A DNA stretch of 42,165 bases from a virus. The notes beneath the pieces were generated by a model. It saw nothing but the letters and a program-made list of their open reading frames with translations. It was not told where the DNA came from and did no database searches. Made by a program: the position numbers and the translations under genes. The stretch lies in IMG/VR virus record IMGVR_UViG_3300028042_000003, positions 1 through 42,165 of that record; one strand, given 5' to 3'. This document shows, piece by piece, positions 1 to 42,165 of this stretch. Each line of letters opens with the position of its first letter. Within the stretch, counting starts at the first letter, position 1.

Positions 1-1
1 C

Positions 2-583
2 TCATTGAAATGGGATCCACAAGAGAAAGCAACTTTAGAAACTGACCTCAAAGATCTAAAAAGAGCATTGAATCAGTTGAATCTAAAAGGGATTGAAAAC
101 TTGGACAAGATAGCTGGAACTAAGGTCTCGCAAGAAATAATGACATTTATCAATACTAAAGTAAGAAACAACACGACAATGAATCGTAAAATCATTGGTA
201 ATTTATTTGAATACATCATAAACAAGTACGATGGTAGAATGATTGGTGTTACCAAAAAGTTCAAAACACAAGCAACTATAGATAGAAAACTCCAAGAAAT
301 AAAAACACAAAAAGCTCAAATTGTCAAAGCCTTACAAGATATGTCATCTGAGCTTTATTATTTATTTGTTTGGTATTATAAAATTCAAGAGATGAAAGAT
401 ATCATTGTAAAGAAACTGAACTCTCTAAAAACAGCTGAGACTCCATACATCATACAAGCAGATGGTACCTTTAGACTATCAGATCCAGAAGGTTGGGTGC
501 TCAGCGGAAACGATTCAGGTGTGAAGTTTATCAATAGATCTGTATTCTCAGCGGCTAACTTCGCTAACCCTAAGTTCCAGTAA
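2..583 (+). CDS. C-terminal part of conserved T4-like phage protein (DUF6267-like), truncated at the window edge
   Basis: Frame is open from position 2. The C-terminal PEGWV...VKFINRSVFSAANF motif resembles the protein that usually neighbours the cytidylyltransferase in T4-like phages. Confidence 0.55.
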   Translation, partial: SLKWDPQEKATLETDLKDLKRALNQLNLKGIENLDKIAGTKVSQEIMTFINTKVRNNTTMNRKIIGNLFEYIINKYDGRMIGVTKKFKTQATIDRKLQEIKTQKAQIVKALQDMSSELYYLFVWYYKIQEMKDIIVKKLNSLKTAETPYIIQADGTFRLSDPEGWVLSGNDSGVKFINRSVFSAANFANPKFQ

Positions 584-593
584 GAACAAGATT

Positions 594-601
594 TATAAAT
601 A
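594..601 (+). promoter_or_regulatory. T4-type late promoter TATAAATA
   Basis: Exact TATAAATA followed by the AAAGGA SD and ATG at 616. A near-identical leader recurs at 3721. Confidence 0.8.
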
Positions 602-615
602 ACAAAAGGATAAAC

Positions 616-1197
616 ATGGGATTCAAAAAACACCTACAAGACTTAGACAACGAAAAAACCATAGTATGGACCTTCGGGAGATTCAACCCAATGACAAAAG
701 GACACGAATTCCTATGGAACGCTGTCACAAAAGAAGGTAAAAAACGCAGAGCTGATTCATGCATATACACAAGTTGGTCGGTGAACGCTAAGAAAAATCC
801 ACTTTCTACACAAGACAAAATTTATTACATGAGAAAAGTTGTCAACAGAGCAACAAGAGTTTCAGATGATTCCTCACTGAAAAATACTCAACAAATAGCT
901 AAAGACCTAATCGCTAAAGGTTACACAAGAATAGTTCTTATGGTAGGAGCAGATCGTCTCAAGGATTTTGAATCTATGAAAAAACAAGTACAAGACTTCA
1001 GTGATGGAGCTTGTGTTCTTGAAGTAGTGTCTTTTTCTGGTAAATCTAGAATAGGTAATTACTCAGGTACAAGGATGCGAAACCTAGCGAAAGAAAATAA
1101 CTTTGAAGAATTCTACGCTGACTTACCTAAAGCTATAAACAAAAAAGAAGCCCAGGACTTATTCGAGAAAGTAAGAATAGGTCTAGGGGTAAAATAA
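616..1197 (+). CDS. HIGH-superfamily nucleotidyltransferase (cytidylyltransferase/NMNAT-like)
   Basis: TFGRFNPMTKGH (HxGH-like), KNPLS, VGADR and SGTRMR motifs. Confidence 0.8.
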   Translation: MGFKKHLQDLDNEKTIVWTFGRFNPMTKGHEFLWNAVTKEGKKRRADSCIYTSWSVNAKKNPLSTQDKIYYMRKVVNRATRVSDDSSLKNTQQIAKDLIAKGYTRIVLMVGADRLKDFESMKKQVQDFSDGACVLEVVSFSGKSRIGNYSGTRMRNLAKENNFEEFYADLPKAINKKEAQDLFEKVRIGLGVK

Positions 1198-1631
1198 TGA
1201 CCTTTACAGAGTTCAATGAAGCATTCAATGATCCGTTTGATTATGTCATAAGAAAAGGTAATAACGTTCTAGAATTTTATGCCGATTTTGGTGACGATAG
1301 CGAAAAAGAACTCGCGGTTTATTTTTGGGATAAAGAAACCCATGTAGAAATTACATTTGAAGTGGACAGCAGTGAGAAGCTATCTGGTAAAGGTGACGCA
1401 TTTAGAATTTTCGCTACAGTAAAAGATGCCATGTTGAAAAACTTGGATTATCTAAATAAATACAAAGACATAAGATTTGAAGCTAAGAAGACCGATAAAT
1501 CAAGAGTAAAACTATACAGAACACTAGCTAAGCAACTCCAAAGAAAACTGGGTCTCAAAGAAGTACAAGAAAGAGATCAAATACATAATATTCTTTTTAT
1601 AATAAGTAATGGGGAACACGATTATGAGTAA
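1197..1631 (+). CDS. Hypothetical protein, paralogue family A copy 1 (DUF6934-like)
   Basis: GKGDAFRIFATV and SRVKLY motifs shared with three other ORFs. Confidence 0.7.
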   Translation: MTFTEFNEAFNDPFDYVIRKGNNVLEFYADFGDDSEKELAVYFWDKETHVEITFEVDSSEKLSGKGDAFRIFATVKDAMLKNLDYLNKYKDIRFEAKKTDKSRVKLYRTLAKQLQRKLGLKEVQERDQIHNILFIISNGEHDYE

Positions 1632-2049
1632 GTTCACAGAGTTCAATGAAGCATTCAATGATCCGTTTGATTATGTCAGTGAAAAACGTGGACGCTCTCT
1701 GCGTTTTTTAGCTTCTTATGGGGACGATAACGAAAAAGAACTTGAAATCTATTTTTGGGATTATAGAACCTACGTTGAGATTACATTTCAAGTAGACAAT
1801 AGCGAAAAACTCACCGGTAAAGGTGACGCATTTAGAATATTCGCTACAGTAAAAGATGCCATGATAAAAAATCTAAAACACCTAAATCAATACAAAGACA
1901 TAAGATTTGAAGCAAATAAGACCGATAAATCAAGAGTAAAATTGTACAGAACACTAGCTAAGCAACTCCAAAGAAAACTGGGTTTAAAATCAGTGGAAGA
2001 ACATGATCAAAAGAATGATATACTTTTTATAATAAGTAATGGAGAATAA
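1624..2049 (+). CDS. Paralogue family A copy 2 (recent tandem duplicate of copy 1)
   Basis: ATG at 1624 (MSKFTEFNEA) after GGGGA; long DNA identity with 1197-1631. Confidence 0.7.
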   Translation: MSKFTEFNEAFNDPFDYVSEKRGRSLRFLASYGDDNEKELEIYFWDYRTYVEITFQVDNSEKLTGKGDAFRIFATVKDAMIKNLKHLNQYKDIRFEANKTDKSRVKLYRTLAKQLQRKLGLKSVEEHDQKNDILFIISNGE

Positions 2050-2050
2050 T

Positions 2051-2467
2051 ATGATTAAATTCAAATCATTCAATGAATCTTTCGACCAACCTTATGCTTT
2101 CAAGAAAATGCCATCAAAGGATGGACTGATGTTCAAAGCTGATGTTGGGGATAAAAAACTAATTATCCATCTAAGTGACCGTAGTGAGTGGTATGTTGGT
2201 ATTATTTTTAGTCTAGACAACGCTGACTTTCTTACGGGTGAAGGTAACGCGTTTAGGATTTTTGCTACTGTAAAGAAGGTTATTTTTGATAACCTAAGTT
2301 TTGTCAAGAAGTTCAATAATATTCAGTTTCAAGCTGATAATTCGGAGACGTCAAGAGTGAAATTGTATAATCTTATTGGAAAACAACTAGCTAAAAAACT
2401 TGGGTTGTCTTTGAAAATTAGAAAACAAACAAATTATACAGATTATATCATAGCGGACAAACCATGA
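2051..2467 (+). CDS. Paralogue family A copy 3
   Basis: GGAG SD, ATG 2051 (MIKFKSFNES); TGEGNAFRIFATV, SRVKLY. Confidence 0.7.
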   Translation: MIKFKSFNESFDQPYAFKKMPSKDGLMFKADVGDKKLIIHLSDRSEWYVGIIFSLDNADFLTGEGNAFRIFATVKKVIFDNLSFVKKFNNIQFQADNSETSRVKLYNLIGKQLAKKLGLSLKIRKQTNYTDYIIADKP

Positions 2468-3234
2468 ATTTCAAACAAACAATAAACGAAGAACAAGAAA
2501 TTCTTTTGGAGTACACAAAACACAATATTTCTGAACTTATAGCTTCGGGTTCAATCCCTCTAGCCGCAGGTATGATGGATCGTTTGGGGTTTTTAGAAAA
2601 GGATCAACTGGCATATCACGTCACAAACTTTGAGTATCTCAAAGAACTAGCAAGTAATCAGCACAAAAAGAAACAAATTTCTTGTTTCACTAAAGGTGGA
2701 CCTGAATTACTAAGACTACCAAGTCAACCAAATATACTAATGATGCTAAAAGGAACTACGGTCATAAAAGGAAAAACTGACATTTGGACCTTAGTTTCTA
2801 CTAGGGACAGAAGATGGCTAGACATAAACCCAAAAGGATATGCTGGAGCCAAAGCAGACAAATTATTATTCTTGGTGCAAGGGGTTTTGAATTCTGTAGC
2901 TAAGAGAGCGGATATATTTGTTGATGCTTATGGTGACTCTTCTTTGATAAAACAGACAATAGATAACCTACCTGGGAAACAAAAAATTATTTTGTATAAA
3001 TCGTATCTCCAAGAAATGGAAAATATGTTGAATAAACATTATAAAGTTCTAATTGCGTATATCAACGACGCAGCCGAATGGGATTACAATGAAGTTATCC
3101 TAACCAGATGGGAAATTATGGATGTTTGGTGTATCGAATACGATGATAATGTCACTACTCATTTATTGAATAAACTCAACCTCCCGTTTGCTGGAGTAAT
3201 GTCAAAACGAGACCTAAAGGACCTAAAGATATGA
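2464..3234 (+). CDS. Hypothetical virion-associated protein, possible ADP-ribosyltransferase fold
   Basis: YHVT...ISCFT...YNEVIL motif order; ATGA-coupled at both ends. The fold call is tentative. Confidence 0.4.
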   Translation: MNFKQTINEEQEILLEYTKHNISELIASGSIPLAAGMMDRLGFLEKDQLAYHVTNFEYLKELASNQHKKKQISCFTKGGPELLRLPSQPNILMMLKGTTVIKGKTDIWTLVSTRDRRWLDINPKGYAGAKADKLLFLVQGVLNSVAKRADIFVDAYGDSSLIKQTIDNLPGKQKIILYKSYLQEMENMLNKHYKVLIAYINDAAEWDYNEVILTRWEIMDVWCIEYDDNVTTHLLNKLNLPFAGVMSKRDLKDLKI

Positions 3235-3725
3235 GATTCAAAGAATACCAAAAAACTCAAAACGAAGCCTTCGACAACCCATACCCAATTAGACATGATA
3301 ACAAAGGAAAATATAGTCAGTGGTCATTTGTAACCGATGATGATGTATTTTACCTAGTTACTGTAGACCACAACTCCGAGACAATAAGAGGTCAAAAGTA
3401 TAATTATGTTCAAATAAACTTTGAAAACGAACAAGGTAAAATGTCTATTACACACACCGGTGATGCCTTTAGGGTATTCGCTAGTGTTTTTGCTATACTA
3501 GCAAAAGAAGGCAAAAAAATTCAAAAAGCTGATTACATAACATTTGCTTCTGCTAGTAGTGAGCCTTCAAGGGCTAAACTCTATGATAGATTCGCAAATA
3601 TTCTAAAAAAGCAAGGTTACAAATACCAAATGAAGATAAAACAACACAGCGACTGGCATTACTTGTTGTCTAAGAAAGACATACTAGACGAAATTCAAGT
3701 AGCTTACTCAAACGACCCAGTATAA
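3231..3725 (+). CDS. Paralogue family A copy 4 (divergent)
   Basis: NEAFDNPY, THTGDAFRVFASV, SRAKLY. Confidence 0.7.
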   Translation: MRFKEYQKTQNEAFDNPYPIRHDNKGKYSQWSFVTDDDVFYLVTVDHNSETIRGQKYNYVQINFENEQGKMSITHTGDAFRVFASVFAILAKEGKKIQKADYITFASASSEPSRAKLYDRFANILKKQGYKYQMKIKQHSDWHYLLSKKDILDEIQVAYSNDPV

Positions 3726-3728
3726 ATA
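3721..3728 (+). promoter_or_regulatory. T4-type late promoter
   Basis: TATAAATA followed by AACAAAAGGATAAACATG. Confidence 0.8.
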
Positions 3729-3743
3729 AACAAAAGGATAAAC

Positions 3744-3977
3744 ATGGACTTCAAAGAACTATTTACAGAAGCAAAAATACCGTTTAATTTATCAATATCT
3801 TATCATGATGATGCTGAATACATACAAGCAGAGCTCAAGAAAAAGGGTATAGATAGTAAACTAAGCAAAAAAAATGCCGTTACTTATGTGCTTGGAAAAG
3901 TAAAAAATAAAACAAAATTACTAAATTGGATGAATGACCTCGCTAACAATAACGATGGCCAAGCATTCTTTGGATAA
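3744..3977 (+). CDS. Small late protein, possible internal head protein
   Basis: Late promoter, SD, N-terminus MDFKELFTEA. Confidence 0.6.
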   Translation: MDFKELFTEAKIPFNLSISYHDDAEYIQAELKKKGIDSKLSKKNAVTYVLGKVKNKTKLLNWMNDLANNNDGQAFFG

Positions 3978-3986
3978 AGGATAAAC

Positions 3987-4292
3987 ATGGAACGATTTAT
4001 AAAATACCTAAGTGAAGAATTTGATCAAACAAAATTAGTACCAGTTGCTCTAAAATGGCTAAAGAACAAATTTCCAGAGGACGAGTTTGGCTTCAAATTT
4101 GAGCACAAACCTAACCTCACAAACGATACCAAAACATATTCAGTTCATCAAGATGGACATAGTTTTGATATTGTAGGGAGAATTTTTGACGCCAATGGTG
4201 ATGGAAAAGAATCAGAAGGCGACGTTGTTCAGTTCAAAATTGTATCATCTGAGGAAGAAGAAGAAGAAAAAGAATCTGCGTTTGGTCAATAA
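3987..4292 (+). CDS. Small acidic late protein
   Basis: AAAGGA SD; N-terminus MERFIKYLSEE; poly-Glu tail. Confidence 0.6.
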   Translation: MERFIKYLSEEFDQTKLVPVALKWLKNKFPEDEFGFKFEHKPNLTNDTKTYSVHQDGHSFDIVGRIFDANGDGKESEGDVVQFKIVSSEEEEEEKESAFGQ

Positions 4293-4297
4293 TTTTT

Positions 4298-4318
4298 TAA
4301 GAGTATTATGTTACAATA
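4298..4318 (+). promoter_or_regulatory. Host sigma70-type extended -10 promoter
   Basis: TAAGAGTATTATGTTACAATA matches the recurring TAAG-N7/8-TGTTATAAT motif. Confidence 0.55.
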
Positions 4319-4322
4319 AAGT

Positions 4323-5084
4323 ATGATAATAAACAAATACCATAAAATTTATTTTGCCATCTGTAACAATATCAGAACCCAAAATAGAACAAAAACTAAC
4401 CAACCAAAATACACATATCAACGTCACCATATCATACCCAAATCTATGGGTGGTCTGGACGTTCCATCAAATATTGTTTTGCTTACCAACAGAGAACATT
4501 TTGTTGCTCATGCATGTTTGGTTCGATTTTTGGAAGGCCACCAAAAATATCAGATGCAGTGCGCACTTAGACGGTTCACACCAAAGAATAGCCAATATAT
4601 AAATTCCAGAATTTATGAATCGAATTATACTAAGTGGCGAATAACCCACAGCGAAAAAATGACTGGTAGAGTGGTAGTATTTACGGAAGAACATAAAACA
4701 AACCTAAAAAACGCTTGGGACAACCGAGAAGAGATTCAATGCCCTCATTGTTTATTGGTTAGTAGAAGTGCCAGTAGTATGAAACGATGGCACTTTGATA
4801 AATGTTTTTGGAAAGAGGGCAATGACAAAATAGATATTTCGGAACTAAGAAGAATGTCTCGTACATTCAACCGTCACCAATTAGCAAAATATTTCAAAAT
4901 CAACGACAAAACTATACAAAAATATGCAGATAAACATAACATCGCCTTGAATTTGGGTGGTAATATGCCAGCACCACACTCCGGGAAGTTTTACAACAAC
5001 GGAATAGAGACAAGACGATTTTATGATACTGATATAATACCCAATGGTTATATTCCAGGTATGATTGATAGGTCGTTTAAGTAA
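4323..5084 (+). CDS. HNH homing endonuclease (Mob-like)
   Basis: RHHIIPKSMGG..SNIVLLTNREHFVAH; CPHC..MKRWHFDKC Zn motif; FYNNG..IPNGYIPG tail motif. Confidence 0.85.
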   Translation: MIINKYHKIYFAICNNIRTQNRTKTNQPKYTYQRHHIIPKSMGGLDVPSNIVLLTNREHFVAHACLVRFLEGHQKYQMQCALRRFTPKNSQYINSRIYESNYTKWRITHSEKMTGRVVVFTEEHKTNLKNAWDNREEIQCPHCLLVSRSASSMKRWHFDKCFWKEGNDKIDISELRRMSRTFNRHQLAKYFKINDKTIQKYADKHNIALNLGGNMPAPHSGKFYNNGIETRRFYDTDIIPNGYIPGMIDRSFK

Positions 5085-5088
5085 GCTC

Positions 5089-5113
5089 TAAGGTATATTA
5101 TGTTATAATAGTA
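5089..5113 (+). promoter_or_regulatory. Early promoter (extended -10 TGTTATAAT)
   Basis: 25 bp TAAGGTATATTATGTTATAATAGTA, identical to 33578-33602. Confidence 0.8.
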
Positions 5114-5129
5114 CATATAAGGAGAACAA

Positions 5130-5609
5130 ATGACAAAACAAAAATACTTCAAGCGGGAGAATAAAAGAATTGACAAACATAAACTTACCGAAATTGATGG
5201 TAACAGAGAAGAACTAAAACCATATGTAGGTCAAATAATCAATTGTGAAGTGTTTGTTACCAATAGCTTAGGCTATCAAGGAGACAAACGATTACTAACT
5301 GAGGTAAGAATTCCAGGTACTCAGTATTTTGTACGGCACCTATGGGTAAAAGAATACAACTTACCAGTAGATAAAATCCAACATGGATACCAAAAAGTAA
5401 AACTGAAAGTTATTTCGTATAATGACCAGGTGACTGGTGTTATGAAGTACGGTGTGAAAATAGCAGATGAGAAAATCAAAGCTAAACGCCCAAAAGCTAA
5501 AATGGTAATTCCAAAGTGGAAAAGAGAAGAAGAAGAAAACGAAAAACTAATGACAAAACCAAAGACCCCGAAGAGTCCATTTGGGAAAATCAAAAAAATA
5601 AAAGGATAG
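5130..5609 (+). CDS. Basic hypothetical protein
   Basis: AAGGAG SD; Lys-rich 159 aa ORF. Confidence 0.65.
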   Translation: MTKQKYFKRENKRIDKHKLTEIDGNREELKPYVGQIINCEVFVTNSLGYQGDKRLLTEVRIPGTQYFVRHLWVKEYNLPVDKIQHGYQKVKLKVISYNDQVTGVMKYGVKIADEKIKAKRPKAKMVIPKWKREEEENEKLMTKPKTPKSPFGKIKKIKG

Positions 5610-5611
5610 AC

Positions 5612-5674
5612 ATGAAATTTTACAAAGCAATAGAAATACTAACAGACATCGGTTATGCATTAGGTTTACGCTAA
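5612..5674 (+). CDS. 20-aa micro-ORF MKFYKAIEILTDIGYALGLR
   Basis: AAAGGA SD; TAATG overlap with the next gene; not in the ORF track. Confidence 0.4.
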   Translation: MKFYKAIEILTDIGYALGLR

Positions 5675-5853
5675 TGGCCTTTTACGATTACAAATGTACC
5701 AATGAGAAGTGCCCAAAGAAAGACCAAGAGGTCACTGTTTCTAAACCAATGGGTGAAGCATCCACAGAAGAACTATGTGTAGCGTGTAACAAAACACTTC
5801 AAAAAATCTATGGGTCGCCTGGTATTTCTACTAGTGATGGTTGGAAATCATAA
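5674..5853 (+). CDS. FmdB-like zinc-ribbon protein (59 aa)
   Basis: Read manually: MAFYDYKCTNEKC...LCVACNKTLQKIYGSPG. Confidence 0.75.
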   Translation: MAFYDYKCTNEKCPKKDQEVTVSKPMGEASTEELCVACNKTLQKIYGSPGISTSDGWKS

Positions 5854-5862
5854 ACACCATAG

Positions 5863-5870
5863 TATAAATA
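5863..5870 (+). promoter_or_regulatory. T4-type late promoter
   Basis: TATAAATA upstream of 5889. Confidence 0.75.
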
Positions 5871-5888
5871 AAGAAAAAAGGTACAATA

Positions 5889-6116
5889 ATGAATTTCAAA
5901 GAACTATTCCAAACAAACGAGTCGGTCGAAGACGCTCTTCACCAAACAATGCAAACAATCGGACCTGAGGTTCAAAACATCAAACAAGACTTAGCAGATA
6001 TGTCACTTGATTATTTTGATATGTACGCTTCTTCTTCTGCTCAAAAAGAGTGGAACAAGATGGACTACAAAGCAAAACTCAAACTAGCTAAAAAAATAGC
6101 TAAAAACTACATCTAA
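5889..6116 (+). CDS. Small late protein, possible internal head protein
   Basis: N-terminus MNFKELFQTNES. Confidence 0.6.
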   Translation: MNFKELFQTNESVEDALHQTMQTIGPEVQNIKQDLADMSLDYFDMYASSSAQKEWNKMDYKAKLKLAKKIAKNYI

Positions 6117-6168
6117 AAACTACGTCTAAAGATAACACCTTCTAACCCATATCGGGCAAAGGAGACGA

Positions 6169-6675
6169 ATGAAGATAAGTAAAGCACTAAAAGCACTAAT
6201 TTTAGTAAGCATAATATCGAGCTTACAAGCAACAAATCAGAAAGACATAGTGTTCAAACCGAACACTAAAGCGGTAGCTGTTCAATCAGCGAAATCAAAA
6301 CATTCAAAAAAATCAGGTGTTATCAGGACCGCCAAAAAATATCTAGGTACCAAGTACAAGTTCGGCGGAACCACTAAGCGTGGTATCGACTGTTCAGCAT
6401 TTACCCAGAGAGTTCTAAAGGCCCACGGAAAAAAGATTCCAAGAACAGCAAACGAACAAGCATCTTCTGGTGTTCATGTTGACAAAAAGAACCTAAGACC
6501 TGGTGATTTAGTCTTTTTCAAAAACACAGACCGAAGAAGAACGATAAGCCACGTTGGTATTTTCATTGGTGGTGGTAAATTCATACACGCTTCAAGCGGA
6601 GCAAAAAAAGTCACCATAACTAAGTTATCAAAAAAGTTCTACCTACGTCACTACGCAGGAGCGAGAAGAGTATAA
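6169..6675 (+). CDS. NlpC/P60 (C40) peptidoglycan endopeptidase with signal peptide
   Basis: YKFGG..GIDCSAFT, PGDLVFF, HVGIFIG..FIHASS; hydrophobic N-terminus ending SLQA. Confidence 0.92.
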   Translation: MKISKALKALILVSIISSLQATNQKDIVFKPNTKAVAVQSAKSKHSKKSGVIRTAKKYLGTKYKFGGTTKRGIDCSAFTQRVLKAHGKKIPRTANEQASSGVHVDKKNLRPGDLVFFKNTDRRRTISHVGIFIGGGKFIHASSGAKKVTITKLSKKFYLRHYAGARRV

Positions 6676-6685
6676 AGGAAAGAAA

Positions 6686-7462
6686 ATGCAAGACATTAGA
6701 CAAGCAGAGATAGTAGTCCGTAAAGACGAAAAACATCTTTGGGATATATTCTCAGGTCATCATTATATGGACCATACCTTGCCTAGAGCTTGTACTTTTT
6801 TTACATTTTACGCACTAATCGAAGACAATGGAACAATTCAAGAAACTCTTGTTGGGTGTCTTGGAGTTCTTATGCAAATAGGAAAAACTCCAGCAAAAAG
6901 AATAACTAGGTTTGTTATTCTTCCAGAATATCAAGGCTTAGGTTACTCTACTCGTATACTCAACGGAATTTCAGAATACTACCTCCAGAAAAACTTTGTT
7001 ACTTATATTGTTACATTCCACCCAAGGTTAGGAGATGGACTGACAAGATCAACCTCCTGGGTTGAATCAACAAATAACCAAAAAGAACAAAACATCACAA
7101 CAGAAAAAGCCTCGGCGATAAACAATTCCAGTAACAACCTAAGAGCAGGACAAAAAATGTATAGGTTCAAATACCTACCAACCAATGACAACACCAGGCC
7201 TCACTTGGATATCCACATTGATTTCTTGGCTAATGACACCAGTTTGGAGGCTATGGAAAATAATGTATTGTACCAACACAGAAAAAAAGAGAGAATAAAA
7301 GAACTACACCAAGAGAAAATCAAACATAAAGAAGATATACTAGATTCTCAAATGGTGAAAGGACCACTAAAAAAGCTCAGAAGAAAGAAAAGAGATCCAA
7401 AAAAACTAAAAGAACTAAAGGAAAGAAAATGCCAGAACACCAAGAACCAGCTAGACTTCTAA
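6686..7462 (+). CDS. GNAT-fold acetyltransferase-like protein
   Basis: FSGHHY; RFVILPEYQGLG acetyl-CoA-binding motif A; TFHPRL. Confidence 0.75.
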   Translation: MQDIRQAEIVVRKDEKHLWDIFSGHHYMDHTLPRACTFFTFYALIEDNGTIQETLVGCLGVLMQIGKTPAKRITRFVILPEYQGLGYSTRILNGISEYYLQKNFVTYIVTFHPRLGDGLTRSTSWVESTNNQKEQNITTEKASAINNSSNNLRAGQKMYRFKYLPTNDNTRPHLDIHIDFLANDTSLEAMENNVLYQHRKKERIKELHQEKIKHKEDILDSQMVKGPLKKLRRKKRDPKKLKELKERKCQNTKNQLDF

Positions 7463-8037
7463 CCAAAATCCAAGACGACGAAATAACTAAAAAAGTAAAA
7501 GAAGTATTTACTATTCAAACTGACACTATCACGTTTCAACCACACCCAAAAATAACCAAGGGTTTTCAACTTTTATGCATAGTGGGGTCTTCTGGATCTG
7601 GAAAGAGTATTATGCTAAAGGAATATGGAACAGAGTATCAACCAGAATGGGACGAAAGAGCAGTTTGTTCTCACTTTGATTCTTATGAGGAAGCACAAGA
7701 AAAGTTATTAGCGGTTGGTCTTAGTTCTATACCAGCTTGGTTGTTACCTTACAATTTGCTTTCGACAGGTCAACAGTACAGAGCAAGAGTAGCTAGATCT
7801 CTAAAAGATAACGCAGTATTTGATGAATTCACAAGTTATCTAGACAGAAGCACTGCCAAAGGATTAGCTATTTCTTTGAGTCGGTATATCAAAAAACATA
7901 ACCTAAAAGGAATTGTAGTTTGTACACCAAATCATGACATAGTTCCTTATTTAGAAGCGGATATAGTTTATGATACAGATCAAAGAAGTACACCAAAAAA
8001 AACTAATAATCCAGTATTTACTATAAGAAATAAATAA
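7429..8037 (+). CDS. Soluble ABC-type ATPase
   Basis: Walker A GSSGSGKS, signature LSTGQ, Walker B/D-loop VFDEFTSYLD. Confidence 0.85.
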   Translation: MPEHQEPARLLTKIQDDEITKKVKEVFTIQTDTITFQPHPKITKGFQLLCIVGSSGSGKSIMLKEYGTEYQPEWDERAVCSHFDSYEEAQEKLLAVGLSSIPAWLLPYNLLSTGQQYRARVARSLKDNAVFDEFTSYLDRSTAKGLAISLSRYIKKHNLKGIVVCTPNHDIVPYLEADIVYDTDQRSTPKKTNNPVFTIRNK

Positions 8038-8055
8038 GACTAAAATGTTATAATA
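8035..8055 (+). promoter_or_regulatory. Early promoter of the nrd operon
   Basis: TAAGACTAAAATGTTATAATA. Confidence 0.6.
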
Positions 8056-8069
8056 CAAAAAGGAAAACA

Positions 8070-9203
8070 ATGAATAATAAAAGCACAAGTTTATACAACT
8101 CAGAACCCATTGACTTCACCAAAGAACCAATGTTTCTAGGGTCCGGTAAAAACACCCAAAGATTTGATCAACTGAAATACAAGTTCTTCGATGATAGAAA
8201 CGCAAAAATGCAAGGATTCGATTGGACATTTGATGAGGTATCTCTAAAAGATGATTACATCGATTTCAATACCAAAATGAAAACACATGAGCAATTCATG
8301 TACACTAAGGTTCTCCAAAAACTGATTTTCCTAGATAGCCTTCAAGGGCGTGGCATTCTTTTGACATTAGGTCAAATTTGTACCTTACCAGAGCTTGAGA
8401 ATGCGATGCTTACATGGGAATATTTCGAAGGGGCTAAACACTCAAAAACTTACACAGAAAACCTAAAGGGTGTTTACAACAACCCAAGCGAAATCTTTGA
8501 CCAAAGTTTTGAAATACCTGAACTTATGGAACTAGCTAAGAAAATATCAGGTCCCTACGATGATGCGTATGAAATGATTATTGAGTTTCAATACAAGACA
8601 ATCAAGAACCTCCAGGTAACTCCAGATTTCATAAAACGTCTCAAAAAGTCAGTTCTTAGATTAGTTATGGTTATCAACTTACTAGAAGGCGTAAGATTCT
8701 ATAGTGGTTTTGCTACTATTTGGGCACTAAATAAGTCACAAGGATATGTTGAAGGAACAAGTAAAAACCTAAAATTGATTTGTAGAGATGAGAATGTTCA
8801 CTTACAGTTGACCCAAATGATGCTGAAGCTTATGAAAAAAGAAGAAGACGAAGGGTTCACGGAGATCTACAAAGAACTCACACCAGAAATAGATCAATTA
8901 TTCCAGGACTGCTACGATGAAGAATGTACATGGATTGACTATACATTCAGTCAAGGTTCGATACTAGGTCTGAATGCTGAGATAAGCAAACAATACCTTG
9001 AGTTTATTATCAACAAACGAAGAAGAAGCCTAGGGCTGCCGATTATGTTCCAAAACAGAGGAACTAACCCTCTACCCTGGGTGGAACATTATATAGATTT
9101 TTCAGATAATGAGGTACTTCCGCAAGAAACAGAAATTGTGAACTACATCAGTGGTGGTGTAAATAACGATGAAACAACCAATTACGATAAAATGAAATAC
9201 TAA
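8070..9203 (+). CDS. nrdB: Ribonucleotide reductase class Ia beta subunit
   Basis: FLDSLQ, E..KHSKTY (radical Tyr), LEGVRFYSGF, RDENVH, PQETEI. Confidence 0.97.
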   Translation: MNNKSTSLYNSEPIDFTKEPMFLGSGKNTQRFDQLKYKFFDDRNAKMQGFDWTFDEVSLKDDYIDFNTKMKTHEQFMYTKVLQKLIFLDSLQGRGILLTLGQICTLPELENAMLTWEYFEGAKHSKTYTENLKGVYNNPSEIFDQSFEIPELMELAKKISGPYDDAYEMIIEFQYKTIKNLQVTPDFIKRLKKSVLRLVMVINLLEGVRFYSGFATIWALNKSQGYVEGTSKNLKLICRDENVHLQLTQMMLKLMKKEEDEGFTEIYKELTPEIDQLFQDCYDEECTWIDYTFSQGSILGLNAEISKQYLEFIINKRRRSLGLPIMFQNRGTNPLPWVEHYIDFSDNEVLPQETEIVNYISGGVNNDETTNYDKMKY

Positions 9204-9211
9204 GGACGAAA

Positions 9212-10642
9212 GTGAAAGAAATACAAGTAATAAAATCCAAGGGACACAAAGTAAAATTCAACCCTGAGAAGATCACAGAACGAACACTCCAAGCGTGTGA
9301 AAACCTTACTGGTGTATCGGCTTCTCAAATAGAAATGAACGCCAACTTGAACATCCAAAATAATACAACCACAAGAGATATTCAACAAGCAATGATTTCA
9401 TCAGCTGCTGAACTTATTTCAGAAGAAACGCCTAATTATGAGTTTGCCGCTGCTAGGCTTTTAAACCAACAAATAAGAAAAGACGCTGGCGACAGCTATG
9501 AGCCAATGGACTTCTATGCGTCAATCCAAAAGAATATCAAGTTGGGGTTGTATGACCCTAGTATTCTTGAATCTTACACCCGTGAAGAAATTGATTACTT
9601 TGGTTCTAAAATAAAATACCAACGTGATGACACTTTCGCTTACACGGGGTTGAAACAACTAGCTTCTAAATACCTTATCAAACAAGACGGAAAGGTAGTA
9701 GAAACACCACAAGCAATATTTATGTTGATGCAGATGTATATCTTTGCGGATTACGTTACGAAGTACGACCAAAAAACAAGAACCAAATGGGTGCTAGAGG
9801 GATATAGGGTGTTGTCAACACATGAAGCATCTTTACCTACACCCGTTATGAACGGTCTAAGAACCCTTTTCAAAAGATTCATCAGTTGTAACCTCATTGA
9901 CGGCGGAGATACTACAAATTCTTTATCTTTAGCTACTGCGTTTATTATGATGATGACAGCTAACAAAAGTGGGATTGGTATTTCGGCTACTTCGATAAGA
10001 GGGCTTGGTGCTAACATTGGACCAGGCAGAGTGAAACATACCGGTATTTTGCCTATTGTCAAAGCATGGCAAGCGGCAACTGGCGCATTCACACAAGAAG
10101 GTAGAGGTGGAGCAGCTTCTGTATCTTACTTATTTTTCAATTACGAAGCAGATCTTATTATGCAACTTGGTAATGCTAAAGGAACAGAAGATACAAGAGC
10201 CCGTCATATAGACCATACAATGGTGTTCAATAAATTATTCTTTGACCGTGTGAAAGAAGATGGAGACATTACATTATTCCACATGAACGAAGTACCAGGA
10301 CTAGAAGCTCTAATTGGTAAACCTGAATTTGATGATTTGTATATAAAATATGAAAAGTCAGTTTCAAAAGAACATAAGCAAACGGTCAAAGCTAGAGAAT
10401 ACCTGTCTAAGTTTCTAAATGAGAGATTCCTTCAAGGAAGAATGTATTTTACATTTGCTGATAACTGTGACCAACAAGGTCCATGGAAAATACCAGTTTA
10501 TGTCAGTAATTTATGCCTTGAAATATTGGTGCCGATAAGTCCATTGGATCACACCCCCGTCGAAACAAAAAGAGTAAGAGTAAAAAAAGAAGACTACGAC
10601 GAATACATAAAACTAAAATACCAAAACGGTAATGGAAAATAA
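9212..10642 (+). CDS. nrdA: RNR alpha subunit, N-terminal fragment (NrdA-a)
   Basis: GTG start; ATP cone; PTPVM, FISCNL (C225 equivalent), SNLCLEI (N437/C439/E441 equivalents), then stop. Confidence 0.93.
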   Translation: MKEIQVIKSKGHKVKFNPEKITERTLQACENLTGVSASQIEMNANLNIQNNTTTRDIQQAMISSAAELISEETPNYEFAAARLLNQQIRKDAGDSYEPMDFYASIQKNIKLGLYDPSILESYTREEIDYFGSKIKYQRDDTFAYTGLKQLASKYLIKQDGKVVETPQAIFMLMQMYIFADYVTKYDQKTRTKWVLEGYRVLSTHEASLPTPVMNGLRTLFKRFISCNLIDGGDTTNSLSLATAFIMMMTANKSGIGISATSIRGLGANIGPGRVKHTGILPIVKAWQAATGAFTQEGRGGAASVSYLFFNYEADLIMQLGNAKGTEDTRARHIDHTMVFNKLFFDRVKEDGDITLFHMNEVPGLEALIGKPEFDDLYIKYEKSVSKEHKQTVKAREYLSKFLNERFLQGRMYFTFADNCDQQGPWKIPVYVSNLCLEILVPISPLDHTPVETKRVRVKKEDYDEYIKLKYQNGNGK

Positions 10643-11458
10643 ATGTATCATTATACATACAACATAATAAATCTCCAAACAATGAAAAAATACATTGGGG
10701 TGAGGTCATCTGAGTTATCACCAGAGGATGATTTAGGTGTTTATTATTTTTCGAGCTCGGCTAATACTAATTTTATAAAGAGTCAGAAAGATACCCCAAG
10801 TGATTTTCATTATGATGTATTGGGTGTTTTTGATACAAGAAAAGAAGCAGCAAACCATGAAATTGAACTACACAATTTTTATAATGTTGGCTCAAATCCG
10901 GAGTTTATAAATCAATGTAAATCAATATCCACTGGGTATAGCACTTTGGGTACCAAACATACGAACCCAAATAAACCTGGAATAAATAACTCTAACGCTA
11001 AACAGAAGATAGTTTATTTGTGGGACACCAGCATTCTAAAATGTGATGGAAATATAACATCATTTTATAGAAATGTAAACTCAAACGCAATAATAAAAAT
11101 AGAGGATTACAAAAACCAAAAATATCATTCTTTATATAAAAACGAAATAATAAAAATTTATGATTATATTCCAAATCATACATTCTTGAAAAAGACACAT
11201 AATGTGATAATAACACCCAACAATGGAACCTTTTATTTTTGTGGAAATATAGGCTCATTCAAAGACAAAATAAAAAATAGTAGATCAAAACAAATAAAAT
11301 ACAAAATTTCAAATGGCTATCCTATTCATTTGAACATTACTAACAAACCACCAGCAGTTTTTACTTTGAACGATGTAGAATGTCCTAAATGTGGAAAGAC
11401 TGGAACTTCCCGCCAAATGACCAGATATCATTTTGATAATTGTAAGAAATCTAAATGA
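10643..11458 (+). mobile_element. GIY-YIG (Seg-like) homing endonuclease inserted in nrdA
   Basis: YHYTY..N....KKYIGVRS, YFSSS, EA..HE; C-terminal CPKC..MTRYHFDNC. Confidence 0.8.
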
Positions 11459-11613
11459 TTACTCAACAAGAGATGGAACTCATAGAAACTATTGCGGATT
11501 TCAAAGAGCGAATAACGAAAACAAGCGGTGTTGATGAAGAGTGGTATCAAGAGAAGATAGACGAGTTAGAAGACCTACTCGAGATAATAAAAGAAAATAA
11601 AGGAACATTATGA
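11455..11613 (+). CDS. 52-aa acidic helical ORF between the endonuclease and nrdA-b
   Basis: Read manually (MITQQEMELIETIADF...KGTL); ATGA overlaps at both ends. Confidence 0.55.
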   Translation: MITQQEMELIETIADFKERITKTSGVDEEWYQEKIDELEDLLEIIKENKGTL

Positions 11614-12620
11614 TAACAAATTTATACGAAATAGTAGACAAAAACGAACCAGAAGAAGAGGGGTATTACTACTTTGACGAATCTTTTGGAATAAACAATT
11701 CACCTATGGCATCAGCAGAAGTTGGGTGCTGTATCCTAGCAGCGATGAACCACGGAAAAGTAACAGACGAAAGAGTACCGGTTGTATCAGAATATCTTGT
11801 ACGTTTCTTAGATAATATGATTGATTACATGGATTACTCACATGAAGAAATTGAACGTCCAGCTAAAATGAGAAGAACCCTTGGGATTGGTGACTCAGAT
11901 GTATTCCATTACCTAGCTAAAAATAAAAAATTCTACAACACCCAAGAAGGTCGCGAATTTATGCACGCAAGAAAAGAGCTTATGAGCTTCCATCTCCATA
12001 GAGCGAGTATTCAATTAGCAGAAGACTTTGGTGCTTGTGAACTTATAGCAGACACTAAGTACCAAGATGGTTGGTTCCCTATTGATAGCTACAACAAAAA
12101 TACAGATGAGCTTATATCACAACCACTTAGACAAGATTGGGAAAGCCTAAGAAAGCGTCAAATACAGTTTGGACAACGTCACAGTACTCTCCAAGCAAAT
12201 GCGCCCGTTGCTAATTCAGCTAAACCAAGTGGATCAACAAGTGGAATAGAACCACCACGTTTCTTAGCTACGGTAAAAGAAGATAAAACAATAGTTACTC
12301 AGTTGGTTCCAGGCTATCAAGCACTAAAACACCAGTACACCACAGCATGGTCACCTGAATTCAATAACATAGATTACTTCAAATTTGTATCATTGATTCA
12401 AAAATTTGTAGACCAAAGTATGTCTACTAACCAGTACACTGAACTAGCAAGATACGAGAACCAAAAGGTTCCATTGAGTGTCCTAGAAGATGAGTTTTTT
12501 ACTGCTAAACGATACGGTCTCAAAACGATGTATTACCAAAACACAAGAGCAGCAGACCTAAAAGATGGTCTTGAAGAAGAAGCATCAGATGCTTGTGGGT
12601 CGGGAGGGTGTAGCATATGA
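11610..12620 (+). CDS. nrdA: RNR alpha subunit, C-terminal fragment (NrdA-b)
   Basis: Own AAAGGA SD + ATG; EVGCCIL (C462 equivalent), RTLGIG, SGIEP, GLKTMYY, terminal CGSGGC. Confidence 0.93.
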   Translation: MITNLYEIVDKNEPEEEGYYYFDESFGINNSPMASAEVGCCILAAMNHGKVTDERVPVVSEYLVRFLDNMIDYMDYSHEEIERPAKMRRTLGIGDSDVFHYLAKNKKFYNTQEGREFMHARKELMSFHLHRASIQLAEDFGACELIADTKYQDGWFPIDSYNKNTDELISQPLRQDWESLRKRQIQFGQRHSTLQANAPVANSAKPSGSTSGIEPPRFLATVKEDKTIVTQLVPGYQALKHQYTTAWSPEFNNIDYFKFVSLIQKFVDQSMSTNQYTELARYENQKVPLSVLEDEFFTAKRYGLKTMYYQNTRAADLKDGLEEEASDACGSGGCSI

Positions 12621-12910
12621 TAATATCTGCATCTAGTGACCTTATAATTATAATGCTACATGAACAACGAAACGAAATGAATCATAGGGCTCCAGCTAAA
12701 ATACATAAGCTCAATGTGACTAAAAACATGATACCTGATAATTTATTTGTGTCCAAGTTTGAAGAAGGTCACACCGTTTATACCATCGAGATAAATGAAT
12801 TCAGAATTAGGTCCAAGAATGTTTCCCTAATTGAAAAACTTTATGAAATTTTATTAGGTGACCTAAAAGAAAAAACCCTGGAGGACGTGTTACCTGAGAT
12901 AGCACTTTAG
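12617..12910 (+). CDS. Hypothetical protein
   Basis: ATGA-coupled to nrdA-b; ends VLPEIAL. Confidence 0.55.
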   Translation: MIISASSDLIIIMLHEQRNEMNHRAPAKIHKLNVTKNMIPDNLFVSKFEEGHTVYTIEINEFRIRSKNVSLIEKLYEILLGDLKEKTLEDVLPEIAL

Positions 12911-12926
12911 GGAATTTAGAACTTTT

Positions 12927-12950
12927 TAAGGTTTATTTGTTATAATAGTA
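12927..12950 (+). promoter_or_regulatory. Early promoter
   Basis: TAAGGTTTATTTGTTATAATAGTA. Confidence 0.75.
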
Positions 12951-12963
12951 AAAGGAAAAGACA

Positions 12964-13212
12964 ATGATTATATACGAAGAAGAAAACATAAAAACACTAG
13001 TTCCAAAAGAAACTATTTGTGATAAATGTCTCAAACCCAAAGAAGATCTTATTGAAATAAGATATCAATATGGATACGGTTCAGACAAAGACGGAGATTA
13101 CATAGAAACTGATTTATGTATTGATTGTTTTGAAAAGATAATAGAAAAAGAAGATATCAAAGTAAGAGTATTTGCCGATGATATAACAACAGAATTTGAT
13201 GGGATGGTATAA
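12964..13212 (+). CDS. Small Zn-binding hypothetical protein
   Basis: CDKC...CIDC. Confidence 0.65.
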   Translation: MIIYEEENIKTLVPKETICDKCLKPKEDLIEIRYQYGYGSDKDGDYIETDLCIDCFEKIIEKEDIKVRVFADDITTEFDGMV

Positions 13213-13382
13213 TGGAAGCACATAAAGCAAGCGTTTTAGACGTGATAATGGTTTTAGTTTGGTTCATAGGTCTGCTAAGTATTTTTTGGATGCCATATAT
13301 TGGTTACTTAGCTTTCTCTATTGTAGCTGGTTTTTACGCTGGATGCGTAGTAGGAAAAGTGTTTACACACGGGATACGCTAA
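13212..13382 (+). CDS. 56-aa membrane protein (two TM segments)
   Basis: Read manually (MEAHKASVLDVIMVLVWFIGLL...); TAATG overlaps at both ends. Confidence 0.6.
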   Translation: MEAHKASVLDVIMVLVWFIGLLSIFWMPYIGYLAFSIVAGFYAGCVVGKVFTHGIR

Positions 13383-13630
13383 TGTCAGTACGAGAAAAAA
13401 ATGTAGGCAATAGCAACTACGCAGAACACAAAATCCAACCTTGGGATATTTGGTTGGATTGGGAATTGAACCCGTGGGATGCTGATATTATAAAAAGAAC
13501 ACTCAGAACGAAAGAAGGGGAATCTAGAATTATGGATTATCAAAAAATTATGCACGTATGTGAAGAAAGAATTAGACAAATTGTAGAAGCAGAAGCTCTT
13601 TCTGCTATGTGTCCAAAGGTTCAAAAATGA
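13382..13630 (+). CDS. DUF3310 (SaV / T7 gp1.7-like) protein
   Basis: VGNSNY..HKIQPWD..IIKR..R.K...DYQK; start reassigned to ATG 13382. Confidence 0.7.
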   Translation: MSVREKNVGNSNYAEHKIQPWDIWLDWELNPWDADIIKRTLRTKEGESRIMDYQKIMHVCEERIRQIVEAEALSAMCPKVQK

Positions 13631-13848
13631 TAAAAGATAATACAACACCACCCCAAAAACCAGAAAAAGATAGAAGAATACTAACCGAAGACACCGCCAC
13701 TCATTTACTTGAGTTGTTATTTGTGTCTATATTTTTATTCATATTTGGTGCTTTAGCAAATTATATTGGAACTATTTATGGTGTCAATTTTCTAATCGGA
13801 ATGTGTACTGGAACCTTAGCTTATCTTACCATTAGGAAGAAAAAATGA
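13627..13848 (+). CDS. Small membrane protein
   Basis: ATGA coupling; two hydrophobic segments. Confidence 0.6.
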   Translation: MIKDNTTPPQKPEKDRRILTEDTATHLLELLFVSIFLFIFGALANYIGTIYGVNFLIGMCTGTLAYLTIRKKK

Positions 13849-14174
13849 TAGGAACATTTCTTTTTGGGTTGACAATAGGAGTTATACTAGGTGGGGTTAT
13901 TGGATTAGTATATAGCAGAACAGCTACACTTACAGATTTGATATCTAGAGTAGATAAAATCAAGTTTGATATGGAGGTTTTGTCAACAGAGCGAAACTTT
14001 TATAAAGGTGAATTAGAAAAACAAAAAAAGTGGGATGATTTTTTACCTACCCAATATCCTCAACACCAACCTCCAGAGCTATTCAACGCTAATCTCAAAA
14101 AGGACGAGAAGGGCAAATTCAACCCAGATGACGTTCCTGGAGTATTTGATGGAGTATTTGGAGAGATAAAATGA
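13845..14174 (+). CDS. Membrane-anchored coiled-coil protein
   Basis: N-terminal Gly-rich TM helix. Confidence 0.6.
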   Translation: MIGTFLFGLTIGVILGGVIGLVYSRTATLTDLISRVDKIKFDMEVLSTERNFYKGELEKQKKWDDFLPTQYPQHQPPELFNANLKKDEKGKFNPDDVPGVFDGVFGEIK

Positions 14175-14359
14175 GTTTCAACACAACCACAAGCACATAT
14201 ACGGATAGATACACAATCGGGACGACCGTCTCGTCGCTAAACCAATCTAAATCTGAAATTATCATAGAAGCAGATGGAGAGCGTATTGTGATTACTGCCA
14301 GAATGCTAAAGAGAATGATTGAACTAATAAAAAGAGAATTTCCAGAGGATGAATTATGA
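14171..14359 (+). CDS. Hypothetical protein
   Basis: ATGA coupling; ends EFPEDEL. Confidence 0.55.
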   Translation: MSFNTTTSTYTDRYTIGTTVSSLNQSKSEIIIEADGERIVITARMLKRMIELIKREFPEDEL

Positions 14360-14550
14360 TTATAAACGACCTTACTATGTTATCCACTCAACTTGAGGTT
14401 TGGAAGGCATACTTGAAGCTAGATGTTACCCCTGATAAATATCAGTTGCAAATGGAACTGAATACTTTATTACTAAAAAATATAACCCCAGATACTCTAT
14501 TAGAGCTCCGGGAATTTATAGCTAGGCTTGAGAAGCTTGTTCAGCCGTAA
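14356..14550 (+). CDS. Hypothetical protein
   Basis: ATGA coupling; last gene of the early operon. Confidence 0.5.
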   Translation: MIINDLTMLSTQLEVWKAYLKLDVTPDKYQLQMELNTLLLKNITPDTLLELREFIARLEKLVQP

Positions 14551-14899
14551 ACAACTCTTGCTCTAAAACATCAAGATCTTTTCGCCATTGTGGTTTTGTG
14601 TTGTTTGTAGTTGCGAAATCAGCTAATAACGCATCAATCCATGGACAACCATAAGAGATAGTCTCAGCGGATATAGTCACATTAGTCATGTTAGCTTCTT
14701 TGAAGTTAGCATACGTTAGAATAGCACCACTAAAGTTTACATTTTCTAGGTTCGCATTTCTAAAATTTGAACCCGTTAGGTCTTTACCAGTAAAGTCTTG
14801 TCCTTGGAGATCTTGTCCTTGGAAGTCTTGGTACTGTGTGTCTGCTGTATTTTCTGATTGGATTCTTTGAATCTCTGTTTGTAATTCTTGTATTGTCAT
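14522..14899 (-). CDS. Pentapeptide-repeat protein
   Basis: QDFQG QDLQG QDFTG KDLTG SNFRN ANLEN VNFSG AILTY ANFKE. Confidence 0.85.
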   Translation of the reverse strand: MTIQELQTEIQRIQSENTADTQYQDFQGQDLQGQDFTGKDLTGSNFRNANLENVNFSGAILTYANFKEANMTNVTISAETISYGCPWIDALLADFATTNNTKPQWRKDLDVLEQELFTAEQASQA

Positions 14900-14909
14900 T
14901 TAGTTTCCT

Positions 14910-16316
14910 TTATTTGATTGCATCGTATGTTAGCTCTGTCATTTTATTGCCAGTTGCGCTCATTTTTACCTTTGTTACAATTGATCCAGATGGGGTAATT
15001 GGTTTATCTGTGAATGTTCTATATGTTTTTAGAGCTGTAGACGTCGTAAAATAAGTATCCATCAACTTCGTAAAAGGATTACCATTGAACTCTACAGCTT
15101 CATCTACCCTATATACTCTTGATGGGACTTCACCATTTGTTATTGATGTGGTGTCCATAGTGTATGGTCCAGTTCCAGTCACACCACTAGCTACAACCTC
15201 ATGAACCGAGTTATCATCTTTTACTATAACTAGGTTATCTCCATTTTTTATAAGTTCTGTTGTTTTGAGATTATTAGCTGTTGAGTTTGCACTTATATTT
15301 TTGAACTCAAACTTTCCTGCTATATTTTTAACCTTGCTTATCACATCGTTTGTTGAATGCAACATTTCAATTTCAGCGATAGATAAGTTTGTACTTTCAG
15401 TTGCCGATGTGTTTATTTCATACTTTTCATAAACCGTTGTGTTTTCAAGAAAGAACCAAGAAAACTCACCGTCTATGTATGTTTGATTAGTTACTGATAA
15501 CAAAACATCATTTTGAGCACCTTTGTGTCCTACTATTGTAAAATCTTTTGGAGCCTCATCGATATATTCATGTCTTGGTTTGATTTTTATGACATTCACC
15601 ACTTTTGGTTTAGGTAGAGTATATCCTATTCGCTCTGGGAATAATGCGTTTGGATTTGCTACCCATGCAGTATGTCCTGCTCCATCAAAAGCATGAAACG
15701 CTGATGAACCATATTCACTATCAGCATATGCAAGTCCAAGTGGTTGATTATTATGTGTCATTTTAGGCACAAAATTTATAGGTTTTGATAGTCCTGCACC
15801 AAAAAATCTGATGTTTGATATTTTTAGTATCGGTTCACCGTCTGGTACCAATGTTGTTACGTTAATTCTGAAGTACTTGTAAGAAGCTGGTCTTAGATTA
15901 TATGTGTTAGTGCCATTGTCTACAAAAACCTCTTCCGTAAAAGTTTCAACTGTTGTCCATGAAGAACCATCGCTACTACCATCTAATGTAAAATTATATG
16001 GCGCTCTTCTATGGTTCGGGAGAGTTATTCTGAATCCAGTTATTGTTTGTGTAGAAGGGTATTCTATTTTTATCCACTTTGGTAAAGTTCCGCCATTTGA
16101 GTGTGTCATCCAAGGTGTTGTTCCTTCTTCGAATGCTCTCCATGCTTCAAATCTATTATCCCACACCTCACTGGCAGTAATAATGTTTGGTGTTGTTATT
16201 GCTGTTTGATATGGTAGTTCTGTAGCAAAATGTGGTGTAGCTTTACTAACCGCTACCCCGTCTGTACCAGTACACACTAATGCGTTACTGGAACTCTCTA
16301 CATTATTTAAACTCAT
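14910..16316 (-). CDS. Fibre/receptor-binding protein with two discoidin (F5/8 type C)-like domains
   Basis: Two AWRAF/AFHAFDG..W...APxxF.(L/I).G..Y.Y units. Confidence 0.7.
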   Translation of the reverse strand: MSLNNVESSSNALVCTGTDGVAVSKATPHFATELPYQTAITTPNIITASEVWDNRFEAWRAFEEGTTPWMTHSNGGTLPKWIKIEYPSTQTITGFRITLPNHRRAPYNFTLDGSSDGSSWTTVETFTEEVFVDNGTNTYNLRPASYKYFRINVTTLVPDGEPILKISNIRFFGAGLSKPINFVPKMTHNNQPLGLAYADSEYGSSAFHAFDGAGHTAWVANPNALFPERIGYTLPKPKVVNVIKIKPRHEYIDEAPKDFTIVGHKGAQNDVLLSVTNQTYIDGEFSWFFLENTTVYEKYEINTSATESTNLSIAEIEMLHSTNDVISKVKNIAGKFEFKNISANSTANNLKTTELIKNGDNLVIVKDDNSVHEVVASGVTGTGPYTMDTTSITNGEVPSRVYRVDEAVEFNGNPFTKLMDTYFTTSTALKTYRTFTDKPITPSGSIVTKVKMSATGNKMTELTYDAIK

Positions 16317-19300
16317 TATATAAACTCCGTTGCTATATTTGTATTATCATAGGTTACTGTTTGGTCTAATGTTTCGGTGACATCTTTTTCCCAAACTTTA
16401 TTGTTACCTAAATATATTTTATTTATAATCATCGTACCTAAATACGCATCTTTTATCTCTTTATCGCCTAGACTTGGAGTAACCGGGGGAGTCCATGTAC
16501 AACAATCTTCACCATCTGGTGTGTTGTTTACCCAGTTTATACCTGGTGTTGCTGTTATCTGTGCTCTTTCTGTTGCATTAGGTCTACATAGATCCTCGCT
16601 TCTCCCAAACGTATGATTAGACGATGTAGATGATGTTGTGTCTATTCCTTTTATACATTTTAGTGTATCACAACTATACCAAGCGTAATCAAAGTTAGTT
16701 CCTTTACTGGTATCTAATAAAGGGAAAGAAGTCAGCTTAGAACAGTGCTCCCAAGCGTAATCAAAGTTAGTTCCTTTACTGGTATCTAATAAAGGGAAAG
16801 AAGTCAGCTTAGAACAGCGCCCCCAAGTGTAACCAAAGTTAGTTCCTTTAGAAACATCAAGTAAAGGGAAAGAGGTCAACGATGAACAACCATACCAAGT
16901 GTAACCAAAGTTAGTTCCTTTAGAAACATCAAGTAAAGGGAAAGAAGATAATCCAAAACAAGTTCTCCAAGCACTATCAAAGTTAGTTCCTTCTGATGTG
17001 TCTATCATAGGAAAAGAGGTCAACGCAGAACAAGCACTCCAAGCATGACTAAAGTCAGCAACTAAAGAAAAGGCTGTAGCAGATGCTATAAACTGAACCA
17101 ATCGTTGAGATGACTCGAACGTATGAGACAACGAGGTCAATTCTTCTGTTATGATTTCTATTTTAGAGACATAGGCTTTGTTAGCACCCATCTTGAATGC
17201 AGTAATACCATCAGTTGATTCAAGTTGATACGTTCCATCTCCGTTATCAGTCACGGTTATTGAACCACCTTGAACATCAGAAACTCCAGGTAAAGCAGTT
17301 GCTGTTACTTTTATCTCGAATTTATTAGGTGCTACATAAGTACAACAATCTTCACCATCTGGAACATCAGAAACCCAAGCTATGCCTGGGGTTGCTTCTA
17401 TTGCTGTTTGTTCTGTTGCATTAGGTCTACATAAATTATCTGGAAATATGTAAGAGGTACCAGTAGCAGAAGAAGTATTTACCCCTTTTATACATTTCAG
17501 GTTATTAGAGCCAGTCCATGTGAATGTAAAATCGGTTCCTTTTGAAGTGTCAAGTGAAGGAAAAGATGTCAACCCTGAACATTCTCTCCAAGTTCCTTGA
17601 AAATTAGTTCCGTTAGAAACGTCAATAGCAGGAAAAGAAGTCAACTTAGAACAACTATCCCAAGTATTTCTGAAGTTGGTTCCGTTTGAAGTATCTAATA
17701 AAGGAAAAGATGTCAACTTAGAACATTGTCTCCAAGTTCCTTGAAAATGAGTTCCGTTAGAAACGTCTAATAAAGGAAAAGATGTCAACCCTGAACATTC
17801 TCTCCAAGTCCCAGTAAAATTAGTTCCGTTTGAAGTATCTAATAAAAGAAATGATGTCAACCCTGAACATCTAAACCAAGCATAAGCAAAGGTACTAACA
17901 CTTGAAGTATCTAATAAAGGAAAAGATGTCAATGCATAACACTGTCTCCATGTCTCACGAAGGGTTGTAGCACTGCTGATGTCTATCAAAGGAAAAGAGG
18001 ATAATAATCTACAATCTGTCCAAGCATAGTCGAAATTAGTTCCGTTGCTGGTATCTATCAAAGGGAAAGATGATAACTGTCTACAACCATTCCAAGCATA
18101 CCTAAAATTGGTTCCTTTTGAAGTATCTATCAAAGGAAAAGATGTCAACCCTGAACAATAATTCCAAGCTGAACTAAAATTAGTTCCACTTGAAGTATCT
18201 ATCATAGGAAAACCGACTAACCCTGAACAAGTACTCCAAGCATTACTAAAATCAGTAACTAATCCAAACGCTGTAGCTGGTGCTATGAAATCAGTCATCC
18301 CTGAACAATTTATGAACGTGCCATGCAGCGATGTTAGCTCTTCTGTTATGATTTCTATTTTAGAGACATAGGCTTTGTTAGCACCCATCGCGAAGTGGGT
18401 AATGCCATCAGTTGATTCAAGTTGATACGTTCCATCTCCGTTATCGGTTACTGATATAGAACCACCTTGTACATCAGAAACTCCAGGTAAAGAGAGTGCT
18501 GTTACTTTTATCTCGAATTTATTAACCGGTGGAGTCCACGTACAACAATCTTCACCATCTGGAACATCAGAAACCCAAGCTATACCTGGAGTTGCTGCTA
18601 TTGCTGTTTGTTCTGTTGCATTAGGTCTACATAGAGCTGGGGTGTCGAAAAACATATTGGAAGTGCTTTGAGCTGATGATGTATCTATACCTTTTATACA
18701 TTTTAGAGCCGAACAACTGCGCCAAACATTTTGAAAATTAACCCCACTTGAGGTATCTAATGAAGGAAAAGAGTGTAACTTGGAACAATTATTCCAAGTG
18801 CTCTCAAAAATAATACCTTTACTGGTATCAATCAAAGGAAAAGCTGTCAATTCCTCACAACCATGCCAAGTTTTTATAAAATCAGTACCTGAACTGGTAT
18901 CTAATAAAGGAAAAGAGGTCAACGCTGAACAATTCTCCCAAGCATAACCAAAGTTAGTTCCACTTGAAGTATCTAATAAAGGGAAAGAAGTCAACCCAGA
19001 ACAACCATTCCAAGTTAAGCTAAAATTAGTAGCTTTGTTGGTATCTAATAAAGGGAAAGATGTCAACCCTGAACAATGATTCCAAGCCCATCTGAAATCG
19101 GTTCCTTTTGATGTATCAATTATAGGAAATGATGTCAATGATGAACATCCAGACCAAGCACTACCAAAATTAGTAACTAAACCAAATGCTGTAGGTCCAG
19201 CTATAAACTCAGACATTGTGCTACAACCAGTAAATGCATGACTCAATGATGTCAGCTCTTCTGTTATAATTTCTATTTTAGTGATTTTATCTTTGTTAGC

Positions 19301-19441
19301 ATCCATCTTGAAGGCAGTAATAACATCATTTGATGTAAATTGGTATGTTCCATCTGTGTTATCGGTTATGGTTATAGCGCCGCCTTGAACATCTTTTACC
19401 GACGGTAACGCCGTCGAGGTTACTTTTATTTCAAAATTCAT
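16316..19441 (-). CDS. BspA/DUF285-like LRR adhesin with three capped modules
   Basis: 24-aa repeat FPLLDTSxGTNFxx(A/T)WxxCSxLTS in 7, 11 and 6 copies; each module has an N-cap and a Cys-rich C-cap. Confidence 0.85.
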   Translation of the reverse strand: MNFEIKVTSTALPSVKDVQGGAITITDNTDGTYQFTSNDVITAFKMDANKDKITKIEIITEELTSLSHAFTGCSTMSEFIAGPTAFGLVTNFGSAWSGCSSLTSFPIIDTSKGTDFRWAWNHCSGLTSFPLLDTNKATNFSLTWNGCSGLTSFPLLDTSSGTNFGYAWENCSALTSFPLLDTSSGTDFIKTWHGCEELTAFPLIDTSKGIIFESTWNNCSKLHSFPSLDTSSGVNFQNVWRSCSALKCIKGIDTSSAQSTSNMFFDTPALCRPNATEQTAIAATPGIAWVSDVPDGEDCCTWTPPVNKFEIKVTALSLPGVSDVQGGSISVTDNGDGTYQLESTDGITHFAMGANKAYVSKIEIITEELTSLHGTFINCSGMTDFIAPATAFGLVTDFSNAWSTCSGLVGFPMIDTSSGTNFSSAWNYCSGLTSFPLIDTSKGTNFRYAWNGCRQLSSFPLIDTSNGTNFDYAWTDCRLLSSFPLIDISSATTLRETWRQCYALTSFPLLDTSSVSTFAYAWFRCSGLTSFLLLDTSNGTNFTGTWRECSGLTSFPLLDVSNGTHFQGTWRQCSKLTSFPLLDTSNGTNFRNTWDSCSKLTSFPAIDVSNGTNFQGTWRECSGLTSFPSLDTSKGTDFTFTWTGSNNLKCIKGVNTSSATGTSYIFPDNLCRPNATEQTAIEATPGIAWVSDVPDGEDCCTYVAPNKFEIKVTATALPGVSDVQGGSITVTDNGDGTYQLESTDGITAFKMGANKAYVSKIEIITEELTSLSHTFESSQRLVQFIASATAFSLVADFSHAWSACSALTSFPMIDTSEGTNFDSAWRTCFGLSSFPLLDVSKGTNFGYTWYGCSSLTSFPLLDVSKGTNFGYTWGRCSKLTSFPLLDTSKGTNFDYAWEHCSKLTSFPLLDTSKGTNFDYAWYSCDTLKCIKGIDTTSSTSSNHTFGRSEDLCRPNATERAQITATPGINWVNNTPDGEDCCTWTPPVTPSLGDKEIKDAYLGTMIINKIYLGNNKVWEKDVTETLDQTVTYDNTNIATEFI
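16679..16945. repeat. 72-bp-period tandem repeats within the LRR gene
   Basis: 67 bp identical at 16679-16745 and 16751-16817; 51 bp identical starting at 16823 and 16895. Confidence 0.9.
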
Positions 19442-19461
19442 ATTTATTCCTTATTATGGGT

Positions 19462-20361
19462 TTATGCTGGTACTATTATGTATAATTTACTTGCGTCTTT
19501 AGTTGCTATTGCATCGTAATCTGCTTGAGTGATAGAAACTATATTAGTTACTTGTATTTCATTTCCAACTGGAGTTGATTTTACAACATCAGTTAGGTCA
19601 GCTGCTGGAACAAAAACTTGGAGATCGTTAGGCGAAATAATAGCTATGTTTCCTGGATCTGATGAAACTGTAGGTGCTGTTGCTGATACTATTCTTTCCC
19701 AGTCATTTTCTTCCCAGTTAGCATTTGTAGCTTTATCAGCTTTTGCTATATAAATGTTTGTAACAAATTGACCTTCCATACCACCCTGAAGTGATTTAGC
19801 GGTAACTATATCACCAATTACATATGATTTACTTTCTGCGAATTCTTGGTGAGGCGCATCTGAACTTGAAGCGTCAATAAGATCTTTTAGAGTCTTACCT
19901 TGCTTAGCTGAAAGAGCGTTATCTTTTGATGTTGAAGTTAGATTATCTTCTACTGTCACTTCTGTTGGAGTGGTCCATACTGCGTTGCCATCTGTGGCAT
20001 CTTGTTTGGTTAGTGTTTGACCCGTAGTTCCACCTTTTGGTATACCACCTGATATTTCATTCCACTTAGCCGCATCGAAATCTCCGGTGGTATCGTCTAT
20101 ACAAATCCATGTAGTCATTGTTCCTGGAGCTTCTTTATGTCCTACAACGTCACCGTTCACATAATTTACTGTTTTGTCATAAATCACACCACCACGTTCT
20201 GGTGTACTTGATCCAGTTCCGGTTAGTTCTTTAGTAACTTTCGCTATGTCACCTACAAATAATTTACCATCCGCAAGGTTTACTGCCAGTTCTCCTGGTT
20301 CTAGGTCGCCAGTTGCTGGGATTTTGCCAGCAACATTTGATTTTTTTATCGAAATTTTCAT
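19462..20361 (-). CDS. Tail fibre protein
   Basis: PGELAVNLADGKLFVGD head, two CBM5/12-like repeats, DNLTSTS..ALSAKQGK repeat, C-terminal TQADYDAI..KD..LYII. Confidence 0.75.
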   Translation of the reverse strand: MKISIKKSNVAGKIPATGDLEPGELAVNLADGKLFVGDIAKVTKELTGTGSSTPERGGVIYDKTVNYVNGDVVGHKEAPGTMTTWICIDDTTGDFDAAKWNEISGGIPKGGTTGQTLTKQDATDGNAVWTTPTEVTVEDNLTSTSKDNALSAKQGKTLKDLIDASSSDAPHQEFAESKSYVIGDIVTAKSLQGGMEGQFVTNIYIAKADKATNANWEENDWERIVSATAPTVSSDPGNIAIISPNDLQVFVPAADLTDVVKSTPVGNEIQVTNIVSITQADYDAIATKDASKLYIIVPA

Positions 20362-20398
20362 ATTTATGATTCCTTGATGCTTATATAAGCTTTTTATT

Positions 20399-20406
20399 TA
20401 TTTATA
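20399..20406 (-). promoter_or_regulatory. T4-type late promoter
   Basis: TATTTATA on + (TATAAATA on -). Confidence 0.7.
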
Positions 20407-21333
20407 TTACCACTTACTCCAATGGAAAATGCCCCAACCACAACAATCGCTGGTTTCTGGAGCATCTGAGATCCACTTGATTCCCGGAGTTGCTTCTATT
20501 GCTGTTCTTTCTGTTGCGTTAGGTCTGCATATATTAGTACTAGCACCAAACATCAAATGTACGTCTGTGGCTGAAGTTGTATCTATACCTTTTATACATA
20601 TTAATGCTGAACAACCATGCCAAGCTAAAGCAAAATTAGTTACTTTACTGGAATCTAATGCAGGAAAAGAGGTTATCGACCCACAATTATTCCAAGCATA
20701 CGTAAAGCTTGTTGCTGAACTGGTGTCTATCATAGGGAACTGGGTCAACTTGGAACAAGATTGCCAAGCATAACCGAAGTTAGTTCCTTTACTGGTATCC
20801 AATAAAGGAAAAGATGTCAACTGTGAACAAGCACCCCAAGCACCACTAAAATTAGTTCCACTTGAAGTGTCTAATAAAGGAAATGATGTCAACGCAGAAC
20901 ACCTCCACCAAGCATAACTAAAATTAGTTCCACTTGAAGTGTCTAATAAAGGGAATGATGTCAATGCAGAACATTTATTCCAAGCATACCCAAAAGTAGT
21001 TCCTTTACTGGTATTTATCATAGGGAAAGAGGTTAATGATGAACAACCATCCCAAGCTCTTTGGAAATTGGTTACATCCTTGAACGCATCGGTGGGTACT
21101 ATAAGATTAGTTAGCTGACCCAAACCTCTGAACGTTTCATACATATTAGTCAACTCTTCTGATATGATTTCTATTTCGGTTATGAGGTGTTTGTTAGTAG
21201 TAAATATAAATCGACCAACTGGTGTGGTCGATTTTACTGTCCAGTCTGGTGCAGAACCAGTCCAAGTTACCGACCCAGGATCGTAAATTTGTATTTGGGG
21301 TTGTACTTGACACGTTACTTTCATATGAAGCAT
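20407..21333 (-). CDS. Single-module LRR adhesin, paralogue of 16316-19441
   Basis: 7 x 24-aa repeats plus CIKGIDT..CRPNATE..DCC cap. Confidence 0.85.
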   Translation of the reverse strand: MLHMKVTCQVQPQIQIYDPGSVTWTGSAPDWTVKSTTPVGRFIFTTNKHLITEIEIISEELTNMYETFRGLGQLTNLIVPTDAFKDVTNFQRAWDGCSSLTSFPMINTSKGTTFGYAWNKCSALTSFPLLDTSSGTNFSYAWWRCSALTSFPLLDTSSGTNFSGAWGACSQLTSFPLLDTSKGTNFGYAWQSCSKLTQFPMIDTSSATSFTYAWNNCGSITSFPALDSSKVTNFALAWHGCSALICIKGIDTTSATDVHLMFGASTNICRPNATERTAIEATPGIKWISDAPETSDCCGWGIFHWSKW

Positions 21334-21343
21334 AATTTATCCT

Positions 21344-21739
21344 TTAGTAATTTCCTAGATCTATAATATCTGTTGGTATCCATTTAGTGCCGTTGAAGCT
21401 TAGAACATCATTTGTTGATGGGGGAGTATTTACAGTATCCACATCAGTGAGTTCGGATATTTGATGTGTTTGTGGGGCTTGGTTTATCCATTTGCCGTTT
21501 TGGAACTCCAAGTATTGACCATTAGCTAGAAGGTTAAAATCTGTATCTATTAGCCCGTGTAGTGTATCTGAACCACCTGAACCACCTGAACTAGATGTAA
21601 GTTCTAAACCACCTAAAGTAGATCCATCACCTACCCATAAACTGTTGAGTGTTTGGTCCCAGATTAGTTCACCGATTGCTGGTGTAAATGCTAAACGGTC
21701 ATTTTTTGGACCACGTTTTATTTGTATTTGTATTGACAT
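21344..21739 (-). CDS. Short fibre adaptor with Mtd_N-like head
   Basis: IQIKRG...GELIWD...VGDG; L.DVD..VL.FNGTKW repeats. Confidence 0.65.
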   Translation of the reverse strand: MSIQIQIKRGPKNDRLAFTPAIGELIWDQTLNSLWVGDGSTLGGLELTSSSGGSGGSDTLHGLIDTDFNLLANGQYLEFQNGKWINQAPQTHQISELTDVDTVNTPPSTNDVLSFNGTKWIPTDIIDLGNY

Positions 21740-21751
21740 ATTTTTCCTTTG

Positions 21752-22666
21752 TTATGTTGTTAGTGCTGGTGGTGCTGATGGTAAAACCCCTGCATCCATT
21801 ACCGTTAGATCTGGTTTATTTTTGATAAACGCATCATTGTTTGTGTCAGTTTCTGTCCAATCACTTTGAATATTTGCTTCTCCTGCAAGTGCATCAATTT
21901 CTATTTTTAGTGATTTCCCCATTTCTGCTGATAGTAAATCTGTATTTCCACCAGATGTTAGATCATTTATTACTAAAGGTCTATTTTTTATTGCTGTATT
22001 TCCAGTTCCATCCCAGTCAACTTCAATAGGTTGTATCTCGATTTTAATAAGATCTGTTGGACCAGATGGGTTTTCGTTTACCGCAACAAATGTATTTCCA
22101 GCTAGTTGATCTTTTACTAAGATTATATCACCTGGCTGTACATTAGGTAACGCGTAAAGTTCAGTTAGTGTTTGAACTTGAAGACCTTGGCTTTTCGCTT
22201 CTTTTGGTAAAACTGAAGCGTCTACTTTACCTGATGTTAGACCTGCTACAGTAATATTTATGTCCGTCTTAGGTATTAGTAAATCTGTTTCGTCGTCTTG
22301 ATATTTTTTAGTAACGATATCACCATCTACTTGTGGCGTGTAATTCACCATTGGAGTAGTTCCATCGTTCTTTAGGAATTTTTGAGAATCTGTAGTATAA
22401 GATTCAAAGTTACCTTGTGCTTTTTGAAGAGCAACATGAACACTATCACCAGTGACAATATCACCTGATGCTCCACTAAAACTTGATAGCTTTAGTGTCT
22501 TAGGTGTTCTTGTAAGCTTTATACCACCTTGAGTTATTCCATCAAAATAGAATATCTCTTTTGTATCTGTGTTATAAGCCAACTCACCTTCTTTTCCAAT
22601 ATACGCAGTTATGCTTTGGGTACCCCCTCTCTTTATGAGAAGGTCCGCTTTGTATGGCTCAGACAT
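21752..22666 (-). CDS. Tail fibre protein with Mtd_N-like head
   Basis: LIKRG...EGELAYNTDT..FDG; LSAEMGKSL; QSDW..IKNKP. Confidence 0.65.
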   Translation of the reverse strand: MSEPYKADLLIKRGGTQSITAYIGKEGELAYNTDTKEIFYFDGITQGGIKLTRTPKTLKLSSFSGASGDIVTGDSVHVALQKAQGNFESYTTDSQKFLKNDGTTPMVNYTPQVDGDIVTKKYQDDETDLLIPKTDINITVAGLTSGKVDASVLPKEAKSQGLQVQTLTELYALPNVQPGDIILVKDQLAGNTFVAVNENPSGPTDLIKIEIQPIEVDWDGTGNTAIKNRPLVINDLTSGGNTDLLSAEMGKSLKIEIDALAGEANIQSDWTETDTNNDAFIKNKPDLTVMDAGVLPSAPPALTT

Positions 22667-24609
22667 TAGTTTTGTCCTCCTGGAGGTGTACCACTACCTG
22701 TTGGTGGTGGCATACTACCTGCTGGCAAGTTCCCAGCATCTATAGTATCTGGTTTATTTTGGATATACGAATCTGAATTTACATCAGTTTGTGTCCAATC
22801 ACTTTGCACTAGTGGCTCAAATGCCAACCAAGATAATTCATCTATTGATGGATCTGTTTGACTTGTAACATCCACTTTAGCTAAATAAATTTTAGAATCA
22901 AACGATACAATATCACCTAATCTATAAATTGTTCCACCAAACCAAGCTTTACCAGCTGTTTCAGGTGGTATAATTACTGGAGTAGTTTCCCATTTATGAG
23001 AAATGTTATTATATATCAAAGAGTCACCATCAACTGGTGAACCATCAACATCTGCTATCATTTCAAGTAAAGTTGTATTTTGCTTTAGAAGTTTTTCAAT
23101 AAGAGTAACAGAAGAAATATTTTCCCAATTTGATCCATTTCTTATTAGTAAATCATCATCCGCTAATGAAGTATAATTTACATCAAGGTCTAGTAACTCA
23201 GTTGGTATTTTTTTGAATTTCCAAGTACCAACACCACCACCTGCTGCAGCGTCCCAAGAAATAGTTTCACCCGTTGACATAGTATCACTTACGTCTTTTA
23301 GATCTTGTAGTCTAATTTGTTCAGCTACAGTAGCTAAAGTCGCATTGACCCATTTATTACCAGTTGCTCCAGCTTGGTATGTAATTACATCACCAATTAG
23401 TGGAGTGGTAACATCAACATCGTTTAGGCTGTCTAGGTTGTCATCTTCGTATTCTACTTTTGTACCTGACGAATTTGTAACAAGTTTTTTACCAGCATCT
23501 AGTGATGAAGGTGTGTCTGTTAGTGATAAAAATGTTGGTGCTGGGGAAGTTACCCATTTACCTGAAGTCGTGTCCCATGTAATGTAGTCACCTTTTAGTG
23601 TACCACTTGAGATAATTGTATTTTCATCTACTAAAGTCCAGTTCGTTGTATCTTGTGTTGGATCTAAGTTTGTTGACGTATTTCCAATAGCTTTATTACT
23701 TATATAAAGTTTACCACTAAATGAAACTATAGCTCCAGTTTGGTAGTTTGCTGTAGAGTTCCATAAAACCCCACCTACTTCTCCAGCTACTGTTGGTGAT
23801 GCTTTGTAACTCCATAAGTCGTCAGTCGCATCTGCTGGTGTATTGTGATCACCTTGCCAAACAAATTTGTCTCCGTTCATTACTGTTATTCCAGTAATAG
23901 GTCCTGATGTCATTGTATAACCAACGGCTGTTAGACCATCAATAGTCCAAGTAGCACCTGGTCTTCCAATAAATGAAGCTGGAGTTCCTACTGTAGAAAC
24001 ATCTGGATATTCTGATCCACCTGCTGTACCACCCGCACTTGGAGTATGAGTAGCTACTTGATATTCTGTGTTTTCTAAAGATTGCCATTCAGCTAATGAT
24101 GTAACTGGGTTTGCGTTTGAAGAATTTGTCAACGCAATGAAAACCATTACATTTCCTTGACCCGCTTCATGAGAAACAATATCACCTGGTTTATAGTTTT
24201 TATTAGCAGTCCATTTACCACCTCTAAATTCTAAATCTTCTGCAAAGTCTTTCCATGCATTGGCATCAAATGCTCCGGTTGTATCTGTTTTAGCTACAAA
24301 AGTCTCAAACGATGTACCAGTTGGGTTCAGTAAAACTACATCACCTTTTTGGTATTTTTTCTCTGGGTTATATAATTTACCAGCAGTATCAGATTGTACA
24401 ATATCTTTATATTCACCAACCACGCCAGATAATAGTTCCTCGAGTGTAGAAGTAGGTGTTATAGATGCTTTACTAATAAGTTGAACAAATCCAACTTTAT
24501 TTGTAGCTGAATTGTCAGCGTCCACTACTTGAATAATACCATTTACTGGTACTTGATCCAAGCCAGTCTCAGCTAGGTTTTTGAAAGTGTGTATCGAATT
24601 ACGAAACAT
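22666..24609 (-). CDS. Fibre protein with four CBM5/12-like repeats
   Basis: GG.W....Y..GDIV repeats; L.DV linker repeats; QSDW..IQNKP. Confidence 0.7.
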   Translation of the reverse strand: MFRNSIHTFKNLAETGLDQVPVNGIIQVVDADNSATNKVGFVQLISKASITPTSTLEELLSGVVGEYKDIVQSDTAGKLYNPEKKYQKGDVVLLNPTGTSFETFVAKTDTTGAFDANAWKDFAEDLEFRGGKWTANKNYKPGDIVSHEAGQGNVMVFIALTNSSNANPVTSLAEWQSLENTEYQVATHTPSAGGTAGGSEYPDVSTVGTPASFIGRPGATWTIDGLTAVGYTMTSGPITGITVMNGDKFVWQGDHNTPADATDDLWSYKASPTVAGEVGGVLWNSTANYQTGAIVSFSGKLYISNKAIGNTSTNLDPTQDTTNWTLVDENTIISSGTLKGDYITWDTTSGKWVTSPAPTFLSLTDTPSSLDAGKKLVTNSSGTKVEYEDDNLDSLNDVDVTTPLIGDVITYQAGATGNKWVNATLATVAEQIRLQDLKDVSDTMSTGETISWDAAAGGGVGTWKFKKIPTELLDLDVNYTSLADDDLLIRNGSNWENISSVTLIEKLLKQNTTLLEMIADVDGSPVDGDSLIYNNISHKWETTPVIIPPETAGKAWFGGTIYRLGDIVSFDSKIYLAKVDVTSQTDPSIDELSWLAFEPLVQSDWTQTDVNSDSYIQNKPDTIDAGNLPAGSMPPPTGSGTPPGGQN

Positions 24610-24630
24610 AGTTATCCTTTTATTTTATTG

Positions 24631-24649
24631 GGTAGCTTATAAAGCTACC
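24631..24649 (-). terminator. Hairpin over the stop codon of the 1065-aa gene
   Basis: GGTAGCTT-ATA-AAGCTACC 8-bp stem; no U-tract. Confidence 0.35.
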
Positions 24650-27600
24650 GCATCAATGTGTACCCAGTCGCCTGCTTGTGGAATACTATTGAATGTTATT
24701 TTTGAACCGGTTGAGGTAACTGCTAGGCTGTATTGGTAAGTTCTTATATCATTTTTTCTTTGTAATGAACCATTCACGAACACGTTCAGTGACTGTATTT
24801 GTTTGCCTGGAATGTCAATAATTTTAGTTATTCCATCCATATCAACATCTTCTTTGTGAATAAATGTTGGCACATATTTTTTATCTGTGTTATTCCATGT
24901 TAGTATTTGATTATCTACAGTACCTGGAACAACTGAACTTCTAAACCATTCAGTAGGGTTAGCAGTAGGAACAATACCTTTTTGATTACTAAGACTTATA
25001 TAAGTAACGTAATTACCGTTTTCATTTACTGAAACGATATCACCTTGTTTGTATGCTTTAGCTACATCAAATAGTCTACCACCTCTTTCGATAGTATCCA
25101 TTGGTCTCCAAATTGGGTTAGACCCATCTGCTTTTGGTTCATCACTTGCTCCAATATCATCTGCCAAACAAGTATATAATCTCCACTCTGAGTCTACTGT
25201 ATCAAAGAATGAAACTACATCACCTTGAGCATAGTCGAAAGTAGCTGTCCATAAAACACCACCTACTTCGTTTATGCTTGTATCAAGCCAATTCAAGTCT
25301 GGACCTGTTATTTTAGGTTCTTTGTTTGTGTTCTGAGTAAGTGCGATATACACTTTTCTGTTTGCTGAAACTACATCACCTGGGTAATATTCAAATGTAT
25401 TATCATAAACTTGTCCACCTCTGTTTGTACAAGCCCATAAGTTAGCATTTATTTCAAGTCCTGGGTTTTTGTTTGTGTTGTCAGTCAACGCTACATAAAC
25501 ACGCTTACCAACGGTAACTGTATCGCCCGTTTTATAATCATAAAAAGTACTCCAAGACAATCCAGCTTTTTCTGGGAATGTTTGTTGAATCCATTTTGAC
25601 GCATCCCACGCACCTGCTTGTACACCTGCTGATGGTGCCATAAATAAGTGTTGTGCTCCATTTTTGTGTCCATAAACAGTATCAAATTCTTTGTAATCTT
25701 TTGAAGGGTTGAACTTCATGTTTACATTGAAACTAATGTCAATTTCTTTCCACTCTGGGCTAACATTTGGTTGAGCTTGGTTTGTTGCTATATCTGTAAG
25801 AGCAATAAACGACTGTATTTGAACCTCACCAGTTGAGAAAGGCATCATAGTAATGATATCACCTTTTTTGTATGTCAAACTTGCTGAAAACAAACGTCCA
25901 GCTTTTTCATATGGTGTAACTAGTTCAAATTTAGAAACGTCCCAAGGACCCATGTAAGACCCACCTGGTCCACCTTGTGAAATCCATAGTTGTCCTTGGT
26001 AATAAACTATATCACCTTGTTTGTATTCTATGGTTGTGCTAAAACTAATAGCACTTGAATCTCTAATATTTAGTAGCTTCCATGAAGTAGAAATATCAGG
26101 GTTTTGGTTTGCTGCTGTTCCTAACGCTTTTTGTACCGCTGTTGTACAAGAATAGAAGTCATTACTAAATGAAACAATAGTTCCAGCAGTATAACTATCT
26201 AGAGCGTGCCATGCGATACCACCCTTTTCAGGAGTAGATGCGTTATACCAGTTTCCAGTTTGATTTACCGCAGCTGGATCATCACCTTTTAGGTTATCAC
26301 CTAAAGCAATAAATGTTTCTGAACCAACAGATACAATATCACCTCTAGTATATGTCTTTGTGTCGTCATATGAAACACCACCGTTTTCTTGTGCTCTGAA
26401 TATTTTCCAATCTGGTTTGATACCTGCTGGAACTTGTGCTGATGGGTTTGTTGCTGTATGAGTAGTCAATGCTACATAAATTTCTCCATTTTGTGATACA
26501 ATATCACCTGGACGATAATTTACACTTGAAACCCATAATACTCCACCTCTTGGGTTGTAAGTAATTGCTTGCCATGCGTGTGCTGAACCTGGATGACCTG
26601 GATCTTCACCTTTTAGTGTGTTTTGTTTAGCAATGAAAATGTCATAACCTACAGAAACAATATCACCTCTTTGGTAAGTAAGGTTATTATCATATCCTTT
26701 ACCACCATTAGCTGATAAATTTAGTGCTTGCCATGCTGTTCCAGTTCCAGGTTCTTCCGCATCTGTTGCTGATAAACAAACATAAATTACTTGATCCGCA
26801 TTTACTCTAAGTGTGGCTACATCACCTGCTGAGTACGCTTTTCCTAAGATCCAAGCTCTACCACCTAGTTCTGAGTCTGAAGATGCTTCCCAAAATAATG
26901 AAGTTACTGCTGGAGTATTTCCTTGTTGTCCTGATTTAGCTGTAAATAAAGTTCCTTTGTAAGAAACAATATCACCTTTGCTATATAAAACACCAGCTGA
27001 AAACGCTCTACCACCTAGTTCTAAACTATTTACGTCAAACCAATCGTTTGAAGTAGAAGTAGGAATAGAATTTAGGTTGTTTGTTTTTGCTATGTAAAGA
27101 GAACCACTATTTGAAACTACATCACCTTGTGAATAGTTAGATGTTTGGTTCCATTGAGTTCCACCTTGTTCAAGAACTTCTAAAGTTGAAGCAGGTTCGT
27201 TTACCCATTTTGTGCCATTATAAACTAAAACATCTTTATCAGCAGCTGCAGTAAGTTCAACATCACTAAGTTCTGTTAAACTTGGCGCACCGATACTTTT
27301 CCATGTATTGTCTGTTCCTGGAGTTGTGGGTGCTGGAGAAACGGCAACATAAATGTTTGAATTTAGAGAAACAATGTCGCCTTTTTTATAAGTAGTTCCA
27401 GTTTTATATTCAAGACCACCTCTTTCTTCAATTACAGCGATAAATTTATTTACCCATCTGTTTTGAGCTCCATCATAAACTAAATGGTCTCCGTTACCTG
27501 GGTTTAGAACCGAAGTATCAGATAAAGAAACTAAATCACTAGCTACTGACTTCCAAGATCTAACTCCACTCGCTGTTGAAGTTAGTACAAAACCAGTTTG

Positions 27601-27834
27601 AGCTGGTACGCCTAATTTCTCTTCTTTTGTGTTTTGGATTCCTGCTGCGGCTGTAGAAGAAATTGGTTTACACGGGTCTGGGTTGTTTACATCGTCAATT
27701 ATTTCAGTATGAAGAATTGCCTCTGTATAAATTGCATCCACAAAATCTCTAAGATCTGATGGGCTGATACTTTGGGTGTTGTTGTCTGGGAAAAGACCTT
27801 TGATAAAGTCTTTTGAGTTAGTTCCACAAGCCAT
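24637..27834 (-). CDS. Large fibre protein with ~15 tandem CBM5/12-like modules
   Basis: Repeated GG.(W/Y/F).....Y..GD(I/V)V....(Y/F).A...P....W. Confidence 0.8.
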   Translation of the reverse strand: MACGTNSKDFIKGLFPDNNTQSISPSDLRDFVDAIYTEAILHTEIIDDVNNPDPCKPISSTAAAGIQNTKEEKLGVPAQTGFVLTSTASGVRSWKSVASDLVSLSDTSVLNPGNGDHLVYDGAQNRWVNKFIAVIEERGGLEYKTGTTYKKGDIVSLNSNIYVAVSPAPTTPGTDNTWKSIGAPSLTELSDVELTAAADKDVLVYNGTKWVNEPASTLEVLEQGGTQWNQTSNYSQGDVVSNSGSLYIAKTNNLNSIPTSTSNDWFDVNSLELGGRAFSAGVLYSKGDIVSYKGTLFTAKSGQQGNTPAVTSLFWEASSDSELGGRAWILGKAYSAGDVATLRVNADQVIYVCLSATDAEEPGTGTAWQALNLSANGGKGYDNNLTYQRGDIVSVGYDIFIAKQNTLKGEDPGHPGSAHAWQAITYNPRGGVLWVSSVNYRPGDIVSQNGEIYVALTTHTATNPSAQVPAGIKPDWKIFRAQENGGVSYDDTKTYTRGDIVSVGSETFIALGDNLKGDDPAAVNQTGNWYNASTPEKGGIAWHALDSYTAGTIVSFSNDFYSCTTAVQKALGTAANQNPDISTSWKLLNIRDSSAISFSTTIEYKQGDIVYYQGQLWISQGGPGGSYMGPWDVSKFELVTPYEKAGRLFSASLTYKKGDIITMMPFSTGEVQIQSFIALTDIATNQAQPNVSPEWKEIDISFNVNMKFNPSKDYKEFDTVYGHKNGAQHLFMAPSAGVQAGAWDASKWIQQTFPEKAGLSWSTFYDYKTGDTVTVGKRVYVALTDNTNKNPGLEINANLWACTNRGGQVYDNTFEYYPGDVVSANRKVYIALTQNTNKEPKITGPDLNWLDTSINEVGGVLWTATFDYAQGDVVSFFDTVDSEWRLYTCLADDIGASDEPKADGSNPIWRPMDTIERGGRLFDVAKAYKQGDIVSVNENGNYVTYISLSNQKGIVPTANPTEWFRSSVVPGTVDNQILTWNNTDKKYVPTFIHKEDVDMDGITKIIDIPGKQIQSLNVFVNGSLQRKNDIRTYQYSLAVTSTGSKITFNSIPQAGDWVHIDAVAL

Positions 27835-27855
27835 TATGTTTCCTTATTTTTATTG

Positions 27856-27863
27856 TATTTATA
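27856..27863 (-). promoter_or_regulatory. T4-type late promoter
   Basis: TATAAATA on the - strand. Confidence 0.75.
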
Positions 27864-27870
27864 CTGTTGA

Positions 27871-28395
27871 TTATTCACTAAATGCGTTGGTAAAACTTCT
27901 AATAACGAAGGCACCATCATTCGTGTTTGGATTGCTAGTTACGATACATTCTTTATTGAATGCATTTGAAAAGGCATCCACATTATAATCGCCTTTACAT
28001 TCGCAAGATTCTTTTTGAAATGCTTGGTTGAAAATATCACCAAAAGACCTAACAAAATCAAAGTCTTTACATTTAGCTTCCAAGAATATAAAATCACATC
28101 CATTGATTTGAAACCCACCTATAAGATATCCCGGGTGGCAATCTAAAGGGGTTCCCTTTTCTAAAATTTGGTGTGAATCTGAAGTTGGGTTATAGAATAC
28201 ATCATATAAGCATGGTGTATCGCATTGGTATTCTTTAGCATTTAGATTTATCACAAAATCAGAAATTGCTTTTACACTCCAGGGAGTAGTGAATGAACCA
28301 CCCGTGAAGTATAATTGTCTTCCAGTTTCGTTACTTATGCTTTTATTGGCATCAAGAGATACACCCAATAGTGGTTTTTCTGGAAATGTTGACAT
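27871..28395 (-). CDS. Cys-rich structural protein with repeated FxxAF motifs
   Basis: FNQAF, FSNAF, FTNAF; lies in the fibre operon. Confidence 0.55.
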   Translation of the reverse strand: MSTFPEKPLLGVSLDANKSISNETGRQLYFTGGSFTTPWSVKAISDFVINLNAKEYQCDTPCLYDVFYNPTSDSHQILEKGTPLDCHPGYLIGGFQINGCDFIFLEAKCKDFDFVRSFGDIFNQAFQKESCECKGDYNVDAFSNAFNKECIVTSNPNTNDGAFVIRSFTNAFSE

Positions 28396-28832
28396 TATTG
28401 TCCTTCTAGGTTTTGTATTCTTAGTTCAAGTGCTGCGATTTTTGCGTCAACATCTTCTTTTTTGTAAAATGCTGCTACTGTCTCTGATTTAGAGTATGTG
28501 TCTTGCTTAGTAGTGTATTTTTGATCTGCTTCTGTTTTATCTAAAAACTTGAAATCACTCTCTGGTTTTGTATAAACATCAGATGCCTTAGCAAATCCAG
28601 GAATCATAAGTTCTACTTTGGATGTAAGAGCATCTACGGCCATTCTAATTTCTGTTACTTGTTTTAGGCTGGCTACTTTGCGTTCATCTAATATGTCAGA
28701 ACGATCAATAACGTCTTCCACAAGTAGTAATTCGTTATAAACAGCTTCAACAAAAATCCTTAGATCACTTGCGTCAATTCTGTTTGTTTGATTTTCTCTA
28801 AATTTATCTAAAAGTATATTTTTTGAGTTCAT
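28395..28832 (-). CDS. Short fibre-like protein
   Basis: Y(T/S)K.E.D repeats; N-terminal domain shared with neighbours. Confidence 0.6.
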   Translation of the reverse strand: MNSKNILLDKFRENQTNRIDASDLRIFVEAVYNELLLVEDVIDRSDILDERKVASLKQVTEIRMAVDALTSKVELMIPGFAKASDVYTKPESDFKFLDKTEADQKYTTKQDTYSKSETVAAFYKKEDVDAKIAALELRIQNLEGQ

Positions 28833-28841
28833 GTTGGTCCT

Positions 28842-29804
28842 TTATTTTATTTCGCCAAAAGCGTTTATCCATGATGAGATTTTAGAGTTGAACCATAATG
28901 GAAGTGAAAGTGTCTCGTCAAAAATCATTTGTCCAGGATATGGATTTCTTGGTCTTTCTGATCTTTCAACATTAGGAATTACTGGTGAGTTTACCCATGC
29001 TCCGTCGACAAATAGTAAACCATCACCAGTTGATGGTGTTTTTACTTTTGTGTCTTCAAGTGCTGCAATTGAATCTATAGAGTCTTTCCAATATCTTGCT
29101 CCAAGCTTTGTGCTTCTTAGAACTTGATCATCTTTTGATGGTAGACCTAGTGAGTTTTCTTTTCTTCTTAGTACATTAGAATTATTAAGAGCCAATGAAG
29201 TAATTGCTTTAGTATTCTCAAAGCCTTCATTTACTTCTGTTGAAGTAGCTATTTCTAGTGTTGATACTTCGCCCTTTGGACCTACTAAAGACCCAATATT
29301 AGACCAAATATTACCATCCCATGAGTAACCGTCTCCGGTAGATGATTCAATGTAGATAGTTCCTACACTTTCATGCAAAAGATTTAGAATTTCAGTTTTG
29401 GATAGCTTACCCTTTATGAAGTACCCGTCTCTAATATCTGTCCAAAATGGTCCATCTACTGATTGGTGTAATACATTTCCTGGCTTTCCCTCTACTAAAA
29501 CACTAATGTCATTGATCATTTCCAAGTCTGCTTTAGCTGGTTTGTCAACTTTAGCTAGATATAATCCTGGATTTGTTTTTGTTATAATGACAATATCACC
29601 CTTTTGGATAAATATTTTAGCTTCTGGTGCTGATGATAAACGGAATTGCTCTACATCCTCTATAGACTCGAACTTTCTGATGATACTCTCTGTAGACTCA
29701 AAAATAGCATCCACAAAGATTTGAAAATCTTGTGCTGAGATGTTTTGTGTCAAGTTGGGGTCAAATATATTTCTAATAATATTTTGAATATTTTTTGATG
29801 CCAT
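28842..29804 (-). CDS. Fibre-like structural protein
   Basis: Shared N-terminal domain; GPKGE; IATSTEV..G....AIT fibre repeat; RP.NP.PGQMIFD.TL..P.W. Confidence 0.65.
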   Translation of the reverse strand: MASKNIQNIIRNIFDPNLTQNISAQDFQIFVDAIFESTESIIRKFESIEDVEQFRLSSAPEAKIFIQKGDIVIITKTNPGLYLAKVDKPAKADLEMINDISVLVEGKPGNVLHQSVDGPFWTDIRDGYFIKGKLSKTEILNLLHESVGTIYIESSTGDGYSWDGNIWSNIGSLVGPKGEVSTLEIATSTEVNEGFENTKAITSLALNNSNVLRRKENSLGLPSKDDQVLRSTKLGARYWKDSIDSIAALEDTKVKTPSTGDGLLFVDGAWVNSPVIPNVERSERPRNPYPGQMIFDETLSLPLWFNSKISSWINAFGEIK

Positions 29805-29820
29805 GGGTTTCCTTTTATGT

Positions 29821-29828
29821 TATTTATA
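29821..29828 (-). promoter_or_regulatory. T4-type late promoter
   Basis: TATAAATA on the - strand. Confidence 0.75.
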
Positions 29829-29831
29829 ACC

Positions 29832-31727
29832 TTAGAAGGATTCCGATACTCCATAATCATCATTTACGCCTTGAAATTCTAGTCGCATAAGCCTAAGTTC
29901 TTCAGCTTTTTGGTCTGAGTCATCGTCATCACTGGTGAAACCTATATCAATACCCGTTAGATATTCTTCGGTTCTCACGTTAGAATCAATTACTCTCAGT
30001 TCTTTAGTAAATAATTCAAAGTTATCAAATACTTTGATGGACATAAATGGAGCAAAAACGAATGATAATGACATAACCGCATCATCGAAGTAACCATCTT
30101 CCGCTTCGTATTTATTTCCAGTTTTTCTTTTAGTAAATGTGTAAAGTTGATTTAGGGTATGTTGACTATTGACAACAAGCTTCCCTTCTTCTATGAATAT
30201 TTTGAGCATATTCAATACTAGGGGTCTACTTTTTTGAGTAGTTCTGAAACCCGTATATTTCTTTTTACCTGGTCTTCCGTCAATGTTACTATCTCGGAAT
30301 AAGTTTTCATACTCATATACTCCCCAGAGCGTATCTGATACTGATTGTCCTGCACCTTCGTTATTCTCTATAATCATCAGGGCAGTGTTGTAATATGTAC
30401 CTAGTTCAAATAGATGCTCGGGCATCATTAGGTAATCAATTTGAAGTTTAGCGGTGAATACTTGCTCAAATGGAAAGCTAGTAACGTCAACAATATCAAC
30501 ACTAAATTCATCAATCCCGTCTTTACTAGGGTCTACTGTACAAATATAGGTATGGTTTTCCTGAGCTTCTTTATACATCGTACCGTCATTTAGAATTACT
30601 TGCGGTATAACAGTCACGTTTTCCATGTGGTCTTGAAGTTCTTTTAGAGCGATACCTGAGATTAGCGTATCACTTGATCCAAGAAATGTACATTCTTCAG
30701 TTTGTGCAAAGTACTTCTTACCGTATTTTTTTATTGTAATTTTTTTATATTCTTCGGGAGTGAGTAAATCACCTTGTTTGTTGTAATGAGGAACATCTCT
30801 CCAAGAACACGTGATGTATCGTTCTGGTGTGTCTTGTCTTTTTGCTGCCTTGACAATTTGTTCGAAGTGGTTCATACCATTTGCGGTACTGGTCATGATT
30901 ACTTGCTTAAAAGATAATGAGTTCATTGTAGGCATTACTGAGTCTACAAATTCATCCCAAAGGCTTTTTTTGATGTAGGCTGTTTCATCTACGTAAATAA
31001 TGTTACAAGTAAATCCCCTGAAACTATCTGAAGAAGGTCCATCGGTCATTATTCTTGTTCCATTTTCAAATTCTATTTCACCTTTGTTCCAAACTTCTAT
31101 TCCCTTTTTCATCCATACTGGTAAGTTCAGATATATCTTTTTGATTTTGTCAAGAACCTCACGGGCTGTTTTTGCTTTGTTGGCGACAATACCAATCATG
31201 GTTTGTTCTTCACGGAATAAAGCTAACCACAAAAGATAAGTACCTGATGTGACAGTTTTACCAGATTGTCGTGGATATAAAATAACCGTATCATCTAAAG
31301 TCAAAAGCTCATCTTCAAGATCTTCTTGATAAGGTCTAGGTTCAGGTCTAGCAAGACCACTTTTCGTAGTTATTATACAATAATGTTTTCTGAAATATTT
31401 GTAATCATTTTTACATTTATCTATTTCATTAGTGTGAATCTTAGAGAGTGGTAATTCAGTTCCAGCTCTTGAAAGGTATCTGTTACCATTTTGGGAAATT
31501 CTATTCCCATAGAGATCTTTATAATAACCATTTTGATTTAGCTCAAGGTCTAGTAAAGCTTTGAGTTGGTCGTGTTCTTGGTCGGTCCATGTTTGTTTAT
31601 TCAAACAGAACTTTTGAAAAATGGGGTCAGTTTGAACTGATTCACGTATCTCAGCTGTAGGTAATGTTCTAGCTATTTGTTTATCTTGGAGCTTATTTCC
31701 TATAGTGAGTATTTGATTGGGAGTCAT
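29832..31727 (-). CDS. terL: Terminase large subunit (T4 gp17-like)
   Basis: RPYQ, PRQSGKT (Walker A), IIYVDE (Walker B), TSTANG, TVDPS, DDAVMS. Confidence 0.95.
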   Translation of the reverse strand: MTPNQILTIGNKLQDKQIARTLPTAEIRESVQTDPIFQKFCLNKQTWTDQEHDQLKALLDLELNQNGYYKDLYGNRISQNGNRYLSRAGTELPLSKIHTNEIDKCKNDYKYFRKHYCIITTKSGLARPEPRPYQEDLEDELLTLDDTVILYPRQSGKTVTSGTYLLWLALFREEQTMIGIVANKAKTAREVLDKIKKIYLNLPVWMKKGIEVWNKGEIEFENGTRIMTDGPSSDSFRGFTCNIIYVDETAYIKKSLWDEFVDSVMPTMNSLSFKQVIMTSTANGMNHFEQIVKAAKRQDTPERYITCSWRDVPHYNKQGDLLTPEEYKKITIKKYGKKYFAQTEECTFLGSSDTLISGIALKELQDHMENVTVIPQVILNDGTMYKEAQENHTYICTVDPSKDGIDEFSVDIVDVTSFPFEQVFTAKLQIDYLMMPEHLFELGTYYNTALMIIENNEGAGQSVSDTLWGVYEYENLFRDSNIDGRPGKKKYTGFRTTQKSRPLVLNMLKIFIEEGKLVVNSQHTLNQLYTFTKRKTGNKYEAEDGYFDDAVMSLSFVFAPFMSIKVFDNFELFTKELRVIDSNVRTEEYLTGIDIGFTSDDDDSDQKAEELRLMRLEFQGVNDDYGVSESF

Positions 31728-32032
31728 TATTCATCCTCTATAAGATCTTTGAGGTCAATTTTTTGTGTTTCTTGCTCTATTTGATCTATGTCTTTTAGTG
31801 TTTTAGGTTGAGAAGCGTGAATATCGGTAAGCAATTTAGAAGCTTCAAGGATATTTTTGGTTACTATTCCATACTCTTCAAGGAGGGTGTAGTTTGACTC
31901 ACCCATTTCTTCAACTATATTTTTATTTAGCTTACGTGATTGTTCAATAATCTCTTTCATAGCACCTCTGGCTATGTCGAGGTCTTCAGTTAGACTTTTT
32001 CTTAGTTCTTTTTTGTTACTTTCTTTTTTCAT
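31727..32032 (-). CDS. Small helical protein, positional candidate for terminase small subunit
   Basis: Coupled directly upstream of terL; position only. Confidence 0.35.
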   Translation of the reverse strand: MKKESNKKELRKSLTEDLDIARGAMKEIIEQSRKLNKNIVEEMGESNYTLLEEYGIVTKNILEASKLLTDIHASQPKTLKDIDQIEQETQKIDLKDLIEDE

Positions 32033-32078
32033 TTCAATCCTTTTCGTGTTTTGTTCGTGTTGTCATTAGTTTATTTTT

Positions 32079-32624
32079 TTATCTTGGGATGCTTTTTGGT
32101 ACATTTTTAGATATATAGTTCAACTTACCATTTAAACGTTCTGCTTTTCTTGGACTAAAAATAGCTGTTATTTCTTTGTGTAGGTCTTTTATTGATGTGT
32201 GAATATTTTTCACTACACTCACAGTTCCTTTTGCTAGCTGTACCAATTTCTTTTCGATGTCCCATCCAGTTATAGAATGAACTATTTCTAGTGGACTTGT
32301 GATAATACCTAATGTGACTTTATCAAGCTTTACTAAAAAATCAACAAAGTCGTTTCTAGTTATTTTAGCAGCGTGCTTTCTTATCTCGTCAGGTTCTCCA
32401 TTTATAGCAGACATTACCACTTTACCAGCTACTGTGGTGAAATCAGCAAAATAATCAATAAGACCTTTATCTGGTCTTTCTGGAAGTCCTAGTTTATTCA
32501 TGAAAGATCCAAAGTCTTCTTGTAGTTCCTCATTTATTTGCGCATCTTGATTTTCCATTACAAAAAGCAACATTGCTACTTTTTCTTTTACTTCTTGTTC
32601 TTGTATATAATTAGTGAATTTCAT
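32079..32624 (-). CDS. Hypothetical late protein
   Basis: N-terminus MKFTNYIQE. Confidence 0.6.
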   Translation of the reverse strand: MKFTNYIQEQEVKEKVAMLLFVMENQDAQINEELQEDFGSFMNKLGLPERPDKGLIDYFADFTTVAGKVVMSAINGEPDEIRKHAAKITRNDFVDFLVKLDKVTLGIITSPLEIVHSITGWDIEKKLVQLAKGTVSVVKNIHTSIKDLHKEITAIFSPRKAERLNGKLNYISKNVPKSIPR

Positions 32625-33525
32625 TTATTTCCTTTGATTTTGTTGTTGATTCATATGGATGATAGTCTGGTCTTTCTTTTATTAGAATATCTTCTGGGCC
32701 TGATATTATTGGTTCGTCTCTACCTGGCATTGATCCTCTACCGGACGCATCAAATGTTCTTTGTTTTACAGTTACAATACCATCTTTTTGGTCTATATTC
32801 CAATAAGCCGCAAGTTTAGCATCTGATATACGTTTCTTGTCCCAGATGTTCATATAAATGCCTATGGTATCTAAAGCACCGCTAAGACCAATAGGGCTGT
32901 ATATATTTCCTCTTACTGTAATTTCAAAACTTACGTTGATAACATTGACCTCTGTTGTTTCGAAGTTATCTAAGATTTCAAATTCTGGGTCAGCAATAAG
33001 TATTTGTGTTTCTGTTGTATCCAAAAGTGGAAATTCTTCAATTTCAAGGTTCAAAGTAGGGTTGAATTTAGCCAGGATTGTTTCAACAATTTGGGTAGCT
33101 GATGTAAGACCTCTAGCTTGTAATAAAAGCCTAAAGTTGAAATCATAAGATAAACTATTATAAGCGAAGTTCATACGGTCTTTTATTTGACCATCCTTTT
33201 TACTGGTTTCAATGAGCTTACTGAATTTTTGGTATTTTTGTGTTTGGCGGTCAGCCACTTTGGTAAGACCATCGAAGCTTAGAACCAAACGAGGCAAGAA
33301 GTTAAAATTCATTTTGGTAATATCGTCTTCACTTAGGTCTTCAATTACTAACGCTTTTTCATAGTTTCCAAATGAAATTGGAACTGTAAATGATTTTTCG
33401 TTGGATTCATTTTCTACATAATTATGAACCTCATTGAAAGCGTTCAGTAATGCTAGTGTGTAATTCCTAGTTGAATTGAAATACATCACGTCTTTGTAAT
33501 TGCCTTCTGCACCTTGTGATATCAT
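32611..33525 (-). CDS. Tail sheath stabiliser/terminator (T4 gp15-like)
   Basis: YFNSTRNY....F, VPISFG, LPRL, QIVETIL..FNP. Confidence 0.8.
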   Translation of the reverse strand: MISQGAEGNYKDVMYFNSTRNYTLALLNAFNEVHNYVENESNEKSFTVPISFGNYEKALVIEDLSEDDITKMNFNFLPRLVLSFDGLTKVADRQTQKYQKFSKLIETSKKDGQIKDRMNFAYNSLSYDFNFRLLLQARGLTSATQIVETILAKFNPTLNLEIEEFPLLDTTETQILIADPEFEILDNFETTEVNVINVSFEITVRGNIYSPIGLSGALDTIGIYMNIWDKKRISDAKLAAYWNIDQKDGIVTVKQRTFDASGRGSMPGRDEPIISGPEDILIKERPDYHPYESTTKSKEINEIH

Positions 33526-33541
33526 TTGCTTCCTTTTGTGT

Positions 33542-33549
33542 TATTTATA
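33542..33549 (-). promoter_or_regulatory. T4-type late promoter for gp15
   Basis: TATAAATA on the - strand, divergent from the early promoter. Confidence 0.75.
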
Positions 33550-33577
33550 CTATTCTTTTCTTCGTTTAATGTGGTTG

Positions 33578-33602
33578 TAAGGTATATTATGTTATAATAG
33601 TA
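33578..33602 (+). promoter_or_regulatory. Early promoter of the small-gene island
   Basis: Identical to 5089-5113. Confidence 0.8.
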
Positions 33603-33630
33603 TATACAAAAACTAAATAAAAGGAACAAC

Positions 33631-33864
33631 ATGACAAAAACATTTATCACATTCGGTAGTAACCATCTAGAGAATTTTGATGTACATTCAATGAGTGTAA
33701 TGCTTCAAATTGAAAATAGAAACGTTCATATGAAAGATGAAGAACTAGGCATCAAAGAGAAATTTGCGTTTGAATACCCAATGGCAGAAGCAAAAAAACT
33801 AGCAGAAAAGTATAATATGAAATTATATACAAGAGAAGAACTATTAGCATTGAAGGATAAATAA
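33631..33864 (+). CDS. Small phage hypothetical protein
   Basis: AAAGGA SD; FITFGSNH...FAFEY. Confidence 0.65.
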   Translation: MTKTFITFGSNHLENFDVHSMSVMLQIENRNVHMKDEELGIKEKFAFEYPMAEAKKLAEKYNMKLYTREELLALKDK

Positions 33865-34160
33865 TGGCTAAACTCAGACCAGTAATGGCACTGAACCTAA
33901 AGCATTATTCGTTTTATTATACAAAAGATGGAATGATCTCAACGAATAAACATTGGGGATTTGTCAAGACAGACAGAATTATTATGACTTCAACCACTAA
34001 AGCGCTACAAGTTATAGGTATAGTGAAACATTTTGAGCATGATAAATCACAGTTAGAATTTACACCACAACTGATGGAAAATTGGCTTGAGACAAAAAAG
34101 AAGAGAACAGTTATTTCACTAGATAATTTTATATCAGATCACCCTGAATATTTTCTGTAA
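33864..34160 (+). CDS. Small protein ending HPEYFL
   Basis: TAATG coupling; shared C-terminal motif. Confidence 0.7.
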   Translation: MAKLRPVMALNLKHYSFYYTKDGMISTNKHWGFVKTDRIIMTSTTKALQVIGIVKHFEHDKSQLEFTPQLMENWLETKKKRTVISLDNFISDHPEYFL

Positions 34161-34168
34161 GGATCAAA

Positions 34169-34372
34169 ATGAAAAAAGCCAAATTGGTAACACTAGCTAG
34201 ACATAAAAAATACCTAATAAGTTCATTTACCGGTCCTATATTTATTGAGTATTCATATGATTGTGGGTTTTGGGTAAACTCAGGTGAATATAAAAAATTC
34301 AATATTATTAGAATAGTCAGAGAATACGTAGAAATCCTAGATGAAAAGGATTACCCAGAATATTTTTTATAA
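34169..34372 (+). CDS. Small protein ending YPEYFL
   Basis: AAGGA SD; shared C-terminal motif. Confidence 0.7.
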   Translation: MKKAKLVTLARHKKYLISSFTGPIFIEYSYDCGFWVNSGEYKKFNIIRIVREYVEILDEKDYPEYFL

Positions 34373-34380
34373 GGAATAAA

Positions 34381-34593
34381 ATGAAAAAAGTTAGATTATG
34401 GGATTTGGATAAAGATAAGAAATACATAGTTCAATTACTTGGTCATAATCCCGAATTTATTGAATACAATAAAGTATCGGCTGGTTGGGCACCTTCTAGA
34501 TTAGTAGAAGATGGTAACAACACTGGAGCTAAGCTTTACCTAATAATGGTAGATTTATACCCAGAAGAAGATTACCCGGAGTATTACTTATGA
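34381..34593 (+). CDS. Small protein ending YPEYYL
   Basis: AAGGA SD; shared C-terminal motif. Confidence 0.7.
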   Translation: MKKVRLWDLDKDKKYIVQLLGHNPEFIEYNKVSAGWAPSRLVEDGNNTGAKLYLIMVDLYPEEDYPEYYL

Positions 34594-34805
34594 GACAAAA
34601 AATCAAGTTCAATGACATCAACGCAAATGATCTAGTAAAACTTTTTGATTACTCTGTAGTCAAAGTCACCCGAGTGGAATATATCCGAGAAGGAACATTC
34701 CAAATTTTCTATAGGGCTGTTTGTTCTAGTGAGATGGGATTTTGCTCTAGCTCCAACATAATTGAAAAGTTAGAGCCCGATAAATACCCTGAATATTACC
34801 TCTAG
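34590..34805 (+). CDS. Small protein ending YPEYYL
   Basis: ATGA coupling; shared C-terminal motif. Confidence 0.7.
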   Translation: MRQKIKFNDINANDLVKLFDYSVVKVTRVEYIREGTFQIFYRAVCSSEMGFCSSSNIIEKLEPDKYPEYYL

Positions 34806-35503
34806 CCTAGACTTCCAAATGCTCCACCTGAATCACTTTTTTTATCACCCTCTAAGTTTTGAGTGTCTTTGACTATATCAAGTTCCTTGAAAAAGTCATC
34901 AATTTGGCTTGTATCTACTTCTTCATCGTACTCAAATATCTCAGTTTCTTCTAACTTGATTGAACTTTTGATACTAGAAACACTCTCATCACTTTGATTT
35001 GGGGTGTAAAGTTTACACGACAATTTATAAGAATTTGGATTATCAGCGTATGTGAATTGATTTGATATTCCCAAGTCGAAGCTTTCTACATTTGTTACCT
35101 CAAGTATTTGTCCACCTGGTGTCAAAAGAAGACTATTCAAAACTTCACTTCTTGCCCCTCTTTTAGTAAGAAATTCAGGGTATAAAGATAATAAACTTGC
35201 AGCCGAAATAAATAATTCTGTACTATATGCTTGAAACATTCCAAACCCACCAAATGAAACTTCTCCATTGAAGTTCTCTTGGTTTTCGGGTAATAATGTA
35301 ATTTGTTTATAGTCTTTATTTACTTTGAAATGGGAGAAATCTTTGAAGCAGGTGTTATCTTCATTGATTCTCTCGGAGAATAGCCAAAGACATTGAACTC
35401 CATAAATAGATATCATTTCGTCAATAAGGTGACCATCGAGGTCTCTTTCTGGTTTCCGTGATTGATTTAAATTGAAGCTCATAGTTGATCCTTTAGTTGC
35501 CAA
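34802..35503 (-). CDS. Neck protein (T4 gp14-like)
   Basis: LIDEMISIYG...F..FG...EVT.VE...YKL.C..Y pattern; true start may be the second Met (MSFNLN). Confidence 0.7.
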   Translation of the reverse strand: MATKGSTMSFNLNQSRKPERDLDGHLIDEMISIYGVQCLWLFSERINEDNTCFKDFSHFKVNKDYKQITLLPENQENFNGEVSFGGFGMFQAYSTELFISAASLLSLYPEFLTKRGARSEVLNSLLLTPGGQILEVTNVESFDLGISNQFTYADNPNSYKLSCKLYTPNQSDESVSSIKSSIKLEETEIFEYDEEVDTSQIDDFFKELDIVKDTQNLEGDKKSDSGGAFGSLG

Positions 35504-36078
35504 TACATAGCAAAATATTTCAACATACGGTTAGTAGGCTTTTTATCTGTCCACTCTAACCATTCGTCTTGAAGTTGCTTCATAGCTTTTTTGAACCCAA
35601 GGTTTTTGTACATCTTAGCGTACATGAAAGAATACGTCATCTCTTCCTCATGGTTTAGAAACTCCATTTTATTTTGAAGTTTTTTCTTAAGTGACATAAT
35701 CTTCTGTAACAAATCTACATCTATTTCTTCATCGTCGTCTAAGTCGTCTACATAACTACTCAAATTAGTGATTTCTTGTTGTTGTTTTTGAATATCCAGA
35801 GCCATTCTCATCCCAGATTTTTTATCTTGTACTGAATGAATAATTTCGTGTTGTAATATTACTTCAATAATATCAGGTGTGGCGGTATCATCTACGTAAA
35901 TTATGATTTGGTCTAATGCTGGAATGTATTCCCCATGTGTTCCAGTGTCCCACTCAAATTTTATTTCAGGATCACTATATCCCTTGAACTGCTTATTTAA
36001 GCTGGTTATGTCATTAGTTTTTATTTTTATTTTTGGAGGTACAATAATACCCTCTTGAATATAATTTTTGAAATTCAT
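35479..36078 (-). CDS. Putative zincin metallopeptidase
   Basis: G.Y....I.I...ILQHEIIHSVQ (HExxH) with downstream EE; N-terminus MNFKNYIQEG. Confidence 0.6.
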   Translation of the reverse strand: MNFKNYIQEGIIVPPKIKIKTNDITSLNKQFKGYSDPEIKFEWDTGTHGEYIPALDQIIIYVDDTATPDIIEVILQHEIIHSVQDKKSGMRMALDIQKQQQEITNLSSYVDDLDDDEEIDVDLLQKIMSLKKKLQNKMEFLNHEEEMTYSFMYAKMYKNLGFKKAMKQLQDEWLEWTDKKPTNRMLKYFAMYWQLKDQL

Positions 36079-36102
36079 AGTTTCCTTTCCATAAGTTTAT
36101 TA

Positions 36103-36121
36103 GAACCCTCTAAGAGGGCTC
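36103..36121 (-). terminator. Stem-loop after the Ig-like gene
   Basis: GAGCCCTC-TTA-GAGGGTTC on the - strand. Confidence 0.55.
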
Positions 36122-36128
36122 CGTAAAA

Positions 36129-36647
36129 TTATCTGTTGTCTTCTCTGTTTCCGTGACCTTCTGGCATTTCTGGTTCGTCGTTTACTACAACTGGTACTCC
36201 AGCGTTCGCAACTTCGTATGGATCCATAGCTAGTTCATCAAAAATAGCAGAGTTTCCCGCATTTATAAGTGGTGACTTAGCGTTTGCGTTAGCGATTACT
36301 GTTTGGTATTCTTTTGGAGCTGGAGTACCGTCTCTAAGAACGCTTCCGTCTTTAAAGTCTTCCACTAATTTGTCGCCCGTGCGTCTTGCTGGTGTAATTG
36401 TTAGAACGAAAGTATCTGTAACAACTTGATCTACTCCAGTAGTTTTTTTGATTGTATATGTTGCTGTATAAGATCCAGCAACATCTGTGTTGAGTTTTGG
36501 AGACCATACTGGTCCTTGAACGTTTGCTGCTGTTGATCCATCGTCTTTAAATCCAGTTACTGCTGGTCCAGTATATCTTGCTGGTGCTTGACCTTCCACA
36601 AAAGATTGTGAAGTTGGGTTGATTATAATTCTTGCTGTTTGTGCCAT
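36129..36647 (-). CDS. Ig-like domain virion protein
   Basis: LNTDVAGSYTATYT...LTIT Ig-like beta pattern; follows the sheath gene. Confidence 0.55.
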   Translation of the reverse strand: MAQTARIIINPTSQSFVEGQAPARYTGPAVTGFKDDGSTAANVQGPVWSPKLNTDVAGSYTATYTIKKTTGVDQVVTDTFVLTITPARRTGDKLVEDFKDGSVLRDGTPAPKEYQTVIANANAKSPLINAGNSAIFDELAMDPYEVANAGVPVVVNDEPEMPEGHGNREDNR

Positions 36648-36667
36648 ATTGTTTTCCTTATGATTAG

Positions 36668-36681
36668 TGGGCCGAAGCCCA
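36668..36681 (-). terminator. C(UUCG)G tetraloop hairpin after gp18
   Basis: TGGGC-TTCG-GCCCA on the - strand; T4-typical; no U-tract. Confidence 0.65.
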
Positions 36682-36691
36682 GGTTGAGAGC

Positions 36692-39058
36692 TTACGCTCC
36701 GATTACTTCACTAAATGAACGTGTTCCTACGTTGATGAAATTCAAGTTGATGAATTCAGCTGCATAGTTTGGTTTCACATAGATATCCACTCTTAGTTCG
36801 TTTCTACTAATAACATCTGGTGTGTTGTTACTTTCGTCACATATTACTAAGAAATCTGTTAGTCCTCTACCTGCTTTTACTGTTGCTAAGTATGGGTTGA
36901 ACATACTAAGAATAGCATTACGAGTATATGGATCATTGAATTCGAATAGCTGCGATTTAGCTGCTTTAGCCATTGCTCTTTCAATTGTACTGAACATATT
37001 TCTAACATTGATACGGTCAAACGCTGAAGCATAAGCTTGCATTGTCTTGTTACCCCATACTAAGTTTCCAGTTCCAGGGAATGTTACCAATGGATTAATA
37101 CTGTTCTTGTAAAGTTGATCTCTCATTGGTTCAGATGGTGTAAATGCCATTCTTTCAATGTTATTGATAATACCTCTTCTCATACCTGCTGATACCCACC
37201 ATGATGCGTTTTCAGTAGTTACAGAACATCTTACACCTGCCATATCACCAGCAACATTTATCCATCTATGAGTTTTATTATAAGTATCATAAATTTTGAA
37301 ATAGTTTCCGAAGAAAGCTGAGAACATAGTTCTTTGAAGTTTACTGCCAAGACTAGATTTTGCTCTTTTTGTTGGGTCTTCTTCTGTTAGGTATCTAATA
37401 ATATCGTTAGTAGCATCAATTGCTTTTTTACCTACTGTGTCTTCATATCTAGCACCAATAAATGCTATACAATCTTTACGTTTTTCTGCTAGGTCTTGTG
37501 CTGCACTTGGGTTTCTTTCGTTACCAATTACTACATCAATTTCATATTTTTCTTTATCTTCTACAGTAAAGTACGCATTATGAAGAGAACCAGTTGAAAT
37601 TTTTGGAGCTTTACCACCTTGTACAGTGATAGTTTCAGTTGCTACACCCCATTTGTCTTCTGAAGGCTTATATGCTGGAACTATTTTTTCAGTTAGTTCT
37701 TCCTTCATCATTCCATACTTATCTTGTGACAAGTAAGTTGCTGGCATATCTGTTACTGCTTTGTTTTCAAGTACATAAAGTAATTTAGAGTTTTCGTTGA
37801 TTACTGTTTCAATATAGTTACTTTTTCCGTTACCATCTACACCTCTTGGGTTGAATGATACTACAAAAGTCTCTACGTTATCGCCTTGTTTGAACACAAG
37901 TCCAATTTCGCCTTCTGCTGGGTAGTATTGAAATAAATCTGTAAGATACATACCTTGCTCAAGCTTACCATGTGTTTCCATAAATGCTATTGCTAGGTTA
38001 TATGGTTTTGATGTATTTAGGTCGTAAAGGGTTTCAAAATCTTCTTTGTTAGCAATTGCTACTTCTACTGTATCTGCTGCTGGTGTTCTTGTAAAGAAAC
38101 GCAGTTTACCCATTTCTGACATATCTGTCGCACCTTGACCATTTTCTGCCGCTGTAGATGTCCATACATTTAGTGGATTTACATCGTTTTCGCCATATAT
38201 TCTAGTATTAAGATAGTCCCATTCTTCATCATTTTTGATAAGTGGGTAAGATGTGGATAATCTATTTACTGAAACAGTATTTGATGGTAAAGTTGGAGAA
38301 ACATAATCCATGTTATGTTCTGAAGTTGCGTTTGAAGGAAAAACCATTTCAGAATAAATCACATCATTAGTATCTGGATCTTTATAATCTTTTGCTACTG
38401 CAGAACCTCTATTTATAGCAAATGATTTACCGTTTTTGTGAGATGAAGACACTGAATAAATATCTCCTGATGCTGTTGGTGGGGCAATTTCACTTTCTGC
38501 AAGGATTGTTGCTGTAGTTGTCGAAACAACACCACCAGCAACAGAAGCAAAACCTGTCACTTTAGCTAAAGCAGTACCACTTGTTGGTGCTGCATTTTTA
38601 GCACAAAGTGTAACTACATCACCAACTTCGTATTTTGGTAACTCATAACCATCTGAAATCGTTAGGTCCAAAGTTACTGTTTTTTTGTCTATTGGATCAC
38701 CAGTTGCTGGAGTTGGGTAAGCTGCTCTAGTATAAGTTCCAACTTTTGTGTATTTGTATTCGTTTCTTTGAGCGCCACTTGAGATATCAATCTCTACTTC
38801 TTCTTCAAAGCCTCTAGTTACAATTAGTTGGTTTGCGTAATCAAGATACTTAGATGCTTGATACCACTCGTTAAAGTTGTCATTTGTTGGGAGACCGAAA
38901 CGGTCGATAAGTTCTTTTCTGGTTGTAATCACGTAAGGTTGATCAACTGGACCTTTATCAAAGTCGCCAGCAAAAAATGCTACGTTATTTGAAACTGTTG
39001 GTACAATAGTTGATTCGTCTCTTTCTGTGATGTAAACACCTGGAGATAAGAAAGCCAT
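36692..39058 (-). CDS. Tail sheath protein (gp18)
   Basis: MAFLSPGVYITE, W.SAG..RG, LY...INP, WGNKT, FDRINVR, FEFND, VICDESNNTP. Confidence 0.96.
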   Translation of the reverse strand: MAFLSPGVYITERDESTIVPTVSNNVAFFAGDFDKGPVDQPYVITTRKELIDRFGLPTNDNFNEWYQASKYLDYANQLIVTRGFEEEVEIDISSGAQRNEYKYTKVGTYTRAAYPTPATGDPIDKKTVTLDLTISDGYELPKYEVGDVVTLCAKNAAPTSGTALAKVTGFASVAGGVVSTTTATILAESEIAPPTASGDIYSVSSSHKNGKSFAINRGSAVAKDYKDPDTNDVIYSEMVFPSNATSEHNMDYVSPTLPSNTVSVNRLSTSYPLIKNDEEWDYLNTRIYGENDVNPLNVWTSTAAENGQGATDMSEMGKLRFFTRTPAADTVEVAIANKEDFETLYDLNTSKPYNLAIAFMETHGKLEQGMYLTDLFQYYPAEGEIGLVFKQGDNVETFVVSFNPRGVDGNGKSNYIETVINENSKLLYVLENKAVTDMPATYLSQDKYGMMKEELTEKIVPAYKPSEDKWGVATETITVQGGKAPKISTGSLHNAYFTVEDKEKYEIDVVIGNERNPSAAQDLAEKRKDCIAFIGARYEDTVGKKAIDATNDIIRYLTEEDPTKRAKSSLGSKLQRTMFSAFFGNYFKIYDTYNKTHRWINVAGDMAGVRCSVTTENASWWVSAGMRRGIINNIERMAFTPSEPMRDQLYKNSINPLVTFPGTGNLVWGNKTMQAYASAFDRINVRNMFSTIERAMAKAAKSQLFEFNDPYTRNAILSMFNPYLATVKAGRGLTDFLVICDESNNTPDVISRNELRVDIYVKPNYAAEFINLNFINVGTRSFSEVIGA

Positions 39059-39180
39059 ATTTATTCCTTTTATACTCATAAGAGTTTATTTCAGGATGGT
39101 GTGTGTCGGTTGTACTTTTTCTGTGGATACGGCTCTTCACCAATATCAGCATTTCCGATTCACTATCCCAAACCTGTATC

Positions 39181-39873
39181 TTATTTATAAAAGTGTTTGG
39201 TGCATTCATACTTACCGCCGTTTTTTAGGAATTCGCCAGTAGTTTGAAATTTTTCGTGATGTTTTATTAGAAGTTGTTCCCTATCAAACGCCAGCTTCCC
39301 GGTTGGGAATAACTTATTATAAACCACCACGTACCGTTCAGTTTCCTTTTCGTATCGTTCAGAGATTTTCCTAAATGTGATGCCTATTTTGTGGATTTTA
39401 TGTTTTGGGAAGTATATCACGTATAATTTGGTTGGCCTATCAAAGTATCTTCGCATGGTTTTAGATTTATGTTTGTTCGCGCACTTTATGCAACCCTTAC
39501 CGTATAGTATGCTGGATGGAATAACACTCCAAACATAACCACATTTATCACATAAAAACCTTATTTTGGATGTGGCGGCTATGCACGTATCAATTGGTTT
39601 TAGTGTGATGTTTTTGCTCTTCAATTTTTCTAATAGCTCTGAATGTGACATTTTTTGGTTGCCTGAGCCTATTCGTTTTTTAGTACATTTTGAACAAAAT
39701 AAGTTTCTAGTTCTGTATTTTTGTGACCACACATAACCACAAGTGTCACATGAGTACTGACATACTTCTTTGTACCCACCAAATGTATCACAAGTTACAC
39801 CAAATTTATGGATTATCTTATTATGGTGAGATTGTGTTACTTTTGATTTTCTTTGAGAAGGGTAATTGTTCAT
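39181..39873 (-). mobile_element. Zn-ribbon homing endonuclease-like gene (Hef/GIY-YIG-like C-terminal domain)
   Basis: Two C..CGYVW...C.KC modules plus LYVI..KIGIT..ERY...EQ; has its own early promoter. Confidence 0.7.
39182..39189 (-). promoter_or_regulatory. Late promoter for gp18, embedded in the endonuclease 3' end
   Basis: TATAAATA on the - strand overlapping the last codons and stop. Confidence 0.7.
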
Positions 39874-39890
39874 AAGGTTACCTTTTTTAT

Positions 39891-39912
39891 TTAGTATAAC
39901 ATAATAACCTTA
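39891..39912 (-). promoter_or_regulatory. Early promoter of the endonuclease
   Basis: TAAGGTTATTATGTTATACTAA on the - strand. Confidence 0.6.
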
Positions 39913-39920
39913 TTTATTTC

Positions 39921-40502
39921 TTAGAGTGCTGTATCGTTTCTTGAAGGAGTGATAAGACTGAAGTCATCTTCTTCTTTTACGCCAACGACGAAATCTGTAA
40001 AGCTAAAACTTACCGAAAACTCTGTAGGAGTATTCTCTGAGTCATCTCCATAAGCCACTTCGCCGATTGTAGTAGGGAAACAGTTATGTAGAGTATAAAC
40101 CGCAGTTACTTTTTGGTTAGAATCAAGTTGCTCAACTCTGAGGTCTGCGAAAATAGCACTTGGGTTACCAGTGTGAAGGTTCTTATGAAAGTTATCACAA
40201 GCTACTTGCCATCTCATCATATCATATCTCAAACTGTGGTTTTCACCTAGGTAAAAATCAATAGACCAAACATTACTAAATGCTGTATCACCTGGAATAA
40301 CGTGTTTACGTCCTTGGTTCCATAGTTCAATAACCCCTAGTTCTCTTTCTGGTGCTGTAGCTGATTTAGCTAAAACATCTACTGAAGCCAAGTCTGTATT
40401 TCCTTGAATTCCTCTAGGCCACGCAAACGAGAATCTGTATTTATTTGATCTACCTGATGTTCCAAGTACCGATTCTATTTGACGAATTTTATTTGTTGCC
40501 AT
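39921..40502 (-). CDS. Tail tube protein (gp19-like)
   Basis: GRSNKY, QGRK..IPGD..F..W, VEQLD, CFPT.IGEVAY, EFSVSF. Confidence 0.85.
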   Translation of the reverse strand: MATNKIRQIESVLGTSGRSNKYRFSFAWPRGIQGNTDLASVDVLAKSATAPERELGVIELWNQGRKHVIPGDTAFSNVWSIDFYLGENHSLRYDMMRWQVACDNFHKNLHTGNPSAIFADLRVEQLDSNQKVTAVYTLHNCFPTTIGEVAYGDDSENTPTEFSVSFSFTDFVVGVKEEDDFSLITPSRNDTAL

Positions 40503-40521
40503 ATTTATTTCCTTTTTTGTT

Positions 40522-40529
40522 TATTTATA
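40522..40529 (-). promoter_or_regulatory. T4-type late promoter
   Basis: TATAAATA on the - strand. Confidence 0.75.
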
Positions 40530-40532
40530 ATA

Positions 40533-41249
40533 TTAGATATTTGCTCTATCGTAATCAATACCAGTATATGCTAAAGTAATTGTGGTTGTTGATATATCAC
40601 CAACCTCATCTGTATATTCAATTGCGGACACATCAGTAACGAACGCGTTATAAACTGTAGTTTCTGTTGATACATCCATATTATTATCTAGCTGTTGGAT
40701 AGTAATTGTTGATTGATACCAAGGATCCATACCATTCACACTAGAACTAAATAATGATCTTTCTTGTCCACCAGATAAATAATTTGCGGCTCCTCTAAAA
40801 ACTGAAGATAAACTATCAAAGTTTCTTCTAATTTCATCATAAGCAGATGATATTCGATTGCTTATGTTTTTTTGGGAATAACCAGAAAAGTTATTAGAAG
40901 ATAAAAAATCACGCCCTAGAGTATCCATATTAGATCCATTTTCTATAGTAATTGGTGTATTGAAGTTTTGAATTCCATCTATTATTTGAAGAAAAAACCT
41001 TCTAACTAACAAATCTGGATCATTATAAAAAGTCAATGACATAGAACCTTCATCGGCTCGGTCTCCAGCTATTTGATACTTTCTTCCTTTTAGGTACACT
41101 TCTGCTACTCCCATACTAGATCCTGGTGAGGACATAGCGTGTGTTTGTATATCTATCTCTTGACCAAAATATGGAAATATTACTCTATATTTATTTGTTC
41201 TAGCACCAGCCCCAAGAGCTGCTTCTAGTTGTCTAATTTTACTTGCCAT
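40533..41249 (-). CDS. Tail tube-like paralogue
   Basis: GARTNKY, KGRK..IAGD, IQQLD. Confidence 0.75.
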   Translation of the reverse strand: MASKIRQLEAALGAGARTNKYRVIFPYFGQEIDIQTHAMSSPGSSMGVAEVYLKGRKYQIAGDRADEGSMSLTFYNDPDLLVRRFFLQIIDGIQNFNTPITIENGSNMDTLGRDFLSSNNFSGYSQKNISNRISSAYDEIRRNFDSLSSVFRGAANYLSGGQERSLFSSSVNGMDPWYQSTITIQQLDNNMDVSTETTVYNAFVTDVSAIEYTDEVGDISTTTITLAYTGIDYDRANI

Positions 41250-41868
41250 AATTATCCTTTGTTTTCATAAAATTTAGGAGATTGGGCGTACTAGAACCAC
41301 TAGCACCACTACTTTGATTATCCATCTGATGTTGGTTCCATGAATCACCAATCATGCGATAGTATGCAAATGTAACGGTGATTTCCATAACGGTGTCTTT
41401 TGAATCTGCTGAGTATTCCATCTCACCGACAGTTATTGGGAATAAATTTTCAAACGAAAATTGTTCTACTACACGTCCACTTTCATTGAAATCTCTAGCT
41501 TCTACAACCATATCCCCATATTTTTCTGAATTAGTGCTTGGAACAGGTCCTTTTGCGTAATAACTTGGATCCATTATATCTAACCAGTCCTGAAACATTC
41601 TTCTTATATCATATCGTTCATCCATATAAAATGTGCAGGTGACTATTTGACTTTGGTTGGTTCTTCCAGGAAGTTTTAGTTTATGTCCTTTATAAGATAT
41701 TTCTATTGGTTCTAAAGAAGTTTCTGGAATTGAAATACTTTTGCATAAGATATCTACAGCTCGTTCTCCTCCAGATGCTAACATCATTGGTGGAGATATC
41801 ATCACCGTGAATTTAGTAGGTCTAGCAAAGTTCCCACCATAGTTATTTAGAGCATTTTGTATTTTCAT
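41239..41868 (-). CDS. Tail tube-like paralogue (gp19/gp54-like)
   Basis: FARPTKF, LCKSISIP, KLPGR, FQDW, LFPITVGEMEY, VTFAY. Confidence 0.8.
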   Translation of the reverse strand: MKIQNALNNYGGNFARPTKFTVMISPPMMLASGGERAVDILCKSISIPETSLEPIEISYKGHKLKLPGRTNQSQIVTCTFYMDERYDIRRMFQDWLDIMDPSYYAKGPVPSTNSEKYGDMVVEARDFNESGRVVEQFSFENLFPITVGEMEYSADSKDTVMEITVTFAYYRMIGDSWNQHQMDNQSSGASGSSTPNLLNFMKTKDNYGK

Positions 41869-42164
41869 TATTCGCCTTTTGCTTCGTATTTACCAAAATT
41901 ATTTACTGCTTTATTTGAAATTGTTGGTGATGTAAATTCAACAGTAAATTCTGAAATTTGATTATTTCCATTGTCGAACTGAGATTGACTAATATTTGAT
42001 ATTAAGCAATCTGATGTGTCAAATATGCCTTTTCCACCAGCAATTAGTGATACTTCTGTTTTGATATCATTGAAATACTCGGTTTGTTGAAGTACCCATA
42101 TCTCAGTGAAATAATTTTTTAAACCTAAGCCACCAACATCTCTAAATGTAACAGAAAAAGAAAA
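41868..42164 (-). CDS. 3' end of a further tube-fold/baseplate protein (partial)
   Basis: Read manually: FSFSVTFRD...ISNISQSQFDNGNNQISEFTVEF...KGE*; TAATG-coupled to the next gene. Confidence 0.6.
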   Translation of the reverse strand, partial: FSFSVTFRDVGGLGLKNYFTEIWVLQQTEYFNDIKTEVSLIAGGKGIFDTSDCLISNISQSQFDNGNNQISEFTVEFTSPTISNKAVNNFGKYEAKGE

Positions 42165-42165
42165 A

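What the first reader, a model, noticed from the sequence alone, without database searches (positions are those of the whole stretch)
16316..21333. VLR-like capped LRR adhesin array with hypervariable positions in a constant 24-aa scaffold
Seen: four modules (three in one gene, one in a second), each N-cap + n x 24-aa repeat + Cys-rich C-cap, with n = 7, 11, 6 and 7. The scaffold is nearly invariant while positions F-x-x-(A/T)-W-x-x-C vary in almost every repeat (WSGC, WNHC, WENC, WRQC, WFRC, WWRC, WGRC, WEHC, WYSC...). The C-terminal LGDKEIKDAYLG..KIYLG..VW motif, next to a fibre ending TQADYDAI..KD..LYII, suggests tail-tip attachment. Inference: a combinatorial receptor-binding library diversified by repeat shuffling, architecturally analogous to lamprey VLRs, and needing no DGR.
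Basis: partly seen in the sequence, partly recalled or inferred. Interest (0 to 1): 0.75.

Follow-up and report, generated by a model that had tools for sequence, protein, structure and literature searches.

The report
Phage LRR adhesins docked on fibre
Two late genes in the tail-fibre cluster of an uncultured marine T4-like phage encode leucine-rich-repeat proteins of a widespread, already described bacterial and viral family (DUF285/PARCEL, BspA-type), with a fast-evolving surface stripe, and the larger one is predicted to dock on the tip of the neighbouring fibre; it is an evolved adhesin, not a lamprey-style shuffling library.

Summary
ORFs 16316-19441 (1041 aa) and 20407-21333 (308 aa), both on the minus strand, contain four capped modules with 7, 11, 6 and 7 repeats of exactly 24 aa. 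Repeat positions 2, 3, 6, 7 and 10 are hypervariable.

The fold is an LRR solenoid, closest to BspA/TpLRR structures. Relatives hit Pfam DUF285 and LRR_5 on the same repeats. The family is very large (16,226 representative clusters) and common in phages; this scan already holds 79 notes on it in at least 69 genomes. So the kind is known.

Silent sites in the scaffold are strongly diverged (dS about 0.86), so the repeats are old. The variable codons evolve faster than silent sites (ratio about 1.7 here, about 2.8 in an independent phage). That fits diversifying selection plus occasional duplication and gene conversion.

There are no donor cassettes and no reverse transcriptase on the 125-kb contig, so a VLR-like combinatorial mechanism is not supported.

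The most distinctive result is the docking. The conserved C-terminal tail of the 1041-aa protein co-folds with the trimeric tip of the upstream fibre (ipSAE 0.86, best control 0.01). The same fibre-tip/tail gene pair recurs in another phage.

Verdict: a new variant of a known kind, of moderate interest.

The parts
16316..19441 (-). Gene A: 1041-aa protein with three capped LRR modules in tandem plus a C-terminal docking tail
   Evidence: ORF; repeat parsing; PHROG 34853/22899 hits; AF2 model of module 3 with mean pLDDT 82.5
18665..19168 (-). Module A1 LRR array, 7 x 24 aa (residues 92-259)
17459..18250 (-). Module A2 LRR array, 11 x 24 aa (residues 398-661)
16622..17053 (-). Module A3 LRR array, 6 x 24 aa (residues 797-940). 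It includes the recent duplicate pair A3.4/A3.5.
16391..16483 (-). C-terminal tail of A, residues 987-1017 (VTPSLGDKEIKDAYLGTMIINKIYLGNNKVW): the predicted docking segment on the fibre tip
   Evidence: complex prediction interface. The tail is disordered when folded alone, pLDDT below 50. The motif is conserved in L002, P0133, P0144 and L003c.
19462..20361 (-). 299-aa tail fibre (Mtd_N-like N-terminus, Phage_fiber_rpt, Phage_tail_C tip): the predicted carrier of protein A
   Evidence: Pfam PF22337 at 3.1e-8 and PF24243 at 7.9e-8; complex model
19468..19551 (-). Fibre tip, residues 271-298 (TQADYDAIATKDASKLYIIV): the predicted interface in all three copies
20407..21333 (-). Gene B: 308-aa single-module LRR protein (N-cap, 7 repeats at 20563-21066, Cys-bearing C-cap, no docking tail)
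21344..21739 (-). 131-aa mini-fibre (Mtd_N-like N-terminus) directly upstream of B
   Evidence: Pfam PF18454 at 9.5e-4, below the cut-off; PHROG tail-fibre hits
20399..20406 (-). T4-type late-promoter motif TATAAATA upstream of the fibre299-A transcription unit
   Evidence: 11 matches in the window against 5.1 expected. That it works as a promoter is inferred from T4 biology.
27856..27863 (-). TATAAATA motif upstream of the 1065-aa fibre gene, the likely start of the unit that ends with B
14910..16316 (-). 468-aa discoidin (F5/8 type C) tail protein. Its start codon overlaps the stop of A.
   Evidence: Pfam PF22633/PF00754 at 1e-16; PHROG 17517 tail protein at 1e-30

Best explanation
Genes A and B encode virion-borne adhesins of the DUF285/PARCEL (BspA/TpLRR-class) leucine-rich-repeat family, made late together with the tail fibres.

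Each module has three parts: a small six-stranded beta domain, 6-11 turns of a 24-residue solenoid, and a Cys-bearing cap. The buried scaffold (F1, A/T4, W5, C8, L11, F14, P15, L16/17, D18, T19, S20, G22, T23) is under purifying selection. The exposed positions 2, 3, 6, 7 and 10 (and 24 in relatives) form one stripe along the solenoid, are rich in G, S, R, Y and N, and are under diversifying selection. This stripe is the likely ligand-binding surface for a host envelope component.

Repeat number and content change slowly, by ordinary unequal recombination, duplication and gene conversion. No dedicated diversifying machinery is involved.

Protein A is predicted to attach as one copy to the C-terminal tip of the trimeric 299-aa fibre encoded just upstream. 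Its C-terminal tail would lay successive (x)YLG beta segments against the LYII strand of the fibre subunits, so that three different LRR modules point outward, in the manner of the gp38 tip adhesin of T2-type phages.

Shown here: the anatomy, the fold class, the family link, the selection pattern and the gene context. Model-supported only: the docking. Inferred: presence in the virion, receptor binding and the ligand.
For: Anatomy.

Fold: two AF2 models (pLDDT 80.4 and 82.5). Foldseek's top hits are 4fs7, 6mlx, 4h09 and 4gt6. VIA gives 4fs7 Z 16.6 and 6mlx Z 16.3, and 7crb Z 17.8 and 4fs7 Z 17.7.

Family: Pfam DUF285 (E 1e-15) lies directly on the 24-aa repeats of relative P0061, and LRR_5 hits other relatives. 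BFVD holds 64 viral matches, many named BspA-family LRR surface protein.

Tail association:
- The genes sit among fibre genes on one strand, with 10-45 nt gaps, behind TATAAATA motifs.
- In viral contig L003, three paralogues are interleaved with fibre genes.
- In a Klebsiella P2-like phage the same LRR is fused to baseplate protein gpI (Tail_P2_I E 3.6e-38 plus LRR_5/DUF285).
- S-CBWM1 gp93 lies between two annotated fibre genes.

Selection: in the window, scaffold dS is 0.86 and scaffold dN/dS 0.24-0.28, while dN of the variable codons over scaffold dS is about 1.7. In the independent arrays of L003 the same ratio is about 2.8 for positions 2, 3, 6 and 7. The recent duplicates A3.4 and A3.5 differ at four sites, all non-synonymous, at positions 2, 4, 6 and 7, with no silent change.

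Docking: ipSAE 0.86 in three runs against a best control of 0.01. The calibration mark was reached by 51 of 78 solved complexes and 2 of 108 mismatched pairs, but the job is unlike that calibration. The runs share at least 98% of their contacts, and partner pLDDT is at least 63. The interface is fibre 271-298 in all three copies with A 987-1017. Neither part has a sequence relative in the PDB. In L002, a different fibre ending AQADYDALATKEADKLYIIV is followed 10 nt later by a two-module LRR protein ending FLGDKQVKKMYLGSKEV.
Against: There is no virion proteomics, imaging or binding data for this uncultured phage, and the ligand is unknown.

The window proteins themselves get no Pfam or NCBIfam hit at E up to 0.01, so the family link runs through relatives and fold.

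Protein B has no docking tail, and its attachment is unexplained.

I could not read model coordinates. Solvent exposure of the variable sites, and whether they lie on the concave or the convex side, are therefore inferred from sequence register and DSSP only.

The dN/dS figures come from paralogous repeats. The sites were chosen for being variable, the pairs are not independent, and the window values are close to saturation.

The complex job used three copies of a fragment without alignments, unlike the tool's calibration, and the trimeric state of the fibre is assumed.

DUF285 proteins also occur as non-virion proteins in bacteria and giant viruses.
Confidence: 0.6

Rival explanations
1. VLR-like combinatorial receptor library: the phage population continually reshuffles repeat cassettes, so individual virions carry different arrays, and receptor diversity is generated quickly without a DGR.
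For: There are local signs of recombination. Identical or near-identical blocks occur between neighbouring repeats (A3.4/A3.5, B.2/B.3, and the shared 3' half of A3.2/A3.3). TRF finds periods of 144 and 216 nt. A 94-nt patch is 97% identical between the C-caps of modules A1 and A2. Repeat number differs between homologous modules of relatives, from 4 to 14.
Against: No silent or partial cassettes occur outside the two genes in 125 kb. Silent-site divergence between repeats is high (pS 0.51, dS about 0.86), and modules differ by 20-36% in their caps, so most of the array is old. There is no recombinase, deaminase or RT signal next to the locus. No near-identical relatives or reads were available to show polymorphism. 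The pattern of recombination seen is what any tandem coding repeat shows.
Confidence: 0.05
2. The proteins are not in the virion. They would be LRR effectors acting inside or on the infected cell, for example binding a host or defence protein or blocking superinfection, as proposed for DUF285 libraries in giant viruses and some bacteria.
For: DUF285/BspA proteins are abundant in non-structural contexts, for example 13% of AaV genes (PMC7507832). B has no recognisable anchor. Neither protein has a signal peptide (by inspection of the sequences).
Against: The genes lie inside the late fibre operon. A's tail co-folds with the fibre tip. The same gene pair is conserved in L002. The family LRR is fused to baseplate gpI in a Klebsiella phage. 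Two DUF285 proteins were found in AaV particles by proteomics.
Confidence: 0.15
3. The LRR modules bind something other than the host receptor, such as marine particles, chitin or exopolymer. They would hold virions where hosts are dense, as in the Ig-domain 'adherence to mucus' idea, and would not decide host range.
For: The same operon is full of carbohydrate-binding modules: CBM5/12 three times plus SH3 in the 1065-aa fibre, CBM5/12 in the 647-aa protein, and discoidin domains in the 468-aa protein. The closest cultured relatives by terminase are Vibrio phages, at 43%.
Against: Fast evolution at the exposed positions fits an arms race with a variable host surface better than binding to an invariant polymer. 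The position at a fibre tip is typical of receptor-binding proteins.
Confidence: 0.15

Closest known systems
PARCEL / DUF285 repeat proteins (Roske et al. 2010, PMC2996958; Pfam PF03382; TIGR02167 'bacterial surface protein 26-residue repeat')
   Same: Tandem repeats of about 25 residues with conserved hydrophobic, aromatic and Cys positions and highly variable hydrophilic positions. Variable repeat number. Abundant in marine metagenomes and spread by horizontal transfer. Pfam DUF285 hits the same 24-aa repeats in relatives.
   Different: The period is 24 rather than 25-26 residues, and the window proteins fall below Pfam detection. This subfamily has its own beta-domain N-cap and a CRPNATE...DCC C-cap that only a few proteins in the retrieved set carry. 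It is carried on a phage fibre rather than a cell membrane.
BspA/TpLRR-class LRR structures (4fs7, 4h09, 4gt6, 6mlx; Pfam LRR_5 PF13306)
   Same: They are the best structural matches to both models. The ...AF..C..L... motif is shared.
   Different: Sequence identity is only 14-18%. Those are cell-surface proteins of gut bacteria and a spirochaete, and none is a phage protein.
LRR-bearing virion proteins of phages: Goslar DUF7941-LRR proteins (bioRxiv 10.64898/2026.04.21.720040), Klebsiella phage ST16-OXA48phi5.4 gpI-Big_2-LRR fusion, S-CBWM1 gp93
   Same: An LRR of the same family is placed at the periphery of the tail as a presumed host-recognition module.
   Different: In those phages the LRR is fused to its anchor domain. 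Here it is a separate polypeptide with three capped modules and a short docking tail.
gp38 tip adhesin of T2/S16-type phages (my own knowledge: Dunne et al. 2018, Structure)
   Same: A separate protein encoded just downstream of the distal fibre gene. One adhesin sits on a trimeric fibre tip. A constant scaffold carries hypervariable segments that set host range.
   Different: The fold is unrelated (polyglycine sandwich against LRR). gp38 attaches by its N-terminal domain, whereas here the C-terminal tail is predicted to attach.
Lamprey and hagfish variable lymphocyte receptors
   Same: Capped LRR solenoid with 24-residue variable repeats and position-specific hypervariability. It is a generic LRR fold match (2o6q Z 14.0).
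   Different: There are no LRRNT or LRRCT domains, no donor cassettes and no somatic assembly. The repeat class is different (BspA/TpLRR-like with a Cys ladder). Diversity here is germ-line and evolutionary.

Membership tests
DUF285 / PARCEL / BspA-type LRR | Tandem repeats of about 23-26 residues with a conserved hydrophobic/aromatic/Cys pattern and variable hydrophilic positions | tested here: met
   31 repeats of exactly 24 aa; entropy profile
DUF285 / PARCEL / BspA-type LRR | Recognised by the family HMMs (PF03382, PF13306, TIGR02167) | tested here: inconclusive
   The window proteins get no hit at E up to 0.01 in Pfam or NCBIfam. Relatives at 50-60% identity hit PF03382 (P0061, E 1e-15, on the 24-aa repeats) and PF13306.
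DUF285 / PARCEL / BspA-type LRR | LRR solenoid fold nearest to solved BspA/TpLRR proteins | tested here: met
   4fs7 Z 16.6-17.7, 6mlx Z 16.0-16.3, Foldseek top four hits
Variable lymphocyte receptors (VLR) | LRRNT and LRRCT cysteine-knot caps | tested here: not met
   No PF01462 or PF01463 hit. The N-cap is a Cys-free six-stranded beta domain. The C-cap has a different Cys pattern.
Variable lymphocyte receptors (VLR) | Assembly from a bank of silent donor LRR cassettes | tested here: not met
   A six-frame motif scan of the 125-kb contig finds the repeat only inside the two ORFs. The contig is about 70% complete.
Variable lymphocyte receptors (VLR) | Hypervariable residues on the concave beta-sheet | tested here: inconclusive
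   Model coordinates could not be read. DSSP places the regular beta-ladder at repeat position 24, and WxxCxxL aligns with L6xxC9xxL12 of RPP1. This suggests the strand-end and ascending-loop face, but it is not proven.
Diversity-generating retroelement targets | Reverse transcriptase plus a template repeat near the variable gene | tested here: not met
   No RVT_1 match on the contig. Variation is spread over 31 repeats, and silent changes occur in the scaffold.
gp38-like fibre-tip adhesin (functional class) | Separate protein, encoded downstream of the fibre gene, that binds the trimeric fibre tip | tested here: inconclusive
   The gene order is met. The model supports binding with ipSAE 0.86 against a best control of 0.01, but it does not show it. 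The gp38 fold is absent.

The most novel reading that the evidence does not exclude
Tandem capped 24-residue LRR modules may be a general, antibody-like receptor-binding system of marine phages. A monomeric multi-module adhesin would clip onto a trimeric fibre tip through a three-segment YLG tail. Array length and paratope positions would turn over fast enough within populations, by duplication and gene conversion, to act as a standing host-range library.
Probability: 0.12. Interest if true: 0.7.

Novelty: new variant of a known kind. Interest (0 to 1): 0.42.

Why it matters
LRR adhesins of the DUF285/BspA type are very common in uncultured phages, yet almost nothing is known experimentally about how they sit on the particle or what they bind. 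This locus offers a concrete and cheap test: a 30-residue tail with (x)YLG segments predicted to clamp one adhesin onto a trimeric fibre tip carrying the Pfam Phage_tail_C motif. It also defines a paratope (repeat positions 2, 3, 6, 7 and 10) that shows signs of diversifying selection in two unrelated phages. If confirmed, this would help predict host-recognition genes in marine viromes and would give a modular scaffold for engineered binders. It does not reveal a new diversification mechanism.

Tried and rejected
- The look-up of sequencing runs listed no run, so read laying was not used and population polymorphism is untested.
- Scans of viral contigs with the 308-aa protein, the 299-aa fibre and the 468-aa discoidin protein found no close relative. 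Megablast of 14000-24000 against the phage records found nothing. The one metagenome scan gave only relatives at 56% identity or less. The closest homologue of A is 49% identical. Allelic comparison was therefore impossible.
- Model coordinates are not exposed to scripts, so no solvent-accessibility map could be made.
- The ESM Atlas search with the N-cap gave only sub-threshold leads of 0.84 or less, and the N-cap fold was not searched on its own.
- I considered a DGR because L003's variable codons mostly end in T. I rejected it: T-ending codons dominate the scaffold too, there is no RT, and the variable sites are spread over dozens of repeats.
- A tblastn survey of 78 family loci with this phage's fibre proteins found fibre similarity in only 5. 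This reflects fibre divergence and is not informative about context.
- The terminator-like hits inside the genes are repeats within the C-cap coding sequence, not convincing terminators.

Full report
**Setting.** The window is the first 42 kb of a 125,228-bp IMG/VR virus record that is linear and about 70% complete by CheckV. PHROG hits identify a T4-like myovirus: tail sheath, tube, gp3-like sheath stabiliser, neck protein, large terminase, and a ribonucleotide reductase interrupted by homing endonucleases. The nearest cultured phages by terminase are 191-kb Vibrio phages, at 43% identity. From 27834 down to 14522 on the minus strand lies one tightly packed run of genes:
- a 1065-aa fibre with three CBM5/12 modules and an SH3 domain
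- a 647-aa protein with CBM5/12
- a 304-aa and a 131-aa fibre-like protein with Mtd_N-type N-termini
- gene B (308 aa)
- a 299-aa fibre (Phage_fiber_rpt and Phage_tail_C)
- gene A (1041 aa)
- a 468-aa discoidin protein whose start overlaps A's stop
- a pentapeptide-repeat protein

The T4 late-promoter motif TATAAATA stands upstream of the 1065-aa gene, upstream of the 299-aa fibre gene, and inside the 3' end of A. It occurs 11 times in the window against 5.1 expected.

**Observation.** Anchoring on F..[AT]W..C gives repeat starts exactly 24 residues apart: 7, 11 and 6 in A and 7 in B. At the DNA level this appears as 72-nt tandem arrays. Across the 27 core repeats, W5, C8 and F14 never vary, and F1, L11, P15, D18 and S20 vary once. 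Positions 2, 3, 6, 7 and 10 carry 7-12 residue types. The N-caps of A's three modules are 64-80% identical to one another and about 33% identical to B's. The C-caps are 54-71% identical.

**What it is.**
- Two AlphaFold2 models were made: B with 40 homologues (pLDDT 80.4) and module A3 with 10 capped-module relatives (pLDDT 82.5). Both give an LRR solenoid preceded by a confident six-stranded beta domain (pLDDT about 96). In the second model the C-cap is also confident, with one helix.
- Foldseek ranks the BspA-type proteins 4fs7, 4h09 and 4gt6 and the treponemal TpLRR 6mlx first.
- VIA-align against 48,161 chains gives 4fs7 Z 16.6 (rmsd 3.6 A, 211 residues aligned) and 6mlx Z 16.3. A hagfish VLR appears at rank 12 with Z 14.0, among many other LRR proteins.
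- Pfam and NCBIfam find nothing in the window proteins. In relatives at 50-60% identity, however, Pfam DUF285 (P0061, E 1e-15) and LRR_5 hit the same 24-residue repeats.
- The family is very large: 16,226 representative clusters at E up to 1e-3 and 1,457 at 1e-30. [quoted passage not shown]
- Roske et al. 2010 (PMC2996958) already described this repeat class (PARCEL = DUF285 = TIGR02167). They reported conserved hydrophobic positions, highly variable hydrophilic positions, variable repeat number and great diversity in marine metagenomes.
- This scan itself holds 79 notes on DUF285/BspA repeats in phage tail genes, from at least 69 genomes.

The kind is therefore known.

**A particular subfamily.** The N-cap (F.IKVT...DGT.Q...IE.I.EELTSL) together with the C-cap (LKC...LCRPNA.E...PGI.W...DCC) is rare. 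Among 344 retrieved proteins, only B, P0133 and P0144 have the CRPNATE-type motif. Viral contigs L001, L002 and L003 carry the same architecture with 4 to 14 repeats per module, as one, two or three modules per protein. In L003, three paralogues with 90% identical N-caps are interleaved with fibre genes.

**Are the variable positions special?**
- In the window, scaffold codons differ often at silent sites (pS 0.51, dS about 0.86), including switches between TCN and AGY serine codons. Most repeats are therefore old.
- Scaffold dN/dS is 0.24-0.28. For positions 2, 3, 6 and 7, dN divided by scaffold dS is about 1.7.
- In the independent arrays of L003 the scaffold is more uniform (dS about 0.35), and the same four positions give a ratio of about 2.8.
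- The youngest pair, A3.4 and A3.5, differs at four nucleotides. All four are non-synonymous, at positions 2, 4, 6 and 7, with no silent change.
- Residues at positions 2, 3, 6 and 7 are mainly G, S, R, Y and N in the window, and S and Y (54% together) in L003. This composition is typical of binding surfaces (my own knowledge).
- Caveats: the repeats are paralogues, the sites were picked for being variable (less so for L003), the pairs are not independent, and the window values are near saturation.

The data fit diversifying selection on an old scaffold, with occasional duplication and gene conversion. Signs of the latter are TRF periods of 144 and 216 nt and a 94-nt patch that is 97% identical between two C-caps.

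The five variable positions lie within nine consecutive residues of a 24-residue turn, so they must stack into one stripe. In both models DSSP finds a regular beta-bridge at position 24 of every repeat. The profile alignment to the RPP1 LRR matches C8-S9-x10-L11...F14-P15 to the C..L..LP of that class. Positions 2/3 and 6/7 would then sit at the end of the main strand and in the loop before the Cys ladder, which is the usual ligand side of LRR proteins. An alternative register modelled on TpLRR would put them on the opposite side. This point stays open.

**No programmed diversification.** A six-frame scan of the whole contig finds the repeat only in the two ORFs, so there is no bank of silent cassettes. 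There is no RVT_1 match. No near-identical relatives or reads could be obtained to test polymorphism. The VLR comparison therefore holds only as a loose analogy: a capped LRR with position-specific variability.

**Attachment.**
- The 299-aa fibre ends in the Pfam 'phage tail tip' motif (PF24243, E 7.9e-8).
- Protein A ends in SLGDKEIKDAYLGTMIINKIYLGNNKVW..., which is disordered in the monomer model (pLDDT below 50).
- Related tails close the LRR proteins of L002 and P0144, follow module 2 of P0133, and occur in short form in L003c.
- In L002, an otherwise different, collagen-like fibre ending AQADYDALATKEADKLYIIV is followed 10 nt later by a two-module LRR gene ending FLGDKQVKKMYLGSKEV.
- Because of this conserved pair I ran one complex job: three copies of fibre residues 190-299 with A residues 960-1041. 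The score was 0.86, 0.85 and 0.86 in three runs, against a best control of 0.01.
- The calibration mark was reached by 51 of 78 solved complexes and 2 of 108 mismatched pairs. The job is unlike that calibration, so these counts hold only roughly. The runs share at least 98% of their contacts, and partner pLDDT is at least 63.
- The interface is fibre 271-298 in all three copies with A 987-1017. AYLG (999-1002) lies on residue 294 of copy 2, and IYLG (1009-1012) on residue 294 of copy 3.
- Neither part has a sequence relative among solved structures, so recall of a known complex is unlikely.

The model supports binding but does not show it. The trimeric state of the fibre is my assumption.

**Independent support for a tail location.** In Klebsiella phage ST16-OXA48phi5.4, the baseplate protein gpI (Tail_P2_I, E 3.6e-38) is extended by a Big_2 domain and an LRR_5/DUF285 array. 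That array is what B matches by tblastn. S-CBWM1 gp93, a PKD plus DUF285 protein annotated 'putative tail protein', lies between two annotated fibre genes. The 2026 Goslar preprint describes virion DUF7941 proteins with LRR ends and proposes them for host recognition. Two DUF285 proteins were detected in AaV particles.

**Verdict.** The family assignment (BspA/TpLRR-class, DUF285/PARCEL) is secure. An adhesin role on the fibre is likely but not shown. The lamprey-like combinatorial mechanism is not supported. What is new is the variant architecture: separate multi-module capped LRR adhesins with a conserved docking tail. Protein B, which lacks the tail, remains without a proposed anchor.

Noticed in passing
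window 22666-27834 (-): The two large fibre proteins carry chitin-type carbohydrate-binding modules: CBM5/12 three times plus an SH3 domain in the 1065-aa protein, and CBM5/12 in the 647-aa protein. With the discoidin protein at 14910-16316, the operon is a collection of different adhesion domains. The closest cultured relatives are Vibrio phages.
   Followed up: partly
window 14522-14899 (-): The last gene of the fibre operon encodes a 125-aa pentapeptide-repeat protein (Pfam PF00805, E 3e-20). Its role is unknown.
   Followed up: no
window 17340-17433 and 18540-18633: A 94-nt stretch of the C-cap coding sequence is 97% identical between modules A2 and A1, although the caps overall are about 80% identical. 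This is a likely gene-conversion patch.
   Followed up: partly
L003 1613-10439: A 40-kb viral contig carries three single-module LRR paralogues (14, 14 and 11 repeats) with 90% identical N-caps, nearly uniform scaffold codons and S/Y-rich variable positions, interleaved with fibre genes. It is a cleaner case of the same pattern than the window.
   Followed up: partly
window 14910-16316 (-): The 468-aa discoidin tail protein ends in ...TELTYDAIK. This resembles the first half of the fibre-tip motif TQADYDAI but lacks the LYII strand.
   Followed up: no
window 39181-39873 (-) and 4323-5084, 10643-11458 (+): Several homing-endonuclease genes are present: one between the sheath and tube genes, and one splitting the large ribonucleotide reductase subunit into two ORFs (9212-10642 and 11610-12620).
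   Followed up: no
L020: A third locus has a fibre ending AEYDAITTPDASTIYVITDA directly followed by an LRR gene. That LRR ends in the common ...GWTVTVTGGY cap instead of the YLG tail.
   Followed up: no

Follow-up and report, generated by a model that had tools for sequence, protein, structure and literature searches.

Organization of the locus

The window analysed here, a stretch of 42,165 nucleotides, is the first part of a 125,228-bp record from an uncultured T4-like phage, of which the record represents approximately 70%. Positions 33,631–34,805 of the window hold a five-gene operon on the + strand, set between two late genes on the − strand that encode a T4 gp15-like tail sheath stabilizer and a T4 gp14-like neck (head-closure) protein (Table 1). 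The first gene of the operon is untailed and encodes a protein of unknown function that weakly matches PHROG 13997 (E 1.6e-4). The four genes that follow, ORF1 to ORF4, terminate in the hexapeptides HPEYFL, YPEYFL, YPEYYL and YPEYYL, respectively, and in each of them the stop codon abuts the final codon of the hexapeptide. The four stop-flush ends listed in Table 1, together with the Pro, Glu and Leu codons of the tails, had been quoted in a preliminary description of this DNA, and all of them are exact.

ORF3 and ORF4 form a translational-coupling junction. Specifically, the TGA of ORF3 shares an ATGA (34590–34593) with the ATG of ORF4, and the ribosome-binding site of ORF4, GGAG at 34578–34581, lies 8 nt 5′ of this ATG inside the tail codons of ORF3; an ATGA overlap with an upstream Shine-Dalgarno sequence is likewise found at 38 junctions genome-wide. 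ORF4 closes the operon, with no + strand gene downstream, and it converges with the gp14-like neck gene in such a way that the stop codons of both interlock in a CTAG (34802–34805).

A perfect extended −10 element of the sigma-70 type, TGTTATAAT, can be read in the sequence 33 nt 5′ of the first operon gene. The motif TGNTATAAT lies 16–36 nt 5′ of the first gene in other tagged arrays (62185, 84631, 86614 and 116434) and is also present upstream of the genes for a zincin-VWA protein (90648) and a MoxR-like ATPase (95516). This tabulation covers + strand sites; a generic promoter scan demands a −35 hexamer and for this reason did not pick up the extended −10 site. The extended −10 elements are presumably working promoters, and the one upstream of the operon is the sole indication that the tailed ORFs would be expressed early. 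A blastn search with the operon island against a phage collection returned no match, a scan of viral contigs found no relative that keeps the gp15-like neighbour, and a search of sequencing runs listed no RNA dataset with the region and one DNA dataset, which may be the source sample itself.

Table 1. Features of the operon, of its flanks and of other loci in the record that bear on the C-terminal tail
Feature	Coordinates	Strand	Description
Operon gene 1	33631–33864	+	77 aa, untailed, C-terminus ...LALKDK
ORF1	33864–34160	+	98 aa, C-terminus SDHPEYFL; tail codons 34140–34157 (Pro CCT, Glu GAA), stop TAA
ORF2	34169–34372	+	67 aa, C-terminus KDYPEYFL; tail codons 34352–34369 (Pro CCA, Glu GAA), stop TAA
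ORF3	34381–34593	+	70 aa, C-terminus EDYPEYYL; tail codons 34573–34590 (Pro CCG, Glu GAG), stop TGA
ORF4	34590–34805	+	71 aa, C-terminus DKYPEYYL; tail codons 34785–34802 (Pro CCT, Glu GAA), stop TAG
Extended −10 sigma-70-type putative promoter TGTTATAAT	33590–33598	+	Perfect element
T4 gp15-like tail sheath stabilizer gene	32611–33525	−	Flanking late gene; PHROG 227, E 7.5e-26
Late promoter TATAAATA of gp15-like gene	33542–33549	−	Late-type box by motif match
T4 gp14-like neck / head-closure protein gene	34802–35503	−	Flanking late gene; PHROG 679, E 5e-16
Diverged member	12617–12910	+	97 aa, C-terminus VLPEIAL
Diverged member	14171–14359	+	62 aa, C-terminus EFPEDEL
DNA polymerase	72120–74804		C-terminus EIDIW
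Zincin-VWA protein (DUF2201_N + DUF2201)	90648–92066		DUF2201_N, E 6e-23; DUF2201, E 5e-9
MoxR-like AAA+ ATPase	95516–96631		AAA/AAA_5 matches; AAA_5/AAA_3-type
Phage sliding clamp	113117–113809		
gp32-like protein	113945–114868		C-terminus DEFDL

The tail is a phage-wide, strictly C-terminal motif

The tail is not confined to the operon. Approximately 30% of the genes in the record (57–58 of about 197) close with [Y/H/F]-P-E-x-x-L, and the tails conform to the consensus [K/Q][E/K]x[Y/H/F]-P-E-[Y/L]-[Y/F]-L-COOH, in which the last residue is Leu in 56 of 57 cases. The pentapeptide PEY[FY]L occurs 26 times when the whole record is read in six frames, always on the + strand and, in 26 of 26 copies, directly before a stop codon. 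In 100 dinucleotide shuffles of the genome, [YHF]PE..L followed by a stop occurs 0.32 times on average and never more than 2 times, against 54 times in the actual sequence; in line with this, 56 genes close with PE..L where the amino-acid composition of the 197 genes leads to an expectation of 0.04. The strict form, [YHF]PE[YLF][YFL]L, is terminal in 34 instances and internal in none among 38,977 residues. Information content stays at background up to nine residues before the C-terminus and then climbs. These counts bear out the preliminary proposal of a C-terminal code used throughout the phage and enriched at gene ends elsewhere in the record, for which a genome-wide comparison with a shuffled background had been suggested. 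Two weaker versions of the tail that the same description had picked out, LPEIAL and FPEDEL (Table 1), fit PE..L directly before a stop and are probably real diverged members, because just 0.04 genes with such an end are expected by chance.

Selection acts on the peptide

At the 38 ATGA-overlap junctions, the Pro-Glu of the tail is spelled CCG or CCA followed by GAG, which gives the next gene its Shine-Dalgarno sequence (GGAG or AGAG, 8 nt before the ATG), although genome-wide only 4% of Pro is encoded by CCG and 22% of Glu by GAG. This spelling, and the occurrence of the same arrays on related contigs, would be compatible with a nucleic-acid element as the conserved unit, that is, a Shine-Dalgarno/ATGA junction module or a recombination boundary for the shuffling of cassettes, with the peptide as its by-product. 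At the 18 non-overlapping junctions, however, the same peptide is kept and Pro-Glu is mostly spelled CCA or CCT followed by GAA, which is the normal usage of this genome. The switch can be followed within the operon, where only ORF3, which overlaps ORF4, has CCG GAG, and ORF1, ORF2 and ORF4 have CCT or CCA followed by GAA. Moreover, ten tagged genes, ORF4 among them, retain the tail without a close downstream gene, whereas 19 untagged genes are ATGA-coupled yet tail-less. The terminal Leu codons of ORF1 to ORF4 are CTG, TTA, TTA and CTC and their stops TAA, TAA, TGA and TAG; across all tagged genes, six different Leu codons and all three kinds of stop are in use. Because the codons switch with the overlap, the tail persists where no gene follows and coupled genes can do without it, the peptide is the selected unit, as had been surmised from the four operon genes, and the ribosome-binding site is a secondary use of its silent positions. 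The DNA-element reading is thus largely refuted by codon usage, and we consider it most improbable.

The tagged bodies are mostly unrelated in sequence

When the last seven residues are removed, the 58 tagged proteins of this phage fall into 51 BLAST components, and 85 tagged proteins, with those of related contigs included, fall into 74 clusters in an iterated profile search. By these measures, the bodies that carry the tail are mostly unrelated in sequence. The exceptions include seven tandem paralogue pairs, namely ORF2/ORF3 and six pairs elsewhere; ORF2 and ORF3 are 36% identical end to end, and their tail-less bodies match each other with a BLASTP E value of 4e-4. Profile comparison by hhalign gives a probability below 1%, that is, no profile similarity, between the ORF2/ORF3 body and the body of either ORF1 or ORF4. 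None of the four ORFs matches a family in Pfam or PHROGs, and the same holds for all 58 tagged proteins at E ≤ 0.001, which leaves the effector domains of the preliminary proposal hypothetical. A search of 5.8 billion proteins found no homologue of ORF1 besides itself; the one homologue recovered for ORF3 is 91% identical and sits on a 1.7-kb contig. The tagged proteins of this phage range from 60 to 313 aa, with a median of 83–84 aa, and their isoelectric points spread from acidic to basic; they are soluble, and almost none has a membrane-like segment.

In predicted fold, the bodies look less diverse than in sequence. The models of ORF1 are unusable (pLDDT 40 for AlphaFold2 in single-sequence mode, 0.39 for the Atlas model). 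The AlphaFold2 model of ORF3 (pLDDT 82, pTM 0.68) shows five short strands followed by helical turns in the tail, which forms a less confident helical end (pLDDT 76) for which disorder is not predicted. Its resemblance to Tudor/SH3-like barrels is weak (Z ≤ 3.1, VIA-align wide; TM about 0.5), and a Foldseek search against the PDB returned no match at E ≤ 0.001. The ESM Atlas model of ORF4 (pTM 0.67) resembles an SH3-like barrel, with TM values of 0.65–0.75 to the N-terminal domain of EF-P, the Tudor domain of RapA and YajC; the best structural matches cover residues 1–63 and leave the tail outside. ORF3 and ORF4 are both predicted to be small β-barrels. Because of these two predictions and the seven tandem paralogue pairs, many of the small members may share a barrel fold or a common descent. 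The word unrelated in the preliminary description therefore goes too far: most tagged bodies are unrelated in sequence, but ORF2 and ORF3 are tandem paralogues, and ORF3 and ORF4 both have predicted barrels.

Conservation of the tail in related phages

Two uncultured contigs bear arrays with an identical type of tail. A near-identical strain differs from the record at 27 sites in 1.67 kb, of which 24 lie within ORF2 and ORF3; the last six residues of both proteins are unchanged, the tail of ORF1 has one synonymous change in its Pro codon, and ORF4 and nearly the whole neck gene are identical.

The nearest cultured relative by tail sheath is Vibrio phage Va1 (46% identity), with a genome of 194.9 kb. 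In Va1, 72 of 331 genes (22%) close with PE-x-x-[I/L], and the consensus is [H/Y/F]PE[L/E/Y][F/L]I, with Ile as the last residue in 69 of the 72. The 72 bodies, which reach 379 aa, fall into 65 BLAST clusters, none of which is similar to any tagged body of the present phage, and the ten largest Va1 tagged proteins have no match in Pfam or PHROGs. The tail is probably also present in the close cultured relatives of Va1, Pv27, phiKT1024 and phiTY18, and all tail-bearing genomes found may belong to one T4-like clade. The concerted use of Leu in one phage and Ile in the other, across dozens of unrelated proteins, suggests one shared reader, and we infer from these sequence comparisons that a single reader of the tail exists. 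Alternatively, the difference could stem from lineage-specific expansion of different founder genes, for which no reader is needed.

A zincin-VWA protein and a MoxR-like ATPase as candidate reader

Two genes in the densest tagged array of the record, with eleven tagged genes between them, encode a zincin-VWA protein and a MoxR-like AAA+ ATPase (Table 1). Pfam scans of the large proteins of this array identified these two alone. The zincin-VWA protein has an intact HExxH and a full MIDAS motif (DxSxS...T...D); residues H85/E86/H89, D345/S347/S349, T403 and D427 are all present and show little or no variation across 58 homologues. The components of the MoxR AAA+/zincin-vWA two-gene module, that is, an HExxH, a VWA domain with a MIDAS and a MoxR-type partner, are therefore all found here. 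Additionally, both proteins are among only 33 that this phage and Va1 have in common, the others being mostly T4 core proteins, replication-and-repair proteins and ribonucleotide reductase, with a few of unknown function. The closest homologues of the zincin-VWA protein (39–46% identity) come from metagenomic contigs, and in all four contigs that are informative, small genes ending in PExx[L/I/V] adjoin them. Also in favour of the zincin-VWA/MoxR pair as reader, neither the pair nor the tail was found in Campylobacter phage NCTC12673. Against it, PBS1, Aeromonas phage phiA019, Moorella phage MTATph1 and Alteromonas phage AD45-P4 contain the pair as adjacent genes, yet none of them shows a shared C-terminal tail.

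MIDAS sites bind an acidic residue of their ligands, as in integrin I domains and midasin. Since the tail offers an invariant Glu and a free carboxylate, we infer that its binding by the MIDAS is plausible. A complex prediction of the zincin-VWA protein (with Mg and Zn) and ORF3 gave a score of 0.00, which counts neither way on binding. The association of the pair with the tail is to be read with the frequency of the tail in mind: as 25–30% of genes are tagged, adjacency to any given gene is fairly often expected, and if the tail-bearing genomes form one clade, the pair and the tail could be merely co-inherited. Further candidate readers may also be absent from a record that is about 70% complete. 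On balance, the phage's own MoxR AAA+ ATPase and zincin-VWA protein are the best, though tentative, candidate for the reader; a protease, chaperone or other factor of the host has about the same likelihood.

Discussion

Taken together, we think it probable that the tail is a common handle for one shared partner, borne by a very large group of accessory proteins that are small, soluble and fast-evolving. In this model, the tagged genes probably rely on host RNA polymerase, acting at the extended −10 promoters, and the tail follows the folded body and is maintained by selection on the peptide, with its silent positions doubling as the Shine-Dalgarno sequence of the next gene at ATGA overlaps. 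Recognition of the tail by one partner would then give dozens of proteins one fate, be it capture, processing, timed removal or delivery. A more specific version, which we put forward with considerable reserve, makes the tail the handle by which a protein-handling machine encoded by the phage itself would recognize its substrates. The intact MIDAS of the zincin-VWA protein would hold the tail by its invariant Glu or its terminal carboxylate, remodelling of the client would fall to the MoxR ATPase and its cutting to the HExxH (zincin) domain, and tail and reader would co-evolve, with Leu here and Ile in Va1-type Vibrio phages. If this is true, one schedule would govern the activation or erasure of a third of the phage's proteome, made up of dozens of unrelated host-takeover proteins.

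The features that make the tail look like a tag, namely its terminal position, the codon pattern, the abrupt onset of conservation and the change between Leu and Ile, would equally suit a degron or docking peptide for a host protease, chaperone or RNA polymerase. Such a peptide would set the moment at which early proteins are removed, or direct them to a host target, and the difference between Leu and Ile would then reflect different hosts. Free hydrophobic C-termini are a classical recognition feature of bacterial proteases, as in ssrA-type and tail-specific protease signals, which favours such a role for a tail that ends in a hydrophobic residue, as does the lack of any PDZ domain or S41 protease among the proteins of the phage record. 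That record is only about 70% complete, however, and a phage-encoded reader may simply be missing from it; moreover, to our knowledge the motif matches no degron. We hold a host-directed degron or docking peptide to be possible but doubtful. The preliminary description had also named the sliding clamp as a potential hub. Clients attach to T4 gp45, and to partners of bacterial SSB, through short C-terminal peptides, and it is this analogy alone that argues for a docking peptide of the clamp or SSB type here. In this phage, it is the DNA polymerase that would be expected to carry a clamp-binding motif, along with late-transcription factors, yet the polymerase closes with EIDIW and not with PExxL. 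Three further proteins end in LDEW, EEIW and IDEW, and this acidic-Trp tail fits clamp clients better than PExxL does; the gp32-like protein ends in DEFDL, and no tagged protein matches a replication family. Because the polymerase and three other proteins bear the acidic-Trp tail, the clamp is unlikely as the hub, and we give docking of the clamp or SSB type very little credence.

A reader would not be needed at all if the tagged proteins were one hyper-diverged paralogous family, derived from a single small β-barrel gene by tandem duplication, in which the tail is a structural C-terminal cap and the one part not free to change. The tandem pairs (ORF2/ORF3 and six others) and the narrow lengths around the median point in this direction, as do the predicted five-strand fold of ORF3, whose tail is not predicted to be disordered, and the SH3-like barrel modelled for ORF4; independent expansions from one founder would also account for Leu here and Ile in Va1. 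On the other hand, the absence of profile similarity between the ORF2/ORF3 body and those of ORF1 and ORF4, and the dispersal of 85 bodies over 74 profile clusters, speak against a single family, which would also have to accommodate members of up to 313 aa in this phage and 379 aa in Va1. A further point against it is that conservation breaks off sharply nine residues from the C-terminus. The structures closest to the ORF4 model superpose on it with the tail left out, and nothing would oblige a structural cap to sit flush with the C-terminus, as the strict motif does in 34 of 34 cases. A single family without a reader is therefore unlikely in our judgement, and we retain the common handle as the preferred explanation of the tail.

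For the majority of the small early genes in large phages, no function is known and nothing connects one to another. Here, a tail of six residues ties together about 30% of the genes of one phage and 22% of those of the cultured Va1, which implies a single shared step that has not been described. Once found, the reader would place well over a hundred proteins of unknown function within one shared biology, and the tail could serve as a portable tag for the control of proteins in infected cells. As Va1 is cultured, these questions are open to direct bench testing. The preliminary description knew of no account of the motif, and a search of the literature on the motif strings, on C-terminal tails of small phage proteins and on Va1-type phages likewise found no published one.

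Two known systems involve related components. FxSxx-COOH peptide-processing modules accompany bacterial vWA-MoxR ternary systems (Kaur et al. 2020, PMC7159879). Like the tagged proteins here, their precursors are small and fast-diverging, with only a C-terminal peptide conserved (PMC7159879), and in both cases one genome also encodes a zincin-like metallopeptidase and a vWA-MoxR pair. The motif itself differs, being [YHF]PExxL here and FxSxx, RxD or acidic in the VMAP- or FtsH-ternary systems. Furthermore, the FxSxx-COOH modules have one precursor gene per locus, belong to multicellular bacteria and contain VMAP or FtsH components, often with a radical-SAM/SPASM maturase (PMC7159879); here, dozens of genes are tagged in one phage and no VMAP is found. 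A MoxR AAA+/metallopeptidase-vWA pair is also known from group 2.2 jumbo phages, for which a role in virion assembly has been proposed (Iyer et al. 2021, PMC7824862). It is the same two-gene module as here, with a DUF2201_N and DUF2201 VWA-like domain protein and an AAA_5/AAA_3-type ATPase; that work mentions no tagged clients (PMC7824862), and in the present phage eleven tagged genes come between the two. Neither of the two papers describes a tail common to a large fraction of the genes of a phage.

Short shared peptides on otherwise unrelated proteins have precedents in T4-like phages and bacteria. The clamp peptides of T4/RB69 gp43, gp33 and gp55 and the tip of SSB resemble the tail in lying at the extreme C-terminus of otherwise unrelated proteins, and they are read by one hub. 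They mark a handful of replication or transcription proteins, in contrast to a tail that is found on about 30% of genes, none of a known family. The capsid-targeting sequences of T4 internal proteins are likewise a short peptide common to unrelated phage proteins, to which they give a common destination. Unlike the tail, these sequences are N-terminal; a small number of proteins made late have them, and the prohead protease cleaves them off, whereas the tail is C-terminal and borne by dozens of genes with sigma-70-type putative promoters.

Sequence variation in and around the tagged genes

Alignment of the window with a contig of a near-identical strain (ENA contig k141_1058094) reveals 27 differences in 1.67 kb, 24 of which fall within 34169-34593. 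This interval holds ORF2 and ORF3, the tandem paralogues that end in the [Y/H/F]-P-E-x-x-L tail flush with the stop codon, and the differences, a mixture of synonymous and non-synonymous changes, locate to ORF2, chiefly its 3' half, and to the 5' half of ORF3. Downstream, the likewise tagged ORF4 is unchanged and the neck gene differs at a single site. This pattern has the look of a local hotspot, either of diversification or of recombination between the two paralogues.

The tail itself also varies in nature. One member of a tagged paralogue cluster, at 10152-10430 on a related contig (IMG/VR 3300028042_000053), ends in FMEYYL, in which Met replaces the otherwise invariant Pro.

Tagged genes next to MoxR in two phages

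In both the 125,228-bp phage record (94453-97044) and the cultured Vibrio phage Va1 (28480-30787), unusually large tagged genes directly adjoin the gene of the MoxR-like AAA+ protein. Specifically, MoxR is flanked by tagged proteins of 313 aa upstream and 137 aa downstream in the former, and is followed by a tagged protein of 379 aa in Va1; no homology is detectable among these large MoxR-adjacent proteins of the two phages. Because the GenBank record of Va1 (MK387337.2) contains only 135 annotated features, many of its 72 tail-bearing ORFs lack annotation, including every one of those grouped near the zincin-VWA gene (~177600-186063).

Probable promoter motif, a second tail and other features

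The + strand of the whole genome carries 29 copies of an extended -10 motif, TGNTATAAT. These are nearly always intergenic, mostly 16-36 nt 5' of the next + strand gene, which is often the first of an operon. Among the genes that they precede are arrays of tagged genes, the genes for zincin-VWA and MoxR, and replication genes. The motif probably represents the early or middle class of promoters of the phage.

The DNA polymerase and three further proteins have in common a different C-terminal tail, in which acidic residues precede a terminal Trp (EIDIW, LDEW, EEIW and IDEW). A weakly radical-SAM-like ORF directly follows the last member of the large tagged array and precedes an acidic-Trp-tailed gene; it may be part of a DNA-modification cluster rather than of the tail system.

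Within the window, four adjacent ORFs share an N-terminal FNEAF-D-P motif and form a separate small paralogous family. The ribonucleotide reductase large subunit appears to be encoded by two ORFs, split by an intervening ORF of 271 aa (10643-11458).

Coordinates of additional features in the window and in the whole record
Feature	Sequence	Position	Strand	Remark
TGNTATAAT sites	window	5101, 8046, 12938, 33590	+	
FNEAF-D-P ORFs	window	1197-1631, 1609-2049, 2039-2467, 3231-3725	+	near TATAAATA boxes
Ribonucleotide reductase large-subunit region	window	9212-12620		
Acidic-Trp tail genes	whole record	72120-74804, 100275-101885, 103698-104093, 61860-62126		
Radical-SAM-like ORF	whole record	99505-100278		24 bits, under Pfam cut-off
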